IMG/VR virus record: IMGVR_UViG_3300028048_003124
Length of the DNA stretch: 64,000 nucleotides
Strand: one strand, 5' to 3'
DNA from: a virus
Taxonomy: Duplodnaviria > Caudoviricetes
In this document: in pieces, positions 1 through 64,000 of the stretch
How positions within the stretch are numbered: the stretch's first letter is position 1
How the letters are laid out: each line of letters begins with the position of its first letter
Position numbers and translations under genes: made by a program
Notes under the pieces: model-generated
The model's input: only the letters and a program-made list of their open reading frames with translations
Database searches by the model: none
What the model was told of the DNA's origin: nothing

Positions 1-13
1 ATAAAAGAAGTCC

Positions 14-42
14 TTGCAAAAAGAAGAGAATTGTGTTACAAT
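14..42 (+). promoter_or_regulatory. sigma-A type promoter (TTGCAA-17-TACAAT, extended -10 TG)
   Basis: ttgcaa 14-19, 17-nt spacer, tacaat 37-42; AAGGAGG RBS follows. Confidence 0.7.
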
Positions 43-71
43 TAACCTACAAAAGCAAGGAGGTTGTTACA

Positions 72-728
72 ATGAAAAATAATAGTGGGTTTGTAAATAA
101 CGAAAAAGTATCTCCGAAATCAGATGGTATTAAGGTTAAGGGGTATGAGGCATTAGTCAATAGGATTGGTGAGGAGAGGGTTGCCAACAACGGTCTTATG
201 ATGAAGATCGTAGGGTATCGAAACGCAAATGATATTGACGTCCTTTTCGAGGATGGTACACTTGTTGTAGGTAAGTCTTATGCATCTTTCCTTAAGGGCA
301 GTATTGCTAAGAAGAAAACTGAGCTTGAGTGTATTTCAGACTCCTTAACTGAGTTATACGATACATTCTGTGATGATGGCGCGAAGATACGTGAGATTAT
401 CATAACCTTTGTTGAAGACCATGAGTTTCAAATCATTTCAGACAAGGGTATTTTTTATATAAACAACAATAATCATTTGGTCGATAAGATCATTCATGAC
501 GCTTCTTTTGCGTTAAAGAGATACCCTCACAAAAGTGCTGTACTCAATAAATTGTACAGACGTGTTATGAGATATATCAACTATCGTAAAATCAATGTAT
601 CTAAAGTTACATTCGAGATTGACAACGAGAGATTTACCTCGTCGGGTGTTACTATAACCTCTGAGAGTGTTAACTATGTTGAGGGTTTTATACATTTTTC
701 TTTTTCGACGAATCTGTCTAAAGCTTAG
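72..728 (+). CDS. hypothetical protein with N-terminal RIGE...YRNANDIDVLFEDG module seen in Clostridia phage/MGE proteins
   Basis: ORF; ATG at 72 preceded by AAGGAGG. Confidence 0.6.
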   Translation: MKNNSGFVNNEKVSPKSDGIKVKGYEALVNRIGEERVANNGLMMKIVGYRNANDIDVLFEDGTLVVGKSYASFLKGSIAKKKTELECISDSLTELYDTFCDDGAKIREIIITFVEDHEFQIISDKGIFYINNNNHLVDKIIHDASFALKRYPHKSAVLNKLYRRVMRYINYRKINVSKVTFEIDNERFTSSGVTITSESVNYVEGFIHFSFSTNLSKA

Positions 729-755
729 TAATACCAATATTTTCTCTTTATAGGG

Positions 756-1598
756 GTGATTTTGGTGGTATATTTCCTCAACGAGGGTAGGTTCATACCT
801 AAGGATGATAAGGATGTTGTTATTTACGCTGTGTTGCTTAATGCCCAGAGACTTGATGCTGAAAGGGTAGTGGGCAAGACATTCATGACTACAAACAAGT
901 TTTTAGCTTATAACTCAACACAGGGTGTAAAAGGCTCTGTAAGTAGGAAATGTAGCACCTTGTATGCAGCTAAGAAGATGTGTGATAAGCCAATACTTTT
1001 CTATAAGACAGCCAAAGGCAATAATACCATAAAATCTGATAGCTTGCCTTTTTCTTATACAGATCATTACAGTTATGCCTATATTGATGGCTCTTTTAAC
1101 GACAGGTCAGAGGTATATGGTTGGGGAGGTTTTTTAGATAAGAACGGCATACGTCACATATTAAAGGGTAGTAGAAAAGATGACTATTCTAGATATGGTA
1201 GCGTAGCAGGAGAACTTTTTGGTGTCATCGATACTTTGAAGAAAGCCAGAGAGATTGGAGTAAGTGGTCTTATAATTTACTATGACTTTGATTGTATATA
1301 TCGGTACTTGCTTGGAAGTCATGGTAGTAAAAATGATATCGCTATGTTGTATAAAGATACGGTAAAAGAAGCAATAAGTGATGGTTTGGATTTGATACTC
1401 GTCAAATTATCAAGCCATTCGGGTATTGCTGGAAATGATATAGCTGATCGCTTAGCGAGAGAAGCCGTTGGTCTAAGATCAGTAGGATGTTTACCATCAG
1501 GTTTCTTTAAGCCTAAGTGTAGATACCGTTGTTTTCCTGTAGAGTTTGCAGGAAAACGTATAACTGCTGATACTTTTATAAGTAGTGAGGTAGATTAA
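756..1598 (+). CDS. ribonuclease HI-domain protein
   Basis: Catalytic motifs YIDGSFN, AGELFG, YYD, SHSGIAGNDIADRLA. Confidence 0.85.
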   Translation: MILVVYFLNEGRFIPKDDKDVVIYAVLLNAQRLDAERVVGKTFMTTNKFLAYNSTQGVKGSVSRKCSTLYAAKKMCDKPILFYKTAKGNNTIKSDSLPFSYTDHYSYAYIDGSFNDRSEVYGWGGFLDKNGIRHILKGSRKDDYSRYGSVAGELFGVIDTLKKAREIGVSGLIIYYDFDCIYRYLLGSHGSKNDIAMLYKDTVKEAISDGLDLILVKLSSHSGIAGNDIADRLAREAVGLRSVGCLPSGFFKPKCRYRCFPVEFAGKRITADTFISSEVD

Positions 1599-1599
1599 A

Positions 1600-1788
1600 A
1601 TGCTTGTCATAAAGTTAAGAGAAGCACATGGCTACCCAGAAACGTATGTATATGATTGTTTTGGCAATTTATTGTACTGTGTAGATGGTAGTTGTAATGT
1701 TATATCAGGTGATCCTAAATACGATGAGTATGAGTGGGTTGACTATAGTTACAATTCTACTATGGATACCTTGATTGTAATAGTTTAA
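1600..1788 (+). CDS. small hypothetical protein
   Basis: ORF coupled to upstream gene, GAGG RBS. Confidence 0.5.
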   Translation: MLVIKLREAHGYPETYVYDCFGNLLYCVDGSCNVISGDPKYDEYEWVDYSYNSTMDTLIVIV

Positions 1789-1808
1789 GTACAGTTTGGA
1801 GGTGTAGT

Positions 1809-2027
1809 ATGTTTAAGGTAAGTTTCTTTGTAAAAGAGATGGTTGTTAATGGTGTTAAGAAGTACACTGACCAGGTAGTAAAGGCTTATTCTATCGAAGA
1901 GGCTATTAAAGCCCTGATAGAAGATGCGTACAACTATAGAAGAGTTTATGGTGGTGTGGCTGATTTATCCAACTGGGTAATTTTCAGAGGCAACACAGGC
2001 AACAGGATTTATACATTTGATACATAA
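1809..2027 (+). CDS. small hypothetical protein
   Basis: ORF with GGAGGT RBS. Confidence 0.65.
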   Translation: MFKVSFFVKEMVVNGVKKYTDQVVKAYSIEEAIKALIEDAYNYRRVYGGVADLSNWVIFRGNTGNRIYTFDT

Positions 2028-2107
2028 GTTTCTACCAACCATTTAATGGTTGTTAGATATAAGTCCGCACTTTGTTGTTTTCATGTGGACTAAAATTCCT
2101 TTCTTTT

Positions 2108-2150
2108 AGGGCAGTCGCTGTAGTTTCGAGCTATGGCGACTGTTCTTTTT
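2108..2150 (+). terminator. intrinsic terminator
   Basis: gggcagtcgctgtag / ctatggcgactgttc hairpin plus T-run. Confidence 0.8.
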
Positions 2151-2494
2151 AATTGGTGAAAACTGGTGGTATGTGGATACGGTATAAGTTTAGTAAAGAT
2201 TAGTGTTTATTTAGGTGTTGTAGATTGATCGGAATTTTCGTAGAATACAAAAACTGGCAAGAGATGTGTGGTCGTTAGTTATGCTAATACCATAAGAGTT
2301 TATGATAGAAATTTCCTAAAAATTAGGAGTAATTTTCGGTTGAGTCGTTGGTGGGGCAGTGCTTTCTAAGATGGTCGATTTTCAACATTATAAAAGAAGT
2401 GTATTTTAAGATTACAGTAGTGAGTTTTAAAGAGGTTGAGTAGAAGAGGGTATTCAAAACGTACTCTTAGATTGTTATATTTTGATATTTAAAT

Positions 2495-2695
2495 TTAGAT
2501 ACTAGAAGAATTTTATTAGAATTTATAAGGATAAAACCCTTTATTGATATACAATTTTAGATTCTATAAGTTTATTTTAGTCTGAGTATGTGTATTTGTT
2601 GAATATGTTTGTACTTTTTTAGTTCTATGAAGTATAAAATTAGAAAAAAGAAAGAATTTATTAGAGTTTAGAAATATTTTATTAGAAACTATAAT
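2495..2695 (+). repeat. 21-bp-phased TTAGA-N3-TAGAAG array 1
   Basis: Units start at 2495, 2516, 2557, 2619, 2640, 2661, 2682. Confidence 0.75.
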
Positions 2696-2820
2696 GAGAA
2701 TTGTTTGATACACTGATGGTATATTTATGTGTAAGTTGTATCGGGTGCATTGCTTTAAGTAAAATAATTATTTTTAGTGGTTTTCCAAGAAATATTTTTA
2801 TGAGAGGAGAAGTTTGTAGT

Positions 2821-4074
2821 ATGAGTTATTTGTACGACAGTTTAAGAGATGCTCTTGGTGGTAAGAACTTTACTAGTGGCAAATACATATCAAATTGGTC
2901 GCCAAACGAAGTAAGGGGTATTGTCTTGATGAGAGATTTTATTCTTATTGCGGACTATATCAAATCGCCAAAAATTGTTAAGTTAGATTACAATGATGTA
3001 GCTTTCGACCTACAGAACAGAAATAGACGTGGAAATCTAAACAATTTATTAAGCAGTAGGCAGCTTTCCTGTTTGGAGGAGATTTACGTTGACGAAGGTA
3101 TGAGATCGTATAGAGATGTCATAGATTTAGCAGCATACGTAAATAGCCTTGTAAGTAGCAGCAGTAGGCTAAGGTACTATGGGTATGTAAGTGGCTTCAG
3201 AGCAGATATGATTAGAGACTTATATCAAAAGGCTTTAATGAATGGCTCTATGGACTTCACACTAGCAGAGACTTTGGGTAATTTCCAATTCGCTACAACA
3301 AATAATACAGAGTGGTACAGCAAGTATAATCTAAGACCCCAATTTTACGGGGTAGACGTAGACGGTGGTAGATTAAGCACATACTTTAAAAAGTGTGAGA
3401 GTGTTATTGGGGCAATAGAGAGGGAAAAGAGTGGCAAGATTGAAGAGCTAAACGAGTTGATAAGGATTAAAGAAGCTTTCCTGTTTGATTACAACAGTGT
3501 TGAGAGCCTCAGGTACCTGTTCTTATTTGGTAAGTTTTTGGGAAATACTGATATGGTTGGCAGACGTATAGGCAAGAATTTACTTGAAAGTCTGAGAAAG
3601 TGTACCAGTGTTGATGGTTTAACTTATCCTAAACTTGCAGATGCTCTTAGAAAAGGTAATGTACCAAGTGACGGAAGGGTACAGTACCTCTTTAATCAGT
3701 ATAAAGAGTTAGGTCTGTATGATAAGGCAGATAGCAAAAAAGAATTCAAGTTGGAGGAGACAGACAAATTAGGAAACAAACACGAGGTAAAGGGTATATA
3801 CAGGCTTGGTGAAAGGCTTGATACGTTGTTAGCAGGTATGTTTAGGGCTAACAGTAACTGGAAATTGTTTTATCTAATGTCTTGTAAGCGTTGTAACAGC
3901 TTACCTGCGGGAAAATTATCATATGAGTTAGAGAAAGATGGAGTTCTTTTCTGTGGTGTTAACGGTAGTGTGTCGAATGGAGATGGTGTACAAGAGTTAG
4001 TAAAATTCTTGTACGATTTGTCTGGATATTCAGAAGAAGGTTTCAAACGGGTATGTACCAGAGAAAGAAAGTGA
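2821..4074 (+). CDS. hypothetical protein
   Basis: Long ORF; ATG 2821 preceded by GAGGAG. Confidence 0.75.
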   Translation: MSYLYDSLRDALGGKNFTSGKYISNWSPNEVRGIVLMRDFILIADYIKSPKIVKLDYNDVAFDLQNRNRRGNLNNLLSSRQLSCLEEIYVDEGMRSYRDVIDLAAYVNSLVSSSSRLRYYGYVSGFRADMIRDLYQKALMNGSMDFTLAETLGNFQFATTNNTEWYSKYNLRPQFYGVDVDGGRLSTYFKKCESVIGAIEREKSGKIEELNELIRIKEAFLFDYNSVESLRYLFLFGKFLGNTDMVGRRIGKNLLESLRKCTSVDGLTYPKLADALRKGNVPSDGRVQYLFNQYKELGLYDKADSKKEFKLEETDKLGNKHEVKGIYRLGERLDTLLAGMFRANSNWKLFYLMSCKRCNSLPAGKLSYELEKDGVLFCGVNGSVSNGDGVQELVKFLYDLSGYSEEGFKRVCTRERK

Positions 4075-4087
4075 GGTTATTTTAAGA

Positions 4088-7000
4088 ATGGATACTAATT
4101 TAAAGGCTAACATAAGTTCAGAGTATGGTAAGCTGAGTAATTGGGAGAAATCAAGGGTAGTAAAATACCTCAGATTGCTTGGTAAGAACAACTTTGATGT
4201 AATAACTTACTGTCAGATTGATGGCGTAGATTTGAATGGTCTAGAACACGCTTTTCAGGGAGAGGGTTCAGATGGCGAGTTAGGGTATCTACACTTACTG
4301 GTAGATGCTATAACACTATCTAAAGAGAAGAACAAAGGTCTGCCTGTCAGTATGTGCCTAAGTGATGATATTGAGGTAGCTGAGGTGCTTGGGCATAAAG
4401 GCTCAGAGTGTGTAGGTATCGATGGTGCGATAGGTGCGTGGAATATAGAGGTAGGAAAGGGTACTAAGGAAAAGTATGACGGCGCTGATGATAGTTGGGA
4501 AGATCAGAAGAAAGAGGATGAAGAGCGCAAGAAGAGGGAAGAAGAGGATAGAAAGAGAAGAGAGGCTGAGGATAAGGCTAAGGATGAGGAGCGGAAAAAG
4601 GAAGAGGAAAAATCCAAGCACCGTGATGAGTATGACAATCTAAGAGAAGAGATACGCAAGATTTTCAATCTTTCAATAACTCAGAACGTAGAGGGTATTC
4701 TGGAAAGGTATAGACTTCTGTTAGAGTCTGGCTATGACCTAGAAAGACCTTATGGTATTGTAAGCTCATTGGGTGTTATTTACTTAGATAGTGATAACGT
4801 GTTGAAGGTTAGAGAAGATTATGAACATGATATTGATATCAACTCATCTTTAAACATGTATAACTATTTTGAGGGTAAGTTAAATTTCGAAGAGTCTGAT
4901 TCTCGTTCTGCAAAGATGATAGGTGCAGATATACTCGAGGGTTACAGAATGCATAAGACTATTTACTTCCCTAATAAGCTGTTAGAGTATGCTTATGGTA
5001 GAGCAAGTAGTAGAGAGGAAAGTAAAAATTACTCTTACGCAAAGAGAAATGGTGAAGGCATAAGTACCAAATGGGGTAAGATGCGTGACATGATAAGGGA
5101 GGATTTGAAGATTGTTATTGAAAATTCTCTTGTTGTCTATTGTGTAAACATTCTCGGTTGTGATAAGAGTGGCAAAGATGCCAGAGAGAAGATAGTCAAG
5201 AGTGGCAAGAACTCTGAAGTTGAGGGTTTTATCAAGTATATCTCTAACAGTATGAGTAACTGTGTTATCATTATGGAATATAAGAGTACTCAGAGCAAAC
5301 CCTTAAAAATGAGGATTAGGGTATGTGATCCGAGTGGTAGTTGTTATCAAAACATGATTGGCGAGATTATAAATGTTGCTTTTTCTGGAAACACTGGTGG
5401 TTCTGAGGGTGTAACTTTATCAAGCAGTCTTAATGAGGTTGATAGTAACACATATAAGGTTTATGAATATGCCCATGAGTTTAATCATGTGCTTAGTAAT
5501 GCTATGCCTTTGTTTGCATATAAAGCATATGAAAAGTTAGCTGAGAAAGGCGAGAGTATTTCTTTCAAAGATCTAGTTCTTGGGCAGAGCATAGATGGAA
5601 CAATATTAAGAAATGGTACTCATGGTGTGAATTTGAGTGGCAATTTATTCCATTACATCAATGCAGGAAGCCGATCGGGTAAAGGTGTTATGACACTAAA
5701 CATGGTAGCAGGGGCATTACTAAGTGGTAAGGCTCTGTTTTACTTAGACAATAAACCAGATATGGCATCTATGTTAAGTGAGATAGGAGGAGGCAACACA
5801 GCAAGTGGACCCTCTTTCTTTGCATTGAATGGTAGTAACTACAATGATGACAAACAGGCTCAGTTTACAATGCAAGATTCTTGGATAAACCCAGAGCACA
5901 TACCAGTAGAGGTAGTCGAGCTTTTTGGAGAACCGAGTTGGAGTAAGCTTGGAGATTTGTTTTACATGAGAGCATATACTCTTGCTTTTGGTATAATTCT
6001 TGCAAGGGGTTTAGATGGAGGTCACGGCAAGGGTGATGATGAACGATTTGGAGGAAAACAGGGTATTTTCCTTATTTGTGATGAAACAAATATACTCCAA
6101 GATAAATTCAGATTACTTATGGAAGTGGTAGCTGATAAGATACCTTTACAGAGTAAGAATTTTAAGTCTATGTCGGCAGCTTTAATTGCCAAGTATAACG
6201 AGATGAATACAGAAGGTGCAAGAAAGGGTATTGAGGCAAAGTACGATACCATGAAACGTGATTTCGAGGAAGCCTTTAATGCGCACAAGTTTTATGCTTT
6301 AAGCTTGCTCAATATGTTTGCTGATAATATAAGTTATCTTGGTGATAAAAGTAATGCAGGTTTCTTGAGAGCTGAGTTTGAAAAGTCAGACGTAGCGGTA
6401 ATTGGTCAGAACCTAGAGCAAAGACCTATAAGCAAAGAGACAATAAGAACTTCTGTTAGTAGTGCAAGATTAACAGGAGAGGCAAGTGGTGCAAAGGGAT
6501 TAGGAGGAACGCAAGTAGCTAAAGACGTAAAGGGTAGTGCAAGCATACCTTTAGCGCATTTTGTGTTTAGTAGTTCTGATGCATTAATAGGTTATAACAG
6601 TATACATCCAGAATATCTTGCTCAAACCGAGGCTGGAAGTAATGCTTTCGGCAGACTAGATTTGAGTGCAAATAATTTCTGTTATCTTCCGAGGTTAAAT
6701 CTTGTAGAGGATGAGAAACCTGCTGTACAGTTAACAAAATCAAAGGCAAATGAGCAGAGTAGTGTTTACTTTAAACCGTATCTTATACTTAATAATTCTA
6801 GTGATGCTTATACAAGCCAGATGTTTGAAAGGGTAGCAAACGCTGGACTTCTTCCAGAAGATGTTATAAGGGAGTACCCAGATGAAAACAACAGTGGAAA
6901 AATAAGTCCTTTTGTTGGATTCCCTGAATACATGAGTCTTATGGGAGTTACTGATATTGCTGATAGACTGAAGAAGAGTGCTGACATAGCTAATTTTGTA

Positions 7001-8479
7001 GTAGGTCAGGTATTGGGGTACCCAGATGATGGAAGTGGACGTCCTTTATGGTTACAATTAGTAACAGATTTACGTCCAGAGTGGATATTTTCCTTGAAGG
7101 ATGTTGCTTGTCTTAGTGGTGGTTTAATTAGAGATGCAAATTTACCTAAAGAAAAGAACAATCCTTTAGTTAAAGAGTATTATGATTATATTAAGTTCGT
7201 CACAGAAAATACAGATTTAGGCATTACAGACAACTCCATGAGTAGAGAAGGGGTTATGTATGTAGATGATAATGGTGATGTTAACTGGGATTTAACGGGT
7301 TATGAGAGAGATGGTGGAACGGGTGATTTCGACGCTGATGACGAATATGATGAGAATGGTTATGTAAGTAGAATGCAGAGAGGTCTTGGCGATGATGAGG
7401 TATATGAAGATGACGAGGAAATAGACGATTTCTTCGGTGATGAAGATACTGACTATCATGACGGTTTTGAGACTGCTGATGTATTCGATGCCAGTAGCAA
7501 TGTTGTAGGAAGCAGAGAAGGTTATGCCTATGAGATGGCTGAAAAAGATAGGCAGATAGCTGAATTACTCCAGAAGCTCAAGGAAGCAGGGTATAGTGAT
7601 AAAGACCTAGAAGGGTATGGGGTATTTAGTAGCGGAAGCTCAGGTCAAGGTGTTGATTGCGGATACAGAGTACCAGAAGATAGATATGAGTTTGGCAGGA
7701 CTGATTTCGATGGTATGGGTGAAGGCTTTGCCAGTACTGATGATGAAATCAGAGCTACAACGATGGCTCATTTAATACAGAAGATAACTGACAGAGTATT
7801 GGTAGACTTTGGAGGACCTGAGCGTTTCAAGAGTATTCGAGTTATTGGCGGTGCATTGATCGTAAATGGTCTAGCCTATCGTTGCAAAGTAAGCAAGGAT
7901 TGCATAGGTCTTTTACCTCTTGACATAAGGCGTAAGGTTCACGCAGGAAACATCGCCGATCTGTTCAATTGGAGTGCTTTATATCGTATGCCAAATCTGA
8001 AGGGTTTGGAGTTTGATTCTATCAACTTTGTGAGCACTGAGGTTGCCAGTATGCTTGGCTTTGGAAGTAATATTTCTGTAGAGAGTTTCTTTGATGCTTT
8101 TCCAAGTTTGTTAGGTCTCATCCTTGGCAAGAATAGATTTACAAGACAGAATTATAAGCAGGAGATGCAGGATTGTGATCTATTCTACTATCAAAGCAGG
8201 GGTACTGCTTACGCAGGTGCCTGTGACAGTGTATTAAGTAAGTGGACAAAAAATTCTTGGACATTCACAAAGAATATGCTTACGGATAGGAACAAAGGGG
8301 TATTCACAAGGGTTTTAGGTGTAATGTTTGGTGGCGCAGCGTCTGCTGTAACTGGTGTAGCAGCCTTAGGAGCAAAAGGAGCTAAAGGTATAGGGCAGAT
8401 GGTAGATAAGAAGAAAAACAAAGGAAGAATAGGCAAGGGTATCGATGTTGTTAAAGAGACTTTTAAGGATCTCTTTTAA
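4088..8479 (+). CDS. large P-loop ATPase (FtsK/HerA/VirD4-like core) with charged coiled-coil and acidic regions
   Basis: Walker A-like AGSRSGKG, FYLDNKPD, Walker B-like FLICDE. Confidence 0.6.
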   Translation: MDTNLKANISSEYGKLSNWEKSRVVKYLRLLGKNNFDVITYCQIDGVDLNGLEHAFQGEGSDGELGYLHLLVDAITLSKEKNKGLPVSMCLSDDIEVAEVLGHKGSECVGIDGAIGAWNIEVGKGTKEKYDGADDSWEDQKKEDEERKKREEEDRKRREAEDKAKDEERKKEEEKSKHRDEYDNLREEIRKIFNLSITQNVEGILERYRLLLESGYDLERPYGIVSSLGVIYLDSDNVLKVREDYEHDIDINSSLNMYNYFEGKLNFEESDSRSAKMIGADILEGYRMHKTIYFPNKLLEYAYGRASSREESKNYSYAKRNGEGISTKWGKMRDMIREDLKIVIENSLVVYCVNILGCDKSGKDAREKIVKSGKNSEVEGFIKYISNSMSNCVIIMEYKSTQSKPLKMRIRVCDPSGSCYQNMIGEIINVAFSGNTGGSEGVTLSSSLNEVDSNTYKVYEYAHEFNHVLSNAMPLFAYKAYEKLAEKGESISFKDLVLGQSIDGTILRNGTHGVNLSGNLFHYINAGSRSGKGVMTLNMVAGALLSGKALFYLDNKPDMASMLSEIGGGNTASGPSFFALNGSNYNDDKQAQFTMQDSWINPEHIPVEVVELFGEPSWSKLGDLFYMRAYTLAFGIILARGLDGGHGKGDDERFGGKQGIFLICDETNILQDKFRLLMEVVADKIPLQSKNFKSMSAALIAKYNEMNTEGARKGIEAKYDTMKRDFEEAFNAHKFYALSLLNMFADNISYLGDKSNAGFLRAEFEKSDVAVIGQNLEQRPISKETIRTSVSSARLTGEASGAKGLGGTQVAKDVKGSASIPLAHFVFSSSDALIGYNSIHPEYLAQTEAGSNAFGRLDLSANNFCYLPRLNLVEDEKPAVQLTKSKANEQSSVYFKPYLILNNSSDAYTSQMFERVANAGLLPEDVIREYPDENNSGKISPFVGFPEYMSLMGVTDIADRLKKSADIANFVVGQVLGYPDDGSGRPLWLQLVTDLRPEWIFSLKDVACLSGGLIRDANLPKEKNNPLVKEYYDYIKFVTENTDLGITDNSMSREGVMYVDDNGDVNWDLTGYERDGGTGDFDADDEYDENGYVSRMQRGLGDDEVYEDDEEIDDFFGDEDTDYHDGFETADVFDASSNVVGSREGYAYEMAEKDRQIAELLQKLKEAGYSDKDLEGYGVFSSGSSGQGVDCGYRVPEDRYEFGRTDFDGMGEGFASTDDEIRATTMAHLIQKITDRVLVDFGGPERFKSIRVIGGALIVNGLAYRCKVSKDCIGLLPLDIRRKVHAGNIADLFNWSALYRMPNLKGLEFDSINFVSTEVASMLGFGSNISVESFFDAFPSLLGLILGKNRFTRQNYKQEMQDCDLFYYQSRGTAYAGACDSVLSKWTKNSWTFTKNMLTDRNKGVFTRVLGVMFGGAASAVTGVAALGAKGAKGIGQMVDKKKNKGRIGKGIDVVKETFKDLF

Positions 8480-8496
8480 AAGTCTATTGTAGCTTA

Positions 8497-8531
8497 TTAA
8501 GACGGTATTTCGGTTAGAGGTACCGTCTTAA
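8497..8531 (+). terminator. terminator-like hairpin
   Basis: ttaagacggtattt / gaggtaccgtcttaa inverted repeat after the stop codon. Confidence 0.7.
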
Positions 8532-8599
8532 ATTTTACTCAACTTGTATGTTCTTTTTACGGACGTGTTGTCCTTAAAGGAAAGAAGGTGTTTAGCTAA

Positions 8600-8893
8600 A
8601 TGGCTGTTATTCATAACCCCTATAGAGTGCTTGGTTTAAAAGAAGGATGTAGCGAGAAAGATGTAAAAAAGGCTTTTAGGCTTCTATGCAAGGAGTATCA
8701 CCCTGATATAACTGGTGCCAAGTGGGGTGACGAGTCATACAAAAAATTCCTTGAAATAAGAGATGCTTACGAGATGATTATATCAGGCAAAACATCTGTA
8801 GTATCTAACGCTAGTAATGGAAGAAGCAGTACCGACGATGATTGGTATTGGTCTCATAAAAGTTTATTCCAAATTTTTAAAAGGAGAAAGTAA
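8600..8893 (+). CDS. small J-domain (DnaJ-like) protein
   Basis: NPYRVLGL...VKKAFR...YHPD...F.EI..AYE. Confidence 0.9.
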   Translation: MAVIHNPYRVLGLKEGCSEKDVKKAFRLLCKEYHPDITGAKWGDESYKKFLEIRDAYEMIISGKTSVVSNASNGRSSTDDDWYWSHKSLFQIFKRRK

Positions 8894-8895
8894 CC

Positions 8896-9300
8896 ATGGT
8901 AAAACTTATCAAAAATGGTATCGTTAAGATGCCTTGGAGAGCAGACAGATTCTTCGAGAGTAGAACAAGAGGTTTCATCGCCGCTGTTGAGGTATATGGT
9001 ACGGAAGAAGCTCCGATCCCTGTTATCTTTCAGGAGGGAGTTGTTTTCTTGCTTGTAGATCCTGATACAGGAGATGTCGCATCTCTCGAAGAGATTGCAG
9101 AGGCGATCAAAGAGTGCTTCAACGATGGTATCTCTTGTGAGGATGGTTATCCCGATGCTTATGTTGAGCTAGGAAACATGGGTATCGATGATGAAGATGA
9201 AGCCAAAAACTGGGGTTTGACCGATGAGAACATCTCAGACATTGCTGAGAGATGTGTTGATCTTCATCCTTATTGGGAGGTTGAAGATGTTGAAATGTAG
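8896..9300 (+). CDS. acidic hypothetical protein
   Basis: ORF with AGGAG RBS; D/E-rich C-terminal half. Confidence 0.75.
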   Translation: MVKLIKNGIVKMPWRADRFFESRTRGFIAAVEVYGTEEAPIPVIFQEGVVFLLVDPDTGDVASLEEIAEAIKECFNDGISCEDGYPDAYVELGNMGIDDEDEAKNWGLTDENISDIAERCVDLHPYWEVEDVEM

Positions 9301-9342
9301 TTCTTATAAGGTTTTATGCTTTATTACCCAGATAATGTTTAT

Positions 9343-9462
9343 TTAGATCCAAGAAGTATTTTTATTAGATACTAGAAGTGTTTAAATAGACTATTTATGG
9401 TATAATTTAGAAAAAGTATATACATTATTAGATCTTAGAAGTGCATAGTTAGAATTTAAAAG
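9343..9462 (+). repeat. 21-bp-phased TTAGA-N3-TAGAAG array 2
   Basis: Units at 9343, 9365, 9386 (weak), 9407, 9428, 9449. Confidence 0.75.
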
Positions 9463-9500
9463 ATTTGCAACAGGCTATAGAGCTTGTTGCAAATCTTTTT
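9458..9500 (+). terminator. terminator hairpin overlapping the next -35 box
   Basis: aaaagatttgcaacaggc / gcttgttgcaaatctttt. Confidence 0.7.
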
Positions 9501-9515
9501 AATTTATGTTAAAAT
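9487..9515 (+). promoter_or_regulatory. sigma-A type promoter
   Basis: TTGCAA-17-TAAAAT with TG extension. Confidence 0.6.
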
Positions 9516-9813
9516 AAGTATATGTCGAGAGACCTGAAAGATTTGCGGTAGTTCATTTCTTTTACTATCTCGGCATTATAAACATCAACTTAGTTATATA
9601 ACTAGTGCACAAGTTGATTTGAGAAGCGCATGGCTCTTAGGTGTGTTTCGGTGAGTAAGCGTTGGAGTGTATAAGGATCTAAGAGAACTTTCAAGTAAGC
9701 CCATAAGGTATATGGCAAAGAAAGATTTGTATACAGGTTTTGTGAATAAGTTACGCTCCAACGACGACTCATTAAAAAAATTGCTAGAAATTTCAAAAAA
9801 ATTTCAGAGTTTA

Positions 9814-9842
9814 TTGCATATTCTACGGATATGTGTTAAACT
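9814..9842 (+). promoter_or_regulatory. sigma-A type promoter driving the large ncRNA/tRNA-Leu unit
   Basis: TTGCAT-17-TAAACT with TG extension. Confidence 0.65.
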
Positions 9843-9849
9843 ATACATA

Positions 9850-10765
9850 GTTCGAAAGGCAAAAAACTTCTATACGGCTTGTTCGTATGAGGGAGGTTGA
9901 GTACTTTCGGACTTTGGTGGGCAGCGCCAGCCAGTCCCTTTAAGGACAGGAAGGGGTGCGTTGCCCCAAGGAGAGTAAGTCTGCGATTAGATGGTTAGAG
10001 AAGCCGTCTAATTAGGGTTAAAACGCAGATGTATGTGCGTAACGCCGCCTGAAAGAAGAAAGCCCTGTGCCGTTGGATCTTGGCTCTGGGTGTAAGAGTT
10101 CGGACGCCGTTGAGATGCCATACCCCTCGAGGATTTTGTCGGCGGTCGGTCTATGAGACAGCCTAGTACGCTACTAGGCAGTAAGGTTCCGATCAGGGGT
10201 TAGATGCCGAGTATAGCGCAAAATACGTCGCCGGAAGATAATGTCTGGCGGCGAGTGGCGCTCCCCTACGATGAGTGTGAAGAGCGTAGAGATGGTTGGG
10301 GAGCCAACGCCACCAGTTCTCGCAGAACTGGTATCCCTTGACGAGATTACTGTCGCAAACCCTGAAAACGGCAGGTAGGCGAGTCAGTGTATGTCCGATG
10401 AGCGGTTTATCCCGATGAGCGGTAGCAAGACTCGCCTATGGGACTTCCGAGGTTGCTGTGAGCCTGTGCATAGGATAGGCGTTTTCCGACTTTAATCGCC
10501 CCATGCAATCACACAGTCGTTATATAAGGATGAGCCGAGGAATAGCAGGTTGCATGATTGCGTGGAGTCTATAGATAGACGTGTGAAGCGTATGAAGTGA
10601 TGGACTTTGTCCGACTTGTTCCTTATATGATGTAACTGATCCTAAGGTCGGCAGGGGAGTTTCCTCTTTAAGTTAGTGCTTAAAGATGGCTAAAGAGTTG
10701 GTAACAACTAGAAGCGAGGATGCGTAAGAAACTCCAGTCAGGTAGTGGGTAAGCCTGACATCCCT
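9850..10765 (+). ncRNA. candidate large structured ncRNA (~0.9 kb, GOLLD-sized)
   Basis: GC-rich island with no ORF in the track beyond 9900, many nested helices, promoter upstream and tRNA immediately downstream. Confidence 0.65.
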
Positions 10766-10778
10766 TCCCTTTAAGTAT

Positions 10779-10862
10779 GCGGATATGGCGGAATAGGCAG
10801 ACGCGCCAGATTTAGGATCTGGTATCTCAGATGTGCAGGTTCAAGTCCTGTTATCCGCACCA
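10779..10862 (+). tRNA. tRNA-Leu(UAG)
   Basis: Cloverleaf; anticodon arm ccaga-tttagga-tctgg, variable arm, GGTTCAAGTCC, encoded CCA. Confidence 0.95.
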
Positions 10863-10897
10863 TGGGTAATAACCATGAAAATGGTTTAAATAATGGT

Positions 10898-11241
10898 ACT
10901 CCTTTTGGTAAGGGCACTTTGCTTTTATCTTAACTAAGAATACAGGAGGGTAAATATCATGTCAGATAAAAACTACTATGAGGTCATGATTGACCATTCA
11001 ACCTTTTCAACAGCAAAATGGGCAGTTGTCAGCTACCCGAAGGATAAGTGTATCAAGAACGGTGAGCACATCAGTGACCATGAACTCGCTCAAAAACTGC
11101 TCGCGATCATTTCAAGAAAAACAGGTTTGTCAAATCTCGTCATCCATTCGATCACACTTCTCGGCGACGATGTCATCATAATTGATGACGAGCCCGTTGA
11201 TTAAAACTCCTTTCGGCAAGGGCACTTAGCTTCTGCCTTAA
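10898..11241 (+). repeat. 36-bp imperfect direct repeats flanking a single small gene
   Basis: 10898-10933 versus 11206-11241, 30/36 identical. Confidence 0.8.
10959..11204 (+). CDS. small hypothetical protein (cassette-like)
   Basis: ORF with AGGAGG RBS; more C-ending codons than neighbours. Confidence 0.75.
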   Translation: MSDKNYYEVMIDHSTFSTAKWAVVSYPKDKCIKNGEHISDHELAQKLLAIISRKTGLSNLVIHSITLLGDDVIIIDDEPVD

Positions 11242-11526
11242 TTATATTCTTTGTTGTTTGGTAAAGATAGCTACAATTAAATATAATTTTAGTTGTAGCT
11301 ATCAGATCCACTATATGTACAGCAAGAAGATTAATACATCAACGTGTATTTTGTGTATAGCCTCAAGATGCCAGCGTTAGTTTAAAGATGAGCTAACGCT
11401 GGCGGAAGGTATAATTAGCTCCCCTAAGGGTGTTGTGAGTAAGAGTATCTTCCCAGCTCTAAGTCATCAACTTAATGTAAAAGACTAAATCGCCCTAACT
11501 CATAACTTGTCGTTTCCCTGACGGAT

Positions 11527-11571
11527 AGCGGTCATCATTGCAGAGATGTGATGATGACCGCTATTACTTTT
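11527..11571 (+). terminator. intrinsic terminator
   Basis: agcggtcatcatt / gatgatgaccgct hairpin followed by T-rich tail. Confidence 0.7.
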
Positions 11572-11613
11572 ATACGAAGAAGCATAGGGTATGTTTTAGG
11601 TGATTGTGCTATA

Positions 11614-11716
11614 TTAGAATAGTTATATGTTTTATTAGAATCTAGAAGTATAGATATTAGTTTTTAGAGGTAGATTTATTAGAACTTAGAAAAGATTTTT
11701 TATTAGAGATAGGTGT
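11614..11716 (+). repeat. TTAGA-N3-TAGAAG array 3
   Basis: Units at 11614, 11635, 11657, 11679, 11703. Confidence 0.7.
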
Positions 11717-12225
11717 GGATTTAACCAGTTTTGTAACCAGGGTAGTGTTAGGAAGATTAGGTTAAGAGCTAATAATTAGTGTTTTATCGATTGTTCCTAT
11801 GTGCTATAAATATATAGTTAAAACTGAGATTGTTGTAGCATCTTATCTCGTACTTTCTTAGAGTGTGCATCTTTCTTGGGATTGTTAGAGTTTCCTCAGG
11901 ATTGTGTAACTAGTTGTAAGTGTTGTTAGATTACTTTGATTGTTTATTTTTTCTGAAGATTTGGTTATTATTTTTGGTTATAAAAATACTTATTTATTTT
12001 TAACTATATTTTCAGACAAAGATTTTCGGCTTAACCACTGGCTTTTTGAGAATTTTGTGTGGGTGGTAGGGCTATTGTGCGTTTTGTTTTGTTATTTTTC
12101 TAACTAAGATTTATACTTTTTTGTTGAGAGTTATAGAGAGTGTATAGATTGTTTTTGATTGTAATTCTTTTTTGTAGGATTTATAATTGTAGATATTTTT
12201 TCTGCCTAATTTTTGTATGAGTGTA

Positions 12226-12254
12226 TTGCTTTATTTTCCGAATTATGGTAAAAT
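12226..12254 (+). promoter_or_regulatory. sigma-A type promoter
   Basis: TTGCTT-17-TAAAAT with TG extension; two array units (12294, 12315) lie just downstream. Confidence 0.6.
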
Positions 12255-12348
12255 AATATTTGTAAGATATATTTGGTAAGCTTTTATACTTTATTAGAAT
12301 AGTGATATATTTCATTAGATTTTAGAAGCTTGATTAGAGGTACAGATT

Positions 12349-12951
12349 ATGAAGAACTTTTTCTCTGTTATGATTAAGTGCAAAGATGAGATTTATGAAC
12401 GGCGTGACAGGAATGCAGCTGATGTGTTTGTTAAGGTGCGTGATTTTGTTGAGTCTGGTAGGTATTCTAGTTGTAAGCGAGCTTCTGACATCGCTAAGCT
12501 GACTTTGCGTGGTTTAAAGGATTCTGATATTGCCATTAAGTTTGACAGGTCTGTAGAAACTGTGAGGTCTGAGAAAAGGAAGATTAGTGTAGAGTTGTGG
12601 TCGATCTTTCCTGCTGATTTCTTTGATAATCTGTTGGACTACAGGAATAAATCTTCCTATGTTGATAGTTGTATCTTTGCCTTAAACTATTGGGGAAGTG
12701 CTTCCGATGTAGTACTTCTATCAGACGTAGTCAAAGGCGTGTTGCTTAGTGGCAAAATTCAGGGTAATGACTACACTATCGAAGAGTTAAAGGATGAGAT
12801 AGGTGTTTTGAGGCTATATACCAGAGATTATCTGGAAACTAATCTAAGCATGTCAGATATTGACAAGTTACGATACATAATCGCTATATTGGACGGCGTA
12901 AAGGGCGACTTGAGTATCAAATCTGAAATAATAAAAAGGCTTACGGCTTAA
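12349..12951 (+). CDS. putative HTH DNA-binding protein
   Basis: GLKDSDIAIKFDRSVETVRSEKRKI resembles a LuxR/sigma region-4 HTH. Confidence 0.55.
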   Translation: MKNFFSVMIKCKDEIYERRDRNAADVFVKVRDFVESGRYSSCKRASDIAKLTLRGLKDSDIAIKFDRSVETVRSEKRKISVELWSIFPADFFDNLLDYRNKSSYVDSCIFALNYWGSASDVVLLSDVVKGVLLSGKIQGNDYTIEELKDEIGVLRLYTRDYLETNLSMSDIDKLRYIIAILDGVKGDLSIKSEIIKRLTA

Positions 12952-12956
12952 CGATA

Positions 12957-14273
12957 ATGGGGGTACATACTATGTATAATTGTGAGAAGCTTTTTGGTAA
13001 GCGTGTTATCAACGCATATTATGAGTTTAACTTCGCCATGGCACTTGCAGCTGAGTGCGGTAGACGAGGGGACTGTCTAGATATGAGGAGTATGCGTATT
13101 CCCGATAAGGAGATACTTTCCGACTCAGATATTGCTTATATGCGGTATCTTAGAGACCTTGGGTATATGTATGATGGCACCTTAGATGAACCGAGGCTGT
13201 CAAGAGGTTCAGATACAGAGTTACTTCAAAGAAGTAAGGGCGGCTTTTTTAATACAGATCTTATTGAAGATCTTGGTATTAAGGTTGTTGATTGTAAAGA
13301 AGATATGTATTACTGGTGTTCAGAGTATGCTTACAGTTGTTATGGTAAGTACATTCAGGCTGAACTAAACAGGAAAAGGGTAAGTAATACAACTCTACAT
13401 ATTCTTGCGTATCTGTTCTTATCAATAGAGCTCGGTGAAATACCTAAGAAACCTATTCATTTCTTTTATAAGACATTAGAGACTTGCAACATTTATCTGT
13501 ATCAAAGTCTTATGGCTTGTGAGAAAAGTATTCCAACCCTGAAGGGTAATGTTTTCATTGACTTAGATGAAGACTATATCGAGAATGTTGGAGATATGGA
13601 TTTCAATCTTTTGGCAAGCATTGCTTCTCATAGCGGTAAGATGAGGAAGTGGTCTTGTTCTGAGAAGATTGCAGCTTTTGAGAGATATGGGTTAAAGAAG
13701 GGTAGTATCTGTATTCTATACGAAAGAGGCGGAGTTAGTGAGAGTAACTCAGTTGGTGTAATCTCTGGGGCTTGTGTTGTAAGGATTGATGACTATTTCG
13801 ATGGGATAAGCGGAGATGTAACAGAGAGTGGAAAGTATAAAAAGAAGGGTAGAGCAGGATGGGTAGTAACGAAGTTTAGTGTAAATAAGACAAAAGAAGA
13901 AATGCTAGACGATTACTATGGAATTGATGAAGAGTACAAGAGTACTTTCAAAGATTTGCTCAACCCGTCGTTAGGAAGTACGCAGACGTTCATGTCTTTT
14001 GAAAACGTAGGTATTGGAACTTACTTCTTAGATGAAGAGTATCTTTTAATGCCTATAGAAAGAGACTGTAAAAATAAGAAGAAGGTAACTATTGATGGCA
14101 AGAGTGCTGTTATCGACTTAGATGATGTGGAAGCGATATACTGGATTTTAAATCAGTTTGGTGTTGACTTTGATAAAGAGGAATACAAAAGGTTTTACAA
14201 TAATGGTGAAGATCTTACATACGATATGTTTGATTGCAGAACAATTGATACTCATCGTGGTATAGAGGTATGA
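12957..14273 (+). CDS. hypothetical protein
   Basis: 438-aa ORF in operon with the HTH gene. Confidence 0.75.
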   Translation: MGVHTMYNCEKLFGKRVINAYYEFNFAMALAAECGRRGDCLDMRSMRIPDKEILSDSDIAYMRYLRDLGYMYDGTLDEPRLSRGSDTELLQRSKGGFFNTDLIEDLGIKVVDCKEDMYYWCSEYAYSCYGKYIQAELNRKRVSNTTLHILAYLFLSIELGEIPKKPIHFFYKTLETCNIYLYQSLMACEKSIPTLKGNVFIDLDEDYIENVGDMDFNLLASIASHSGKMRKWSCSEKIAAFERYGLKKGSICILYERGGVSESNSVGVISGACVVRIDDYFDGISGDVTESGKYKKKGRAGWVVTKFSVNKTKEEMLDDYYGIDEEYKSTFKDLLNPSLGSTQTFMSFENVGIGTYFLDEEYLLMPIERDCKNKKKVTIDGKSAVIDLDDVEAIYWILNQFGVDFDKEEYKRFYNNGEDLTYDMFDCRTIDTHRGIEV

Positions 14274-14320
14274 CAGGAAGAGTGTACGACTATATCATTT
14301 TGGTATGAGAGGTATCTTTA

Positions 14321-14440
14321 TTAGAAAAAAGAAAAGGTAATTCAGATATATAAGGTGTTTTATTAGTTCCTAGAAGAAATAATATAGTTCCGTGAAGGAA
14401 TAAATTAGAATTACAATAGTGTTTAATTAGATCTTAGAAA
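14321..14440 (+). repeat. 21-bp-phased TTAGA-N3-TAGAAG array 4
   Basis: Units at 14321, 14342, 14363, 14384, 14405, 14427. Confidence 0.8.
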
Positions 14441-14446
14441 AAACAG

Positions 14447-16597
14447 TTGTTTATAGAGAAGGTGTTTGTGTTGTCTACTAATTCAGTTTTTGATGATTTG
14501 ATGGACTTTTCCGCTACAAAAGAGAGTGAAAAGCGTTCAAAAATGAAGCCGAGTGATAGATTGATCGCCGACATAGAAGGGTATGGGTTCAATTTGTCTC
14601 AGCTTGAGGTTGTTTTAAAGACGTCTGGTCATCAGCTAATTGTGTCTTGTGCAGGAAGCGGTAAGACAACTAGTATTATTTTTAAGATAATATATGATCT
14701 TAAGTCTGGCAGAAGTACGGTTATGAGGCAAGTAGGTGATAAACCAATTCGTGTACCTGATACAATCTGGGTAGCAACGTTTTTAAAGTCTGGCGCAGAT
14801 GAGTTAAAGAACTCTTACAGACGTTGGTGCAACCGTCTACATTGTGCAGATATGTCTCAGGTAATCCAGTTTAGTACCCTGCATGCAGAGTTTAAGCGTG
14901 TTATAACTCAACTTGGTATGAATACAGATATTATCTCTGAATCTGAGAATAAGTCTTTACTCAAGAAAATTTTAAACAATTATGGTATAAAGAGCTCCAA
15001 AGGTGTGCAACTTAATGAAGACGAACTTAGTTCGTTGGTAGGTGCGTTAACTAGGACTAGAAACAGGCTTGATAACAAGCGTTACGAGAGTGATATCTAT
15101 GAGGACCTTGGTCTCACTGGTAGTGTTATCGACTGTGTTCTCAGAGATTGGAAGGTTGCTCGTGGCGTAAAAAATATGGTAGATTTTGAAGATCTGCAAG
15201 AGATTTTGTATGATGCTTGCTATGTCCAAAAGAGTGAGGCTATCATTAACTTCCTCGCAGATAGGTATAAGTTTATTTACCTTGATGAGTTTCAAGATAC
15301 ATCACAAATCCAGTATGCGATTTTAAAGATCTATGCTTCTCAGGCTCGTCAGGTGATAGCTATTGGTGATGATGACCAGACCATCTACTCGTGGAGGGGT
15401 AGTGATAATGAGATTATTACTAAAAAATTCCTTTTAGACTTTTCTCCAGTGAAGAATGACCTGTCAGTAAATTTCAGGTGTCCTGAAAAAATCCTTAATT
15501 CCATTAAACCCAGTATAGTGAATAATGTAAACAGATTTAATAAGGTACTGACAAGTGCGAATACAGGAGGTTTAGTGAGATATGGCAGTTACCCAGGGTA
15601 CAGACACATGGCAATGGCTCTTGGTGATTTGGTATATGATGATGTAGCTAAAGGAATGTCAGTAGCTATACTGTGCAGAACTAATAGTGACGGTCTTTTA
15701 CCAGCGCTATTCTTTGACAAGATGGGTAAGTTTTCTTACAGTATATCTGGAAAAAGCATGACGCTTGATTCCTATATAGGTAGACTGGTACTTTCTATAG
15801 TTAAACTGTTTACGGATAGATATTCTAGTGATGTTAAAAGAGCCCTGAACTTGCTAACATTTGATACATACGGTGTCAAAAAGTTGATGAGTGTATGTAA
15901 GTCTAGTGGTGAAAGTATATGGACTATAAATGCTGAAGATTTGAAGTATTCATGTTTTGAGATTGCCGACAGGATTTTATCTTGGAGGGATTTTCGTAAG
16001 AACTCAGGTGATATTACCACGCTAAAGCTTGTTTTACAAGAATACCGCTACAGCGTTTTTGTGAGGGAAAACCAGTTTAACGATATTATGAAATCGGTTC
16101 TTTTGAGTGTTGAGAGTATTCTTGATTACTATGATTATGACTCGGTAGATGATTTCTTGGTTGAGTTGCAGGATATTAACGAGAGGTTAAAGGCTAGGGA
16201 GAAAAAGGCAAACGCTCAGGTAAAAATAGCAACCGTTCATGAGTTCAAGGGTAAGGAGTCCGATTCTGTATACATCTGGAATGACTCAGAGAATGTTTTT
16301 CCTTATAAGAGGAGTACAGATACTCTTGAAGAGTTAGAAGAGGAGAGAAGGATACACTATATTGCAGGCACTCGTGCTAAAAAGGTAAGCACGATTATGT
16401 ACCTAAGAGGTCACAAAGGCTCTTTTGTTGACGAGATGGACTTATCCGAAGCAGAAGAGTTAGTAGGAGAGACGTCTGGGGTACTTAAAAAGGCAATAGA
16501 AAATAACATGGTTGAGAATAAGGGTATGCAAGAGTTTGTAAAAGAGGTAAGTGTTGATACTGGTGAGATTGACGAAGATGGTAACTTGGTAACATAA
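14447..16597 (+). CDS. UvrD/PcrA/Rep superfamily-1 helicase (start uncertain)
   Basis: CAGSGKTT, TLH, LDEFQDT, IGDDDQTIYSWRG, NFRC, TVHEFKGKE, EEERRIHYIAGTRAK. Confidence 0.95.
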   Translation: MFIEKVFVLSTNSVFDDLMDFSATKESEKRSKMKPSDRLIADIEGYGFNLSQLEVVLKTSGHQLIVSCAGSGKTTSIIFKIIYDLKSGRSTVMRQVGDKPIRVPDTIWVATFLKSGADELKNSYRRWCNRLHCADMSQVIQFSTLHAEFKRVITQLGMNTDIISESENKSLLKKILNNYGIKSSKGVQLNEDELSSLVGALTRTRNRLDNKRYESDIYEDLGLTGSVIDCVLRDWKVARGVKNMVDFEDLQEILYDACYVQKSEAIINFLADRYKFIYLDEFQDTSQIQYAILKIYASQARQVIAIGDDDQTIYSWRGSDNEIITKKFLLDFSPVKNDLSVNFRCPEKILNSIKPSIVNNVNRFNKVLTSANTGGLVRYGSYPGYRHMAMALGDLVYDDVAKGMSVAILCRTNSDGLLPALFFDKMGKFSYSISGKSMTLDSYIGRLVLSIVKLFTDRYSSDVKRALNLLTFDTYGVKKLMSVCKSSGESIWTINAEDLKYSCFEIADRILSWRDFRKNSGDITTLKLVLQEYRYSVFVRENQFNDIMKSVLLSVESILDYYDYDSVDDFLVELQDINERLKAREKKANAQVKIATVHEFKGKESDSVYIWNDSENVFPYKRSTDTLEELEEERRIHYIAGTRAKKVSTIMYLRGHKGSFVDEMDLSEAEELVGETSGVLKKAIENNMVENKGMQEFVKEVSVDTGEIDEDGNLVT

Positions 16598-16654
16598 ATA
16601 AGTACTTTGGGAAATACAGGTTATAATTTTAAGAGTAAAAGGAGTTTTGTTTCC

Positions 16655-17146
16655 ATGAAGTTATTTGATGTAACTTGCCCGAAATGTGGAGGCAGTATAA
16701 GCGTTCAAGAAGGTGTAAAATTCGGGGATAAGTTGAAGTGTAGTTATTGTGATTGTAACTTCATATTTGACGACGGTGTGAAACGTGTAGAGCACAAAGT
16801 TGTCGGAGGGAGAGAAGCAGGCTATGACTTTGAAATGGGAAGGATGCAAGCCCAGCGAGATGCTGAGCTTCGCAAAGAGGAGTATGAAGCCAACTTAGAG
16901 GCAGCAATGGCTCAGCAAGACGAGGTTCAAAAGCAGTGGGAAAGGGAAAGACAGGCTAAGTATGACGAGGCTGAAAAGCATAGGAAAAGAGGTAGAATTA
17001 TTTTATGGATTTTATTCTTTCCTATAATGCTTTTAGCAACGGTATTAAAGTCAAGTAAGATTAGCTTTGAAGCAAAGCTGTTTATAGTCGTAATCGCAAT
17101 AGGTGGTATAATTTACATATGTACAGGAGGTAGACTCTGGTCATGA
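16655..17146 (+). CDS. zinc-ribbon / coiled-coil membrane protein
   Basis: CPKCGG...CSYC, charged helix, two C-terminal hydrophobic segments; AGGAG RBS. Confidence 0.75.
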   Translation: MKLFDVTCPKCGGSISVQEGVKFGDKLKCSYCDCNFIFDDGVKRVEHKVVGGREAGYDFEMGRMQAQRDAELRKEEYEANLEAAMAQQDEVQKQWERERQAKYDEAEKHRKRGRIILWILFFPIMLLATVLKSSKISFEAKLFIVVIAIGGIIYICTGGRLWS

Positions 17147-18048
17147 TGGTTGTACACGATGAGATAGAATTAACTCTGGAAAACTTTCGAGATATACTAA
17201 AATCAGAAGGATATAATTTGGACGTCCAAGATGTTATAAGGAGCGCCATTATTGATGGTGTTGATTTAATGCCTTTTTTAGAGGAGTGTAAGAACAATCC
17301 TTACAGATTGGACCAAATACGACTTGGTAAGAAAGAGGGTATTGACGAGGTTTTCTTTAGCGTACATTCAGGAGAGGGTATTTACAAAATAAGACAGCTA
17401 CAAAAGAAAGGCGTAAATCTGAGTACCCTCGAGGCGCATATAAGGCGTGGAAAGTTGAATGAATATGCCTTAGACAAGCTGATATTCTGGACAGGAGAAG
17501 GGTATAATCTGACTGGATTAAATCTGGCAATCATTCCGAAATCTCTATTTGACGTATTCGAGCAGGGGTTGGAGAAAGGTTTTAATATGAAGCCTTTTAA
17601 CGATGGTCGTCAATACTCTGCTGATTATATAAGATATTGTTTGATTATTATGTCAAACAGAAAGCCAGTAGATGATTTGGTAGGTAAAACAGTATGGTCA
17701 GAGGAGAGTATAAGGGTGTTGGCAAAGAACTCCCGAGTTCTTTCCGATTCCAAATGGTCTGTTTTACTGCATACCATTAATAATAACATAACGCCAGAAA
17801 AACTGTCTGTTCTTATTCTTTGCCTTAAGAACGATATTGATATAGGCTATTTTGTAGAACCAAAGGAGCATGGTGATTGTTTTTGGAGTGTGGATAGTTT
17901 GTCGCTTGTCGTAAAGGCTTACGAGTCAGGTCTAAGCTGGAGGAAGTTGGTGAAGGTCGGACCTGATGAGGACAGTGTTCAGGGTTTATACAACGAGCTA
18001 AAATTAGCAAAATCTAAAAAGGTTGGTGGTAGACTTCTTAAGGGGTAA
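17143..18048 (+). CDS. helical-repeat hypothetical protein
   Basis: Recurring ...GVDL/GID/GVNL/GYNL/GFNM repeat units. Confidence 0.7.
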   Translation: MMVVHDEIELTLENFRDILKSEGYNLDVQDVIRSAIIDGVDLMPFLEECKNNPYRLDQIRLGKKEGIDEVFFSVHSGEGIYKIRQLQKKGVNLSTLEAHIRRGKLNEYALDKLIFWTGEGYNLTGLNLAIIPKSLFDVFEQGLEKGFNMKPFNDGRQYSADYIRYCLIIMSNRKPVDDLVGKTVWSEESIRVLAKNSRVLSDSKWSVLLHTINNNITPEKLSVLILCLKNDIDIGYFVEPKEHGDCFWSVDSLSLVVKAYESGLSWRKLVKVGPDEDSVQGLYNELKLAKSKKVGGRLLKG

Positions 18049-18106
18049 AGGTAGCGAGAGTGTAGGAAAGTTTTTTAAGAAAGTGTAAAAAACTTTCACG
18101 AAGGGA

Positions 18107-18135
18107 TTGCAAAATTTTAAGAAATATGCTATAAT
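18107..18135 (+). promoter_or_regulatory. sigma-A type promoter
   Basis: TTGCAA-17-TATAAT with TG extension. Confidence 0.75.
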
Positions 18136-18219
18136 ATACATGTAAAATAAAAAAAGGCGGTCACGGTGCTGTGTGGTGGGAAGCCACTACCGTGAGAGCC
18201 GAGAAAGGGGACGCAATTT

Positions 18220-19137
18220 ATGTATTTTAGTAATTTATTACCCAGTGTACCTGAGGGTGAGATTGTTCGTGAGGACGGGTTGTCCTTACCGATTATCTTC
18301 AACCCCGAGGATGCGGAGGACTTGGTAAACCACACTGTACGTCATATAGGCGACAGGATCGTGGTTACTGGTGAGACTTCGGAAGGTATCAACATCTTCT
18401 CTACTGAAGGCAGAGAGATCGATATGGAGTCGAAGTTAACTCCGTTCCGCAAAGTACCTCATTTGACATGGTCGGAAGTTTCCGATACAGAGGAGAACCC
18501 GATCGTGGTTGTTCTAACTAAGGGTGTTCGATTCTACAGCGATATTCCCACATATATCGAAGTGTTATACATTAACAACGATATGATGCTGATCTCTTTG
18601 GTGTACGGTGCGTGTGCTTTTGAGATGGCTGATGGAGATTACATACCGCTACAGCGTTGTAGTAGGGCAAATATAGATGCAGAAACGCACAGAGTATTTT
18701 CCACTATGGATTGTAGAGAGCTTAAGGCTCACACGTTATGTGCCACCAAGGGTGGTTATGACAAGTCTTACAATCAGACATGCCCCCTGTTAATTACAGG
18801 AAGTGTTGATAAGGGGCTTGGCGTAAGGTGCCTGAGCAACAAAGGGTATGTATTCAATCCCGAAAGGGTTGAAAAAGTTGTTTCCGCTGAGAAGGCTGAG
18901 CTTGAGGCTAAGCGTACAGCAGTCGAGGCGAAACGGGCTGAGAATATCGAGAGGACCAAGGTGGCTCTTAGAGCTGCTGAGGAACGCAAGGCAGAGGAGT
19001 TGGCTCGTAAGGAGGCATCTAAAAAGTCAAAAGCGAGACGAACCCCTAAGGGTACTTCGGGTAGTGCGGAGAGGTCAGATCCCACGAAAAGAAATATGGG
19101 TGCAGCGAATTTCCTGTCGATACTCAGTCAAAAATAG
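18220..19137 (+). CDS. hypothetical protein with basic coiled-coil tail
   Basis: ORF with AAAGGGG RBS. Confidence 0.75.
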   Translation: MYFSNLLPSVPEGEIVREDGLSLPIIFNPEDAEDLVNHTVRHIGDRIVVTGETSEGINIFSTEGREIDMESKLTPFRKVPHLTWSEVSDTEENPIVVVLTKGVRFYSDIPTYIEVLYINNDMMLISLVYGACAFEMADGDYIPLQRCSRANIDAETHRVFSTMDCRELKAHTLCATKGGYDKSYNQTCPLLITGSVDKGLGVRCLSNKGYVFNPERVEKVVSAEKAELEAKRTAVEAKRAENIERTKVALRAAEERKAEELARKEASKKSKARRTPKGTSGSAERSDPTKRNMGAANFLSILSQK

Positions 19138-19192
19138 TAGGCAATACACAAAACACAAGGTTGTAATTAGTTTTAAGAAAGGTTGGTACTTT

Positions 19193-22100
19193 ATGAAAAC
19201 TAAGTTGTTTAAGGTTGTAGCCGTGGTAATGGCGGTTATGGTTTTGGTAAGCACGATGGTCTTTACGGCTGGAGCCGCAGAGGTTATCGAAATGAGCACC
19301 GAGGGTGGCGTTCTCGCCATGGTTTTCGCTGATCGCAAAATTAAGACTCCCACAAGAGAGTATATGTATGGCGATGCTGACAGTGACTGGTGTGTAAGCA
19401 TTATGGATACAAGTCGCATCCAGAAGTTTCTCGTAGATGCTACAAAAACGATGGACACTGTAGCAGCTGATATTGACGACGATGGTGAGATCACTATCTG
19501 TGATGCAACGGGTATTCAGAGATGGTTGGTAAACGAGAAGTTTTTCAACAATTATAAGATCGGTGACTATTTCGTATCTGATTTAGATGCCGATGGAAAT
19601 GCTCTTGTTTCGGATTCCGAGTTCGTAGAGGGTGCTGAACCTGTTCACGTAGAGTCTGCGGAAGGCGATACGCTGCAGGGCGAGGGTGTAGATGTTACAG
19701 AACCTACAGTTGCAGAGAGCCATCCTACTGTTGGGGATATCGTAGAGGATGCTGATGGTGTAGAGGTTACCTCTGACTCCGAGGCTGAACCTAAGCTTGA
19801 AATCCTGACTATGGATGCTAAGAAGCCTTTAGCTTCTTACAATGGAACTTCGGTAACTGCTAACAATGTTAGTAACGACTCTATCCCTCGAATTACTGGT
19901 TTCGATAGCAAGGACGAGGGTGTCAAGATTTCTTATTCTAAGGTATCTGGCGTAAACCGTTATGCAGTATATTATAAGAATAGAAACGGTAACTGGGTAC
20001 GCATGGGTACTTCCACTAACGGGGTATTTATTGATACAGATGTTAGTAGCGGTAGTCGTTATCTCTACACTGTAAGAGGTCTGAGCGATGATGCTAAGAG
20101 TTTCAGAACTGACTTCTACAGAGACGGTTGGTATTACACTTATAATATGGAGTCCCCTGAGGTTACTGATATTAGCAGTGTAAAGGACGGAGTTAAGATC
20201 TATTGGAAGGAAGTTCCTAACGCAGAGCGCTACAGAGTTTACTACAGAGGTAGTAAGGGTTGGACTTGCATGGGTTCAACTACAGGTACTAGCTTCGTTG
20301 ATACAGATGTAAGATACGGTAGCACCTACACTTATACTGTAAGATGCGTTAACTACAAAAACAATCGCTTCACAAGTAGTTTTAACGGAAGCGGTTGGAA
20401 GCACACCTATTATCTCAACACTCCTGTTGGTTTTGATTACGATTGCTATAACGGCGGCATTAATCTTACTTGGTCTAAGGTAGACGGCGCAGCTAAGTAC
20501 CGTGTATTCTACTACGGCAGAAATGGTTGGACCCGTATGGCTGATGTTACTGGCACATCTTATACTGACTGGGATGTTAGAGAGGGAGGCTCCTACACTT
20601 ACGTTGTAAGATGTATCAGTGCTGATGGATCTCGCTACACCAGTGATTTTAAGTCTGGTGGTTGGAGGGCTACCCTGCTGAATACTCCGAGTGGAGTTTC
20701 CATTAAGAGTACCGAGGACGGCAACGAGATTACTTGGAAGCCTGTTGACGGGGCTAATGCCTACAGGGTATTCTACAAAAATGGAGATTCTTGGAAGGGT
20801 ATTACGAATGTAACTGGTACTAAGTTCGTGGATACGGATGTAGAGTATGGTAAGTCTAAGACTTATACAGTAAGATGTGTAACCCCTAGCGGTATGTACT
20901 GGAGAAGTGGTTACAACACAAGCGGTTGGTCTAAGGTACACGATTATACTGCTCCCCTTACTCCTAAGCCTACAGATGTAGATCTTGCAGATATTGGTGA
21001 AAATGAAACTGAGGCTCCGACAGTGGTAGCTACGGAGGCTCCGACAGTTGCTCCCACAGTTGCTCCTACAGTTGCGCCGACAGTTGCTCCGACTGAGGCA
21101 CCTACAGAGAAGCCGACAGAGGTAGTTGTAGATGCTCCTAAGAGTGTATCAGTAACTGAGGGTTCAAGTGGTAAAAAGGAGTATGCAGAGGTAGTTAAGT
21201 ACGGTTACTGTACTAACCTTATGAATTCTGGAGCATGGATTAATGCAGGGGATACGCCAACTTCTTTCTGGAAGTCCCAGGTGGAGAACGACCAATGGGT
21301 AAGCACTCGTCTTGAGCAGCTCGGTAATGGCAAGGTAAGATTTTACTTTGATCCTGTTGCAAAGGACAAGGTTACAAGTATTATTACTGTAGTAAGATGG
21401 GGTGAAGGCGACAAAGATTTCTCCAGAGTAGATGCTACAGGTGATGCCCTCAAGTTAGGTTACTGTGACCACCAGCTTCCTGTTGTTTCTACCACAAACC
21501 CCTCTATCAAGGTATCTTGGGGCAAGTCCTCTAATGCTGATGGTTACGAAGTAAGAGCTCTTGATGTTAAGGGCAATGCAGTATCTTCCGTAGTTCGTAC
21601 AGGCAGCACCTCTGCGACTGTTACCTTAAATACTGCTGATGCAGGCTCTTACAGTGTAGAGGTCAAGGCGGTAAAGGGTAACAAGTCGGCAACGGCAAAG
21701 GGTACGTTCTCGCTCAACACGGAGTTTATCACCGAAACCGAGGGTTCGACTATCAAGGTTCCTGTTATCTTCCGCAATACCAGATTCGTATGCAACAAGT
21801 GTGGTCGTGAGGTAGGTGCCAAGGTAAAGGATCACATTAGTCCGATCGACAGTACAGAGCTTAGAGAGAAATATGCAGACAGCCTGTACACTTACAAGTA
21901 CAAGCCGACCGCAGGTAGGGACAATGCTTGGGTAGCGGCTTGGGCAGGCACTCCTGATGTTACGCTGACTGCTGGATACTTTGATCTTGGAGACTATTAT
22001 TATCACCCCCTCTCTTCCAGTGATCCCGATTATACTATTAATTACGTTGCAGATGATAGTCTCGAGAGACCTGCATCTATGGCGACTAAGTTTAGTTTAG

Positions 22101-22309
22101 CAGAATTTGAGGAAAAAATCAATAATTGCGGTAACCAAACTTATATCAATCTTGGAACAGATTTTTGGTTAAATGATACAATGTCAACTTTCCACAGGGA
22201 TATTGAGGGCTGTTCCTCAGCCTATCATTCCGAGGACTGTATTTCAATCTCTGGCTTACAGGAAATCGTGATCCCTGCAACTGGCTACACGAAGGTATCA
22301 GTAGGCTAA
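19193..22309 (+). CDS. secreted dockerin + fibronectin type III repeat protein with TVAP/TEAP linker
   Basis: Signal peptide; GDADSD...D...IQ and AADIDDDGEITICDATGIQ dockerin repeats; four W...Y.VYY...YTVR FN3-like repeats; true start 19193 after GAAAGG. Confidence 0.85.
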   Translation: MKTKLFKVVAVVMAVMVLVSTMVFTAGAAEVIEMSTEGGVLAMVFADRKIKTPTREYMYGDADSDWCVSIMDTSRIQKFLVDATKTMDTVAADIDDDGEITICDATGIQRWLVNEKFFNNYKIGDYFVSDLDADGNALVSDSEFVEGAEPVHVESAEGDTLQGEGVDVTEPTVAESHPTVGDIVEDADGVEVTSDSEAEPKLEILTMDAKKPLASYNGTSVTANNVSNDSIPRITGFDSKDEGVKISYSKVSGVNRYAVYYKNRNGNWVRMGTSTNGVFIDTDVSSGSRYLYTVRGLSDDAKSFRTDFYRDGWYYTYNMESPEVTDISSVKDGVKIYWKEVPNAERYRVYYRGSKGWTCMGSTTGTSFVDTDVRYGSTYTYTVRCVNYKNNRFTSSFNGSGWKHTYYLNTPVGFDYDCYNGGINLTWSKVDGAAKYRVFYYGRNGWTRMADVTGTSYTDWDVREGGSYTYVVRCISADGSRYTSDFKSGGWRATLLNTPSGVSIKSTEDGNEITWKPVDGANAYRVFYKNGDSWKGITNVTGTKFVDTDVEYGKSKTYTVRCVTPSGMYWRSGYNTSGWSKVHDYTAPLTPKPTDVDLADIGENETEAPTVVATEAPTVAPTVAPTVAPTVAPTEAPTEKPTEVVVDAPKSVSVTEGSSGKKEYAEVVKYGYCTNLMNSGAWINAGDTPTSFWKSQVENDQWVSTRLEQLGNGKVRFYFDPVAKDKVTSIITVVRWGEGDKDFSRVDATGDALKLGYCDHQLPVVSTTNPSIKVSWGKSSNADGYEVRALDVKGNAVSSVVRTGSTSATVTLNTADAGSYSVEVKAVKGNKSATAKGTFSLNTEFITETEGSTIKVPVIFRNTRFVCNKCGREVGAKVKDHISPIDSTELREKYADSLYTYKYKPTAGRDNAWVAAWAGTPDVTLTAGYFDLGDYYYHPLSSSDPDYTINYVADDSLERPASMATKFSLAEFEEKINNCGNQTYINLGTDFWLNDTMSTFHRDIEGCSSAYHSEDCISISGLQEIVIPATGYTKVSVG

Positions 22310-22336
22310 CGGTAAAACTGTATAAAGCAAATATTC

Positions 22337-22374
22337 AGATGGGTAGTTCCGATATGGGGCTACCCATTTCTTTC
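22337..22374 (+). terminator. intrinsic terminator
   Basis: atgggtagttcc / ggggctacccat plus T-rich tail. Confidence 0.8.
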
Positions 22375-22799
22375 GTTTAATTTCAGATTTATAAGAAAAG
22401 TATTCACAGATAGGTTAGAAACTGTTACAGAGTATACGTCATACTTCGCCAAATTTTCGTTCTGCTGTATGATATTTTCAGACGTATTGCAGTATTAATT
22501 TTTGTTTAACGTGCAATAGGTGGTTAATATATGTTAATATAGTAGGTTTCTGCGTATATTCGTATATCTTCGTTATGTTATTTTATGTATGTTAAGTCAG
22601 AGCGGAGAACTACAATGTTGTTAAGTTATATAGATTTGTTAGTATGGCGTTAGTAAATATGGATAGAGTACTGATTATCTATAAGGATTGTAAATATATC
22701 TATATGTATATTTTTTAATAGGTTTTATGATTGCACTAATCGATATGCTAATCTTGCTATAAGATTGCGGAGTATAAATATTATTTATAGAAAGGTAGG

Positions 22800-24920
22800 A
22801 TGTTTATGTCAATTAAACAAACAAACCCTCACGAGGGTAATAAGAGGTCAGGTTTTGTAAGGTTAGTAGGTATCATACTAACTATCGCAATGCTGATAGG
22901 AATAATCAGTTCTGTAGGAGTAATAACGGGTATTGCAGCTACGACTGAGACTTTTACCGATGAGAATGGTATCTCTTGGACTGTAACAGAGTGTTATCCA
23001 GGGTGGGCTATAAAACCGAAAAACAATTCTGGACTAAGTGGGTCTATAGATATTCCTACATCGTATAAAGGAAAAGTTATTTTAGTAATAGATTCTTCAG
23101 CTTTTTATAGCAATAAAAATATAACTTCAGTTAATATTCCCAACTCCATTGTGTCTGTTGGCTCATCTGCTTTCGAGCGTTGTTCGAATTTGCAAAGTGT
23201 TCATTTGCCAGACAACCTGAATCATCTAGGTTCATGGTGTTTTTCAGAATGTTCACGTTTGTCAGATATTAATTTTAATGATTTTAAAGGAAATCGTATT
23301 AGCACTGCAGTTTTTTATGGTTGTTCTTCTTTGGCAAGCATTGAGATTCCACCTTCCGTTGAAGAATTAAATTCTATATGTTTTCAACGAAGCGGAATTA
23401 TAGAAATAGACATACCAGCAACTGTAAAGGTATTAGGTGGAGGGGCATTTCAAGAATGTTCAAAATTAGAAAGAGTGACTATGCATGAGGGTTTAGAGAG
23501 AGTTGAAAATGGACCTTTTACTGCGTGTCCTAAGTTGAAATCACTTGATTATCCATCTTCTGCGACTGTGGTATCTTACGCAACAGAGAGCCCTATGACA
23601 ACATGGGAGATAACAGAGAACGGAATAACATGGGTACTTTCTTTATATAATAATAAATTAGGGATTAAACCAAAAGATAAATCTCAAGTAAAAGGTGATG
23701 TAATAATGCCTTGGATTTATCCAGCTGTTTATATAGACTATATAGAACCAAGTGCCTTTGAGGGGTGTTCAGAGTTGAGGTCTATTAGACTGCCGTCTTT
23801 TTGTAAACATATTGGAAGTAGGGCATTTGCTAACACATCTCTAGAAGAGGTGTATATACCAGATACTGTATCTCAAATAGATGATTCTGCTTTTTGTTGG
23901 AATAGTAATTTAAAAAGTATTACTTTACCAAGCAGTTTAGAAAAAACGCCAGGTGGTATGTGTACAAATTGCAGTTCTTTAGAGACAATCGAGTTCAATG
24001 ATAATTTAAAAGAAATTGGATTTAATTCTTTTGCTTATTGTAGAAATCTTAATAATGTAGAGTTTCCATCAAGTCTAGTTAAGATAGGAGAAAATGCTTT
24101 CGAAAGCTGTTATTCATATAAGGATATTACGATACCTAATTCTGTAAAATGTGTCAATCAATATGCTTTTTCTAATATAGGAGAAATTAACAGTTTATCT
24201 GTAGATGTTGATAGTTTGTCTTATATAAATGGCTTTGCTTTTTACAAAGATACTATAGATAAGCTTGTCTTAGGCGATAATGTAAAAAATATAGACACCC
24301 CTCTTTTTTCTGGAAATAGTGATTTAGAGTATCTAACCTTAGGGAAAGATGTAGGCATTAATAATGATTTTGCATTTCTTGGTGATACAAAACTGACAAT
24401 AAAGACTTATAAAGAAAATCTTAGTGTTAGAGGTTATACTGCAGATAATAGAATACCTGTTGTATTATTAAACAAGCATGTTGCAACTTTTTCAGGTGAT
24501 AGTGCTGAGTCGGAGGTTATTTTAGACACAGACACCCCCAACTTAAGAGTAATTGTACCCTCGGTACTCCCCATATCCGTAGACTCTGATAACAATGTAA
24601 CAGTTGCGGATAATGCTCAAATCAATAATATGTGTAGAGGTCAGATAGACATTACGTCAGCTGAGTTAAACACATCTACTTGGTCACTAGTTGATTTCAA
24701 TACAGATTTTAAAACTGTGCCCGTAGATACCAAGCAGTATGGTTTTAAACTGTACAACGACGACGCATCAGATGGTATTGATGCTAATATCTTTAGTACT
24801 ATAAACGGTGGAGAGAGCTTACTGCTGTCGTATGATGGTAATGTTGCCATACAATCAGAGGCAAAAACAGCTGAAGAGATAGGCAACATTGTGTTTACCG
24901 TTGCTTGGCACAAAGGGTAA
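22800..24920 (+). CDS. BspA-type leucine-rich repeat surface protein with C-terminal shared FTxAW domain
   Basis: Signal peptide, many IPxSVxxIGxxAFxxCxxL repeats, C-terminal domain shared with 35581/36228/38411. Confidence 0.9.
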   Translation: MFMSIKQTNPHEGNKRSGFVRLVGIILTIAMLIGIISSVGVITGIAATTETFTDENGISWTVTECYPGWAIKPKNNSGLSGSIDIPTSYKGKVILVIDSSAFYSNKNITSVNIPNSIVSVGSSAFERCSNLQSVHLPDNLNHLGSWCFSECSRLSDINFNDFKGNRISTAVFYGCSSLASIEIPPSVEELNSICFQRSGIIEIDIPATVKVLGGGAFQECSKLERVTMHEGLERVENGPFTACPKLKSLDYPSSATVVSYATESPMTTWEITENGITWVLSLYNNKLGIKPKDKSQVKGDVIMPWIYPAVYIDYIEPSAFEGCSELRSIRLPSFCKHIGSRAFANTSLEEVYIPDTVSQIDDSAFCWNSNLKSITLPSSLEKTPGGMCTNCSSLETIEFNDNLKEIGFNSFAYCRNLNNVEFPSSLVKIGENAFESCYSYKDITIPNSVKCVNQYAFSNIGEINSLSVDVDSLSYINGFAFYKDTIDKLVLGDNVKNIDTPLFSGNSDLEYLTLGKDVGINNDFAFLGDTKLTIKTYKENLSVRGYTADNRIPVVLLNKHVATFSGDSAESEVILDTDTPNLRVIVPSVLPISVDSDNNVTVADNAQINNMCRGQIDITSAELNTSTWSLVDFNTDFKTVPVDTKQYGFKLYNDDASDGIDANIFSTINGGESLLLSYDGNVAIQSEAKTAEEIGNIVFTVAWHKG

Positions 24921-25050
24921 TATAATAAGGTATCTGTATATTTATAAAATAGGTTAGTTATCTTTTATATAAGTAGGTTGTTAACTACCCCTTAAATACT
25001 TCTCACAGTGGGTATTTAATTATAAATATCTTTATAAGGAGAAAGCTTTT

Positions 25051-25569
25051 ATGAAACGATTAGTAAGCATTTTATTAGCAATTGTTGTAATTGCAGGGTG
25101 TATATCTTTGGTAGCTTGCGGTAAGGCTAATAAAGATGTTGAAACGCAGGCTCCAACAGAGAAGGAGACTATTGCTTTAGAGCCCAGTACAGAGGTAGTA
25201 GTTTCCCAGACTGAAGCAAAGTCACTTGCTGGTAAGAAGTTCAAAGATGTAGAGGAGTATTTAGCTGATCCAACTGTTAAAGAGCAGCTTGATAAGACAG
25301 TTTCGTCCCTTTCATCTTCTAACATTGACGCAGAGGTTTATGCTGAAGACTCTGATACGTTGGTGTTTAAGTACACATATAAAAACTCATATACTGAAGA
25401 ACAGTTAGCTAAGGTAAAAGATGCAGTATCTTCTTCAATGGGTACTTTAGACTCATTGATGAAGATGTCGAAAGACGAGTTAATCACATATACTGATGTC
25501 AAGGATCCTAAAGTCAAGGTTGAATTTTACACAAACGATGGTAAGCTTATCTTAGACCAGACTTGGTAA
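25051..25569 (+). CDS. lipoprotein (DUF4854-like)
   Basis: Lipobox LVAC; TLVFKYTY...VEFYTNDGKLI. Confidence 0.7.
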   Translation: MKRLVSILLAIVVIAGCISLVACGKANKDVETQAPTEKETIALEPSTEVVVSQTEAKSLAGKKFKDVEEYLADPTVKEQLDKTVSSLSSSNIDAEVYAEDSDTLVFKYTYKNSYTEEQLAKVKDAVSSSMGTLDSLMKMSKDELITYTDVKDPKVKVEFYTNDGKLILDQTW

Positions 25570-25777
25570 AATCCTTGGTAATAAGTTTATTTTACTGTGG
25601 TATTACATATTACAAGTTTATGAATGAGTGTTGGTTTATTCTATAATTAAACGCTTTAAAATACTTGTAGATAGCTTTATCCAACAAACCAATTTTTCAA
25701 TAATTTTGATGAAATTTTTGTAGTTGGCTTGTAGATTAAGTTGTTGTAGTTGAAAAGCAAAAAAACGGGGTATCTGT

Positions 25778-26008
25778 ATGGGCAAGAGTACTAATAAGAA
25801 GAACAAATCTCAAAAGGCTAAAAACAATTGGGTAGATATGACAAAATCTGGCTCTAGGAAGCCTACTTGTGGTAAGTCTTTGGAGGTGCGCTTATATAAC
25901 GGGGTTATATTGCATGCTAAATACTGGAAAACAGTAGGGTATGTAATGACAAGTCCAGAAATAAGGCGCATATCTTGGTGGGATGTTTCTGCTTGGAGGT
26001 ATTGTTAA
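25778..26008 (+). CDS. small basic hypothetical protein
   Basis: ORF ending V.AW, phage-like small protein. Confidence 0.55.
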   Translation: MGKSTNKKNKSQKAKNNWVDMTKSGSRKPTCGKSLEVRLYNGVILHAKYWKTVGYVMTSPEIRRISWWDVSAWRYC

Positions 26009-26390
26009 TAGGTGAAGAATTTTAAAAGAGTTATTAAAACCAGTAAGTATTTCAAAGGTTTAATTTGTAATATATTGGTTTCTATACTACTAACTACAAT
26101 ATTTGTATTATTGTTTATACTGATATCAAGGTAATAAAAGAGTGGTGTTTTAGTTGCAATAGTTAAAACACCATTCTTTTAATATGTGTATTTTTGTTAA
26201 ATTTATACAATATATACTTAATTGTAATCTATTTTTGTGACTTGTATGCAAATATTTATGATTGATATAAATACTCGTAGGTTTAGCTCTTTACGGAGTT
26301 AATCATTATAGGCTGTTAAGTGTGTTTGTGGTTTGGTGGAGTACTATTAAACATTCTTAACTACATTCTTTGTTAGAAAGGAAGTAGATT

Positions 26391-29300
26391 ATGACAAAGA
26401 TTTTTAATCGGTCAGTAGCCATAGTCTTATCTCTGCTTGTGTTAATTAGTCTGTTTGCGGTAGCCATTCCCGTACTGGCAGGCTCTGTTAATGATCCTGT
26501 GGATGATTGCATTGACTACTCTAGTTCTGGAAGAGTTTCTATTACTGCTAATCAGGATACTATATGGTTTGGTCAGCATGGTGATGGTTCTTGGATGTGG
26601 TTTCTTAACGGAAATCCAGGTGCTTGTATGTCGCCTGATAAAAAATCTCGTATAACAACTGGAACTTTTACAAAGTATTATCTAAAGAATGATTCAAATT
26701 TAGCAAAGGCTTTCTTCTATTTACTACCACCTCTTGATGCTGATGGCGATGAGATTGGATATGATGCCGCTAAGGCTAAGTCAACTTCTGGTTTTTATCT
26801 ACCTGTGGAAGATAGACAGATAATGAACAACGCCCATTTCACTCATTATAACTTAGAGACTGCTAGTACATGGTGGGACGCTTATGAAGGTGGTGGCAGA
26901 CCTTCTTATTGGAGAATTCTTGGTGCGGCTTCTGAGAGAATCGGTGGCGATGGTGAAGACTCTCACGAGTTGTATGCTCTTGCTCACTTCCTGCTTGGTA
27001 GAATAGCATCTGGAGAGACTTTGGGAAAGACCTATACGGAGACAGATTATGTACTAGAGGACCTTATTGAGGTTGTTGATATGCTACCAGATGTGCCAGA
27101 GTACGCAAAGGTATTCTACATTGATGGAAACCAGGGCACTGGCGAATCAGGGTGGTACCAGAGCTTTATGAGTGCTGAGCCGAGATATTATTTTACGGTA
27201 CAGAAATCATCTGCAATACCAGAAGTATCAAAAGGCAATAAGGCGTACAGCACAAAGGGTATTCGTTATTCTGTATCAACAAGCAAATCAGATTTTGACC
27301 CTGATGGTAACAATTACATTGGTTACATTGAGCTAGATAAGAATGGCTTTGGTCATTCAATTGAGGGTAGTAGACCTACTTTAAGTAAGAACTTATCACC
27401 TGGTACTTATTACTTAAAAGAGTCTGTAATACCAGAAGATTGTAATTATGAGATGAGCGATACTGTTTATACTGTGAAGCTAAACAGTAGTCATACTTAT
27501 AATCAACCGTTAGAGATTTCAGTTACTGATGAACCCAAGCTCTGTTATTTTGATATTCAGAAGGAATCTGCAAATCCTGAAATCTCAGATGCAGATAAAG
27601 ATAAGTATTCAATGGAAGGTATTGAGTACTATGTTTCTAAATCAAACACAGACTTTGATCCAAACGGTACTAACTATATTGGTATGATCAAGCTAGATAA
27701 GAATGGCTATGGTCATTCCAAAAAGGGTAGTCGTACTTTGAACGAGTTGGGCGCAGGAACATATTATGTACAAGAAGGTTATATCCCGCCGTCAAGAGCT
27801 CTATATTGGGAGAGGAGCACAGAAGTATATACAATAACTGTAAATACCTCTAATACGGTAAACCAGCCGTTACATCTTAATGTAACTGAGGTACCAAAGG
27901 TACGTTCCGCAAGCCTACAGATTATCAAGAAGTCTGACAACGAGACATTTACAACGGATAATGCTTGCTATTCGTTAAAGGGTGCTGAGTTTAAGGTTTA
28001 CGAGGTCAAGACTGATGATTTTGGTAAAGAAATACCAAATTATGAAAAGCAGGTAGGAACAACTTATGTAACCAATGATAGTGGTTCGATAGAGATTCCT
28101 AGTGGTGTTCTTGAGGTAGGTAAAAAGTACGCTATTGAGGAGAAAAAAGCTCCTAAGGGTTTTGATTTGTACACGGATAAAAACGGTAATCATTATATTA
28201 TCAGTGACACTCTTACGACAGAAGGTTGCACTGTAACTTTCGAAGAGCCATGCAAGGGAGACCCTGCTACTGTTAAGGTAATTAAGAAGGGTTCAAATAA
28301 TAAAGAAATTCCAGGTGTTATCTTTACTGTAACCCACTTCTCTGATCCTACAATTACTACAAAAGAGCAGGCTGAAGCAGCTAAGAACACAATTACTCGT
28401 TCTTGGGATTTCGTAACCAAAGGTAACGGATCTTTTTCTTATTCAGAAGAATACTTATACGAAGGGTATACAAGTAAATACCCCGATTACATTCAGGGTA
28501 ATGATTCAGAGCATGGTTTGTACTATATGACACAAATCGTTGACGGGGTAGAGAAAACGTCAACAGCCTTTCCTCTCGGTACAGTAATGATTCAGGAAAA
28601 GTGGGCACCTGAACGTTATGATCTTGACTTTGAACCTAAGTTCATTAACATCACTGAAGATTATGTTGAAGGTGAACCAGTACCATTTGAGGTAACTGTT
28701 GTAGACCCAGAAAACAAAAAGACCGTTGTTGAAGCCAGAAAGATTTGGAGCGACGACGGTGATCGTGAGGGTGTAAGACCGAATAAACTTACTGTTACTC
28801 TGTATAGAGATGGTGAGATTTATGAGGATGTCCCAGGTGGCGCAGTCCAGGAGTTGAACGATGGAAACAATTGGACGTACTCTTGGGGAGAACTTTACGA
28901 AGAAGAAAATATCTACGATGAGAATAAGGTATATCTCCGCAAGGAGACTCACAAATACGAAGTAGTTGAGGAAGAGGTAGAAGGCTACTATCTAACTAGA
29001 ACTGCGAAGCGCCAGATAGAAGGCGGTCATAGGTGGGTATTCTACAACAAGCACGATATTGCCTACAAGCCTTTAGTAATAAACAAGGTTTGGGATAACA
29101 ACAATGATGCTTCTGGCTTACAGCCTGATGAGGTAAAGGTCAAGGTATTCCGTATTAGCGATTCTGGTGAAGAGCTTTTAACTAAGGATGATAAGCATAA
29201 TGCAGTTGGCGACAACGGTATTATCACTCTATCCAAGAATACTGAAACACCTTATCAGTTTGTCATCAAAGATCTTTACAAGTACTACGGTGGCGGTAAG

Positions 29301-29936
29301 GAGTATTCTTACAGAGTAGAAGAGGTTGACGTACCTGACTACTTTGATGTTAATATCTCTTACGGAACTGTTCCTGTGAAGGTCGCTGATGGCGTAGGTG
29401 GTATGCCTGATACTTATGCTGATGCTGTAAAGACTACCATTAAAAACACAGAGAAAACTGGTGCAGCTACCTTGCTAAAGGTTAATTCCTCAGATGAGCC
29501 TCTACCGCAGGTTGGCTTCAAACTATACAGAGTTGAAGGTAATACTGCAAAGTCGGTATCTATTGTAAAGAACGACACAATTGGTAAGTTTGAGTTTACT
29601 GGTTTTGGTGCGTATGATAGTGCTGAGGAAGTATTCACTGGCGATGACGGTAAGGTTTCATTCGATAAACTTCCCTTTGGCGATTACTTCTTACTAGAAA
29701 CGACTACAGCAAACGGGTACATTCCTTTTGAAGATAGAATTGAGTTCTCTATCTCCCCAGATGATCCCGATTTCGAGAACGTTTCTGTTGGTATAGTAAA
29801 CTCTAAGTCTATTCTACCAGAGACTGGTGGCATGGGCAACTACATTTTCTATGGTATCGGTGCATTAGCTCTTATTGGAGTTATTGTGTTAGTAATTGTA
29901 TATATCAAGAAAAAGAATTTCAGAAAGGAGAAATAA
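26391..29936 (+). CDS. pilus tip/ancillary adhesin (SpaA/CnaB domains, LPETG anchor)
   Basis: Signal peptide, GTYYLKE/EKKAPKGF E-boxes, KIWSDD/KVWDNN CnaB repeats, LPETGG + TM + basic tail. Confidence 0.9.
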   Translation: MTKIFNRSVAIVLSLLVLISLFAVAIPVLAGSVNDPVDDCIDYSSSGRVSITANQDTIWFGQHGDGSWMWFLNGNPGACMSPDKKSRITTGTFTKYYLKNDSNLAKAFFYLLPPLDADGDEIGYDAAKAKSTSGFYLPVEDRQIMNNAHFTHYNLETASTWWDAYEGGGRPSYWRILGAASERIGGDGEDSHELYALAHFLLGRIASGETLGKTYTETDYVLEDLIEVVDMLPDVPEYAKVFYIDGNQGTGESGWYQSFMSAEPRYYFTVQKSSAIPEVSKGNKAYSTKGIRYSVSTSKSDFDPDGNNYIGYIELDKNGFGHSIEGSRPTLSKNLSPGTYYLKESVIPEDCNYEMSDTVYTVKLNSSHTYNQPLEISVTDEPKLCYFDIQKESANPEISDADKDKYSMEGIEYYVSKSNTDFDPNGTNYIGMIKLDKNGYGHSKKGSRTLNELGAGTYYVQEGYIPPSRALYWERSTEVYTITVNTSNTVNQPLHLNVTEVPKVRSASLQIIKKSDNETFTTDNACYSLKGAEFKVYEVKTDDFGKEIPNYEKQVGTTYVTNDSGSIEIPSGVLEVGKKYAIEEKKAPKGFDLYTDKNGNHYIISDTLTTEGCTVTFEEPCKGDPATVKVIKKGSNNKEIPGVIFTVTHFSDPTITTKEQAEAAKNTITRSWDFVTKGNGSFSYSEEYLYEGYTSKYPDYIQGNDSEHGLYYMTQIVDGVEKTSTAFPLGTVMIQEKWAPERYDLDFEPKFINITEDYVEGEPVPFEVTVVDPENKKTVVEARKIWSDDGDREGVRPNKLTVTLYRDGEIYEDVPGGAVQELNDGNNWTYSWGELYEEENIYDENKVYLRKETHKYEVVEEEVEGYYLTRTAKRQIEGGHRWVFYNKHDIAYKPLVINKVWDNNNDASGLQPDEVKVKVFRISDSGEELLTKDDKHNAVGDNGIITLSKNTETPYQFVIKDLYKYYGGGKEYSYRVEEVDVPDYFDVNISYGTVPVKVADGVGGMPDTYADAVKTTIKNTEKTGAATLLKVNSSDEPLPQVGFKLYRVEGNTAKSVSIVKNDTIGKFEFTGFGAYDSAEEVFTGDDGKVSFDKLPFGDYFLLETTTANGYIPFEDRIEFSISPDDPDFENVSVGIVNSKSILPETGGMGNYIFYGIGALALIGVIVLVIVYIKKKNFRKEK

Positions 29937-29942
29937 GTCTTT

Positions 29943-40045: not shown

Positions 40046-40936
40046 ATGAAGAGATTAGTAAGTATTTTAATGGTATTGACTATAGCGGTAATGTCTTTAG
40101 TTGTACCAGTAAATGTTAGTGCAGCGAGTGTTGATGTTACATCAACTGGAAATTATGTTCCGCCTAGAAAAGACTATGGGTATGATACTCCATACATTAC
40201 TTGGATTAATGTTGGGAATGGTAGAGGATGCCCAAATAGGATTGATGTACAATTTCGGTCTGTTTCTGGGTTGAACTATTACAGAATTTTTTGTAAGATA
40301 GTTGATCAAAGAACTGGTGAAGTCATTAAGGACTGGAGAGGCATGAGAAATATACATGATGGTGGAAAGTGGAATCCAACAACATATATATATTTCGATA
40401 ATGACTGGTTCAGTAATGTAGATATAAGAGGTTATTATAGTGATGCTAGACATAGTTTCGTGAACAATAGATGGGTACGAATATATGTAACGGTAAGAGG
40501 TATATCATACCCAGACGGAGAGTTCTTGACAGGGTATTATGATTGGGGAGATACTTTTTATTGGGAGGGTATAACAGAGTCTATTTTTTGTCCTACTATA
40601 ACTAAAGTTGAGAAAAATACCACTGGAACAGACGTAGAGATGAAAATAAGAACTGGCTACCCATTAGCTTCTGAAATCAAGTACTACAGAGTTTATTGTA
40701 GTAAAAATGGTAGATGGGTTTCTTTAGGTGATTACTATATAGGTAATGACTATACAGATGGACCAAGCGGCAGAACAGCTTGGGTAAATGTAAGGTATAC
40801 AAATGACTTACATAATTGTGATACTTTTAGGAATGGCACGTGTTTATTGACGGTAAGGGGTTTAGACAAAAACAGGCAGTGGTGTACTCCGTTTATGTAC
40901 CATTACTTATGGACAAATTATGTAAAATATAGGTAA
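40046..40936 (+). CDS. secreted protein with two divergent FN3-like repeats
   Basis: Signal peptide; YYRIF/YYRVY...TVRG twice; GAGGAGG RBS. Confidence 0.75.
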   Translation: MKRLVSILMVLTIAVMSLVVPVNVSAASVDVTSTGNYVPPRKDYGYDTPYITWINVGNGRGCPNRIDVQFRSVSGLNYYRIFCKIVDQRTGEVIKDWRGMRNIHDGGKWNPTTYIYFDNDWFSNVDIRGYYSDARHSFVNNRWVRIYVTVRGISYPDGEFLTGYYDWGDTFYWEGITESIFCPTITKVEKNTTGTDVEMKIRTGYPLASEIKYYRVYCSKNGRWVSLGDYYIGNDYTDGPSGRTAWVNVRYTNDLHNCDTFRNGTCLLTVRGLDKNRQWCTPFMYHYLWTNYVKYR

Positions 40937-41045
40937 GTTTAAGGAGCGTATTATAATGAAGAGATTGATGTCTTTCTATGATAGGTTGGATTATTTACGT
41001 TATAGCTGTAAATATATTAACTTTAAGTAATAATTTATACATCTT

Positions 41046-41080
41046 TAAGCCCGTCAAGGTTGTTTGACGGGCTTAATTTA
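41046..41080 (+). terminator. intrinsic terminator
   Basis: taagcccgtcaa / ttgacgggctta. Confidence 0.75.
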
Positions 41081-41175
41081 TGCTTAAATTAAGACTGTTG
41101 TTATTTATAGATGAATTGAGTAGATACTTTATATTTATGTAGTTTTTCTTATGGCTAATACTCGGAGGTTGTGTT

Positions 41176-41901
41176 ATGAAGAAGGTATTGTTTATAGATG
41201 ATAGTCCAAGATCTATTAAAAATAATATACTTCCTGTGTTTATTGCTGATTTATGGAAGAATAATACCAGAGCAGATATAAAAATCTTTGGTAGTGAAAG
41301 TCAGTGGTATATACCGAAGTATAAGAAAGAAGAGAACGAGAGAAATTTTAAAATCTTAAAGGAGGATATGTTAAGCAGATTTAAAGATTTTGAAGATTCT
41401 TTAGTAGAACCTGACAAGTTATCGACAAAGGATTATTCAATGTTGATAAGAGATATGTCTACTTCTCCAGATACTGTAGTAGCTAATGAATATTCAAGAT
41501 ACTTAGAGTACAAGAAAGGGAGATCTGTAGGGAAAGGAATGGGTATTCTTGTAGAGGTATTGACTGACTGGAATATAAGTCAATATTCAACTGTTTATAT
41601 AGATCTAGCACTATGTACAGGAGATACGGGTATTTTATCTTCAAACTTTGATGAGGTGTTATACAGAAAGTTATTTAAAGATACAAATTTTTATAACGCC
41701 ACGTGGGAAGAGGGTAAACCTTTATTTTCAATGGATCTATATAACATAATAAGGAATTACTTTTCAGTTAATGCAAAGTTTTACTTTGCTTCAGATAAAC
41801 CATCAGAAGAGATATTAAACTTTATACGTTATTTTAAGAAACTATATAACAAAGATATCACTGTATTAAACAAAAACGGTGAGTATTTTGTATTTAATTA
41901 G
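41176..41901 (+). CDS. hypothetical protein, degenerate receiver-like N-terminus
   Basis: MKKVLFIDDS start; GGAGG RBS. Confidence 0.6.
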   Translation: MKKVLFIDDSPRSIKNNILPVFIADLWKNNTRADIKIFGSESQWYIPKYKKEENERNFKILKEDMLSRFKDFEDSLVEPDKLSTKDYSMLIRDMSTSPDTVVANEYSRYLEYKKGRSVGKGMGILVEVLTDWNISQYSTVYIDLALCTGDTGILSSNFDEVLYRKLFKDTNFYNATWEEGKPLFSMDLYNIIRNYFSVNAKFYFASDKPSEEILNFIRYFKKLYNKDITVLNKNGEYFVFN

Positions 41902-41910
41902 GAGGTAATT

Positions 41911-42498
41911 ATGAGTAAGAAAACATTAATTATAGCGTTGGTAGTAGTTGTAGCTTTACTGATTGTTGCTATTGTAGGTTTAGCAATGTCAGCAAACTCA
42001 GGTACAGAAAAAACTTCAACACAAGATAGCGTTTCAACGAGAGATAGTGTTGAAGCAACTATGATCACTAGTTCTCATGATGTGACAGAGGAGTCAAAAG
42101 TTCCTGTTAATTATGAAGAATACAACAAAGAGAAATATGAGAATGTCTCAGAGTACATCCATAGTGATGATAACTCATACTATAAGGATTTAAATGATCC
42201 TAAGCCTTTAAAAGATACTGTTTCAGATGCAGATGAGAAGTTTGAAATCACTGTAGAAGACGATAGGACTTTGGTATATAATCATGCTTTGGTACTGATG
42301 TCAAATGAAGGGTATGATAGTTATATTAACTCTTTAAAGGAGTATTTAGATAGCCCTAATCTTGAAAAAATAGAAGTACTAAAGACTATTAAAACTAATA
42401 CTAATATTGATAATCCCCGTATAATTGAGAGATACTATAAAAATGATGGTACGTTAGCTTTAGAGAAGGAGTTCTCTTATAATGATCTCGTTAAATAA
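41911..42498 (+). CDS. membrane-anchored exported protein (similar to 25051 lipoprotein)
   Basis: N-terminal TM; TLVY...YYKNDGT similar to 25051 protein. Confidence 0.7.
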   Translation: MSKKTLIIALVVVVALLIVAIVGLAMSANSGTEKTSTQDSVSTRDSVEATMITSSHDVTEESKVPVNYEEYNKEKYENVSEYIHSDDNSYYKDLNDPKPLKDTVSDADEKFEITVEDDRTLVYNHALVLMSNEGYDSYINSLKEYLDSPNLEKIEVLKTIKTNTNIDNPRIIERYYKNDGTLALEKEFSYNDLVK

Positions 42499-42624
42499 AG
42501 GAAAGATGTAATATTCCAGTGTTTATATTTTTGGGCATACTTGTATGGGTAATAGCTTCTATATGTGTGGGCGAAGCCCTACGAGAAAGTAGAGAGAATA
42601 AGTATAAAAGGGAGAGAAAAGGTA

Positions 42625-43650
42625 TTGAAGACGAAAAAGATTTCAAACCAAGAAGAAAAAGTCTTGTCGACAGAATCTTCGACTTCCTCTCGAAATAAGG
42701 GAGGAAAAGTACTATTAATAGCTATCATAGTTTTTATAATTGTGTCTGTTAGTTGCATTGGGTACCCCTTAATTTCCCAGCTTGTGAATAGCATTTGGGC
42801 AAGGGGTAGTGTTGTTGAGTACAACAAGCAGGTAGACGCTATGCCTGAGGATGTAAAAAACAAGATAATGAAGGATGCTGAAGAGTATAACAAAAGAGCT
42901 TTTACTGCTGTAAAAGACCCATTCTCCCATACAGAGGAGGATAAAGATTACGAGGACGTACTAAACGTGTACGAAGACGGTCAAATGGGTACTATTGTTA
43001 TACCTTGTATTGATTGTGAGCTGCCTATTTATCACACAACTCCAGATGATAAAGGTCTTACAAAAGGGGCAGCCCATCTATTGAATACTTCCTTACCTAT
43101 AGGAGGAGAGGGTAATCACTGTGCTATTTCGGCGCATACAGCTCTACCAGGAAAAGAGTTGTTTAATAGGTTAGATGAGGTAGTAAACGGTGATCTTTTT
43201 TATATAACTGTGCTTGATGTGACAAGAGCATATAAAGTAACAAACATAAGTATTGTTGAGCCAAATAATATTGATGCTTTGCAGAGAGTACCAGGAAAGG
43301 ACTTATGCACACTTGTAACTTGCACTCCTTATGCTGTAAACACGCATAGGTTGTTGGTAACAGGTGAGAGATCGCCAGAGAATGATAAAGATTTGTCAAC
43401 TTTACTAGAAGAGACAAAAAATCCTATAAAAGATATGTGGTGGTTGTATTTAATAATCATAGGTTTAGTTATACTAATACTTATTATCTTAGTAGCATTG
43501 GTGATTAAGCACAAGAAGTCGAAAAGCGCAAAACCACATGAGGAAGTATCAAATGCTGATAGTGTTGATGAGGGTAAATCCAGCGTAGAAGATACTATCA
43601 ACAAAGATGAAGATGGTAAAGTTGTAGAAAAGCAAGGTGAAGATAACTAA
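42625..43650 (+). CDS. srtC: class C (pilus) sortase
   Basis: DPF lid, HLLNTSLPIGG, SAHT, TLVTCTPYAVNTHRLLV, C-terminal TM; start uncertain. Confidence 0.92.
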   Translation: MKTKKISNQEEKVLSTESSTSSRNKGGKVLLIAIIVFIIVSVSCIGYPLISQLVNSIWARGSVVEYNKQVDAMPEDVKNKIMKDAEEYNKRAFTAVKDPFSHTEEDKDYEDVLNVYEDGQMGTIVIPCIDCELPIYHTTPDDKGLTKGAAHLLNTSLPIGGEGNHCAISAHTALPGKELFNRLDEVVNGDLFYITVLDVTRAYKVTNISIVEPNNIDALQRVPGKDLCTLVTCTPYAVNTHRLLVTGERSPENDKDLSTLLEETKNPIKDMWWLYLIIIGLVILILIILVALVIKHKKSKSAKPHEEVSNADSVDEGKSSVEDTINKDEDGKVVEKQGEDN

Positions 43651-44096
43651 TGGAGTTCGTAAATTCTCTGCTAAAACTGTCTAATCTTTTATCTAATAGA
43701 AATATGCTTGCAACAGTTCAAGGAGGAAACCAAAGGGTATTGCTTTCATATAACAATGAGGATGAGGATAGGCAGTGCTTACTAGATATTGGTAATAAGT
43801 GTGTAATATGTTGGTACTGTGATAACTATAATGATGTGTTATCTGCGCTACCATCTTGCTATAAAAATGTAATCATACCAATGTTACCAGATGTGTATAA
43901 ACAACAAGCAGAAGAACTAGGGTATAAGAAGTTAAACATGAAGAGTGTGTTTTTGAGACTATCTATTTCTTTAGCAAATATAGAAAAAATAGATAATCTG
44001 AGAAGGGCTTCTGTTTATAGAGATATGCTAGAAATGGTTGGTATAGATACCAGTAATATTACTATTTCAGAAACAGTATACGGTTTAGTTAGATAA
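43650..44096 (+). CDS. hypothetical protein
   Basis: ORF coupled to the sortase stop codon. Confidence 0.6.
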   Translation: MEFVNSLLKLSNLLSNRNMLATVQGGNQRVLLSYNNEDEDRQCLLDIGNKCVICWYCDNYNDVLSALPSCYKNVIIPMLPDVYKQQAEELGYKKLNMKSVFLRLSISLANIEKIDNLRRASVYRDMLEMVGIDTSNITISETVYGLVR

Positions 44097-44343
44097 CTGT
44101 TAAAAAACAGATAGATAGATAAAATCTTACTCACTTTTTCTGTTTGGAGTCTGCATAATCATTGATAGTCAATTTACTGATTTTTTACTGATTTCGTATA
44201 GATTGGTGTCATTTCTATGAGAATATCTATGGTAAATAAGTGGTAAGTTGCTAGAGATTGTAGTATGTAAGAGGTTTTATCAAAAATGGCAGATTTGTTT
44301 TTACCCTGTCTGTCTTAGAAAAAGTTAAGGGTTGGTGATTATC

Positions 44344-45174
44344 ATGTCTAAGAAACATAAAGGGAAACAATCTAAACTATTAATTGTGTTTATAATATTA
44401 CTACTTATTGTAGCAATAGGGTTTTTATTATATCCGACTGTATCTAGAATATCTATGCAAAAGACGGCAGACGGTCTAACAGAAGACTTTGACAAAAAAG
44501 TTGATAAGTTAAAAGAGGTTGGTACAGAGAGCCCATCAGAGGATGAGGATAAGAAAGAAGATACTGAAGATGGTTCTAGCTCAGGAGGATCAGGAAACCA
44601 AACGGGTACTTACATAAGTGAAGGCGCATGGTCGGGAAGAACAGAAGAAGAGTTAAGAGAGCTTATGTCCAAGCTGTATGAGGATAGTGTAGCTTATAAC
44701 AATAGACTAAAATTAAAACAAGATTTTACAGAGCCTTGGGAGTATGCAGCATTAGATCTGTCTAACTACGGTATATATGATGATATGTACGGTTATATAA
44801 GCATACCAAGTATCGATGTAAATCTTCCAATTTACCTAGGAGCGACAGAGTGGAATATGGCTTATGGGGTAACTCATTTATACAATACATCACTACCGAT
44901 AGGTGGAGAGAGTACTAACTGTGTATTATCTGGGCATACAGGTTACATTGGAAGGTATTTCTTCGATGGTTTACCTAATTTAGAGGAGGGAGACAGGGTT
45001 TATATTAAAACCTATTTTGGTGAGTTAGAGTATAAGGTTGTAGATTATCATAAGGCTATTGCATCTGATACAGATGAGATGTATATAGATAAAGGTAAAG
45101 ATAAGTTAACTTTATTCACATGTGCTGACTGGGGTAAGGTTAGGTATGTTGTAGTTTGCGAGAGGGTTGATTAA
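44344..45174 (+). CDS. second class C-like sortase (no C-terminal TM)
   Basis: HLYNTSLPIGG, SGHTG, LTLFTC...RYVV. Confidence 0.9.
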   Translation: MSKKHKGKQSKLLIVFIILLLIVAIGFLLYPTVSRISMQKTADGLTEDFDKKVDKLKEVGTESPSEDEDKKEDTEDGSSSGGSGNQTGTYISEGAWSGRTEEELRELMSKLYEDSVAYNNRLKLKQDFTEPWEYAALDLSNYGIYDDMYGYISIPSIDVNLPIYLGATEWNMAYGVTHLYNTSLPIGGESTNCVLSGHTGYIGRYFFDGLPNLEEGDRVYIKTYFGELEYKVVDYHKAIASDTDEMYIDKGKDKLTLFTCADWGKVRYVVVCERVD

Positions 45175-45176
45175 CG

Positions 45177-45440
45177 TTGAAGTTATGCATGAAATGTGGC
45201 AGAACTATAGATAAATATGCTGTAACAGAAAAGGGGTTTCTCTTTACAAACAAAGCTAAACAGCGCTATTGTTATGAATGTACAAAGGCGATGGGACCTG
45301 ATTTAATTATAGACATAGGTAATTTTCACGCAGAGTTATTTACATCTCTTATGTCCGATAGGGCTGTATCTTCTTATCTGTCTAAGTGCGGAAGGTATTC
45401 AAAAGAGTTGTCTAAAAACTCAAAAGAAAGTAGAGGTTGA
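45177..45440 (+). CDS. small Zn-finger protein
   Basis: CMKC...CYEC. Confidence 0.55.
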   Translation: MKLCMKCGRTIDKYAVTEKGFLFTNKAKQRYCYECTKAMGPDLIIDIGNFHAELFTSLMSDRAVSSYLSKCGRYSKELSKNSKESRG

Positions 45441-45445
45441 TAAAA

Positions 45446-46414
45446 ATGGTACTTAAAAAACGGATTATGATTATACTATGCGTTGTATTGGCATTATTGT
45501 CATTAGCAGGATGCCAAAAAGTTGTATATAAGGGTACAACTAATCCAAATAGTCATAGTGTTGCTACTGAAGATGAGGTGGTTGCTACACCTGATTCAGT
45601 TGAAGATACTGATGAAAAAGACGCCGATAAGGGTGATGATGAAGAAGAGGAAAAGGCTACTGCAGATGAGGCTTCTAAGGACGATAAGTCTGAAAACAAG
45701 AAAGATGACGATAAGAAGGACGAAGAGGATAAGAAATCAACTGAGAAGCCTACTGAGGCTCCAACGGAAAAACCAACAGAAAAGCCTACCGAGGCACCAA
45801 CAGAAGCACCTACTGAAGAGCCAACTGAGAAAACTGAGTATGAGATTGGCGAGACTAGTAGAGAAAATCCAGCTCCAAAGGGAACATGGGTTGATTATAA
45901 AGTAAGAGATTATAATACTTTGGAGATGTTTACTACAAAGGTTAAAATAAATGACATTACAACACAGTCTGAAGATGAGGATTATGTAAAAGAGGTATTA
46001 GACGATTACAATGAGTCCCATCTGGTAAAGTTGGATACAAAAAATATGTCTGCTAAGATTGAGATTGTTGTAGCAGATATAGAAATGAAAATACCAAAAG
46101 GTGAGAGCGTAGAAGATAGATTAGGAGCTCCTCACCCGATAAGTTTTGATATTGTACGTCCAAAGGGTATTGATTATCGGGATAAAGATGGTGATAAAGT
46201 TAAATTTGTCACATACGTTGGTAAATTTGAGGAGTATTCAACAACTTGTTCCGCAGGTGATACTGTAAAAACTAAGCTTATTTACGGAATGGTAAAGGGT
46301 TTTGATGATTACTATATAAAAGTCACCTCTTTCTCTGATTTTGACGGAGGGGATTGTGACTATGCATATCTAAACATTAAAAAGGAACCAGTAAAAGTAC
46401 ATAAGGATGACTAA
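45446..46414 (+). CDS. lipoprotein with acidic and TEKP/TEAP linker
   Basis: Lipobox LAGC, low-complexity linker. Confidence 0.8.
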   Translation: MVLKKRIMIILCVVLALLSLAGCQKVVYKGTTNPNSHSVATEDEVVATPDSVEDTDEKDADKGDDEEEEKATADEASKDDKSENKKDDDKKDEEDKKSTEKPTEAPTEKPTEKPTEAPTEAPTEEPTEKTEYEIGETSRENPAPKGTWVDYKVRDYNTLEMFTTKVKINDITTQSEDEDYVKEVLDDYNESHLVKLDTKNMSAKIEIVVADIEMKIPKGESVEDRLGAPHPISFDIVRPKGIDYRDKDGDKVKFVTYVGKFEEYSTTCSAGDTVKTKLIYGMVKGFDDYYIKVTSFSDFDGGDCDYAYLNIKKEPVKVHKDD

Positions 46415-46482
46415 ACTTTTACTATCAAAATAAGAGTTTGTTTAAAAAATTTATAGATTTTTTAACTTTTTTCTAGAAGGTA

Positions 46483-46511
46483 TTGCAACTATTTCTAAGT
46501 TGGTGTATAAT
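46483..46511 (+). promoter_or_regulatory. sigma-A type promoter of the RNA island
   Basis: TTGCAA-17-TATAAT preceded by an A/T-tract UP-like element. Confidence 0.75.
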
Positions 46512-46644
46512 AGCAGTACCGTAAGGGAGTTAGTCGTTAGTGGCTACTCTTTGAGGATAGTAAGTCGCAATAATCATTTAATAAGTTGACGGGTTTGGTT
46601 TCTGTTCCTGATACAATTGTAAGTGGTTTTGTGATTTAATATAA

Positions 46645-47229
46645 TGTTCCTTGACAATTGAATAAATACCTTTGATTAAGTGGTAACTCAGTGAAGAAGG
46701 AAGTGTCACTCCTGCTGAGATGGGTTTGCGATTTTGAGACGGGCGATATTTAGTAAGGATACTTCTAAGTGGAGGTCGAGATATAGTAGTGATGCTATTG
46801 AAGCTGTTTGCGTGTAATGTAAACAGATCTGAGAACCCAGTGCTGAGTATATCATTGTAAAAAGTAATTTCGATGTGACGAAGCCGTAATAGACGTCTTG
46901 TATGGCAGAATAAGATCGGTATGAGAAAGAATCCTAAAGAGATCTAAGCTTGAGGAAGTTTATTGGTCTGTAGGAAAAACCTAACTAAGGCTAACTTGAT
47001 TGGTGTTGAACCACGAAAGTGGGTATAAGTTTCAAGAAATGTACTTCTGCTAAAACCGCCAATATTAGAAGAAGCACCAAGGAGGTGCCAGTTTTAGTGA
47101 CTGTGGAAGTTGTGGGTAAATTAGTCCTACATACTATCAAGTAGTATTGACTGAATATTGCAATGGTATATAAGGTAGCTACAGTTGTAGCACCACGATT
47201 AAGGGTATTTATTCAATTGTCAAGGAGCA
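46645..47229 (+). ncRNA. ROOL-like large structured RNA (~585 nt)
   Basis: 32-bp terminal helix (29 WC + 3 G-U), no ORF in the track, internal hairpins, heads a tRNA cluster; size fits ROOL. Confidence 0.65.
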
Positions 47230-47364
47230 GCGGTGGTAGTTTATATAAAATACCAGACTGTTTTCTCGATTGTTATGTAAAAACCGAAGATCCGAAAAAC
47301 TTGTAACCCCTGTTACAATTACAGTCTGGAGAACTTCTATTAAAGAAGCCACCGTTTATTATAA

Positions 47365-47441
47365 GGGCTTTTAGCTCAGTAGGTTAGAGCAGCTGACTCA
47401 TAATCAGCAGGTCTAGGGTTCGATCCCCTAAAAGCCCACCA
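47365..47441 (+). tRNA. tRNA-CAU (probably Ile2, possibly elongator Met)
   Basis: Cloverleaf; gctga-ctcataa-tcagc; CCA; overall resemblance to Ile2 tRNAs. Confidence 0.9.
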
Positions 47442-47451
47442 TTGATAATAT

Positions 47452-47610
47452 GCGAGTTCTGAAAGAAGGTTCAGCTCCCTTTGTGGAGGTAAGAAGTAAA
47501 AACGGCATGATGAAAGGTATCGTAACCATGGCTCTACGGTATTTAGTAATTGGATGAGTCTCCCTTACCAATACAAAGGTTTGGCGGTTCGAATCCTGCA
47601 GCTCGTACCA
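47452..47610 (+). ncRNA. tRNA-like RNA A with ~100-nt expanded anticodon arm
   Basis: GCGAGTT/AGCTCGT-A-CCA acceptor, D-like hairpin, GGTTCGAATCC T-loop. Confidence 0.6.
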
Positions 47611-47959
47611 TACATATCAAAACCTGATGATACACCGTAATATAGCATAACGGCGGAAGAATGTTTCATTGAAATCCTTAATGTATCACAAACCGTAAGC
47701 AGCCCCGAACACAGAAACAACCTGTTCTCTGGGCAATCCCATAAGCGCCACACCATGCTGTGCAGAAAAGGTATCTGCGACAAGCCTTGAATAATGACAG
47801 ACGCTTAAGTAATATTTCTGGATTGACAGACCACAGACGTAACAGATACGGAAAGCACTTACAAGTGCCACCCAGTTTAAGGTCTGGGTGGACAAACTAT
47901 TTTATATGGAGATTCCGTAAGAGGTGTAGGTAGTTAAAATCTACTAATCTCCACCAAAG

Positions 47960-48350
47960 AGTGTGACATAGATTAACAAGGTCTATGGTGTAACTCATAC
48001 CGTGTTCAGAGACGGTGGATGTAATGTTCAAAACTGAAATAGATATCCGTCTAAGCCTTGAGATATGTCGGAATCGAAGGAGGGTACTCAAGGGAGTTCA
48101 CAGTGCGACAGGCAGGTGACATACCTATACTCTAGAAGTAGGTACTTGTTATTTAGACTAATGGGCAACATTGGTAGGCTTCTTTTAGAAGATAGTTGCC
48201 AACTGGAAGGGGCGTAAGGCATTTCCAGTCCAAGCCGCACGCAAAAGGGTTCTGAAATGGCGGCTTAGTAGAACCGAGAATGTACACAGGCTTTGAAAGT
48301 GTACTCGGTAGGTGTTCATGAGATTGATATAATTCCTACCGAAGCCTAAC
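47960..48350 (+). ncRNA. candidate structured ncRNA with pseudoknot
   Basis: Multiple helices; taggctt/aagccta closing stem; ggttct/agaacc loop pairing. Confidence 0.5.
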
Positions 48351-48352
48351 GA

Positions 48353-48538
48353 CGGGTAATAGTTTAATGGTAAAACACTTCCCGAGGGTAAGAAAGTTAG
48401 TATAACAGCAGGCTCCATTACTCGAATGTGAGGGTTTGGTAATTTATACTAGGAGTAAGGTATAATTACAAGTTATTTGGTGTAAGCCCATCTTATCTTT
48501 GTATGGAGGAAACGTAGGTTCGAGTCCTGCTTATCCGT
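48353..48538 (+). ncRNA. tRNA-like RNA B with 122-nt insert in place of the anticodon loop
   Basis: Canonical acceptor, D, anticodon and T stems; loop 48383-48504. Confidence 0.7.
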
Positions 48539-48548
48539 AATAAAACAT

Positions 48549-48635
48549 GGGGGATTGGTGTAATTGGCAGACACAAGGGATTTAAGTTCCCTTGAAGGCA
48601 ACTTCGTATGGGTTCAAGTCCCATATCCCCCACCA
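48549..48635 (+). tRNA. tRNA-Leu(UAA)
   Basis: Cloverleaf; aggga-tttaagt-tccct; long variable arm; CCA. Confidence 0.93.
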
Positions 48636-48650
48636 GATGATAGGTTTTTT

Positions 48651-49026
48651 ATGGCAGGAATAAAATACGTTTTTAGTAACTACTCAGAAGAGGATTTGAA
48701 AAGCCTTATAGCAAGTTGTACATCTATTGCGGAGTTAGGTAGAAAATTAGGCTTAAGTGGCAGAAATGTGTACAATGTAGGTGAGAGGTTACAGGATTTA
48801 TATCCTGAAGAATTTGCTTATTATACTGGATTGCCATGCTTTAACAGATAACTATAGAGGTAAGAATTCTACCAACAGGTGTTATGTATCAGACGATAAA
48901 ATACTAGAAGTTATCAAGACTAAAGAAAATGTTAGGCAGGTACTATTAGAGCTGAATTTACCTGCTTCTGGTCATTCTTATAAAAGGGTTAGAGAATTAG
49001 CCAGAAGTATAGGAATTTATTGGTAA
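48651..49026 (+). pseudogene. degenerate HNH homing endonuclease
   Basis: Two overlapping frames: YSEEDLK...SIAELGRKLGL N-terminus and NL...CH..TDNYRGKN HNH tail; core appears deleted. Confidence 0.65.
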
Positions 49027-49040
49027 TAAATATAATAGTA

Positions 49041-49071
49041 GGTGTGGGTTCAAGTCCCATCACCGCTACCA
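49041..49071 (+). pseudogene. orphan tRNA 3' half
   Basis: gtgggttcaagtcccat T-arm + caccgct-a-cca with no adjacent 5' half. Confidence 0.7.
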
Positions 49072-49136
49072 CAGAAGGGCAAGAACATTCACTTGCCCTT
49101 AAACTTTATTTAAAGTTTGAAGGTGTAATATTGTAG

Positions 49137-49381
49137 ATGAAGAATGTAGTTATTTTTATCATAGCTCTATTACTTGTACTGACTTTTGTGTTCGGTGCAA
49201 GCAGTTGTAGTACTCACGATAGTCGGCAAAATGTAGGTACTCCAGATGAGGTACAAAATGGAATGTAGGAACACTAAAATCGGGTATTACTCCGTTATAT
49301 GATAAAAATGGTAATATAATGAAGTACCAAGAGTTTGAAGACGCTGTTAAATACTACAATATAAGGGTTTATGATGATTAG
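49137..49381 (+). pseudogene. frameshifted small lipoprotein gene
   Basis: MKNVVIF...ASSC signal stops at 49270; SGITPLYDKNG... continues in another frame. Confidence 0.5.
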
Positions 49382-49448
49382 GGTTGGTTAGTGTTAAAAT
49401 TGATTAATTCTCAATGTTTCATTATAGTAAAAACTTTTATTAAGCCTA

Positions 49449-49477
49449 TTGCATTTTGTGGCAAGATATGGTAAAAT
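49449..49477 (+). promoter_or_regulatory. sigma-A type promoter
   Basis: TTGCAT-17-TAAAAT with TG extension, upstream of tRNA-Gly. Confidence 0.65.
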
Positions 49478-49513
49478 AAGTATGTTCTTAAAAAGTTAAA
49501 TTTTAAGAAGTAT

Positions 49514-49587
49514 GCAGGTGTAGTTCAACGGTAGAACATCAGTTCCCCAAGCTGAGTACATGGGTTCAATCCCCATTATCTGCTCCA
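49514..49587 (+). tRNA. tRNA-Gly(CCC), atypical C33
   Basis: Cloverleaf; tcagt-tccccaa-gctga; U73 + CCA. Confidence 0.85.
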
Positions 49588-49987
49588 CAGGCGTTATTAA
49601 ACGTCTGTTTGATGGGCGTCATACCAGTGCTTTTTGCGAACATGTATTGTGTCCCTGTCGCCCTGATATGGGTAGTAAGATGCGAAAGCATTTAGCTATA
49701 GAAAAACTCTTGTTGAGAGGTTCTTCTTCGTGGCTATTAGGGAGAGCCTCTCCCCCTAAGGGTTGTAATTGGTTTTAATACATATATAATATAACTTATA
49801 TTTGTATTAAAGCTTATTACAACACGGGTGATAAGCTTTAATGCGTCCAACACATGTAGGCTGATGTGTGGTACAGGCATTTGTTCACTTGGTTTATGCC
49901 ATGTGAACCCTCCAACCAAGTGGGGTTCTGAGCTCATTTAAGGACCCCACAATTTTTATAAAATAACTAAAAATTTTCTTAATGTAC

Positions 49988-50016
49988 TTGCAATATATGG
50001 TAATTTATGGTAAGAT
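49988..50016 (+). promoter_or_regulatory. sigma-A type promoter
   Basis: TTGCAA-17-TAAGAT with TG extension, upstream of tRNA-Pro. Confidence 0.65.
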
Positions 50017-50082
50017 ACAGACATCAAAATAAAACCTTAGTATTTGTCTTATGAAAGACGAGGGTACAAAGCGTTTAAATAA

Positions 50083-50157
50083 CGAGGTGTAGCCCAGGGG
50101 TAGAGCGCTTGGTTTGGGACCAAGATGCCGCAGGTTCGATTCCTGTCACCTCGACCA
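50083..50157 (+). tRNA. tRNA-Pro(UGG)
   Basis: Cloverleaf; cttgg-tttggga-ccaag; C1-G72, A73, CCA. Confidence 0.95.
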
Positions 50158-50292
50158 CGAGTTATAGTAATTTGTTTTGTCGGTAGCCATACGATTTGTT
50201 TTTAGGAGATCTCGATAAAATCTCAAAAACCAAAAATGGAGTTGGGGTGTGCTTAATAAATATAAGCATAACCCCATCTCAAGTGTCGATAT

Positions 50293-50391
50293 GCTAATGT
50301 TAGTGTAACTGGAAGCACCCCACTGGAAAGGCGAGCGGTATGCCGTCATAAGCAAATGTGGCAGTAGCAGGTTCGAGTCCTGTCATTAGCA
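50293..50391 (+). ncRNA. tRNA-like RNA C with ~34-nt anticodon loop
   Basis: GCTAATG/CATTAGC acceptor, gtgt/gcac D-stem, ccac/gtgg stem, GCAGGTTCGAGTCCTGT. Confidence 0.6.
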
Positions 50392-50397
50392 AACAAA

Positions 50398-50762
50398 AGT
50401 GAGGAATCGGTAAAGGTTTCAGACTCACAGAGGTATGCCAGAAGCTGTACCATTCAGTTCCCTCTCCTTTACAGTGAGCAAGAGGCATATTGCTTGATGG
50501 GCACAAGGGTTGAAAGTGTCCATGGATACCCTAATGTGTAAGGCGGTGTGGGTTGCAAGCCGTCGTCAAGATAGTTGATACCCGTGAATACTGCCGTATA
50601 AACGGTGCGCTGAAAGCGGCAGTGAGGTTGGTGTCGGAAATATCAACCAATAGGCAATGTATGCAGTTGGTAGAAAGCATACTCACAAATATATGTGTAC
50701 CAACAACGCATTCAGCCCCTGAGAGAATGCATCTAGGGAGTTTTAGAGTTAAACTCCCTACG
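50398..50762 (+). ncRNA. candidate multi-hairpin ncRNA
   Basis: Consecutive helices atgggcac/gtgtccat, actgccg/cggcagt, ggttggtgt/atatcaacc, gttggta/taccaac, tagggagttt/aaactcccta. Confidence 0.5.
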
Positions 50763-50775
50763 ATGGGGTAAATAA

Positions 50776-50851
50776 TCCTCATTAGCTCAGTCGGTAGAGC
50801 ATGCGGCTGTTAACCGCAGGGTCGTTGGTTCGAGTCCAACATGGGGAGCCA
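50776..50851 (+). tRNA. tRNA-Asn(GUU)
   Basis: Cloverleaf; tgcgg-ctgttaa-ccgca; G73 + CCA. Confidence 0.95.
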
Positions 50852-51091
50852 GGAGAGTCCTATAATCTAACTATCGATTACTGAAACTGGTTATGGTGAG
50901 AGATGTCTAAGGGCTAATGGATCAGTTAGATGGCTTCGTATCATCTGGTTAGGCTACCCAGACAATACGTAGAGTCTAAGTCTGCATAGTCCCTAAGGCT
51001 AACCGAAGGACAGGGAGTAAGTCATACAAGTTAGGGTATGTATCGTGATCACAGTATAGCCCTCGTACTGAAAACCTAACAGAGGGTACAC

Positions 51092-51165
51092 GCAGGTATG
51101 GTGTAAGGGTAGCACAACAGCCTTCCAAGCTGTTGGTGAGGGTTCGAATCCCTTTACTTGCTCCA
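51092..51165 (+). tRNA. tRNA-Gly(UCC)
   Basis: Cloverleaf; acagc-cttccaa-gctgt; U73 + CCA. Confidence 0.95.
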
Positions 51166-51192
51166 TAATAATTAATTGGGGAGTTGAAAATA

Positions 51193-51390
51193 ATGGTAGG
51201 TTGTATCATCTCTTTTTTATTCGGAGGAGTGTTCGGAGTTGGTATCATGTGCATTATGAACATAAGCAGCGCTAATTCCAGAATTGAGGAGGCTATGATG
51301 AAAAATGAGAGAAGCCACGAAGAGGGAGTACATATGAACAATGATGAAAGTTGGGATTTTTACTTCAGCGGTGGTAATGTTAAAAAGTAA
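51193..51390 (+). CDS. small membrane protein (DUF3789-like)
   Basis: FLFGGVFGVGIMCIM hydrophobic segment; GGGGAG RBS. Confidence 0.55.
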   Translation: MVGCIISFLFGGVFGVGIMCIMNISSANSRIEEAMMKNERSHEEGVHMNNDESWDFYFSGGNVKK

Positions 51391-51410
51391 TCTTTAAAAC
51401 CATAATAAGT

Positions 51411-51447
51411 ATTGACCATCTTCTTTTTAAGGATGGTCAATTTTTTT
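51411..51447 (+). terminator. intrinsic terminator ending the RNA island
   Basis: attgaccatctt / aaggatggtcaat plus T-run. Confidence 0.85.
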
Positions 51448-51540
51448 GTAATAATGTATTAAAATTATAGAAGTGTATGTTTACTTACATACATTGTAAT
51501 AGATATTTTGTTGTTTATTATATCTGTTTAAGGAAGAAGT

Positions 51541-53004
51541 GTGTCTACTATGGATATACAAGTGAAGAACCACGAATGGAGAGGTATCGACAAAGTAAAG
51601 AGTATGTTAGATAGCTTTGATGATAACATAATTGTCTACTTTGATCCAGACGTAGACGGAATGATATCTGGGTATTTTGTTTGCAAGTTTTTAAAAAGTA
51701 GCGGTAAAAAGTACTCATGGTATGTTAATTCTAATAGAAGTCATGATTGGAGCATACCTGTAGAAAAACTCAAAGGCATGAATGTCATTGCAGTAGATTT
51801 TATGATATCCAGAGATACTATAAAAGACTTAGTATATAACGGTTGTAATATAGTAAGTATGGACCACCATGTAAATCAGAATGCTCAAATATGGATAAAT
51901 CACGCTGGAAAGAGTGGTATTGTAATAAACAATCAGTATCCTTTTGAGGACGAAGACGGTAGGTACTTATCAGGGGCAGGGGTAGTTTTTGAGACCCTAA
52001 GAAGTATAGATCCAGATTTTGACACTGAAGAGAATAGGGCATTGGTTGGCTTAACGTTACTATCTGATGTGTGTGATATAGAAAACCCTTTAGCAAAAGG
52101 GTATTTATATAAGTTATATAATCATAAAATGAAGGGTTATGTTAAATATTTAATAGAAAATACAATAGGTGAGAGAGATTTCGGTTTTGGAGTACCAAGG
52201 CTTGATAGAAAGTATGTAGATTTCAAATTCTCCCCAGCTATAAACTCTTGCTTAAGGTTTAATAAGGAAGACGAGGTTGTAAGATTCTTTTTAGGTAGTG
52301 GTAATCTGGACTTAAGTTACCATACAAGGCAGAAAGAGTTGGTAAAGGCTATGGTACAGTCTGCAACGGTGCGAGAATTTTCTAACTTGCGTGTTGTTTA
52401 TGTCCGAGATTGGGAGGTATTAACTACAGAAGATATATCTGTACTTTCAAATTTCATAGGTTTGATTGCAAGTAGATTTCTTGATGGTAAGAGGTCTGTA
52501 ATATCGTACCTAATAAGCAAAAACGACTTGGGAAATGGGTATGTTAAGCGTGCAAGTTTTCGTGGTAATGTGAATGGAGTAGATTATCTCAGTATGCTTA
52601 ATGGTATATTAACTGGTGTAGGACACCCATCAGCATTTGGTATAGTTAGTATAAGCCCATCTAAAGTCTTGTTTAATAAGGCAAATGACTTATGCAAGAA
52701 AGCAGAAGGTTTAAATACTAACCAAGTAAATATAACTCCTGTTGCCAATTTGTCTATATTTGCAGCAACGAAGGGTAAAGGCATGGCAGAATATAATATG
52801 TATTGCCTATCTCAGAATAGTAAGTATATACGGTACATAGGTAACAATTACAAGATAAAGAGAGAAGGAGCTAATTTTGTAAGGTACTTAGTAGATGGTA
52901 TAGAAGTTATAAGCTTTGATACAACATTAACTTTTTCAACTGGTTTAATATATCCAATATTTGAGAGAGGCTATGTGTATTATTATCTTCAAGGAGATAA
53001 TTGA
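51541..53004 (+). CDS. RecJ-like DHH family exonuclease
   Basis: YFDPDVDG, AVD, MDHH, INN, LSGAGV, LLSDV, GHPSAFG. Confidence 0.85.
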   Translation: MSTMDIQVKNHEWRGIDKVKSMLDSFDDNIIVYFDPDVDGMISGYFVCKFLKSSGKKYSWYVNSNRSHDWSIPVEKLKGMNVIAVDFMISRDTIKDLVYNGCNIVSMDHHVNQNAQIWINHAGKSGIVINNQYPFEDEDGRYLSGAGVVFETLRSIDPDFDTEENRALVGLTLLSDVCDIENPLAKGYLYKLYNHKMKGYVKYLIENTIGERDFGFGVPRLDRKYVDFKFSPAINSCLRFNKEDEVVRFFLGSGNLDLSYHTRQKELVKAMVQSATVREFSNLRVVYVRDWEVLTTEDISVLSNFIGLIASRFLDGKRSVISYLISKNDLGNGYVKRASFRGNVNGVDYLSMLNGILTGVGHPSAFGIVSISPSKVLFNKANDLCKKAEGLNTNQVNITPVANLSIFAATKGKGMAEYNMYCLSQNSKYIRYIGNNYKIKREGANFVRYLVDGIEVISFDTTLTFSTGLIYPIFERGYVYYYLQGDN

Positions 53005-53145
53005 TATAATTGTTAAAATGTATATACATAGAGTATGTTAAATTAGAACTTAGAAGTATTACAGTAGTTTCAAGAATGTACTTTTTGCGTAAGTTTTTCT
53101 ATGAGCTGTACTTTATGTATATCTTATTTTTTAGGAGGTATTTAT

Positions 53146-54312
53146 ATGATTACAGGAACCGCTAAGTTGGTGGTAGACTTAGGTAACTCCGAAACAAGAG
53201 TTATGACTCTGTTCGGAAAAACTGCCAAGGGAAATCCTAAGAAAAGAACTTCTGTGCTTAGCAATAGGTACAGTGTTATTTCGGAGGATAAACTAGAGAC
53301 ATATTTGAGCGGTGGTACTTACACAGATGAGAACTCTGCTGTGTTTAGATTGCCTAATGGAGCTCTTTACTGCAACGGTGATCTTTGCAATCTTGAGATG
53401 GCGCAGACTTCTGTAAGACCCTCGGCTCTTGAAAAGAAGTATGAGACACTGATTTCCAAGCTTTCTTTGATCAATGCTATCAAACAAGGTATTGAGGATG
53501 TCGCAGTGTTTTCTAATTGTGATATGGAGAGTGTCGATGTAAACTGGGAAATGTATCTGCTGTTGCCCCCAGAGGATATCGACGCTGGTGCTAAGCAGAT
53601 CGCTGATATGGCAAAAAGTATCACAGAGATTGACTTCGTTCTGCCTAAGTACAAAACTAATATCAACATCACAAAGGTAAATGTATATCCTGAGGGTATG
53701 TGTGCCTTTTTTGGTGTTATCTTTGAAAGGAAGGGTGTACCCCGTCCCGATTACAGGTACCTCATTGAGACTGGCGAGTCTACGGTTATCTTTGATATCG
53801 GTGCAGGTACAACAGATATTGTTATGGTAAAAGGAAGTCAGGTAATCCAGAGTTCCAGATTTACCAAGGAGATTGGTGGCAATAATGTTCATCGTATTGT
53901 TCAGAGATCTCTTAGAAACAAGGGTATTTCTCTCCCCGAGGAGGTTCTTAGAGAGGGTGTAAATACTGGTTATGTTCGAAGTGGTTCTCGTACTGTAGAT
54001 ATTACAGAGGATATCGCAGAGGCTAAGAGAACGGTTTCCAACCAGCTTGTAGATGCTGTACAGGAGTTTTTCGAGAGCTCTATGATTAGCATTCGCACTA
54101 TTGCTAATATTCTTATTTGTGGTGGAGGCGCTGAAGAGTCAGCAAATGAGAATATTGCTCCGATTGCTAATTATGTAGTAGACTACATGAGACGGTTAAC
54201 TCCCGATTTGAAGAGAATTGAGATGCCCAGTACAGTGACATCGGATGGTGAAGAAGAAAAGCTCTCACCTCGTATGCTAAACATTATTGGAGCGGGAATT
54301 CTTGCCGAATAA
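53146..54312 (+). CDS. ParM/StbA-like actin-fold ATPase
   Basis: VVDLGNSETR (phosphate 1), YPEG, FDIGAGTTD (phosphate 2), ICGGGA (adenosine); AGGAGG RBS. Confidence 0.88.
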   Translation: MITGTAKLVVDLGNSETRVMTLFGKTAKGNPKKRTSVLSNRYSVISEDKLETYLSGGTYTDENSAVFRLPNGALYCNGDLCNLEMAQTSVRPSALEKKYETLISKLSLINAIKQGIEDVAVFSNCDMESVDVNWEMYLLLPPEDIDAGAKQIADMAKSITEIDFVLPKYKTNINITKVNVYPEGMCAFFGVIFERKGVPRPDYRYLIETGESTVIFDIGAGTTDIVMVKGSQVIQSSRFTKEIGGNNVHRIVQRSLRNKGISLPEEVLREGVNTGYVRSGSRTVDITEDIAEAKRTVSNQLVDAVQEFFESSMISIRTIANILICGGGAEESANENIAPIANYVVDYMRRLTPDLKRIEMPSTVTSDGEEEKLSPRMLNIIGAGILAE

Positions 54313-54331
54313 ACTATAAAGAGAGGTAAAT

Positions 54332-55489
54332 ATGTTTAAGAGATTGATTTCATTTTGTCTTTGCTTGCTGTTAATGGTAGGAGTGTTGGTAGCTTGCAAT
54401 AACAATAAAACCCCTGAGGGTAAAACATCAGAAACAACTACATCAGGTGGAAGCGTTGATGGTGTATACAATAAACCAGAGGACGTGGCAAGGGATTTCA
54501 TTAACGCAGTAATTGGCGGTGAGTATGATACTGCCATTACCATGTTTGATATTGATAATACAAAATCCTTTATTACTGGAGAAGATATGTCATTCTTCCT
54601 ACCAAGAAGTAAGTTTACAGCTTTACTTGGAGATAGTGTAAAGGGTGCTGACTTAAAGCTAACACCCGAGGGTACTTCTGGATCAACAAGTCAGCTTGTA
54701 TCAGCAGTATTTTCTAAAGATGGTACTGATACCGTTAATATGGAGATTCCTGTTGTGCAGGGCGATAATGGTTGGCGCATTGATGCCCCTGAATTTTATT
54801 ATAGCAATTTCAGATTCTTGGCTCCCTCAGGAGATGTGACAGTTACTGCAAACGGTAAACCTGTAGATAAGAGTTATATCACTGATGATGCAGCAGGTGG
54901 TACAAAGAAGGCTGTAATATACACTCTTCCTTATGTTGGAAAGAAGGAGGTCAAGGTAAAGGTATCTTGTGATAATTTTGAGAATGAGGTAACAATGCCT
55001 GCGACTTCTGAAAATACTGAGTTTGATGATTATAATACGTTATACTACTTAAAAGCAGAAGAGCGAGAAGAGGTAAATAAAAGTATCAAAGATGCTTGGA
55101 ATGGTATGTACAAAGATTGGCTGAGCGGTAAGAATGCGACTGATCTTTTAAAGTATCTGTCCGATGATGCTGATCCAGACATCACCAACAGGGTAGTAAG
55201 CGGATTTAAGTCAATGTCGGATACTGGTTCAAGCGGTAATGATAATTTTAATCTAGTTGAAGTAAACCAGGGTAGCGATAATAATTATGTTTTTTATGTA
55301 TCAGATGACATGGTTTATGTCAACTTTAATTACAAGTTAACTTGGAATTACAAGCTAATGGATTGGTCTCAGGAGACTAAGAGAAAATCTAGTATTATTC
55401 TAAAGAAGGTAAACGGTGAGTATAAAATCTACCAGTTGGTAGACGAAAAATTGTTTACTGAGTGCAATAATTTCACAAGCGAGTGGTAA
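54332..55489 (+). CDS. lipoprotein
   Basis: Lipobox LVAC; PEDVARDFINAV...GWRI NTF2-like segment. Confidence 0.8.
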   Translation: MFKRLISFCLCLLLMVGVLVACNNNKTPEGKTSETTTSGGSVDGVYNKPEDVARDFINAVIGGEYDTAITMFDIDNTKSFITGEDMSFFLPRSKFTALLGDSVKGADLKLTPEGTSGSTSQLVSAVFSKDGTDTVNMEIPVVQGDNGWRIDAPEFYYSNFRFLAPSGDVTVTANGKPVDKSYITDDAAGGTKKAVIYTLPYVGKKEVKVKVSCDNFENEVTMPATSENTEFDDYNTLYYLKAEEREEVNKSIKDAWNGMYKDWLSGKNATDLLKYLSDDADPDITNRVVSGFKSMSDTGSSGNDNFNLVEVNQGSDNNYVFYVSDDMVYVNFNYKLTWNYKLMDWSQETKRKSSIILKKVNGEYKIYQLVDEKLFTECNNFTSEW

Positions 55490-55499
55490 TTACAGGTAA

Positions 55500-55528
55500 G
55501 AGGGCTTCATTATGTGGAGCCCTCTCTC
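55500..55528 (+). terminator. terminator-like hairpin
   Basis: gagggcttca / tggagccctc. Confidence 0.65.
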
Positions 55529-55620
55529 ATAAAAATAAAGAAGTGTATAATGTTTTATGTTTTGCGTTTATGCATTTCTTTATTTTCATGAGAGATATCA
55601 ATTAGGTGGTGTGATAGTAT

Positions 55621-57594
55621 ATGGCAGTACTTTCAATATATTTAGCAGGTGTAAGCACAACGGGTATTGAACTGGTAACAGAGGCAGCTACTCAGGCTTT
55701 TGGTGAGTGCAGTGTAGAGGAGTTAAACAGGGATAACCTAAGATTCAAAGTAAGAACGGGTACTAAAGACGCTTCCGTTGTGCTTATTGTTTTAGACGAT
55801 ACTTCAATGACTGAGTGTAAAGATATAGAGAATGGTCTATACTCCTCGGAAAAGTTTTATAATTACAAAAATGATAACGATTTGGTAGCTTTTCTAAATA
55901 GTGAATTTGATCTGTCATTAGAGGCTCCAAATGATAAATTAGAAGTTTCAGATAGCATCTCTTCAGATTCTAGAATCGAAAACGATGATAGGGCTGAGAT
56001 CATCGAGATGTACCAGAGTCAGCTGGATGATAGGGACAATATTATTAAGACGCTAAACTCCACAATTAGTGAGTTAAAGAGCATCATATATGGAGAAGGG
56101 TACACTGTTAATGATAAAGAAGCTGAGGAGTTAAAATCTAAGAATTTGGCTCTAATAAGTCAGATGTCTGACATCAACCGCCAGCTAGAGGTTGTACAGG
56201 ATACCGTAAAAGACAAAGATGCAGAGATAGACAAACTGTCTAGCGAAGTAGACAGGTTGGCAGATTTGGTAGCCAAGTATGAGTCAACCATTAAAAATCT
56301 TAACGCAGATCTCACACAAGAGAGATCAACTTCCTCACAGAAATCAGGGGTAATAAGAGATAAAGACAAAGAGTTAGAGAAGTTAAGAGCCCGTATATCT
56401 GGAATAGAAGGGTCTATTGATAAAGCAAAGACGCTGGAAGTAGAAGTAACAGATTATAAAAATACCATAAAGGATCTTCAGGCGACTATAAAGGGGTTAG
56501 AGTCCACTATAAGTTCTAAGGACGATGAGATAGAGAGACTGCGCAACAATGTAGAGTCAGAAGGTAGATTAGGCGAACAGGCTCTCCAGTATCGCACTTT
56601 ATTAGATGAAGCAGTATCGGATAAGGCAGAGTTGCAAAAGAGGGTATATGAGTTAGAATCTAGTTATGAAGTATTGGCTGAAAAGCATGACTCTCTTGTT
56701 GATGAGTTAAATGAGTACGATACTAAGTTTGATAGCTTATCAGCAAAATATACCGAAGTGGAAGGGTATTTAACTCAGGCTAATATGGATAAAGTGGCTC
56801 TGCAAGAAAAGATCAGGGTATTAACTGAGAGTGGGCATATTAGTGATGATGCTGACGGCTTCTCCTCTGAGATTGCTGATTTAAGGCGCAGATATGCTGA
56901 GCTTCAAAATAGTACCTTTAATGTAATAGGTACAAAATCACTGCCAAAAAGCAGTGTAAGGGTGCCGATAATGAACAGCCTATTACAGAGGTTGAAAAAT
57001 GTAAGATTTCAGTTCTCAGGAAGCTCTGAAAGCAAGAAGGGTACATATAAGTGTATCTATAATGAGTTTGTAGGGGTACAGAATGAGAAGTTTTTGATTG
57101 TTGATGTAACATCTGAGACGGCTATTGACTATGTTTTTGGTATAAGAAAAGTAGTAGATGGTTTACCGTGGTTTGCATCAGGCGGAGGTGTTCAGAAGTA
57201 TTTATCTCCAACGTGTTTACCTCATGTAAAGGTATTAATGCCCAAATTAGGGTATATAAATGATAGTTATTTTCTAACAATAGACTGGGCTAAAAGATTG
57301 ATGGAGTTAGAGAGATCTGGATATAGAGTTGTTGTTTATTGTGGTGATATCTCCAACTTAGTAGGAAGAGTACTATTCGAGAATTTTTCAAGTTTAGGAA
57401 ACACTGCAATTTATGTGCATGGTAATGCTTTAGGCTCAAGATCCGTTATTGCTAATTCGAGTGGTTTAACGGGTATTCGTTCGGCAATGGTTGCATATTT
57501 CGATTATGATAAAAATATGTCTAATTTCTTATCTATTATGGAGAGAAAGTGCACATGTAAGGTTATTTCTTATATTAAAGATGTTTCTAAGTGA
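55621..57594 (+). CDS. long coiled-coil protein with C-terminal alpha/beta domain
   Basis: About 300 aa of heptad-rich sequence flanked by globular ends. Confidence 0.8.
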   Translation: MAVLSIYLAGVSTTGIELVTEAATQAFGECSVEELNRDNLRFKVRTGTKDASVVLIVLDDTSMTECKDIENGLYSSEKFYNYKNDNDLVAFLNSEFDLSLEAPNDKLEVSDSISSDSRIENDDRAEIIEMYQSQLDDRDNIIKTLNSTISELKSIIYGEGYTVNDKEAEELKSKNLALISQMSDINRQLEVVQDTVKDKDAEIDKLSSEVDRLADLVAKYESTIKNLNADLTQERSTSSQKSGVIRDKDKELEKLRARISGIEGSIDKAKTLEVEVTDYKNTIKDLQATIKGLESTISSKDDEIERLRNNVESEGRLGEQALQYRTLLDEAVSDKAELQKRVYELESSYEVLAEKHDSLVDELNEYDTKFDSLSAKYTEVEGYLTQANMDKVALQEKIRVLTESGHISDDADGFSSEIADLRRRYAELQNSTFNVIGTKSLPKSSVRVPIMNSLLQRLKNVRFQFSGSSESKKGTYKCIYNEFVGVQNEKFLIVDVTSETAIDYVFGIRKVVDGLPWFASGGGVQKYLSPTCLPHVKVLMPKLGYINDSYFLTIDWAKRLMELERSGYRVVVYCGDISNLVGRVLFENFSSLGNTAIYVHGNALGSRSVIANSSGLTGIRSAMVAYFDYDKNMSNFLSIMERKCTCKVISYIKDVSK

Positions 57595-57621
57595 TAAGGG
57601 AGTAGACTAGGAGGTTGTAAT

Positions 57622-58353
57622 ATGAAAAGAACAAGTGTACTTTTAGAGTTTTCTGATGGTGTTTATGATACACTTGTAGAGCCTTTAAAAAAGAATAGAG
57701 CCTTTTCTAAGTTTTTATCGGCGTTAGTAGACGGGTATATCTCTGACCCTTATATAAGAGCTTTTGCTGATGGCAATTTAGATGAATTCAAGAAGGCTTC
57801 TGTAGCTGCTTTCGATGAACAGCTTGATGAAATGTCTGAGTCTTTAGCAAATATGGGTTTCTTTGCTGATGAGCTTGAAGCTATGTCTGCTGGAGGGAAA
57901 GCTCATTTTACAAATAAGGCTAAGCAACATAGTCAACCCAGTACTGCTTTTCATTCGAAGACTGAAGAGGTTTCTTCAGATGAGACTGATAACAAAGATA
58001 TTAAAGATATAAATGCTCGCATGGATAGAATGGAAGCAAATATGAATGCTTTCTTCACTACTATGATGACTATGTTACAGACGCAAAACCAAGTAGGTCA
58101 GGCTCAGACTTCGAGCTATGTTGCGCCTAATAGTAGTATTTCATTTAATAATAGTTCCGATGCTCAGAAGAGTGTCACTCCCCCTGTTGTGGAGAAGCAT
58201 GTTGAAAAAGTTGAGAAGCCTGTAGTATCACCATCAAATAGTGTAGGTAGTTTAAAAGAAGAAAAAACCAAGCAGGATACAGACGACAGTGAAGATTCTG
58301 TTGCCGATGATTTTATGTCAAGTATGCTAGATGGTAATATGTTTGTATTCTAA
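57622..58353 (+). CDS. putative ribbon-helix-helix protein (ParR-like adaptor)
   Basis: MKRTSVLLEF strand + SDGVYDTL helix + FSKFLSALVDGY helix; disordered middle; acidic/hydrophobic tail DDFMSSMLDGNMFVF. Confidence 0.55.
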   Translation: MKRTSVLLEFSDGVYDTLVEPLKKNRAFSKFLSALVDGYISDPYIRAFADGNLDEFKKASVAAFDEQLDEMSESLANMGFFADELEAMSAGGKAHFTNKAKQHSQPSTAFHSKTEEVSSDETDNKDIKDINARMDRMEANMNAFFTTMMTMLQTQNQVGQAQTSSYVAPNSSISFNNSSDAQKSVTPPVVEKHVEKVEKPVVSPSNSVGSLKEEKTKQDTDDSEDSVADDFMSSMLDGNMFVF

Positions 58354-58371
58354 TATAAAGGAGTTTGGTGT

Positions 58372-60087
58372 ATGGAAAACAATTTTGACTTTGATTCCCT
58401 AATGCAAGATACTATAACAAATAGTAATAAGGGCGGAAAAGGTGGAAAAAAGAAAGTAAAGGAAAAACAAAACACTAATAAAAAGAAAGTAAAGGCAAAA
58501 CAAGATACTAATAAGAAGCCAATAAAGGCTAGTAAGGTAGTATTGTGTGTTGTTGTAGGTTTGATAGTGTCTGGAATGTTCTTTTTGCTTATCGGTGGTC
58601 TATACACGAGGTATGTCAGATTTCCTAAAGAAAAGGAAGTTGATAAAGAAACAACGGGTATGTATGCTCTTGAGAACTTTGAAGCTCAGGTACATGAGTT
58701 AGATTTGCCTGAGAATTATTATTTATTTAAGGAGACTGTTTACGCTAATTCCTCAGAAGAGAAGTTGGCGTTTATAAATTCTGTGGTTGCTACGGTACAC
58801 TATGAGCCAGACGTGGTTAATGCTGAAAACGTGTATGGTAATGATTTAGTTGACAAAGAATCAATGGGTATTGTAACGAGGGATTCTTATGTCACAGAGG
58901 GTGAAGAGGTAACATTACATTATATAGATTATAGTAAAATAGATTTTAATAAGGATAAGATACTATCTTTGATAAGTGAGTACGGTCTAGAGAAAGACGA
59001 TGTAAATTATTCTAATTCTGCAGTATTGTTGTTTTGTAAGTACATATCTAACGAGGGCGAGAGTCTACCAAAAACATCTCAGAAACGTGCACCGTACATT
59101 ATTAAAGATGGCGGTAGGTATGTAGTTCAGGAGGACGAAGATGTTTTCCTAGATAAGCTATTATTCTCCAGTGATGAGTTTAGAGATTGCGAGATGCGCT
59201 TTACCGAGGCATTGGGAGAGGCAGTATTGAGTGGTGAAGCGAAAGAAACAGAGACTGTACAGCCTACTGAGCCCGCAAAAGATAATAAAGAGAAAGCTAC
59301 AGAGCCAGATAAAAAGACTATATTCTCACCATCAGAAGAATGGGTAAAATGGAATGAGCTACCGAAAGCTGATAAAGAGAAGGAGCCAGAGCCTTTAAAG
59401 TACGGAAAGATGACTATGTCAATTAGTTGGTGTGGTGCATATTTCTTAGAAAATGAATACTATACAACTGATGACAATGGTAACAAAATACGAAAGAAGT
59501 TATCACCTCAGCTTGGCAATGGTACTTTAGAGAGCCCAGCAAGTATAGGAACCCCAGTAATTACTTCTGTATTGTCTACAGATAAGGATGGTAACCTAAT
59601 AGAGGATCCGATAAGGGTAGAGTTGGTAGATTTTGGTGTAAGTGAAGATGCAATTACATGGTTTCAGAGTAAAGATATACAAAACAGAGGCTATATTTTA
59701 GATTCTGAAGTGCAGTATGCGTATTATATTTTCAAGGTAACTAATCTATCAGATAAGACGCTAACAGTTAAAGATAACTCATCTTTATGCGATAAAAATA
59801 TTAACCTATCTACTAGAACTGGTACTATATTCGGTATAACTGAGAGTTTGACGTTAAAACCTGATGAGTCTGGTTATATAGAGTCGTGGGGTAGGTCAAC
59901 GGAGTTAAACAGAAAATATGTCATTTGGGGTAAGGATTTCGAAAGAAGAAAAGACCCCGTATGGTTTAGGGTACTTGCAGGGGATTTGGAAGATACTTCA
60001 GAGGATAAAGGCGTGTACTTGATTGAGCGTATAAAAAAGAGTCAAGATAAGGAAGAAGTATCTTCTAATAGTGAATCTGCTAATTAG
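58372..60087 (+). CDS. membrane-anchored hypothetical protein
   Basis: Lys-rich N-terminus, single TM, large exterior domain. Confidence 0.75.
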   Translation: MENNFDFDSLMQDTITNSNKGGKGGKKKVKEKQNTNKKKVKAKQDTNKKPIKASKVVLCVVVGLIVSGMFFLLIGGLYTRYVRFPKEKEVDKETTGMYALENFEAQVHELDLPENYYLFKETVYANSSEEKLAFINSVVATVHYEPDVVNAENVYGNDLVDKESMGIVTRDSYVTEGEEVTLHYIDYSKIDFNKDKILSLISEYGLEKDDVNYSNSAVLLFCKYISNEGESLPKTSQKRAPYIIKDGGRYVVQEDEDVFLDKLLFSSDEFRDCEMRFTEALGEAVLSGEAKETETVQPTEPAKDNKEKATEPDKKTIFSPSEEWVKWNELPKADKEKEPEPLKYGKMTMSISWCGAYFLENEYYTTDDNGNKIRKKLSPQLGNGTLESPASIGTPVITSVLSTDKDGNLIEDPIRVELVDFGVSEDAITWFQSKDIQNRGYILDSEVQYAYYIFKVTNLSDKTLTVKDNSSLCDKNINLSTRTGTIFGITESLTLKPDESGYIESWGRSTELNRKYVIWGKDFERRKDPVWFRVLAGDLEDTSEDKGVYLIERIKKSQDKEEVSSNSESAN

Positions 60088-60136
60088 CGTAGATGCGATG
60101 GTTGTAGAGAACTAATAACGGAATAAAAGAAGGGTA

Positions 60137-60165
60137 TTGACATAATATCTTTTTTGTGTTATAAT
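60137..60165 (+). promoter_or_regulatory. consensus sigma-A promoter
   Basis: TTGACA-17-TATAAT with TG extension. Confidence 0.85.
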
Positions 60166-60286
60166 ACCAGAGTAAGCTGAAGATTGTTTATTTGCTTATA
60201 TTTTTCTATTAGTTCTCCTAATGAAGACTCGCATCATGTTAAATGGTGCGAGTTTTCATTTAATATATTTTGTTGGAGGAGTTAAA

Positions 60287-62527
60287 ATGAGCGAAAATTG
60301 GTTTTCAAAACCTATGAAAGATGAGGTTCCCTTTTCTGATATAGAAAAAAAGTTTGAGAATGGTGAGTTTCATAGTTGGAATTTCGAGCCGTTAGATTTC
60401 CAAGAAAATGGATATGAAGATGTAATATCTAAGATAAAAGAGTATGCAGCTCCTAAGTATCTTGAGTTGCAAGATTTGAGAGATTCTGCAAAAAAAGTTG
60501 GGGATGATGCTAAGGCTGAAGAGTACCAGAAAAAGATGGATAGGATGGTCGATGAAGTCTTAGCAATTTACAGAGAGAAAGATATCTTCCCTATTCAGTA
60601 TTTTTCCGAGTTCGGCATCATTGATGAAATTGAGCGTTGCATTGCATACAAGGCTTTTTGGAATGGAAACGTGGTAAGCTGTGGAGCAGGTATTGGTACA
60701 ACTCTTTGTAATTATCTTTTTCCAAATCTATTTGATACACCCAGCCAGCATGATTTAGATAAAACAAATGCCAGATCCTTGTACGAGAAGTTCCATAATG
60801 ATGAGTATCTGAAAAGAGCTATCAAGTTTTGTTTCTCTTATAAGAATGGGTGTCCTGTTCCAACAAGTGTAATGGGCGGTTTACGGTTAGTGGGTAGTGC
60901 ACCGACTAACTTCCGTCCAATGAATGCTAAGGCTGTATATGAGCGGTTTTGTCCTGAAAATGGTACAATATATGATTTCTGCTGTGTTGATGATGAGACT
61001 GAATACTTTAACGGCAAGAAATGGGTAAGAATGTCAGATTATAATGAAGGTGATAAGGTACTGCAGTATAATGAAGATGGGTCTGCAAACTTGGTATCGC
61101 CAGTCGAGTATATTCATTATAAGAGCGACGATGTGTTTTATGAGTATATAGGTAAAACATTTAATACCTGCTTAACTGGCAATCATGATGTTGTATATAG
61201 AAAAAGAATAAACGATACTTCAGAGTTATCTGAATCTTGCTATAAGATTAAGCAATCTGAAATCGTTAATAAGGATTTTACTGGTAGGATTCCTTTAGTA
61301 TGTAGTATAGATGGCAGTATCACGGTAGAAGAAAACTTATTGCGCTTGGCAGTTGCTGTTCAAGCAGATGGAACAATAGATGATTTCAACACAGGAAGAG
61401 TAAGGGTATTGTTTACAAAACAAAGAAAGATTAAGAGGTATAAAGATCTGTTAGATGCTTGTAGGATACCGTATAGAGTATCGGAAGCTACAGGTAAGTA
61501 TACTGGTGGTGAGTATATATACTTTAATAGTAAGGATATTATATCGATTTTTAAAACAAAGGAGAAAACATTCCCAGAAGATTGGTACAATCTTTCATTA
61601 GAAAGTAAGCTTATTTTCTTAGACGAGGTTGTGCATTGGGATGGTCATGAGGATCATGATGTACAGACAAATAAGGGTGTAAAAAAAGATGTATACTCTT
61701 ATTGTACGACAAATAAAGAAAATGCAGAGCTAGTGTATTATCTGTCAAATACATCTGGTGGTTGTGGCGCATCTATGCGTATTGATGCAAGAGATGGCTA
61801 TAAGGTATGCTATTATATTAACTTTAGAACAAAAAGTGGGTATGGTGCGTACAGGGGTCATGTTAATAAGTATAATATAATAAGAAAAAGAGATAAGTAT
61901 TGTTTTGTAGTACCGAGTCATATGTTGGTATTAAGAAGAAGAAACCAGATGTTTATAACAGGCAATTGTGGCTTTGGAGGGCGCTTACTTGGTGCTTTAA
62001 GTAGCAGCAAGAATTTCAGATATGTTGGAACAGACCCTAATACTGAAACTATGTACAACTTACATAGGCTAGCTGATTACATAGAGCAGGTTACTGGTCG
62101 TGAGGACAGCTATGAGCTTCACTGTTGTGGTAGCGAAGTGTTTAGGGGACCTGCCAACAGTGTAGATTTTGCATTCAGTTCTCCGCCTTACTTTGACCTT
62201 GAGGTATATAGTGATGAGCCGACACAGTGCTATAATAAGTTTCCAAAATTAGAGGATTGGCTAGAAGGCTATGTAAGAGAGACAATAAAGAATATCGTCT
62301 ATATGTTAAAGCCAGGTGCAGTATATGCCGTAAATATTGCCGATTTTACATCTGGAGGCAGCACAGTAGCTTATGTAGATGAGTGGATTCGTATCTCTGG
62401 TGAAGAAGGAGCGCCTTTGTTTGATACTGTATATCTTGGAGTAACAGCTAGGGCAGGTAGTAAAGAGCAGGCAGCTGGAGAGTTGAAGAAAGAAAATATT
62501 CTAATATTTAAAAAGGGAATAAATTGA
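60287..62527 (+). CDS. amino-type (m6A/m4C) DNA methyltransferase containing an intein
   Basis: Motif I IYDFC|CGFGGRLLG split by the intein; motif IV FSSPPY; GGAGG RBS before ATG 60287. Confidence 0.88.
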   Translation: MSENWFSKPMKDEVPFSDIEKKFENGEFHSWNFEPLDFQENGYEDVISKIKEYAAPKYLELQDLRDSAKKVGDDAKAEEYQKKMDRMVDEVLAIYREKDIFPIQYFSEFGIIDEIERCIAYKAFWNGNVVSCGAGIGTTLCNYLFPNLFDTPSQHDLDKTNARSLYEKFHNDEYLKRAIKFCFSYKNGCPVPTSVMGGLRLVGSAPTNFRPMNAKAVYERFCPENGTIYDFCCVDDETEYFNGKKWVRMSDYNEGDKVLQYNEDGSANLVSPVEYIHYKSDDVFYEYIGKTFNTCLTGNHDVVYRKRINDTSELSESCYKIKQSEIVNKDFTGRIPLVCSIDGSITVEENLLRLAVAVQADGTIDDFNTGRVRVLFTKQRKIKRYKDLLDACRIPYRVSEATGKYTGGEYIYFNSKDIISIFKTKEKTFPEDWYNLSLESKLIFLDEVVHWDGHEDHDVQTNKGVKKDVYSYCTTNKENAELVYYLSNTSGGCGASMRIDARDGYKVCYYINFRTKSGYGAYRGHVNKYNIIRKRDKYCFVVPSHMLVLRRRNQMFITGNCGFGGRLLGALSSSKNFRYVGTDPNTETMYNLHRLADYIEQVTGREDSYELHCCGSEVFRGPANSVDFAFSSPPYFDLEVYSDEPTQCYNKFPKLEDWLEGYVRETIKNIVYMLKPGAVYAVNIADFTSGGSTVAYVDEWIRISGEEGAPLFDTVYLGVTARAGSKEQAAGELKKENILIFKKGIN
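60983..61966 (+). mobile_element. intein with LAGLIDADG-type homing endonuclease (328 aa)
   Basis: Starts CVDDETE, block B TGNHDV, AVQADG and VVHWDG endonuclease motifs, ends ITGN followed by Cys+1. Confidence 0.92.
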
Positions 62528-62886
62528 TGGATATAACTAAAAAGAGGGTATATTTGGTTATATGTATAACTAGTTTACTTGCGGTATTTATTGTAAGTCT
62601 GTACCAGAGTCAAGGTTATATATCTACTTATTCATATTTGTTTACTTTAACAAGCAATGTACTTTTATTCATTTTTGGTAATAAAGGGTTAAAAGAGGTT
62701 GTCGCAGATTCTACATCAAGGTCGTTTTTTAAGGTATGTAGGTTCTTTGGTCTCATATCAGTAGTAACATGGGTAATATTACTCGTGATATTAGTGATAT
62801 TTGGTTTGAAGGATAATAATGTTTTTGAGGATTTGTACTCGTCATTTGTAGACGGTTTGAAATTGAAGGGGTGGGGCAATGGCTAA
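62524..62886 (+). CDS. membrane protein (3 TM)
   Basis: Hydrophobic segments; coupled to the MTase stop codon. Confidence 0.65.
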   Translation: MMDITKKRVYLVICITSLLAVFIVSLYQSQGYISTYSYLFTLTSNVLLFIFGNKGLKEVVADSTSRSFFKVCRFFGLISVVTWVILLVILVIFGLKDNNVFEDLYSSFVDGLKLKGWGNG

Positions 62887-63064
62887 AGATAGAGTGATAC
62901 CTTGTATATATTATGTATGTAAAGGGGTATGTAAGAAGAGAAGAAGAGATGCCGAAATTAAAGGCATTTGTAAAACTTGTGAAAAATACAAACCTAGAGT
63001 AAGGGTGCGTATTTTAAATAAGAAGAAGACTGAATTAAGAAAATTAAAAGCCAGAGAATTCTAA
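62879..63064 (+). CDS. small Cys-rich basic protein
   Basis: C...C...C...C..C pattern; overlaps the previous stop codon. Confidence 0.65.
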   Translation: MAKDRVIPCIYYVCKGVCKKRRRDAEIKGICKTCEKYKPRVRVRILNKKKTELRKLKAREF

Positions 63065-63076
63065 GGAGGACATTTA

Positions 63077-64000
63077 ATGAAAAGGATCGTATGTTTATTA
63101 TTGGTGTTGATGCTTATTGCATCTCTCGCAGCTTGTGGTAAGAAGGCTGTAACATCTGGTAGCAGTGATCAGACTTCTAGTTCTGTTAGCAATGATGTTG
63201 CAGCAAATGAGGTTAATAATACCCCAAAAAGCAATTCTAAATTGGCTTCATTTACAGTAGAACCTCAGAAGATTTACGATACAGATATTGCGACTATCAC
63301 TGTAACTGGTGTAAATGTTACTAATAGTGATGATTTGGTATTTAATGTTGATATTAAAAACAACAGTAGCCGAGTTCTTTCCGTAAGCAGTTTATATATT
63401 ATTGTAAACGGCTTGACATTACCTGCATCGCTATATGAGACGCTTGAGTCTGGAAAGCAGTCTAGCGTAGATTTAACAATTTATGATAGAGACCTTAGCA
63501 TATCGGGTATTAAAGAGTTTGCCGATGTTACAGTGTATTTAGAGCTTAAGGATCAAAATAGTTTGGAAGACTTAGATAAGTGTTCAGCTCACATAAAGAC
63601 TTCAACAGAAAAAGAAGGGTATCGTGAGGAGTTCAATATTACAAAGCCTATTTATACTAAGGATGGCTTACAGATTGAGTATAAAGAGAAGGTAAACCTA
63701 TCGGAGTATGGTGATGCTTGTGATTATCTTATCTTTAAGGTAAAGAATGATAATAAGTTTACTTTAGGGGCTAATGTCTCAGAAGCCTATTTAAATGATA
63801 CAAAAGTAAATGCTCATGCTGAGAATATTAATGTTGCGCCTAATTCTTGTTCATACATGATTGTTCATTTATCCGATAAGTCTTATTCAAATATTAAGAC
63901 TCTCAGTGGTAAGGTTGATTTGAAGTTCTGGTGTTGCAGTTTTGATGGAGAAGAAAACTATGATAGTGGCTATTCCGATTTGGTCACTATTGAGGTGTAA
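63077..64000 (+). CDS. lipoprotein with two Ig-like domains
   Basis: Lipobox LAAC; AAGGAGG RBS; stop at window end. Confidence 0.8.
   Translation: MKRIVCLLLVLMLIASLAACGKKAVTSGSSDQTSSSVSNDVAANEVNNTPKSNSKLASFTVEPQKIYDTDIATITVTGVNVTNSDDLVFNVDIKNNSSRVLSVSSLYIIVNGLTLPASLYETLESGKQSSVDLTIYDRDLSISGIKEFADVTVYLELKDQNSLEDLDKCSAHIKTSTEKEGYREEFNITKPIYTKDGLQIEYKEKVNLSEYGDACDYLIFKVKNDNKFTLGANVSEAYLNDTKVNAHAENINVAPNSCSYMIVHLSDKSYSNIKTLSGKVDLKFWCCSFDGEENYDSGYSDLVTIEV

Follow-up and report, generated by a model that had tools for sequence, protein, structure and literature searches.

The question raised by this locus is what reads the word TTAGA-N3-TAGAAG, which recurs in one orientation and at a spacing of about two helical turns in the intergenic DNA of a large mobile element, as yet uncultured, whose host is a Gram-positive bacterium of the gut or rumen. 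The core of the word is present in all 27 of the units that an earlier note had listed in the 64,000-nucleotide stretch analysed here (the window); the units at 9386, 9407, 14342, 14384, 14405 and 53064 are degenerate, and further weak units, absent from that list, occur at 2577, 11703 and 12334. The units make up six arrays, all of them intergenic, with no further array in the 64 kb:

2495..2702, + strand: Array 1, units at 2495, 2516, 2557, (2577), 2619, 2640, 2661 and 2682
9343..9462, + strand: Array 2, good units at 9343, 9365, 9428 and 9449
9463..11606, + strand: lineage-specific insertion of ~2.1 kb between Arrays 2 and 3
11614..11717, + strand: Array 3, units at 11614, 11635, 11657 and 11679, weak unit at 11703
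12294..12347, + strand: Array 4, units at 12294 and 12315, plus TTAGAGG at 12334
14321..14440, + strand: Array 5, six unit positions from 14321 to 14427
53043..53077, + strand: Array 6, strong unit at 53043, weak unit at 53064

With at most one mismatch, the consensus has 16 matches in the 64 kb as against 3.77 +/- 2.15 expected from 100 dinucleotide shuffles, in which the largest count was 11; all 16 lie on the + strand, and 13 of them fall inside the listed arrays, plus the one at 53043. A weight matrix derived from the listed units, and for those units themselves therefore circular, gives 24 forward sites and no reverse site at 10 bits or more in the window, the sole such site outside the arrays being at 19167. 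Spacings between TTAGA words on the + strand, which are independent of the matrix, cluster at 21 (nine cases), 22 (three) and 42 bp (four) and again at 63-64, 84-85 and 105-106 bp, while the six cases of 7 bp are distances within a single unit. Chains of at least three TTAG[AT] words at steps of 20-22 or 41-44 bp number four on the forward strand and none on the reverse (0.36 in block shuffles). The motif by its count and the phasing by its chains exceed shuffles, and the observation of the earlier note is confirmed. Each 21-bp unit is composed of two TTAGA-type heptads and one T-rich heptad, with 10-12 of the 21 positions conserved; the linkers are indeed variable, as had been claimed, and the core word and phase are retained through them. 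Identification as a CRISPR is rejected, and the earlier argument from the shortness of the units holds: they are 21 bp in all, with 7-bp linkers and no spacers, as against repeats of 24-40 bp with unique spacers of similar length. The genes of the window all lie on one strand, which has a strong G-over-C bias, and the orientation that the units share with transcription could be caused by this bias or by an RNA motif.

The arrays are confined to one module of ~12 kb and one further promoter rather than being replicon-wide; the ~15 remaining intergenic regions of the window are without an array, and matrix and chain scans bear out the earlier remark that the surface-protein island (18-46 kb) is free of them. 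Every array abuts or overlaps a promoter-like site (an extended -10 or a -35/-10 pair), most of them lying between the predicted start site and the ribosome-binding site; the promoters are consensus predictions throughout, and such sites are no more frequent than in shuffles (58 vs 47). Specifically, Array 1 is flanked by promoter-like sites at 2473-2481 and 2717-2725, with genes for proteins of 457 and 1463 aa downstream. In Array 2 the in-phase two-unit gap (9386, 9407) contains TGGTATAAT at 9398-9406, a terminator-like hairpin (9458-9499) follows directly, and a fixed register of the units relative to the embedded -10 was not found in relatives; Array 1 and half of Array 2 lie upstream of a promoter-like site. 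The first TTAGA of Array 3 shares its TT with the -10 TGCTATATT (11607-11615), and Array 6 overlaps the predicted -10 TGTTAAATT (53036-53044) of an operon that begins with an actin-like gene, so that in both arrays a unit begins inside the -10, in identical register. Upstream of Array 4 stands TGGTAAAAT at 12246-12254, and its TTAGAGG at 12334 is also the ribosome-binding site of a helix-turn-helix (HTH) gene. Array 5 sits between a promoter-like site at 14270-14298 and a UvrD-like helicase gene that starts at 14447 or 14468. The insertion between Arrays 2 and 3 contains a non-coding RNA region, a tRNA-Leu (10779-10862), an 81-aa ORF and a terminator (11524-11565), and relatives have a single array where the window has Arrays 2 and 3. 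Between Arrays 3 and 4 lies a T-rich, ORF-free stretch of ~550 nt with a counterpart of 650 nt in relatives; a small conserved protein was rejected here, stops crowding all frames in the window and the relatives, and the RNA fold z-score of the stretch is only -2.1.

Three relatives (G001/L001, L010 and L011), whose proteins are 35-65% identical to those of the window and whose intergenic DNA is unalignable with it, carry phased forward-strand TTAGA-N2-TAAGAAA arrays at the same three or four junctions:

G001rc 22108-22240: orthologue of Array 1
L001 2857-2975 and L010 2971-3090: orthologues of Array 2
L001 3714-3760: weaker counterpart of Array 4
L001 5626-5745 and 5848-6000, L010 5637-5760 and 5897-5975, L011 5645-5720: orthologues of Array 5

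In the 140-kb relative G001 the arrays are restricted to a module of ~10 kb: nine of the 15 forward matches to the window matrix at 12 bits or more lie within 10.2 kb, with a binomial estimate of about 2e-7 for this clustering. Phased arrays at the same junctions, confined in G001 to that module, argue on comparative grounds that the arrays are under selection. Array 6 is not conserved; G001 has the actin-like gene, and the promoter of its actin-like operon is without any unit. All 105 IMG/VR matches to the double unit in other viruses were unrelated (coding Leu-Glu repeats and 7-bp TTAGAAT microsatellites), and megablast with window positions 1-16000 gave one tRNA-Leu match among phages and nothing among plasmids. 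A search of G001 for two phage families, Terminase_6N and HK97 capsid, detected neither, and the element may be a phage or a plasmid.

We give an even chance to the explanation that the arrays are cooperative operators through which an element-encoded protein controls the DNA-metabolism module and the actin-like operon, the latter in this genome only. We infer that a sequence-specific protein binds the units side by side, successive units lying on the same helix face since the 21-bp unit spans two helical turns, and that it would coat the DNA from core promoter to ribosome-binding site and so set transcription. Its targets would be the 457-aa and 1463-aa genes, the RNA unit, the HTH and 438-aa genes and the UvrD-like helicase operon, giving five controlled transcription units in the DNA-metabolism module, with the actin-like operon as a sixth in this genome. 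As units overlap the -10 or the start of the transcript, control is most likely negative, by occlusion or roadblock; it may differ in sign among sites, since Array 1 and one half of Array 2 precede a promoter-like site. The earlier proposal of a binding platform for one protein on one DNA face fits the 21-22 bp phase, the variable linkers and the retention of arrays at the junctions. Of the roles that the earlier note had offered for it, namely regulon, centromere and iteron set, the promoter-linked regulon is the best supported, since every array abuts a promoter-like site, and the centromere is weakened.

Such operators have precedents. BvgA of Bordetella, whose HTH (LuxR/NarL) is of the same class as that proposed below for the reader, binds as dimers every 22 bp on one DNA face, and BvgA~P does so up to six times at 22-bp intervals by way of many weak sites; the second heptad of a unit in the relatives is similar to TAAGAAA, the strong half-site of BvgA (PMC7250471). 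The BvgA sites differ in being inverted heptads upstream of the -35 that serve activation, whereas here direct repeats lie mostly downstream of the -10. The C repressor of phage P2 binds cooperatively across a -10 to direct repeats that are not palindromic and are spaced by two helical turns (PMC2995052), a layout that units here share, although there two half-sites serve one promoter and here two to eight units stand at each of six promoters, and the P2 repressor is of another HTH class. The arrays share with another set of phage sites an asymmetric word, a place in short intergenic spaces, one orientation relative to transcription and, for some sites, a position downstream of promoters. These are the gp71 stoperators of mycobacteriophage L5, which are single 13-bp asymmetric sites spread genome-wide, as opposed to phased arrays in one module. 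Most likely the arrays belong to a familiar type of control device, differing in their word, which is new, and with a reader that is so far a candidate.

Two proteins of the element, both nominated by the earlier note, are candidates for that reader, listed here with the actin-like gene:

12349..12951, + strand: P0001, 200 aa, with Array 4 before its own gene
53147..54312, + strand: actin-like (ParM/Alp-type) gene, which opens the operon closed by P0002
57622..58353, + strand: P0002, 243 aa, last gene of the actin-like operon

The more probable is P0001; encoded in the module directly behind an array, it would, as the reader, be autoregulated. Its structure model (pLDDT 87) has an N-terminal four-helix HTH of the LuxR/GerE or sigma-region-4 type at about residues 40-90 and a helical C-terminal domain. 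In VIA-align, residues 16-97 resemble sigma region 4, EsrB, DosR and NarL (LuxR/FixJ domains) with Z from 7.2 down to 5, where a Z of about 7 is modest and, by the program's own warning, can reflect a common arrangement. With the family profile the DNA-binding domain of RcsB is recovered at E 0.06, and Pfam GerE is matched by eight of 40 family members (best E 4e-6), P0001 itself remaining below the Pfam thresholds. Other large contigs encode members of the family, among them P0039 (170 kb), P0197, P0199 and P0201 (227-236 kb), P0209 (305 kb), P0210 (274 kb), P0212 (230 kb), P0048 (192 kb), P0231 (194 kb) and P0088 (218 kb). P0001 is thus predicted to resemble a DNA binder, as had been suggested, and it is without the receiver domain of BvgA. 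Across its orthologues the recognition-helix residues S68, E70, T71, R73, E75, K76 and R77 are invariant, and so is TTAGA. P0002 comes second, behind P0001. It begins with an RHH-like strand-helix-helix and continues through a coiled coil and a disordered, variable linker to a C-terminal peptide that is conserved, a layout that may be ParR-like; its model is of low confidence (pLDDT 56), it has no Pfam match, and its nearest named Atlas clusters (Plasmid_stab_B, RHH_6, ParG, CopG) score 0.79, below the reliable range, so that its nomination as a DNA binder stands by leads only. The TTAGA heptads within a unit are 7 bp apart, a geometry that fits RHH dimers better than LuxR-type HTH dimers (PMC9499535).

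A reader from the host is also conceivable. Regulators of the LytTR type recognize, by their LytTR domain, two 9-bp direct repeats 21 bp apart, and the arrays have this 21-bp period. No LytTR domain was detected in G001 or in the scanned ORFs of the window, which makes an element-encoded LytTR reader improbable; the reader may still be a host-encoded LytTR-type protein. Host CodY boxes were discarded (nine vs 7.1 expected, with one coincidence at 2509).

The operator reading overlaps with an unlikely one in which the arrays would serve an actin-type (type II) partition system much as a centromere does, P0002 coating them, its C-terminal peptide linking them to actin-like filaments, and promoter control arising as a side effect, as with omega of pSM19035. 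In the type II parC/ParR loci of R1 and pSK41, phased direct repeats (of 20 bp in pSK41) flank or overlap the promoter, followed by ParM and, downstream, an RHH adaptor whose C-terminal peptide binds the motor. Here one strong and one weak unit overlap the predicted promoter directly before an actin-like gene, and P0002, which begins with a strand-helix-helix, has a disordered linker and a conserved C-terminal peptide and is led by its Atlas score to partition and RHH families (a lead only), closes the same operon as candidate adaptor. Two further genes, however, separate the actin-like gene from that of P0002, five of the six arrays are far from the actin-like gene, the conserved ones lying 38 kb away in another module, and the array beside it contains a single strong unit and has no counterpart in a relative. 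A centromere role is weakened by this absence, because G001 keeps both the actin-like gene and a P0002 orthologue behind a promoter without a unit; the RHH assignment of P0002, moreover, comes from a low-confidence model and sub-threshold leads. The paired 7-bp sub-repeats would suit RHH dimers: omega, the RHH ParB of the Inc18 plasmid pSM19035, is a global regulator with several heptad arrays that overlap promoters, and its high affinity requires two adjacent heptads (PMC9499535). The present arrays resemble that system in being dispersed short direct-repeat arrays with a 7-bp module at promoters of replication-control and partition genes, in having two adjacent TTAGA heptads per unit and in the single small protein proposed here as global regulator. 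They differ in the word (TTAGAww rather than WATCACW), in having two heptads plus a spacer heptad in one direction with a 21-bp period rather than 7-10 contiguous heptads of mixed orientation, and in the motor, an actin-like protein rather than a ParA ATPase. No omega homology was detected, and as the word occupies only two of every three heptads, membership among the Inc18 omega-type operators or parS sites is rejected in favour of a functional analogue.

It is comparably unlikely that the arrays are iterons, to which a replication initiator would bind in one or several origins, additional arrays serving copy control and the autoregulation of replication genes as in P1, F and R6K. Iterons are typically direct repeats of 21-22 bp in one orientation and in clusters, and the ~22-bp spaced direct repeats of P1 incC/incA, F and R6K form clusters around replication genes, some of them over promoters. 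The arrays, direct repeats in the 17-22 bp range at about two helical turns and in clusters of two to eight, look much the same; several clusters lie near replication genes, surrounding those for an RNase H-like protein, the UvrD-like helicase and large uncharacterised proteins, some overlap promoters, and the ORF-free T-rich stretch between Arrays 3 and 4 has its counterpart in relatives. Pfam, PHROGs and PDB sequence searches gave no informative match for the array-adjacent proteins, however, and the module yielded no family of Rep-type initiators, although one may be concealed among these proteins, several of which are uncharacterised. Host DnaA boxes were at chance (22 vs 22.2 expected), none clustered at arrays, no evident unwinding element was found, and the GC skew is even throughout and does not switch near the arrays. 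Unlike the iteron clusters, one array here serves a segregation operon, and 10-12 of 21 positions are conserved; six promoter-tied arrays, one of them at the actin operon, fit a regulon better than an origin. The word might instead act in RNA, UUAGA and UAGAAG in 5' leaders binding a translational repressor or a stability factor, which we regard as very unlikely. The units of Arrays 1, 3, 4, 5 and 6 begin 5 to 35 nt past the predicted start and reach the ribosome-binding site, and all units are in sense orientation, which says little as all genes lie on one strand. Against this, it is hard to see what a strict period of two helical turns, observed even by degenerate units, would mean in RNA; Array 2 extends to both sides of a promoter-like site, and no known RNA family lies at the arrays, Rfam at its gathering threshold giving only ROOL and tRNAs elsewhere in the window. 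Finally, it is highly improbable that the arrays are repeats without a reader, whether AT-rich tandem repeats born of slippage or recombination joints of cassette exchange. The 2.1-kb insertion does lie exactly between Arrays 2 and 3, and Array 6 accompanies a promoter region unlike that of the relative; yet the linkers have diverged where core word and phase were kept, and the word survives at orthologous junctions amid unalignable DNA.

The clade to which this element belongs consists of very large uncultured Firmicutes elements, nearly all of whose core genes are uncharacterised. A conserved cis-element at five or six promoters provides a first map of what may be a co-regulated early or replication module, and the arrays point to two concrete candidate regulators. 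It is possible, though we consider it decidedly doubtful, that a single small protein reads the arrays both as operators of replication genes and as dispersed centromeres for actin filaments in a phage-plasmid-like element of 140 to 300 kb. If so, a master switch in the manner of omega would here be joined to an actin motor of type II, and it would define a clade of giant elements with the P0001 and P0002 families as its hallmarks. One protein coupling the control of replication genes with actin-driven segregation would carry the omega paradigm over to type II partition.

The earlier note had described a recurring + strand motif, TTAGA-N3-TAGAAG, phased at 21 bp, and both the motif and its phasing prove to be real. 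At up to one mismatch the window holds 16 copies, all on the + strand, against 3.77 ± 2.15 in dinucleotide shuffles (0 of 100 shuffles reach 16), and the core is in place in all 27 units that had been listed, six of which are degenerate (9386, 9407, 14342, 14384, 14405 and 53064, + strand). A weight matrix derived from the units gives 24 forward and no reverse sites of at least 10 bits in the window, the sole one outside the six intergenic arrays being an isolated site at 19167. Three measures independent of the matrix recover the phase: + strand TTAGA distances peak at 21, 22, 42, 63-64, 84-85 and 105-106 bp (a 7-bp peak lies within the unit), phased chains of at least three TTAG[AT] number four forward and none reverse against 0.36 in shuffles, and Tandem Repeats Finder reports periods of 21-22 at four array loci. 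Written in 21-nt rows, the unit consists of three heptads: TTAGAww, yTAGAAG and the T-rich wnTTTTA. In many units the sequence is TTAGA-NN-TTAGA-AG, which makes the core a pair of direct repeats offset by 7 bp, itself repeated at intervals of two helical turns.

Arrays, promoter-like sites and neighbouring features
2495-2702, + strand: array 1; promoter-like sites TGTTATATT at 2473, just 5', and TGGTATATT at 2717, just 3'
9343-9462, + strand: array 2; TGGTATAAT at 9398, within an in-phase gap
11614-11717, + strand: array 3; TGCTATATT at 11607, which shares its final TT with the start of the first unit
12294-12347, + strand: array 4; TGGTAAAAT at 12246 and TGATATATT at 12303
14321-14440, + strand: array 5; ATGACA-17-TATCAT at 14270-14298
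53043-53077, + strand: array 6; TGTTAAATT at 53036, its register matching that in array 3
2108-2146, 8497-8531, 9458-9499 and 11524-11565: terminator-like hairpins, the third directly 3' of array 2
53147, + strand: start of the actin-like (ParM/Alp) gene

Every array (6/6) touches a promoter-like site, these being consensus matches rather than mapped promoters, and a generic scan for such sites gave no excess over shuffles. With the exception of array 2, the arrays mark transcription-unit starts. At array 2 a strong terminator-like hairpin (19 pairs and a T run) lies about 60 nt past TGGTATAAT (9398-9499), and the predicted transcript between them would be about 85-90 nt long and composed mostly of array units; in the relatives, unlike the window, the terminator lies 5' of the array 2 counterpart.

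Three related elements, IMG/VR contig 3300045988_187936 (G001, 140 kb) and metagenome contigs L010 and L011, share the gene order of the window, with proteins 35-65% identical, while only short promoter-like pieces of their intergenic DNA align with it. Despite this unalignable DNA, they keep forward-strand phased arrays at the same junctions: before the 457-aa orthologue, after the 134-aa orthologue, before the helicase gene and, weakly, before the orthologue of the 200-aa HTH protein P0001. Their word is TTAGA-ww-TAAGAAA, so the first heptad is kept and the second changes from yTAGAAG to TAAGAAA. In G001, 9 of the 15 forward matches of at least 12 bits to the window-built matrix fall in 10.2 of 140 kb (binomial estimate about 2e-7), as do all three phased chains, and this concentration is strong evidence for selection on both the TTAGA word and its phasing.

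Our preferred reading, which we hold at about even odds, is that the arrays are cooperative operators controlling the promoters of the module that they frame, which encodes an RNase H-like protein, uncharacterised 457-aa and 1463-aa proteins, a DnaJ-domain protein, P0001, a 438-aa protein and a UvrD-like helicase. A candidate protein would bind the units cooperatively and thereby control these promoters, and repression is the likely sign of control, since the units share positions with the -10 or the start of the transcript. The most likely reader, tentatively, is P0001, favoured by autoregulation logic and by the position of its gene (12349-12951), inside the module and directly 3' of array 4. 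AlphaFold predicts its structure with confidence (pLDDT 87). For residues 16-97 the list of structural matches consists almost wholly of sigma region 4 and LuxR/FixJ DNA-binding domains, at Z 7.2 to 5, a range that by the tool's own warning can alone reflect a common arrangement. The RcsB DNA-binding domain matches the family profile at E 0.06, and searching 1.84 billion representatives with the profile yielded 251 relatives of about 200 aa (clusters at 50% identity, E up to 1e-3), with Pfam GerE in 8 and Sigma70_r4_2 in 4 of 40 sampled. The recognition-helix residues are invariant in close orthologues.

The second candidate reader is P0002 (57622-58353), encoded by the last gene of the actin-like operon. 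It opens with a strand-helix-helix element and also contains a coiled coil, a disordered linker that varies and a C-terminal peptide that is conserved; its Atlas matches (Plasmid_stab_B, RHH_6, ParG and CopG, score 0.79) are a lead only. Pairing of heptads at a 7-bp offset is suited to RHH dimers, as omega illustrates (PMC9499535), and by this analogy would favour P0002. Through it the arrays could be dispersed centromeres of the actin-like system, a role compatible with that of operators that we nonetheless judge unlikely; the actin-like operon promoter of G001 has no unit. That the arrays are iterons is equally unlikely, and no GC-skew switch point occurs in the 64-kb window or the 140 kb of G001. 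The uniform orientation of the units, which could also be read as that of an RNA leader motif, is only weak evidence, since all genes and the strand bias share that direction; we regard a leader as quite improbable. A lineage-specific 2.1-kb insertion in the window (9463-11606), containing a structured RNA region, tRNA-Leu and an 81-aa ORF, fits exactly between arrays 2 and 3, whose place is taken in the relatives by one array, and arrays may serve as joints for cassette gain; as an account of the arrays, recombination joints, or repeats without a dedicated reader, seem very improbable.

All window genes lie on the + strand, with a uniform GC skew of about +0.3; in G001 (L003-L009) the skew is likewise about +0.3 and uniform over 140 kb, with genes on one strand. 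Sortases, pilins, BspA-type LRR proteins and a dockerin protein encoded in the window indicate a Gram-positive host, and its RNA genes comprise one ROOL RNA and seven tRNAs. Terminase_6N and HK97 capsid families were not found in G001. A possible four-gene segregation operon (53147-58353) encodes the actin-like protein, a 385-aa protein, a 657-aa coiled-coil protein and the RHH-like P0002, whose conserved C-terminal peptide ends in a motif like MLDGNMFSF. G001 carries an extra 159-aa ORF (reverse complement 42282-42755; piece L002 ~3500-3975) between the DHH and actin-like genes, preceded by a TTGATT/TGGTAAAAT promoter without any TTAGA unit. Between arrays, all four genomes have a T-rich ORF-free stretch of 550-650 nt (window 11718-12245; G001 piece L001 3000-3650; L010 3100-3680) that could be an RNA gene or origin element. 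A short part of it is conserved, reading GGTTATAAAAATAC both in the window and in L001, and GGTTATATTAATAC in L010. Unrelated viral contigs hold 7-bp TTAGAAT/TTAGAAA microsatellites (L115 8870-8945, L096 1745-1810, L034 300-540), surfacing solely through a match to the double-unit pattern.

The arrays would work like several known systems, namely omega heptad arrays, parC/ParR, iterons, BvgA arrays with 22-bp spacing (PMC7250471) and P2 C-type direct-repeat operators (PMC2995052), and belong to none of them by sequence; the TTAGA word, the two-heptads-plus-spacer pattern and both families of candidate reader are undescribed. Contigs that carry members of the unnamed P0001 family measure 134-305 kb, and the family may thus be the marker of very large elements that form a clade.

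What the first reader, a model, noticed from the sequence alone, without database searches (positions are those of the whole stretch)
46483..51447. A 5-kb RNA island: tRNAs alternate with many unexplained structured RNAs
Seen: three promoters, six canonical tRNAs, three tRNA-like RNAs, a minihelix and at least five ORF-poor structured blocks, ending in one strong terminator. Inference: tRNA and tRNA-like units may act as punctuation, with RNase P/Z cleavage releasing a battery of ncRNAs from polycistronic transcripts. Together with the 0.9-kb RNA at 9850, this would be an unusually RNA-rich system for a mobile element.
Basis: partly seen in the sequence, partly recalled or inferred. Interest (0 to 1): 0.8.

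Follow-up and report, generated by a model that had tools for sequence, protein, structure and literature searches.

The report
Phage RNA island: ROOL, tRNAs, tRNA-shaped RNAs
A 5-kb almost gene-free stretch of a ~229-kb rumen phage-like element holds a known giant RNA (ROOL), six ordinary tRNAs and at least five conserved, unnamed structured RNAs, three of them built on a tRNA body. It is a much enlarged version of the stable-RNA and tRNA cluster long known in phage T4.

Summary
Window 46483-51447 has no long ORF under code 11, code 4 or TAG=Q. It holds six canonical tRNAs, three tRNA-shaped RNAs, one acceptor/T-arm minihelix and several structured spacers, and it ends in a strong terminator.

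- The first block is a ROOL RNA (Rfam RF03087, 129.7 bits), a family already known to sit beside phage tRNA islands.
- The island is probably three transcription units, not one.
- It also carries small ORFs, including remnants like the DNA-binding part of an HNH homing endonuclease.

Several spacers are conserved. TL1+E5' and E3b recur at 86-90% identity in an unrelated 251.5-kb phage. TL2 and G135+TL3 recur in a relative whose neighbouring DHH protein is only 70% identical. Compensatory base changes number 9-11 per module, against 0-2 in slid-register controls. None of these modules matches any Rfam 15 family. H380 has support from one close relative only. I240, E3a and the minihelix stay unresolved.

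The proposed mechanism is co-transcription, with RNase P and RNase Z cutting at tRNA and tRNA-like units. The closest precedent is T4 rnaC/rnaD with segB.

An earlier follow-up in this scan described TL1-type RNAs in a 251-kb gut-type phage.

Verdict: new RNA families within a known kind of phage locus.

The parts
46483..46511 (+). Promoter P1 (TTGCAA-17-TATAAT with TG extension). A second 10/12 match lies at 46617-46645, just before ROOL.
   Evidence: sequence
46650..47226 (+). ROOL RNA. The Rfam match is 46663-47208; a 22-bp closing helix joins 46650-46671 to 47205-47226.
   Evidence: RF03087, 129.7 bits (gathering score 99.1), model positions 1-574. Syntenic ROOL in L001, L002, L004, L006, G001 and G004 scores 122-275 bits.
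47227..47364 (+). Hairpin-rich spacer (Bhp) between ROOL and tRNA-Met. Weakly conserved.
   Evidence: z -3.45; 68% identity to L001 over half its length
47365..47441 (+). tRNA-Met (CAT), CCA encoded
   Evidence: 73.5 bits
47451..47611 (+). TL1, a 161-nt tRNA-shaped RNA. It has a 7-bp acceptor stem, a D-like hairpin, an imperfect T-arm and A-CCA. The anticodon arm is replaced by a long helix carrying a sequence-conserved distal domain.
   Evidence: 94% identity to L001; 89-90% (together with E5') to the unrelated 251.5-kb phage G006; compensated acceptor and arm pairs
47612..47900 (+). E5', a ~290-nt multi-helix RNA that always directly follows TL1 and ends in a GC-rich hairpin
   Evidence: Conserved with TL1 in L001 and G006. 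TL1+E5' together have 117 predicted pairs, 6 of them compensated.
47901..48154 (+). E3a, a variable spacer found only in L001. In L001 a ~210-nt insert containing a 65-aa ORF lies at the E5'/E3a border.
48156..48350 (+). E3b, a ~195-nt compact multi-helix RNA that sits directly upstream of a tRNA or tRNA-like unit
   Evidence: 86% identity in G006, where it abuts tRNA-Leu(CAA). 52 pairs, 9 compensated against 0-1 in slid controls, 0/500 shuffles.
48353..48540 (+). TL2, a tRNA body (acceptor, D-arm, T-arm) whose anticodon stem runs on into a 16-bp helix bearing a ~100-nt domain. No CCA is encoded.
   Evidence: Conserved in L001 (98%) and L004 (69%). 47 pairs, 11 compensated against 0-2 in slid controls, 0/500 shuffles.
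48549..48635 (+). tRNA-Leu (TAA)
48654..49026 (+). Two short ORFs (48654-48851 and 48781-49026) that resemble the DNA-binding modules of phage HNH homing endonucleases. No nuclease domain is present, so this is probably a decayed homing-endonuclease gene.
   Evidence: PHROG 14736 E 2e-4 and PHROG 10822 E 9e-3; Pfam gives only sub-threshold hits
49036..49071 (+). Acceptor/T-arm minihelix with A-CCA. It resembles the 3' halves of tRNA-Leu genes. Status is unclear: a remnant or a processing signal.
   Evidence: T-arm motif; Rfam tRNA 19.9 bits, below threshold; BLAST matches to tRNA-Leu 3' ends
49075..49100 (+). Terminator-like hairpin that ends unit 1
49137..49268 (+). 43-aa ORF with a signal-peptide or lipobox-like N-terminus. 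Its status is uncertain.
   Evidence: translation read by eye; no family match
49450..49478 (+). Promoter module P2 (TTGCAT-N17-TGGTAAAAT) upstream of tRNA-Gly(CCC)
   Evidence: Sequence; module conserved in L004, L006, L009 and L010; below the scanner's cut-off
49514..49587 (+). tRNA-Gly (CCC)
49588..49960 (+). F1/F2, two very stable hairpin-rich segments that end in a terminator-like hairpin at ~49905-49950
   Evidence: z -5.6 and -7.2. 64% similar to L001 7242-7547, which lies on the other side of tRNA-Gly there.
49989..50017 (+). Promoter module P3 (TTGCAA-N17-TGGTAAGAT) upstream of tRNA-Pro
   Evidence: Sequence; conserved in L004, L006 and L009
50083..50157 (+). tRNA-Pro (TGG)
50158..50292 (+). 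G135. An ~85-nt segment is nearly invariant in four contigs, more so than the adjacent tRNA-Pro. It is followed by a hairpin of variable length that shows covariation.
   Evidence: helices 5 and 6: 6 compensated pairs
50293..50391 (+). TL3, a tRNA body with a 34-nt structured loop in place of the 7-nt anticodon loop. It has no U33 and no encoded CCA.
   Evidence: Rfam tRNA 33.1 bits; not called by ARAGORN; the acceptor stem covaries at 3 pairs
50392..50775 (+). H380, a multi-helix RNA. L001 carries an 80-nt insert at one position in it.
   Evidence: Found only in L001. 105 predicted pairs, 6 compensated, 13 one-sided changes, 0 broken.
50776..50851 (+). tRNA-Asn (GTT)
50852..51091 (+). I240, a spacer of unresolved nature
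   Evidence: 98% identical to L001, as are the flanking tRNAs; folding z +0.48; no relative elsewhere
51092..51165 (+). tRNA-Gly (TCC)
51184..51390 (+). 68-aa ORF encoding a small hydrophobic (probably membrane) protein, with an ATG at 51193 after GGGGAG
   Evidence: weak PHROG 18806 match; 63% DNA identity in L001
51411..51441 (+). Strong intrinsic terminator (12-bp stem, T7) that ends unit 3

Best explanation
The island is the RNA gene cluster of a ~229-kb phage-like element from the rumen or gut.

It is read from three sigma-70-type promoters as three polycistronic precursors:
- Unit 1 (46512-49100): ROOL, tRNA-Met, TL1+E5', E3a/E3b, TL2, tRNA-Leu, the endonuclease remnant and the minihelix.
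- Unit 2 (~49480-49950): tRNA-Gly and the F hairpins.
- Unit 3 (~50020-51441): tRNA-Pro, G135+TL3, H380, tRNA-Asn, I240, tRNA-Gly and a small membrane-protein ORF.

Host RNase P cuts at the 5' side of every tRNA and tRNA-shaped unit. RNase Z (where no CCA is encoded, as in TL2 and TL3) or 3' exonucleases (where CCA is encoded) finish the 3' sides. The precursors are thereby diced into ROOL, six decoding tRNAs and a set of non-decoding stable RNAs.

In TL1, TL2 and TL3 the tRNA upper body (acceptor stem plus T-arm) serves as a built-in processing and stability handle. A cargo domain sits where the anticodon loop should be. This matches T4 species 1 RNA and resembles engineered tRNA scaffolds.

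Shown: the ROOL identity, the tRNAs, the absence of coding capacity, the conservation of modules and the compensatory changes in their helices.
Inferred: co-transcription, the cleavage sites, the stability of the products, and that the cargo RNAs act in trans during infection. Their targets are unknown.
For: - ROOL identity.
- ROOL sits at the head of the syntenic island in L001, L002, L004, L006 and G001.
- The modules are contiguous with tRNAs, and no promoter- or terminator-like site falls inside 47227-48636 or 50083-51165.
- P2 and P3 are conserved promoter modules.
- TL2, TL3 and TL1 keep their acceptor and T stems through compensatory changes while the anticodon loop is absent.
- Module identity to L001 is 94-99% for TL1, TL2 and G135, against 78% for ROOL and 63-76% for the flanks.
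- TL1+E5' and E3b are 86-90% identical in phage G006, in which no DHH homolog and no ROOL were detected.
- T4 has the same layout: tRNAs, segB, rnaD and rnaC. T4 rnaC has a T-arm and acceptor-like ends around a long insert.
- From established knowledge: the acceptor/T-arm minihelix is the minimal substrate of RNase P, RNase Z and the CCA-adding enzyme.
Against:
- Each alignment has only 2-4 sequences, and the structures were derived from those same alignments. This inflates the contrast with the slid-register controls.
- The window's TL1 T-stem pairs at only 3 of 5 positions.
- I240 has no folding signal, and its conservation may be a recent recombination tract.
- E3a, H380 and I240 have relatives only in the closest contig.
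- RNase Z is inhibited by an encoded CCA, so the 5' ends of E5', G135 and I240 are not defined by simple punctuation.
- The high identity between unrelated phages could reflect recent horizontal transfer rather than constraint.
Confidence: 0.6

Rival explanations
1. The tRNA-shaped RNAs are decoys rather than carriers. They keep the tRNA elbow and acceptor end in order to bind and titrate host proteins that recognise tRNA shape. Candidates are anticodon nucleases and other tRNA-targeting defence systems, modification enzymes, the CCA-adding enzyme, EF-Tu and synthetases. Lacking a cleavable anticodon loop, they would survive the encounter.
For: Three non-homologous units all lose the anticodon loop but keep the acceptor and T arms. 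The unrelated phage G006 that shares TL1 encodes an RtcB RNA ligase, a tRNA-repair enzyme, which hints at conflict over tRNA cleavage.
Against: The inserted domains are themselves strongly conserved in sequence (TL1 distal domain, TL2 insert, TL3 loop). A pure decoy would not need that. No defence or anti-defence gene was examined next to the island. RtcB lies about 100 kb from the RNA region in G006.
Confidence: 0.15
2. Most of the non-tRNA sequence is non-functional. On this view it consists of decayed tRNA genes disrupted by insertions, scars of homing-endonuclease activity, and spacers carried along by recombination between phages.
For: A homing-endonuclease remnant and an orphan tRNA 3' half lie in the island. 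Content and order differ between relatives. Insertions occur in L001. I240 has no folding signal. E3a, H380 and I240 are lineage-specific.
Against: There are 9-11 compensated pairs per module, against 0-2 in slid registers. H380 has 19 substitutions in predicted stems and none breaks a pair. The first 85 nt of G135 are nearly invariant while the adjacent tRNA-Pro varies. TL1+E5' and E3b are retained in an unrelated phage.
Confidence: 0.12
3. TL1, TL2 and TL3 are intron-containing tRNA genes, or a reduced tmRNA, that become functional in translation after processing.
For: The inserts sit in or at the anticodon arm. TL3 passes the Rfam tRNA threshold. The relative L002 carries a true tmRNA between ROOL and tRNA-Met. 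TL1 contains a short ORF-like stretch.
Against:
- No group I, group II or tmRNA model matches, even at E up to 5-10.
- Inserts of 27 and ~122 nt are too short for self-splicing introns.
- Position 33 is not U in TL2 or TL3.
- No G3:U70 pair is present in any acceptor stem (read).
- The ORF-like stretch in G135 is interrupted in L004.
Confidence: 0.04

Closest known systems
ROOL RNA (Rfam RF03087) next to phage or prophage tRNA islands
   Same: The block at 46650-47226 is a full-length ROOL by covariance model. It heads a tRNA cluster on a phage-like element from rumen-type samples, which is the published context (PMC5737381; bioRxiv 10.1101/2024.12.08.627333).
   Different: Here ROOL is only one of about ten RNA genes. 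It appears to be co-transcribed with several other large structured RNAs that have no family. Its score (130 bits) is low compared with relatives (197-275 bits).
Phage T4 tRNA gene cluster with rnaC (species 1 RNA), rnaD (species 2 RNA) and segB
   Same: It is a phage tRNA cluster that also encodes small stable RNAs of unknown function and a homing endonuclease. T4 rnaC, like TL1 and TL2, has a canonical T-arm and acceptor-like termini around a ~100-nt insert.
   Different: No sequence similarity was seen. T4 has two such RNAs of 119-139 nt. This island has three tRNA-shaped RNAs plus blocks of 190-380 nt and ROOL, and non-tRNA RNA outweighs tRNA roughly 6 to 1.
tmRNA (tRNA-like domain plus helix 2)
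   Same: TL1 and TL2 share the architecture of an acceptor stem, D-like loop and T-arm, with a long helix replacing the anticodon stem and leading to a body domain. A relative (L002) has a true tmRNA at the equivalent place.
   Different: There is no Rfam or ARAGORN tmRNA call, no G3:U70 pair, no conserved tag reading frame and no pseudoknot ring. The bodies are only 85-120 nt.
tRNA punctuation and tRNA-like 3'-end processing (mitochondrial transcripts; MALAT1/mascRNA); engineered tRNA scaffolds
   Same: tRNA-shaped units are embedded in a longer transcript where RNase P and RNase Z cleavage would release the neighbouring RNAs. Cargo is inserted at the anticodon arm of a tRNA body.
   Different: Those systems are eukaryotic, organellar or synthetic. 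Processing here is inferred, not shown.
Bacterial Y-RNA-like YrlA (tRNA-mimicking module with Ro/Rsr)
   Same: It is a non-coding RNA that mimics the tRNA elbow, and it is also found in phages.
   Different: In YrlA the free ends lie in the Ro-binding stem and the acceptor-like stem is closed (from my own knowledge), whereas here the ends are at the acceptor stem. There is no Rfam YrlA match. No TROVE (Ro) gene was found in five related or module-sharing phage records.

Membership tests
ROOL RNA (RF03087) | Covariance-model score above the curated gathering score, over the whole model | tested here: met
   129.7 bits against 99.1, model positions 1-574, E 1.8e-26
ROOL RNA (RF03087) | Genomic context: phage or prophage, next to tRNA genes | tested here: met
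   tRNA-Met lies 157 nt downstream. The syntenic ROOL in IMG/VR record G001 scores 256.7 bits; a ROOL also occurs, away from the DHH locus, in the DTR record G004 (275 bits).
ROOL RNA (RF03087) | Assembly into an octameric nanocage | not testable with these tools
   Known from cryo-EM of other members (bioRxiv 10.1101/2024.12.08.627333)
Canonical tRNA (RF00005), applied to TL1, TL2 and TL3 | Cloverleaf with acceptor, D and T arms | tested here: met
   TL2 and TL3: all three arms are found by alifold, with covariation. TL1: acceptor stem and D-like hairpin, but an imperfect T stem.
Canonical tRNA (RF00005), applied to TL1, TL2 and TL3 | 7-nt anticodon loop with U33 and a readable anticodon | tested here: not met
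   TL3 has a 34-nt loop, TL2 a ~122-nt insert, and in TL1 the loop is absorbed into a long helix. ARAGORN calls none of them, even with introns allowed.
tmRNA | Match to a tmRNA model, G3:U70 alanine identity, and a tag reading frame | tested here: not met
   No ARAGORN tmRNA call. Only a 20.5-bit sub-threshold 'tmRNA_permuted' match at 50130-50249. The 3:70 pairs are G-C (TL1), G-C (TL2) and U-A (TL3). The ORF-like stretches are not conserved.
Group I or group II intron in a tRNA gene | Ribozyme core detectable, and an insert long enough to self-splice | tested here: not met
   No intron family matches at E up to 5-10. The inserts are 27 and ~122 nt.
GOLLD or other named large RNAs (OLE, HEARO, raiA, Drum) | Match to the Rfam model | tested here: not met
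   A full Rfam 15 scan of the window at gathering score, and of the island at E up to 5, returns only ROOL and tRNA.
T4 rnaC-type stable RNA of a phage tRNA cluster | Encoded inside a phage tRNA cluster on the same strand, with no ORF, and with a tRNA-like T-arm and termini | tested here: met
   Layout of the island, compared with the T4 annotation and the rnaC sequence
T4 rnaC-type stable RNA of a phage tRNA cluster | Accumulates as a discrete stable RNA processed from the tRNA precursor | not testable with these tools
YrlA / Y RNA with Ro | Rfam match and a Ro (TROVE) partner gene | tested here: not met
   No Rfam match. TROVE is absent from G001-G006. The window's own full genome could not be searched.

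The most novel reading that the evidence does not exclude
The island is a coordinated RNA-only toolkit. The ROOL nanocage would be made together with a battery of tRNA-handled cargo RNAs (TL1+E5', E3b, TL2, G135+TL3, H380). These would either be its clients or act as a multi-target anti-defence or host-takeover set. tRNA-shaped handles would then be a general natural strategy of large phages for producing and stabilising functional RNAs.
Probability: 0.15. Interest if true: 0.85.

Novelty: new variant of a known kind. Interest (0 to 1): 0.6.

Why it matters
ROOL is one of the largest bacterial or phage RNAs with a solved structure but no known function. Here it sits at the head of an apparent operon with at least four other conserved structured RNAs, which gives concrete candidates for partners or clients.

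The three tRNA-bodied RNAs show that the T4 species 1 design, unexplained for decades, recurs in independent versions in large gut and rumen phages. The inserts are non-homologous: TL1 against TL2 gives a similarity z of 0.2-1.2.

The modules are short (100-450 nt), have defined ends and are supported by covariation. They are therefore tractable for Rfam-style family building, RNase P and RNase Z assays and cryo-EM.

Tried and rejected
- Alternative genetic codes (TAG=Q, table 4) open no + strand ORF in the blocks.
- ARAGORN with introns and lowered thresholds adds nothing.
- Rfam at E up to 10 on 47600-48360 gives no family.
- Blastn against INPHARED phages and PLSDB plasmids finds only the tRNAs.
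- The window's own genome is not held.
- GTDB genomes hold neither the G135 motif nor a DHH relative.
- The JGI metagenome scan for the G135 motif gave one contig, L009.
- IMG/VR scans for exact motifs of G135, I240, E3b and H380 gave nothing.
- Folding z-scores of the blocks (-0.7 to -3.5) overlap those of coding controls (-0.3 to -3.5). Thermodynamics alone therefore decides nothing except for F1/F2. My first z-score script timed out.
- The long closing helix that alifold drew around the whole 740-nt block is rejected. G006 has E5' and E3b 9 kb apart, so these are separate RNAs.
- TL1 and TL2 are not demonstrably paralogous.
- I searched RF01998 thinking it was GOLLD. It is a group II intron domain model, so says nothing about GOLLD. 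The full Rfam scans cover GOLLD.
- nhmmer profiles of every module found no further copies among the held loci.
- The literature search for tRNA-like RNAs in jumbo phages gave nothing relevant. One search failed on a short term.

Full report
**What is in the sequence.**
- The stretch 46414-51541 lies between a PT-repeat protein gene and a DHH-family gene. It has no ORF of 100 aa or more on the coding (+) strand.
- Reading TAG as Gln or TGA as Trp does not open one.
- ARAGORN and Rfam agree on six tRNAs: Met-CAT, Leu-TAA, Gly-CCC, Pro-TGG, Asn-GTT and Gly-TCC.
- A T-arm motif scan finds ten + strand sites in the island.
- A 12-bp terminator with a T7 tail closes the island at 51411-51441.

- The first 'unexplained' block is a full-length ROOL RNA (RF03087, 129.7 bits against a gathering score of 99.1). 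A 22-bp closing helix is visible in the sequence.
- Published work describes ROOL as encoded in phages and prophages, often next to tRNA islands, and as forming a nanocage (PMC5737381; bioRxiv 10.1101/2024.12.08.627333).
- Besides the final terminator there are terminator-like hairpins at 49075-49100 and ~49905-49950 (by eye). Conserved TTGCA-N17-TGGTAARAT promoter modules lie before tRNA-Gly(CCC) and tRNA-Pro. The island therefore reads best as three transcription units.
- It also contains small ORFs. Two short frames at 48654-49026 weakly match the DNA-binding parts of phage HNH endonucleases (PHROG 14736, E 2e-4). There is also a 43-aa signal-peptide-like ORF and a 68-aa hydrophobic ORF.

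**What the element is.**
- No whole genome is held for the window.
- The DHH protein downstream of the island has at least 380 relatives, many on contigs of 100-275 kb. The window's own contig is 228,994 bp.
- Sample names point to ruminant-gut studies. This is my reading of the record names.
- Relatives keep the synteny of RNA island, DHH, actin-like partition protein and coiled-coil protein.
- IMG/VR lists relatives as viral. G001 (DHH 63% identical) is marked provirus. G004 and G005 (DHH about 30% identical) are 225-239 kb, have direct terminal repeats and are 100% complete by CheckV.
- I call it a jumbo-phage-like element. Earlier first-reader notes on the same genome mention a conjugation-like locus, so its nature is not settled.

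**Are the spacers conserved?** Yes for several, and unevenly.
- Against the closest relative L001 (DHH 83% aa), ROOL is 78% identical and the flanks 63-76%. In contrast TL1 is 94%, TL2 98%, G135 99% and I240 98%.
- TL2 and G135+TL3 also occur in L004, L005 and L009, where DHH is 70% identical.
- TL1 with the ~290 nt that follow it (E5'), and separately the ~195-nt E3b, recur at 90% and 86% identity in G006. G006 is a complete 251.5-kb phage with direct terminal repeats in which no DHH homolog and no ROOL were detected.
- In G006, E5' and E3b lie 9 kb apart, and E3b abuts a tRNA-Leu. The '740-nt block' is therefore at least three separate RNAs.
- E3a, H380 and I240 have relatives only in L001.

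**Are they structured?**
- Folding z-scores are unhelpful except for F1/F2 (-5.6 and -7.2), because coding controls reach -3.5.
- Comparative evidence is better.
  - TL2: 47 pairs, 11 with compensatory changes, against 0-2 in slid registers.
  - E3b: 52 pairs, 9 compensated against 0-1.
  - G135+TL3: 62 pairs, 10 compensated against 0-2.
  - In all three, no shuffle reached the observed covariation score.
  - H380 (two sequences): 19 substitutions in predicted stems, none breaking a pair.
- Caveats: each alignment has 2-4 sequences, and the structures were derived from the same alignments.
- I240 has no folding signal (z +0.48). It sits in a tract where the flanking tRNAs are equally identical to L001, so its status is open.

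**The tRNA-shaped RNAs.**
- TL2 has a covarying 7-bp acceptor stem, a D-arm and a T-arm. Its anticodon stem continues into a 16-bp helix bearing a ~100-nt domain.
- TL3 has all four stems but a conserved 34-nt structured loop. It has no U33 and no encoded CCA.
- TL1 has an acceptor stem, a D-like hairpin, an imperfect T-stem, A-CCA and a long helix bearing a nearly invariant distal domain.
- They are not intron-bearing tRNAs, tmRNAs or Y RNAs (3:70 pairs read from the alignments).
- The inserts of TL1 and TL2 are not detectably related.
- The best precedent is T4. Its tRNA cluster carries segB, rnaD and rnaC. rnaC itself has a canonical T-arm and acceptor-like ends around a ~100-nt insert.

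**Mechanism.**
- The modules touch the tRNAs, and no promoter- or terminator-like site lies inside units 1 and 3. Co-transcription is therefore the simplest reading.
- Ordinary tRNA maturation would then necessarily cut the spacers free.
- The acceptor/T-arm minihelix is the minimal substrate for RNase P, RNase Z and the CCA-adding enzyme (established knowledge). The tRNA bodies of TL1-3 are thus plausible processing and stability handles for their cargo domains.
- What the cargo does is unknown. A decoy role against tRNA-targeting defence is the main rival.

**Verdict.** This is a real and unusually large RNA gene island of a known general kind: a phage tRNA cluster with ROOL and co-encoded stable RNAs. 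It contains several RNA families that are absent from Rfam 15. Earlier agents of this scan reported TL1-type RNAs in a 251-kb gut-type phage, which agrees with my independent recovery of G006.

Noticed in passing
window 9849-10773: The ~920-nt ORF-free, GC-rich block upstream of tRNA-Leu(TAG) has no Rfam match at E up to 5. It has no relative in five IMG/VR phage records. Its 3' third has only a weak nhmmer similarity to L004 9017-9241 and L009 (E 6e-5 to 1e-3).
   Followed up: partly
L002 8526-8937: A relative (DHH 71%) carries a full tmRNA (Rfam 90 bits, tag GKNVTFHPALLATLSSRKAVA) between ROOL and tRNA-Met. The window has only a 138-nt hairpin spacer at that place.
   Followed up: partly
L001 6249-6446 and L001 ~8680-8760: The closest relative has a 65-aa ORF inserted at the E5'/E3a border and an 80-nt insert inside H380. 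This shows that these RNAs tolerate insertions at those sites.
   Followed up: partly
window 50526-50540 and 51025-51039: A 15-nt stretch of H380 is 87% complementary to a stretch of I240 across tRNA-Asn. Both are invariant in L001, so there is no covariation test; it could be chance.
   Followed up: no
L028 (G006 224514-225500): The unrelated 251.5-kb phage that shares TL1+E5' and E3b encodes an RtcB-family RNA ligase (161.7 bits), a tRNA-repair type enzyme. It lies far from that phage's RNA region.
   Followed up: no
L006 4318-8904; L006 6135-6202, 6712-6786, 8255-8327: Another relative (DHH 70%) has its own 4.6-kb island without called genes. It holds ROOL, six tRNAs, three low-scoring tRNA-like hits (29.5-41.7 bits) and 270-770-nt spacers that are not similar to the window's. 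The architecture is conserved while the content turns over.
   Followed up: partly
L007 8361-8433: ARAGORN calls a tRNA with a two-base anticodon ('ta') directly after tRNA-Gly(TCC) in a relative.
   Followed up: no
window 51541-57594 and syntenic loci: The DHH phosphoesterase, Alp7A/MreB-like actin and 657-aa coiled-coil protein always follow the RNA island. In relatives an FHA / PP2C phosphatase / Ser-Thr kinase trio lies further downstream.
   Followed up: no
window 42565-45174: Two sortase-domain proteins and a PT-repeat protein lie just upstream of the island.
   Followed up: no

Follow-up and report, generated by a model that had tools for sequence, protein, structure and literature searches.

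A ROOL RNA gene of a rumen mobile element with a boxA-like sequence in its extended closing helix

The stretch of viral DNA analyzed here, referred to as the window, spans 64,000 nucleotides of IMG/VR record IMGVR_UViG_3300028048_003124 and originates from a bovine rumen metagenome. It harbors a bona fide ROOL gene, which is the head of an approximately 5-kb island of untranslated RNA and tRNAs in a large mobile element of rumen Bacillota. ROOL itself is already known. What is new is that in a third of the ROOL lineages, and most clearly in this one, an rrn-type boxA is part of a leader-trailer helix of extended length, and that the abundant RNA probably represents what is left of the interior after trimming. 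In the literature searched, we found no report of ROOL together with boxA, and ROOL was likewise absent from the papers listed for a link to antitermination, NusB, or RNase III. A boxA or leader-trailer layer is not described in the ROOL literature examined.

The ROOL gene and its closing helix

The locus had been described in a first-pass annotation as a ROOL or ROOL-like RNA. cmscan analysis matched 46663..47208 of the + strand to model positions 1-574 of ROOL RNA (Rfam RF03087; E = 1.8e-26). The match was full length and, when the search was repeated, again scored 129.7 bits, above the gathering score of 99.1, so the RNA can be called a full ROOL. The core blocks were present in the right order, with AGTGAAGA followed after 59 nt by GGATAC and, a further 125 nt on, by AATAGACG. 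ROOL P1 was also present, since model pairs 7-22 / 555-571 correspond to 46669-46684 / about 47189-47205.

The window ROOL is among the most divergent members of the family, with 129.7 bits compared to 230-375 bits in most relatives. A BLAST search of the locus against phage records matched the tRNA but not the ROOL, and a search against plasmids gave zero matches. The lack of ROOL matches is explained by a divergence that is too great for BLAST. The context of the gene is typical: mobile-element-like genes, adjoining tRNA genes, and high RNA abundance. The locus shares the core blocks, the location on a mobile element, the tRNA island, and the high abundance with known ROOL RNAs (Weinberg et al. 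2017, PMC5737381). All genes of the window are on one strand, which shows a strong G skew. They encode sortases, pilins, BspA-type LRR proteins, a UvrD-type helicase, a RecJ-like exonuclease, an actin-like partition ATPase, and a PhoH-like protein, which suggests that the DNA belongs to a large mobile element carried by a Gram-positive bacterium.

The ROOL gene is enclosed by an inverted repeat (46645-46676 / 47198-47229) of 32 nt with 91% complementarity. Counted base by base, the resulting 32-bp helix contains 29 Watson-Crick pairs, 3 G-U pairs, and no other mismatches. The G-U pairs are 46647-47227, 46671-47203, and 46674-47200, and their equivalents on the minus strand would be A-C. The annotation had given exactly this stalk, and both its coordinates and pairing and its remark that the three non-Watson-Crick positions are G-U on the + strand were verified. 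The helix extends inward through the pair U46677-G47197, a 2-nt AA bulge, and GUGGU 46680-84 / ACCAC 47192-96, which brings the total to approximately 38 bp. According to the pair count, the 5' arm or leader strand comprises 46645..46677 (+), and the 3' arm or trailer strand comprises 47197..47229 (+). The stalk is thus ROOL P1, lengthened past the Rfam boundaries by 18 nt at the 5' side and by 21 nt at the 3' side. Folding of the 616-nt region gave -198 kcal/mol (z = -8.2). We also considered the helix as an intrinsic terminator and rejected this reading, because the helix is followed by GCGGUGG and not by a U-run and because an RNA contig crosses it into tRNA-Met.

For comparison with other lineages, viral, genome, and metagenome contigs were scanned for ROOL loci with a gapped pattern of the three core blocks, which is independent of the flanks. 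This pattern replaced an earlier scan with a single 16-mer (AACNCAGTGAAGAAGG), in which ROOL was present in 2 of 105 loci. The resulting set of 120 ROOLs with complete flanks formed 40 sequence clusters, referred to as lineages, and the representative of each cluster was a full-length Rfam ROOL. One large cluster, which we had suspected to be from L. salivarius, proved to be from Enterococcus faecalis. Since the window ROOL is the single member of its cluster and near relatives were not found in this set, covariation was judged across lineages.

In 28 of the 40 lineages, the segment of 46 nt preceding the core paired better with its own 3' flank than with that of any other lineage. This preference is lineage-specific complementarity, i.e., covariation, and it upholds the earlier reading of the repeat as an RNA helix and not a DNA repeat. 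The strongest case was the window itself, with -54.4 kcal/mol compared to -19.9 ± 2.5 kcal/mol with foreign partners (z = -13.6). An uninterrupted stalk of at least 22 bp was detected in 25 lineages (median 29), and the closing helix of the window was the longest and most stable among the 40. We conclude that a long closing helix is a common ROOL trait, which is under-represented by the 16-bp P1 of the Rfam model.

The boxA-like element in the window and in other ROOL lineages

According to the first-pass annotation, the stalk is rRNA-style and starts with a boxA-like sequence. As a reference, boxA sites were collected from the leaders of 16S and from the spacers between 16S and 23S in about 17 Bacillota genomes rather than from the host's own rrn. 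From 23 real rrn sites of these Bacillota, a 16-nt boxA matrix was built, on which the sites themselves score 17-24 bits. By this matrix and by comparison with the rrn sites, GTTCCTTGACAATTGAATAAATA (46646..46668, +) was recognized as a boxA-like element. The 5' arm of the stalk scored 19.2 bits, which is within the range of the real sites. Furthermore, the two stalk arms (19.2 and 19.8 bits) were the sole sites above 12 bits in 128 kb, both strands included, and the next site had 11.2 bits. GTTCCTTGACAA is the sole exact match to GTTCYTTGAMAA within the window.

The consensus of the Bacillota leader sites is G[GA]TC[TC]TTGAAAA[CT]T[GA]AACAG, and that of the spacer sites is GTTCTTTGA[AC]AA[CT]TGCACAG. 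The boxA segment of the 16S-23S spacer in Streptococcus (GTCCATTGAAAATTGAATAA) shares 20 of 23 positions with GTTCCTTGACAATTGAATAAATA of the window. When the B. subtilis consensus AUGAUCUUUGAAA is compared with 46643-46655, 10 of 13 positions agree, and NMR has shown that B. subtilis NusB binds RNA with this rrn boxA-like consensus (PMC13753749).

The position within a helix is also shared with rrn operons. In Clostridium carboxidivorans and Streptococcus hyointestinalis, pairing by hand placed the leader boxA segment opposite the sequence immediately 3' of 16S. Similarly, the spacer boxA segment of Clostridium and Streptococcus is the outermost 5' strand of a helix formed with the sequence after 23S. 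In the window, boxA (46646-46668) lies inside the arm 46645-46677, as it does in the rrn leader-trailer helices. Hence, the boxA-like start is rrn-grade by its score and occupies the same helix position as in the 16S and 23S leaders. Judged from the sequence, "rRNA-style stalk with a boxA start" is an accurate description that fits the whole architecture, beyond a 12-mer.

The 16 nt with which the 5' arm begins (TGTTCCTTGACAATTG) recur upstream of it as a degenerate direct copy (TGTTCCTGATACAATTG; 46603..46619, +). Owing to an indel, this copy scored below 0 on the boxA matrix. We also tried TTGACA within the arm as a -35 box. This candidate was rejected, because the matching -10 sequence, GATTAA, is poor and the RNA contig starting at 46680 precedes the predicted start. 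In relatives, the motif comes after a canonical promoter or a tRNA.

When the 100 nt upstream of the core were scored with the boxA matrix, at least 8 bits were reached in 14 of the 40 lineages. All 14 matches fell between -23 and -48 relative to the AGTGAAGA anchor, where the closing helix has its outer 5' edge, and the best match of the 40 lineages was that of the window. Among 5844 control windows from the same loci, 0.92% reached 8 bits (binomial p = 6e-19). As a composition control, 2000 column-permuted matrices were used, and with these at least 8 bits were reached in 0.35 lineages on average and in no more than 5, compared to the observed 14. The consensus of the ROOL motif is GAAC[CT]TTGAAAA[CT]TnAATA. 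When 12 motif-bearing lineages were aligned, each column of the motif had 1.4 bits, whereas the flanking stalk columns had about 0.3-0.45 bits. Since these neighboring columns are also in the helix and yet are less conserved, the motif is constrained beyond pairing. In nearly all motif-bearing lineages, it lies just upstream of the 5' boundary of the Rfam model, and we conclude that this boundary cuts off a conserved functional element.

The presence of the motif was related to the tRNA context. A tRNA is located just downstream of 12 of the 14 motif-bearing ROOLs, compared to 13 of the 26 motif-free ROOLs (Fisher p = 0.04). In three lineages (L120, L290, and L274), ROOL lies in the middle of a tRNA array and the motif stays on the ROOL stalk, like the spacer boxA on 23S. 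The motif was absent from 26 of the 40 lineages and is therefore not required for ROOL as such. Some of the motif-free ROOLs directly abut a tRNA and have a short stem only, which suggests that they are released by a different route. The lineages that share the motif may belong to one clade, and the 14 matches should not be counted as 14 independent events.

Expression, RNA ends, and the downstream island

The window was found in 20 public runs from 12 studies, among them 6 RNA libraries. Contigs of four rumen metatranscriptome studies were mapped on 45800-51800; these are assembled contigs, which carry neither strand information nor exact ends. ROOL was represented by one contig in each of the four: 46782-47203 in X9 (depth 2503), 46730-47202 in X17 (depth 9.4), 46768-47204 in X18 (depth 720), and 46680-47204 in X20 (depth 21; a 523-nt contig over 525 window bases). 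The region is thus transcribed, and the abundance that would be expected of a ROOL is seen in contig depths of up to 2503, compared to about 6 in flanking genes. In X9, the depth was 5.9 in the upstream gene, 2503 in ROOL, and about 107-141 downstream.

In all four independent studies, the 3' end of the contig was at 47202-47204, within the stalk, and in X18 an Illumina adapter was fused directly after 47204. We read the abundant species as an RNA that retains the inner 7 nt of the 32-nt trailer arm and is missing the remaining 25 nt on the outer side. X9 additionally contained a separate contig (47179-47855; depth 107), which comprises the trailer, the spacer, tRNA-Met, and the next tRNA-like unit. 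This is read as a minor read-through form, about 20-fold less deep, that joins ROOL to the tRNAs. On the 5' side, RNA contigs left a gap at 46514-46679 in all four runs, and in three of them the gap continued from 46680 to 46730, 46767, or 46781. Such a gap between assembled contigs is evidence neither for nor against transcription of the leader strand. The candidate mature ROOL (46680..47204, +; 525 nt) has a 3' end supported by four studies and a 5' end taken from one contig. The rRNA-like maturation proposed in the first pass may hold for the 3' side, where the end inside the stalk and the minor read-through form would agree with it; the 5' side is represented by the single X20 contig. If a 3' exonuclease trimmed the RNA up to a helix, the end would not be expected within a perfect duplex, so that its position argues for a cut in the duplex or for prior removal of the leader strand.

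The size is in line with that of the lncRNA ROOL of L. salivarius (Cousin et al. 2017, PMC5643018), which belongs to the same size class as the approximately 525-nt RNA of the window. The L. salivarius RNA has 520 nt and is as abundant as 16S rRNA, and circular RACE revealed sizes of 507-526 nt, with which the 525-nt span agrees. Its promoter maps to -225 to -450, and therefore it is processed from a precursor (PMC5643018).

A consensus scan revealed two promoter-like sites upstream of the window ROOL, each matching at 10 of 12 positions. The first (TTGCAA-17-TATAAT; 46483..46511, +) is preceded by an A/T-rich stretch. The second (TTGTAA-17-TATAAT; 46617..46645, +) is the best promoter-like site, and its -10 box abuts boxA. 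Transcription from this second site is predicted to start at about 46652, inside the 5' arm. Since the start would be within boxA, boxA could act only on transcripts initiated further upstream, for example at 46483-46511. This candidate promoter would yield a 127-nt leader with the whole boxA. The arrangement of two tandem promoter-like sites 134 nt apart is reminiscent of rrn P1/P2. Folding of the putative leader (46512-46700) gave z = -1.6, and a convincing boxB hairpin was not found in it.

Downstream of the stalk, a structured spacer (47230..47364, +), which is closed by GCGGUGG/CCACCGU and included in the read-through contig, leads to tRNA-Met (fold of 47205-47445, z = -3.3). The gene for tRNA-Met (CAT; 47365..47441, +) is the first tRNA gene of the island, starts 136 nt downstream of the stalk, is linked to ROOL in an RNA contig, and is followed by five more tRNA genes. 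Between 46415 and 51540, no ORF longer than 121 aa was found. The ORF-free RNA island ends with a strong terminator-like hairpin (51411..51441, +), in which a 12-bp stem is followed by TTTTTTT. A second abundant RNA region is located at 50290-50735 (fold z = -1.5, a value uninformative about structure).

Proposed biogenesis and relation to known systems

We favor, as the rather probable explanation, that ROOL is made as a precursor with a leader-trailer helix, in which boxA recruits Nus factors and from which a nuclease releases the RNA of approximately 525 nt. ROOL would be transcribed within a longer precursor, and the leader (46645-46677) and the trailer (47197-47229) would form the approximately 38-bp leader-trailer helix, according to the 16S/23S design of Bacillota. 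On emerging from RNA polymerase, boxA would bind NusB-S10. The Nus-modified elongation complex would then be processive through the long untranslated island, and it may hold the leader strand until the trailer is transcribed. The finished duplex would be cut by a double-strand-specific RNase of the RNase III or Mini-III type, and trimming would result in the stable RNA of approximately 525 nt (46680-47204), which would accumulate to a very high level, while the downstream tRNAs would be released separately. Within this scheme, the recruitment of Nus factors, their role in antitermination or as chaperones, and the choice of nuclease, be it RNase III, Mini-III, or a different enzyme, are inferred.

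Some of these steps have precedents in rRNA synthesis. 16S rRNA requires its leader-trailer helix for biogenesis (PMC10250234), and holding of the leader strand by rrn complexes is discussed in PMC10250234 and in a 2026 preprint. The need for rrn-type antitermination in Bacillota is unsettled, and Rho is dispensable in B. subtilis (PMC13753749). The broader proposal, that about a third of the ROOL lineages, including that of the window, borrow the host rRNA production line (boxA/NusB-S10, chaperoning, and rRNA-processing RNases), is tentative, and we give it slightly less than an even chance.

The processing or folding helix could be real and the boxA-like words could nevertheless serve as a recognition site for a nuclease or another protein, as a measuring element, or as a folding clamp, and not as a Nus site; their likeness to rrn boxA would then come from shaping by common processing enzymes. 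Indeed, the rrn boxA of Bacillota is itself inside a processing helix, so that the two functions are inseparable by sequence alone. Furthermore, transcription from the promoter-like site that abuts boxA would truncate the Nus site and keep a helix of about 25 bp. The helix also contains an ACCU / GGGU step (46668-46671 / 47203-47206), which lies within 1-3 nt of where the 3' end was observed. The dsRNA site preferred by B. subtilis Mini-III is ACC^U (PMC4357697), and for this step a Mini-III end at 47205 is predicted, compared to the observed 47202-47204. The position of the step is, however, not conserved in the other boxA-bearing lineages, so that Mini-III cleavage here is a lead at most. 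Moreover, the conserved columns of the motif (G1, C4, TTGA, and AA) are those of rrn boxA, which in B. subtilis is bound by NusB, and the motif correlates with downstream tRNA arrays, i.e., with long untranslated transcripts. In view of these data, we regard a function apart from Nus factors as unlikely, albeit as the most serious competitor of the proposed Nus-dependent route.

It is much less probable that the helix is a structural P1 retained in the mature nanocage, in which case the contig ends would be artifacts and the likeness to boxA a coincidence in an A/U-rich stem. A closing stem of 16 bp is already part of the Rfam model, P1 makes tertiary contacts in the cryo-EM structure (PMC12286853), and contigs cannot rigorously define RNA ends. 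Still, artifacts would have to explain why the contigs of four studies end within 3 nt, with an adapter fused at 47204 in one of them, and why X9 has a separate contig, about 23-fold less deep, across this end point. Coincidence is also opposed by the enrichment of the motif, which survives the control windows and the composition controls (14 lineages versus a permuted maximum of 5). In addition, the 525-nt length equals the circular-RACE sizes of another ROOL.

A DNA-level inverted repeat (MITE, insertion element, or recombination site) that encloses the RNA gene by chance is largely refuted and has hardly any probability left: a near-perfect 32-bp repeat with its arms about 520 bp apart does have the geometry of a small non-autonomous element, but the flanks TTTAATATAA and GCGGTGGTAG differ and thus no target-site duplication was found, a 26-nt arm occurs in the 64 kb of the window at the two stalk sites only (up to 3 mismatches; 0 matches in 100 shuffles) and so has no second copy there, the three imperfect positions all become G-U pairs when read on the strand that encodes the RNA, the repeat encloses a full-length ROOL, the model of which includes the inner helix, and in 28 of 40 lineages ROOL is flanked by homologous helices of unrelated sequence. 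In the window, neither of the two signs of a MITE named in the first pass, target-site duplications and multiple copies, was thus found.

A close parallel is the rrn operon. In both, boxA occupies the outer 5' side of a long-range helix around a large, stable, abundant, structured RNA, and two promoters or promoter-like sites are arranged in tandem. According to the contigs, the locus would also share a mature end inside the helix and tRNAs in the same transcript. The locus differs from an rrn operon in that its RNA is not an rRNA, that it is located on a mobile element, and that one promoter-like site overlaps boxA. Neither a clear boxB hairpin nor a boxC was found at the locus. The boxA elements of phage lambda nut sites and suhB (Baniulyte et al. 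2017, PMC5725501) and of CRISPR array leaders (a case cited in PMC13753749) likewise precede long untranslated transcripts that are at risk from Rho. In contrast to the window boxA, these elements are in single-stranded leaders and are not a strand of a processing helix, and they are known mainly from Gammaproteobacteria.

Compared with other ROOLs as described, the window adds the boxA and the leader-trailer layer outside the Rfam boundary. ROOL is one of few natural RNA-only cages: cryo-EM of env-120 and others revealed a homo-octameric RNA-only nanocage (Kretsch et al. 2025, PMC12286853). Structural ROOL papers used in-vitro transcripts with ends chosen by the authors. The window and the 13 other motif-bearing lineages offer a testable route, with boxA in a leader-trailer helix, trimming to approximately 525 nt, and continuity with tRNAs. 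They would also provide studies of structure and function with mature ends to start from and name NusB, S10, RNase III, and Mini-III as candidate host factors. If ROOL does borrow the rRNA production line, this would explain the rRNA-like abundance of an RNA from a mobile element, and such elements could compete with rRNA operons for Nus factors. In Gram-positive bacteria, boxA/Nus-dependent transcription would then reach beyond rRNA and include RNAs carried by mobile elements.

GOLLD (RF02032) is likewise a large ornate RNA that forms nanocages and is found in tRNA islands of phages and prophages. It differs from ROOL in sequence and structure, and no GOLLD match was detected in the window. 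At one related locus (L131), GOLLD and ROOL are located side by side.

RNA contigs from the tRNA-punctuated island

Besides the nanocage RNA ROOL, another very abundant RNA was observed in the window, at approximately 50304-50731, and contigs from all four rumen metatranscriptome studies covered it. In X9, a run from one of these studies, the contig depth reached 1339, and in a contig of X18, a run from another, a sequencing adapter directly abuts position 50304. This start falls within a 99-nt tRNA-like match (50293-50391), while the end is located about 45 nt upstream of tRNA-Asn. The only Rfam family matched by this RNA was tRNA, and its fold z-score was only -1.5.

The ORF-free blocks 47474-47858 and 48099-48798 were also present as RNA contigs, with depths of 33 in X18 and of 107 and 192 in X9. 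An Rfam search with these two blocks retrieved no family at E ≤ 1. Since both are found in RNA contigs, the entire tRNA-punctuated island seems to be represented in the RNA libraries.

Sequences flanking the ROOL stalk

The spacer between the ROOL stalk, which is the long helix closing the RNA, and tRNA-Met (47230-47364) looks structured in the predicted fold, with a closing helix GCGGUGG/CCACCGU around a CCAGACUGU/ACAGUCUGG helix. Folding of 47205-47445, a segment that includes the spacer, yielded z = -3.3. On the other side of ROOL, 42 nt upstream of the 5' arm of the stalk, a degenerate direct repeat of the start of this arm (TGTTCCTGATACAATTG; 46603-46619) overlaps the -35 element of a second promoter-like site. 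This repeat may be left over from a duplication, or it may serve as another partner for pairing.

ROOL loci of relatives

In the ROOL lineages L113/L305 (20 members), L140, L119, and L184, a tRNA ends 0 to 4 nt upstream of a short ROOL closing stem or overlaps it, and the boxA-like motif is absent from these ROOLs. Together, the abutting tRNA and the lack of the motif suggest a second route of ROOL release, which depends on tRNA processing. Among the control windows from ROOL-bearing loci, a few outside ROOL scored up to 18.3 bits on the boxA matrix, with 0.05% at 16 bits or more. These high-scoring windows may be additional boxA sites at the head of other RNA operons of these phages.

Several ROOLs lie in the company of other RNAs. 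In the viral contig L131 (972-2417), ROOL (327.7 bits) and GOLLD RNA (173 bits) are adjacent on the same strand with a tRNA between them, so that one phage tRNA island holds both nanocage RNAs. The tRNA islands with boxA-bearing ROOLs contain phage-encoded tmRNA genes in L120, L249, and L290, and group I introns in L111. At other ROOL loci, L305 carries skipping-rope, L107 has RAGATH-18, and L184 contains a type II hammerhead.

Genes downstream of the island

Just 3' of the RNA island, an actin-like ATPase with MreB-like_C and Alp7A_C domains (53101-54312) is encoded beside a RecJ-like DHH protein (51541-53004), suggesting that the element carries a plasmid-type partition system.

Follow-up and report, generated by a model that had tools for sequence, protein, structure and literature searches.

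The 64,000-nt stretch of DNA analysed here (the window) contains, at 47452-47610 on the + strand, a 159-nt tRNA-shaped gene (RNA A) with an ACCA encoded at its 3' end, and the question that this locus raises is what kind of RNA is specified by a gene that resembles a tRNA at both ends and carries a long folded arm in between. The window belongs to an uncultured 229-kb element from cattle and sheep rumen which encodes sortases, pilins, BspA-type and dockerin proteins, an actin-like partition protein, a UvrD helicase and a RecJ/DHH-like protein. About 380 homologues of the RecJ-like protein occur on metagenomic contigs, the largest of 276 kb, and four distant relatives of the element are filed as viral in IMG/VR, two of them with direct terminal repeats. 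Similar elements were not detected in INPHARED, PLSDB or GTDB genomes, and from the contig sizes, the viral relatives in IMG/VR and these empty searches the element is called large phage- or plasmid-like. RNA A is located in an island of about 5 kb (about 46414-51540) in which no open reading frame (ORF) is longer than 95 aa and which contains a ROOL RNA and six canonical tRNAs, the latter ending in an encoded CCA, as RNA A does.

The initial annotation had described RNA A as a tRNA-like RNA with an expanded arm, and all the features listed for it were found at 47452-47610 with the coordinates claimed. The two ends of the gene form a 7-bp acceptor stem that includes two G-U pairs (47452-47458 with 47600-47606) and is followed by the discriminator A and CCA (47607-47610); the third pair is G3-C70 and hence there is no G3-U70. 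The D-like hairpin (47459-47474; CTGAA/TTCAG, 5 bp, loop AGAAGG) contains GG in its loop and has no 8-9 spacer ahead of it, and in the copy present on a related contig (L001) the loop has one extra base and the GG is kept. The distance between the D hairpin and the following arm is 3-4 nt rather than 1. Where a tRNA has its anticodon stem, RNA A has a long-arm helix CCTTTGT/ACAAAGG (47478-47484 with 47573-47579), and the complete arm consists of this 7-bp helix, a 3x3 internal loop, the 6-bp inner helix P1 (GGTAAG/CTTACC; 47488-47493 with 47564-47569) and the 70 nt enclosed by P1 (47494-47563), a domain referred to as the cargo. A small hairpin GGA-loop-TCC (47552-47563) lies directly 5' of the 3' strand of P1. 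The T arm (47583-47599) has the loop TTCGAAT (47588-47594) and a stem (47583-47587 with 47595-47599) with two mismatches, so that 3 of 5 pairs are formed in the window and 4 of 5 in L001. The traits that RNA A has in common with tRNAs are the 7-bp acceptor, the discriminator, the CCA, a T loop of the form TTCRANY and the GG of the D loop.

Partition function calculations gave pair probabilities of about 1.0 for the long arm, 0.98-1.0 for P1 and 0.6-0.99 for the acceptor, and no confident pairing for the interior or the T stem; taken by itself, the folding energy of RNA A lacks significance (z -0.75). The arm fold is favoured by 5-7 kcal/mol over a competing anticodon-like hairpin of 4 bp with a 6-nt loop (47475 to about 47488), the 'anticodon' of which reads UGU in the window and UGA in L001. 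These sequence features and the arm fold bear out the description of RNA A as a tRNA-like RNA with an expanded arm. Because the known copies are near-identical, no compensatory double change is seen for any helix of RNA A. At 47525-47534, within the cargo, two GGTAT motifs can make a 10-bp hairpin with a 10-nt loop containing the palindrome CCATGG, for which a loop-loop duplex of -10 kcal/mol was calculated; the hairpin is improbable in the thermodynamic ensemble, and according to this modelling the CCATGG loop is a possible kissing-dimer site. In addition, the 3' strand of the arm has an 8-nt complementarity to the anticodon loop of another RNA of the island, RNA B.

ARAGORN, run with or without introns, made no call on RNA A, and Rfam model RF00005 gave no match over 47452-47610 at E<=5. 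In a deletion test on RNA A that combined all start points from 47472 to 47499 with all end points from 47555 to 47583, only one of the 812 products was called as a tRNA (an odd 80-nt 'Gly' of poor quality), as compared to 80 of 256 products of RNA B, almost all of which were called as tRNA-Thr(UGU). RNA A was therefore rejected as a tRNA, as there is no model match and no 5-bp stem with a 7-nt anticodon loop can be recovered by deletion. With its anticodon arm replaced by a folded arm of ~100 bases, RNA A cannot read codons. An assignment to the Y RNAs was rejected as well, because the Ro60-binding motif GNCGAAN0-1G is absent from RNAs A, B and C and no TROVE/Ro60 gene was detected either in four related records or among the scanned ORFs of the window.

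RNA B (48352-48539, + strand) was identified by ARAGORN, when introns were permitted, as a tRNA-Thr(UGU) that is interrupted after position 32 by an insert of 115 nt (48384-48498), and unlike all other tRNAs of the island it does not encode CCA. Homologues with an insert of 110-115 nt in the same place are present in L001, L004:3668-3850 and L016:562-744, and the anchor proteins of L004 and L016 are about 70% identical to that of the window. In L004 and L016 the acceptor sequence of B is wholly different and all 7 pairs are kept, 6 of them with both partners changed; compensatory changes between lineages are likewise seen in the T stem and in three helices of the insert, and the split anticodon loop (C...TTGTAT) is invariant. 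The pairing kept by covariation indicates that B is a long-maintained, structured, insert-bearing tRNA. As judged from this comparison of sequences, B is a true tRNA-Thr(UGU) whose insert is conserved, and it is different in kind from A. No known intron type fits the insert of B, which is also without a terminal G. Group I introns are about 200 nt or more in length, and this class was rejected for the inserts of A and B, which measure 82-115 nt, that of B following C and ending in T or C; neither RF00028 nor any other Rfam intron model matched A or B at E<=5. A bulge-helix-bulge intron was rejected for the B-type insert after inspection by hand of the junctions of B and of its L004 homologue, at which no two 3-nt bulges with a 4-bp helix could be drawn.

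It had also been proposed that the inserts of A and B are related to each other. All motif strings quoted for the two inserts are present in both, and one part of the proposal stands, as the closing helix is shared beyond chance; the interiors are unrelated according to alignment, profile HMM and covariance model. The similarity of the whole inserts does not stand up against shuffled sequences, being not significant in local alignment (332 of 1000 shuffles) and marginal in global alignment (z 2.3; 23 of 1000). A search by nhmmer with a profile of four B-type inserts found no match on A even at E<=100, and R1, the covariance model built from A, scores B at 14.2 bits, which is below the scores of ordinary tRNAs. 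The AAC(G/A)GCA motif occupies non-equivalent structural positions in B and in its L004 homologue. An identical run of 8 nt starting at the first paired base of both inserts was reproduced in 6 of 200,000 shuffles, or in 133 of 200,000 when 0-3 nt of slack was allowed. In both inserts a small hairpin directly precedes the 3' strand of the closing helix, the B-type counterpart of the A hairpin being GG-TGTAAGY-CC, and the closing helix GGTAAG/CTTAYC is also found in the L004 form of B. Judged by these comparisons, A and B appear related through the adaptor helix only.

In the IMG/VR relative G001, a tRNA-like gene of 101 nt is located directly after ROOL at L017:7205-7307 (= G001:C1:101979-102079, minus strand), and an 8-bp GGTAA/TTATC helix, capped by the 9-nt loop TTGTATAAG, extends its anticodon arm. 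As the same helix recurs and its contents differ, a shared adaptor helix is indicated and modularity is suggested, on three contexts. A more far-reaching idea is that A, B and the hairpin-only gene of L017 form one modular system, in which the adaptor GGUAAG/CUUAYC grafts exchangeable cargoes onto tRNA bodies in ROOL-headed tRNA islands and B is either a member with a retained arm or a novel bacterial tRNA intron, spliced by a protein or by itself, for which the same adaptor forms the base; we regard this as doubtful, with some chance of being correct. If it were true, the system would be a natural tRNA scaffold which uses host tRNA processing to make and stabilise noncoding effector RNAs, and which perhaps delivers such RNAs, for instance to the ROOL nanocage or to the ribosome.

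The copy of RNA A in L001 (5785-5944) is 95.0% identical to that of the window, and the arm with its insert is 97.1% identical; as controls, tRNA-Met and B are 97.4% and 98.4% identical between the same two sequences. The RecJ-like proteins of the two elements are 83% identical, and third codon positions of the RecJ-like gene, which is adjacent, are 56.5% identical. Identity is 34% in the spacer between ROOL and tRNA-Met and 50% in the 10-nt linker ahead of A. When the window, L001 and two strain variants from sequencing runs were compared (n=4), 12 sites of RNA A were variable. Six of these are in loops or linkers, and three keep a pair, namely 47457 T>C in L001, which converts a U-G pair of the acceptor to C-G, 47576 A>G, where the arm pair is kept as U-G, and 47569 C>T, where the P1 pair is kept as G-U. 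Of two variable sites in the T stem, one restores a pair and the other swaps one mismatch for another, and at the remaining site (47484 T>A, L001) no more than a terminal pair of the arm is lost. The cargo is invariant in the four variants apart from 47557 (one change per 70 nt), where A>C in L001 falls within the loop of the small hairpin and would disrupt a competing MFE helix. This comparison shows strong purifying selection on RNA A.

From metatranscriptome contigs obtained in two studies, it is evident that RNA A is covered with its insert in place, at depths of 107, 174 and 33. Silent flanks have depths of 0-5 in the same RNA runs and are evenly covered in a DNA run, which shows that the signal of RNA A is not DNA carry-over. 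The statement of the initial annotation that RNA A does not represent random decay thus agrees with an identity of 95%, as compared to about 56% at neutral sites, and with its presence in RNA contigs. RNA A is a real gene on two independent grounds, conservation and expression. A joint skipping the insert of A or B was not present in the RNA contigs, which drop rare forms. RNA contigs from three runs of the two studies extend through RNA A and end at 47847-47858; a DNA contig reaches beyond this point. Both borders of RNA A are crossed by RNA contigs, which give no read-level RNA ends.

The ORF-free stretch following RNA A (47611-47858, + strand) is co-expressed according to the RNA contigs, and its identity to L001 is 83-89%. 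Probably the stretch specifies a further structured RNA, which may be independent or may extend A at the 3' end. The ends of the RNA contigs at 47847-47858 coincide with a short hairpin. Upstream of RNA A, ROOL (46663-47208, + strand; Rfam 129.7 bits) reaches an RNA contig depth of 700-2500 and is preceded by a promoter-like site at 46617-46645 (+ strand) found in a promoter scan, and tRNA-Met(CAU) (47365-47441, + strand) ends 10 nt upstream of A. The first terminator-like site after the ROOL promoter is at 49075, and with the promoter located before ROOL, the genes for ROOL, tRNA-Met, A, the conserved RNA, B and tRNA-Leu are probably transcribed as one unit.

Taken as a whole, RNA A is probably a non-decoding, tRNA-scaffolded stable RNA which is cut from the ROOL-tRNA transcript and of which the cargo is the working part. 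We infer the processing route, the mature size of 159 nt and the role of the cargo as functional part. The promoter that precedes ROOL would drive transcription of RNA A along with ROOL, tRNA-Met, B and other structured RNAs, and the tRNA-like top half of RNA A (acceptor with ACCA, D-like hairpin with GG, and T loop) would serve as a substrate for host tRNA-processing enzymes. Cleavage by RNase P at the 5' end and 3' trimming to CCA would release RNA A from the polycistronic precursor and stabilise it; as the acceptor-D spacer is missing and 3-4 nt follow the D hairpin, recognition of RNA A by RNase P is assumed. The cargo, held on a rigid arm and adaptor helix, would then act on a partner, which may be a protein, another RNA or a second copy of A.

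As the RNA contigs cross both borders of A and end near 47855, A could belong to a longer RNA, either as the 5' tRNA-like module of an RNA of ~400 nt (47452 to about 47858) or within a precursor, with no 159-nt form being released. The contigs of three runs, which cross 47610 unbroken and end where the DNA contig does not, favour such a longer RNA, as does the conservation of 83-89% over 47611-47900 itself. However, A ends, as do all canonical tRNAs of the island, in an encoded ACCA, identity falls from 95% in A to 83% just after it and is 50% in the 10-nt linker before it, and contigs cannot show RNA ends, so that this explanation appears unlikely to us while still deserving attention. A has tRNA-like ends and is flanked, within one transcription unit, by a tRNA and a conserved RNA, which would also fit a processing 'punctuation' mark that recruits RNase P or 3' trimming to split tRNA-Met from the downstream structured RNA and has no function of its own. 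For such a mark an ordinary tRNA or a minihelix would suffice, and the best-conserved part of A is the 70-nt cargo, which is superfluous for a cleavage signal; this role is accordingly considered improbable.

The other explanations of RNA A start from known kinds of gene. That A is an intron-bearing tRNA like B, from which removal of the insert yields a decoding tRNA, might be suspected from the closing helix common to both inserts and from the resemblance of 47475-47489 to the spliced anticodon arm of a tRNA-Thr(UGU). Against this stand the deletion test (1 of 812 versus 80 of 256 for B), the spacer of 3-4 nt between D hairpin and arm, the 6-nt loop, a third 'anticodon' base that differs in L001, the lack of a joint in the RNA contigs and the lack of an RtcB gene in four related records and among those ORFs of the window that were scanned, and it is very improbable that A is such a tRNA. 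About equally remote, and if anything slightly more so, is a decaying duplicate (pseudogene) of a tRNA or of B; the imperfect T stem, the non-canonical D arm and the silence of the tRNA finders would agree with decay, whereas the expression of RNA A and its 95% identity versus about 56% at neutral sites contradict it. A miniature tmRNA or a gene for a small peptide recommends itself by the combination of a tRNA-like domain with a long helix, as in tmRNA, and by an SD-like GGAGG which is located ahead of P1, 17 nt before an ATG at 47507, the start of the only ORF in RNA A (16 aa). The spacing of SD and ATG is too long, L001 lacks the stop codon (TGA) and stays open in this frame through the T arm, so that the ORF is not conserved, and A has G3-C70, on which grounds the candidate was rejected. 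The earlier claim that RNA A is no standard tmRNA was likewise upheld by G3-C70 in place of G3-U70 and by the silence of ARAGORN and the Rfam tmRNA models; the same models call true tmRNAs in the related loci L031 and L032. A miniature tmRNA or peptide gene is thus the least credible of these explanations, and we give it hardly any weight.

A search with the covariance model R1 found two high-scoring copies of A only, those of the window and of L001. No further member was detected by R1 in 410 kb of loci and four whole related records. A full-length hit of 22.6 bits on the minus strand of L006 (4646-4804) was rejected, because it is AT-rich, lies on the strand opposite to the island and reaches a score typical of plain tRNAs. 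Among related contigs anchored by protein, A is present in L001 alone, and many related elements have an RNA island without A or no island near the anchor gene. In L006, an element with a relatedness of 70%, the slot of A after tRNA-Met is occupied by a different tRNA-like gene (5802-5936), in which the acceptor and T arms are perfect and the anticodon loop is interrupted by an insert of 52 nt (ARAGORN Leu-CAG). By blastn, A had no match in INPHARED phages (T4 included) and none of relevance in PLSDB plasmids, a tblastn search of phages with the RecJ-like protein encoded nearby gave no relevant match, and no relative of A was found in IMG/VR using exact or gapped patterns or in GTDB genomes by protein and by pattern. 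An A-type pattern had four matches in GTDB, of which three look by eye like the 3' ends of Bacteroidota tmRNAs, and a pattern scan of JGI metagenomes yielded one more B-type copy (L016) and nothing else.

Other unusual RNA genes were noticed in the same island and in those of its relatives. A 99-nt tRNA-like gene at 50293-50391, with a weak Rfam score of 33 bits, has an insert of ~27 nt containing GGAAAGGCG, and RNA contigs with a depth of 800-1300 start inside this gene and reach about 50740, over the stretch 50325-50740. Similar tRNA-like genes of 99-103 nt with GGAAAGCG in their inserts occur in the IMG/VR relatives G004, about 100 nt before ROOL, and G003, in a tRNA island without a ROOL match. 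The gene for tRNA-Leu(UAA) is interrupted by a 457-nt segment (48586-49042) with two small ORFs, which carries its own T arm and acceptor 3' strand, and a second 3' half of tRNA-Leu is found at about 49044-49071. A related DNA contig (run X2) is without this segment and has 24 other bases there, and the segment looks like a small mobile insertion that rebuilds its target tRNA. The tRNA islands of distant relatives contain tmRNA genes at L031:1663-2036 (G004), together with ROOL in that island, and at L032:5097-5470 (G003), and ARAGORN predicts for L032 a tRNA-Ile with a 211-nt insert.

With regard to known systems, species 1 and 2 of phage T4 (rnaC and rnaD) are small stable RNAs which are encoded in the T4 tRNA gene cluster, co-transcribed with the tRNAs and processed like them, and which have tRNA-like ends. 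Compared by description, A is longer than these RNAs, has a defined arm with an adaptor helix and belongs to a rumen element of Firmicutes type. The order of acceptor, reduced D region, long helix, internal domain, T arm and ACCA in A is similar to that of tmRNA, but A is without G3-U70, a conserved tag ORF, pseudoknots or a model match. As in intron-containing tRNA genes, the canonical body of B is interrupted in the anticodon loop, whereas A has no loop to restore. YrlA and other bacterial Y RNAs (RF02553; Chen et al. 2014, PMC4201824) are non-decoding and consist of a tRNA-like module and a Ro60-docking helix. Similarly, A is non-decoding and has a tRNA-like module joined to a helix; the wiring is reversed in YrlA, both ends of which lie in the Ro60-binding stem, and A has no Rfam match. 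ROOL and GOLLD RNAs sit in phage tRNA arrays, and some GOLLDs embed a tRNA (PMC5737381; PMC12990946; bioRxiv 2024.12.08.627333). The tRNAs linked to GOLLD and ROOL are ordinary ones; A shares an island headed by ROOL but is no ordinary tRNA, and an arm-bearing tRNA mimic adjoining ROOL is not described in the searchable literature. RNA A is undescribed in the databases and literature searched. In the engineered tRNA scaffold of Ponchon and Dardel, a cargo RNA is reportedly grafted via a helix onto the anticodon stem and is processed and stabilised by the cell; that scaffold is a laboratory design, and by analogy A would be its natural counterpart.

On present evidence RNA A is a solid new gene and not a mechanism. 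The tRNA islands of phages and plasmids are usually read as codon-supply devices, and here such an island also encodes non-decoding tRNA-shaped RNAs. The island is headed by the nanocage-forming ROOL, and these tRNA-shaped RNAs keep tRNA processing handles, are conserved like tRNAs and reach high abundance in rumen RNA. Should the adaptor helix be a grafting point for different cargoes, this would represent a natural form of the tRNA-scaffold trick and would provide a concrete handle on ROOL-type islands.
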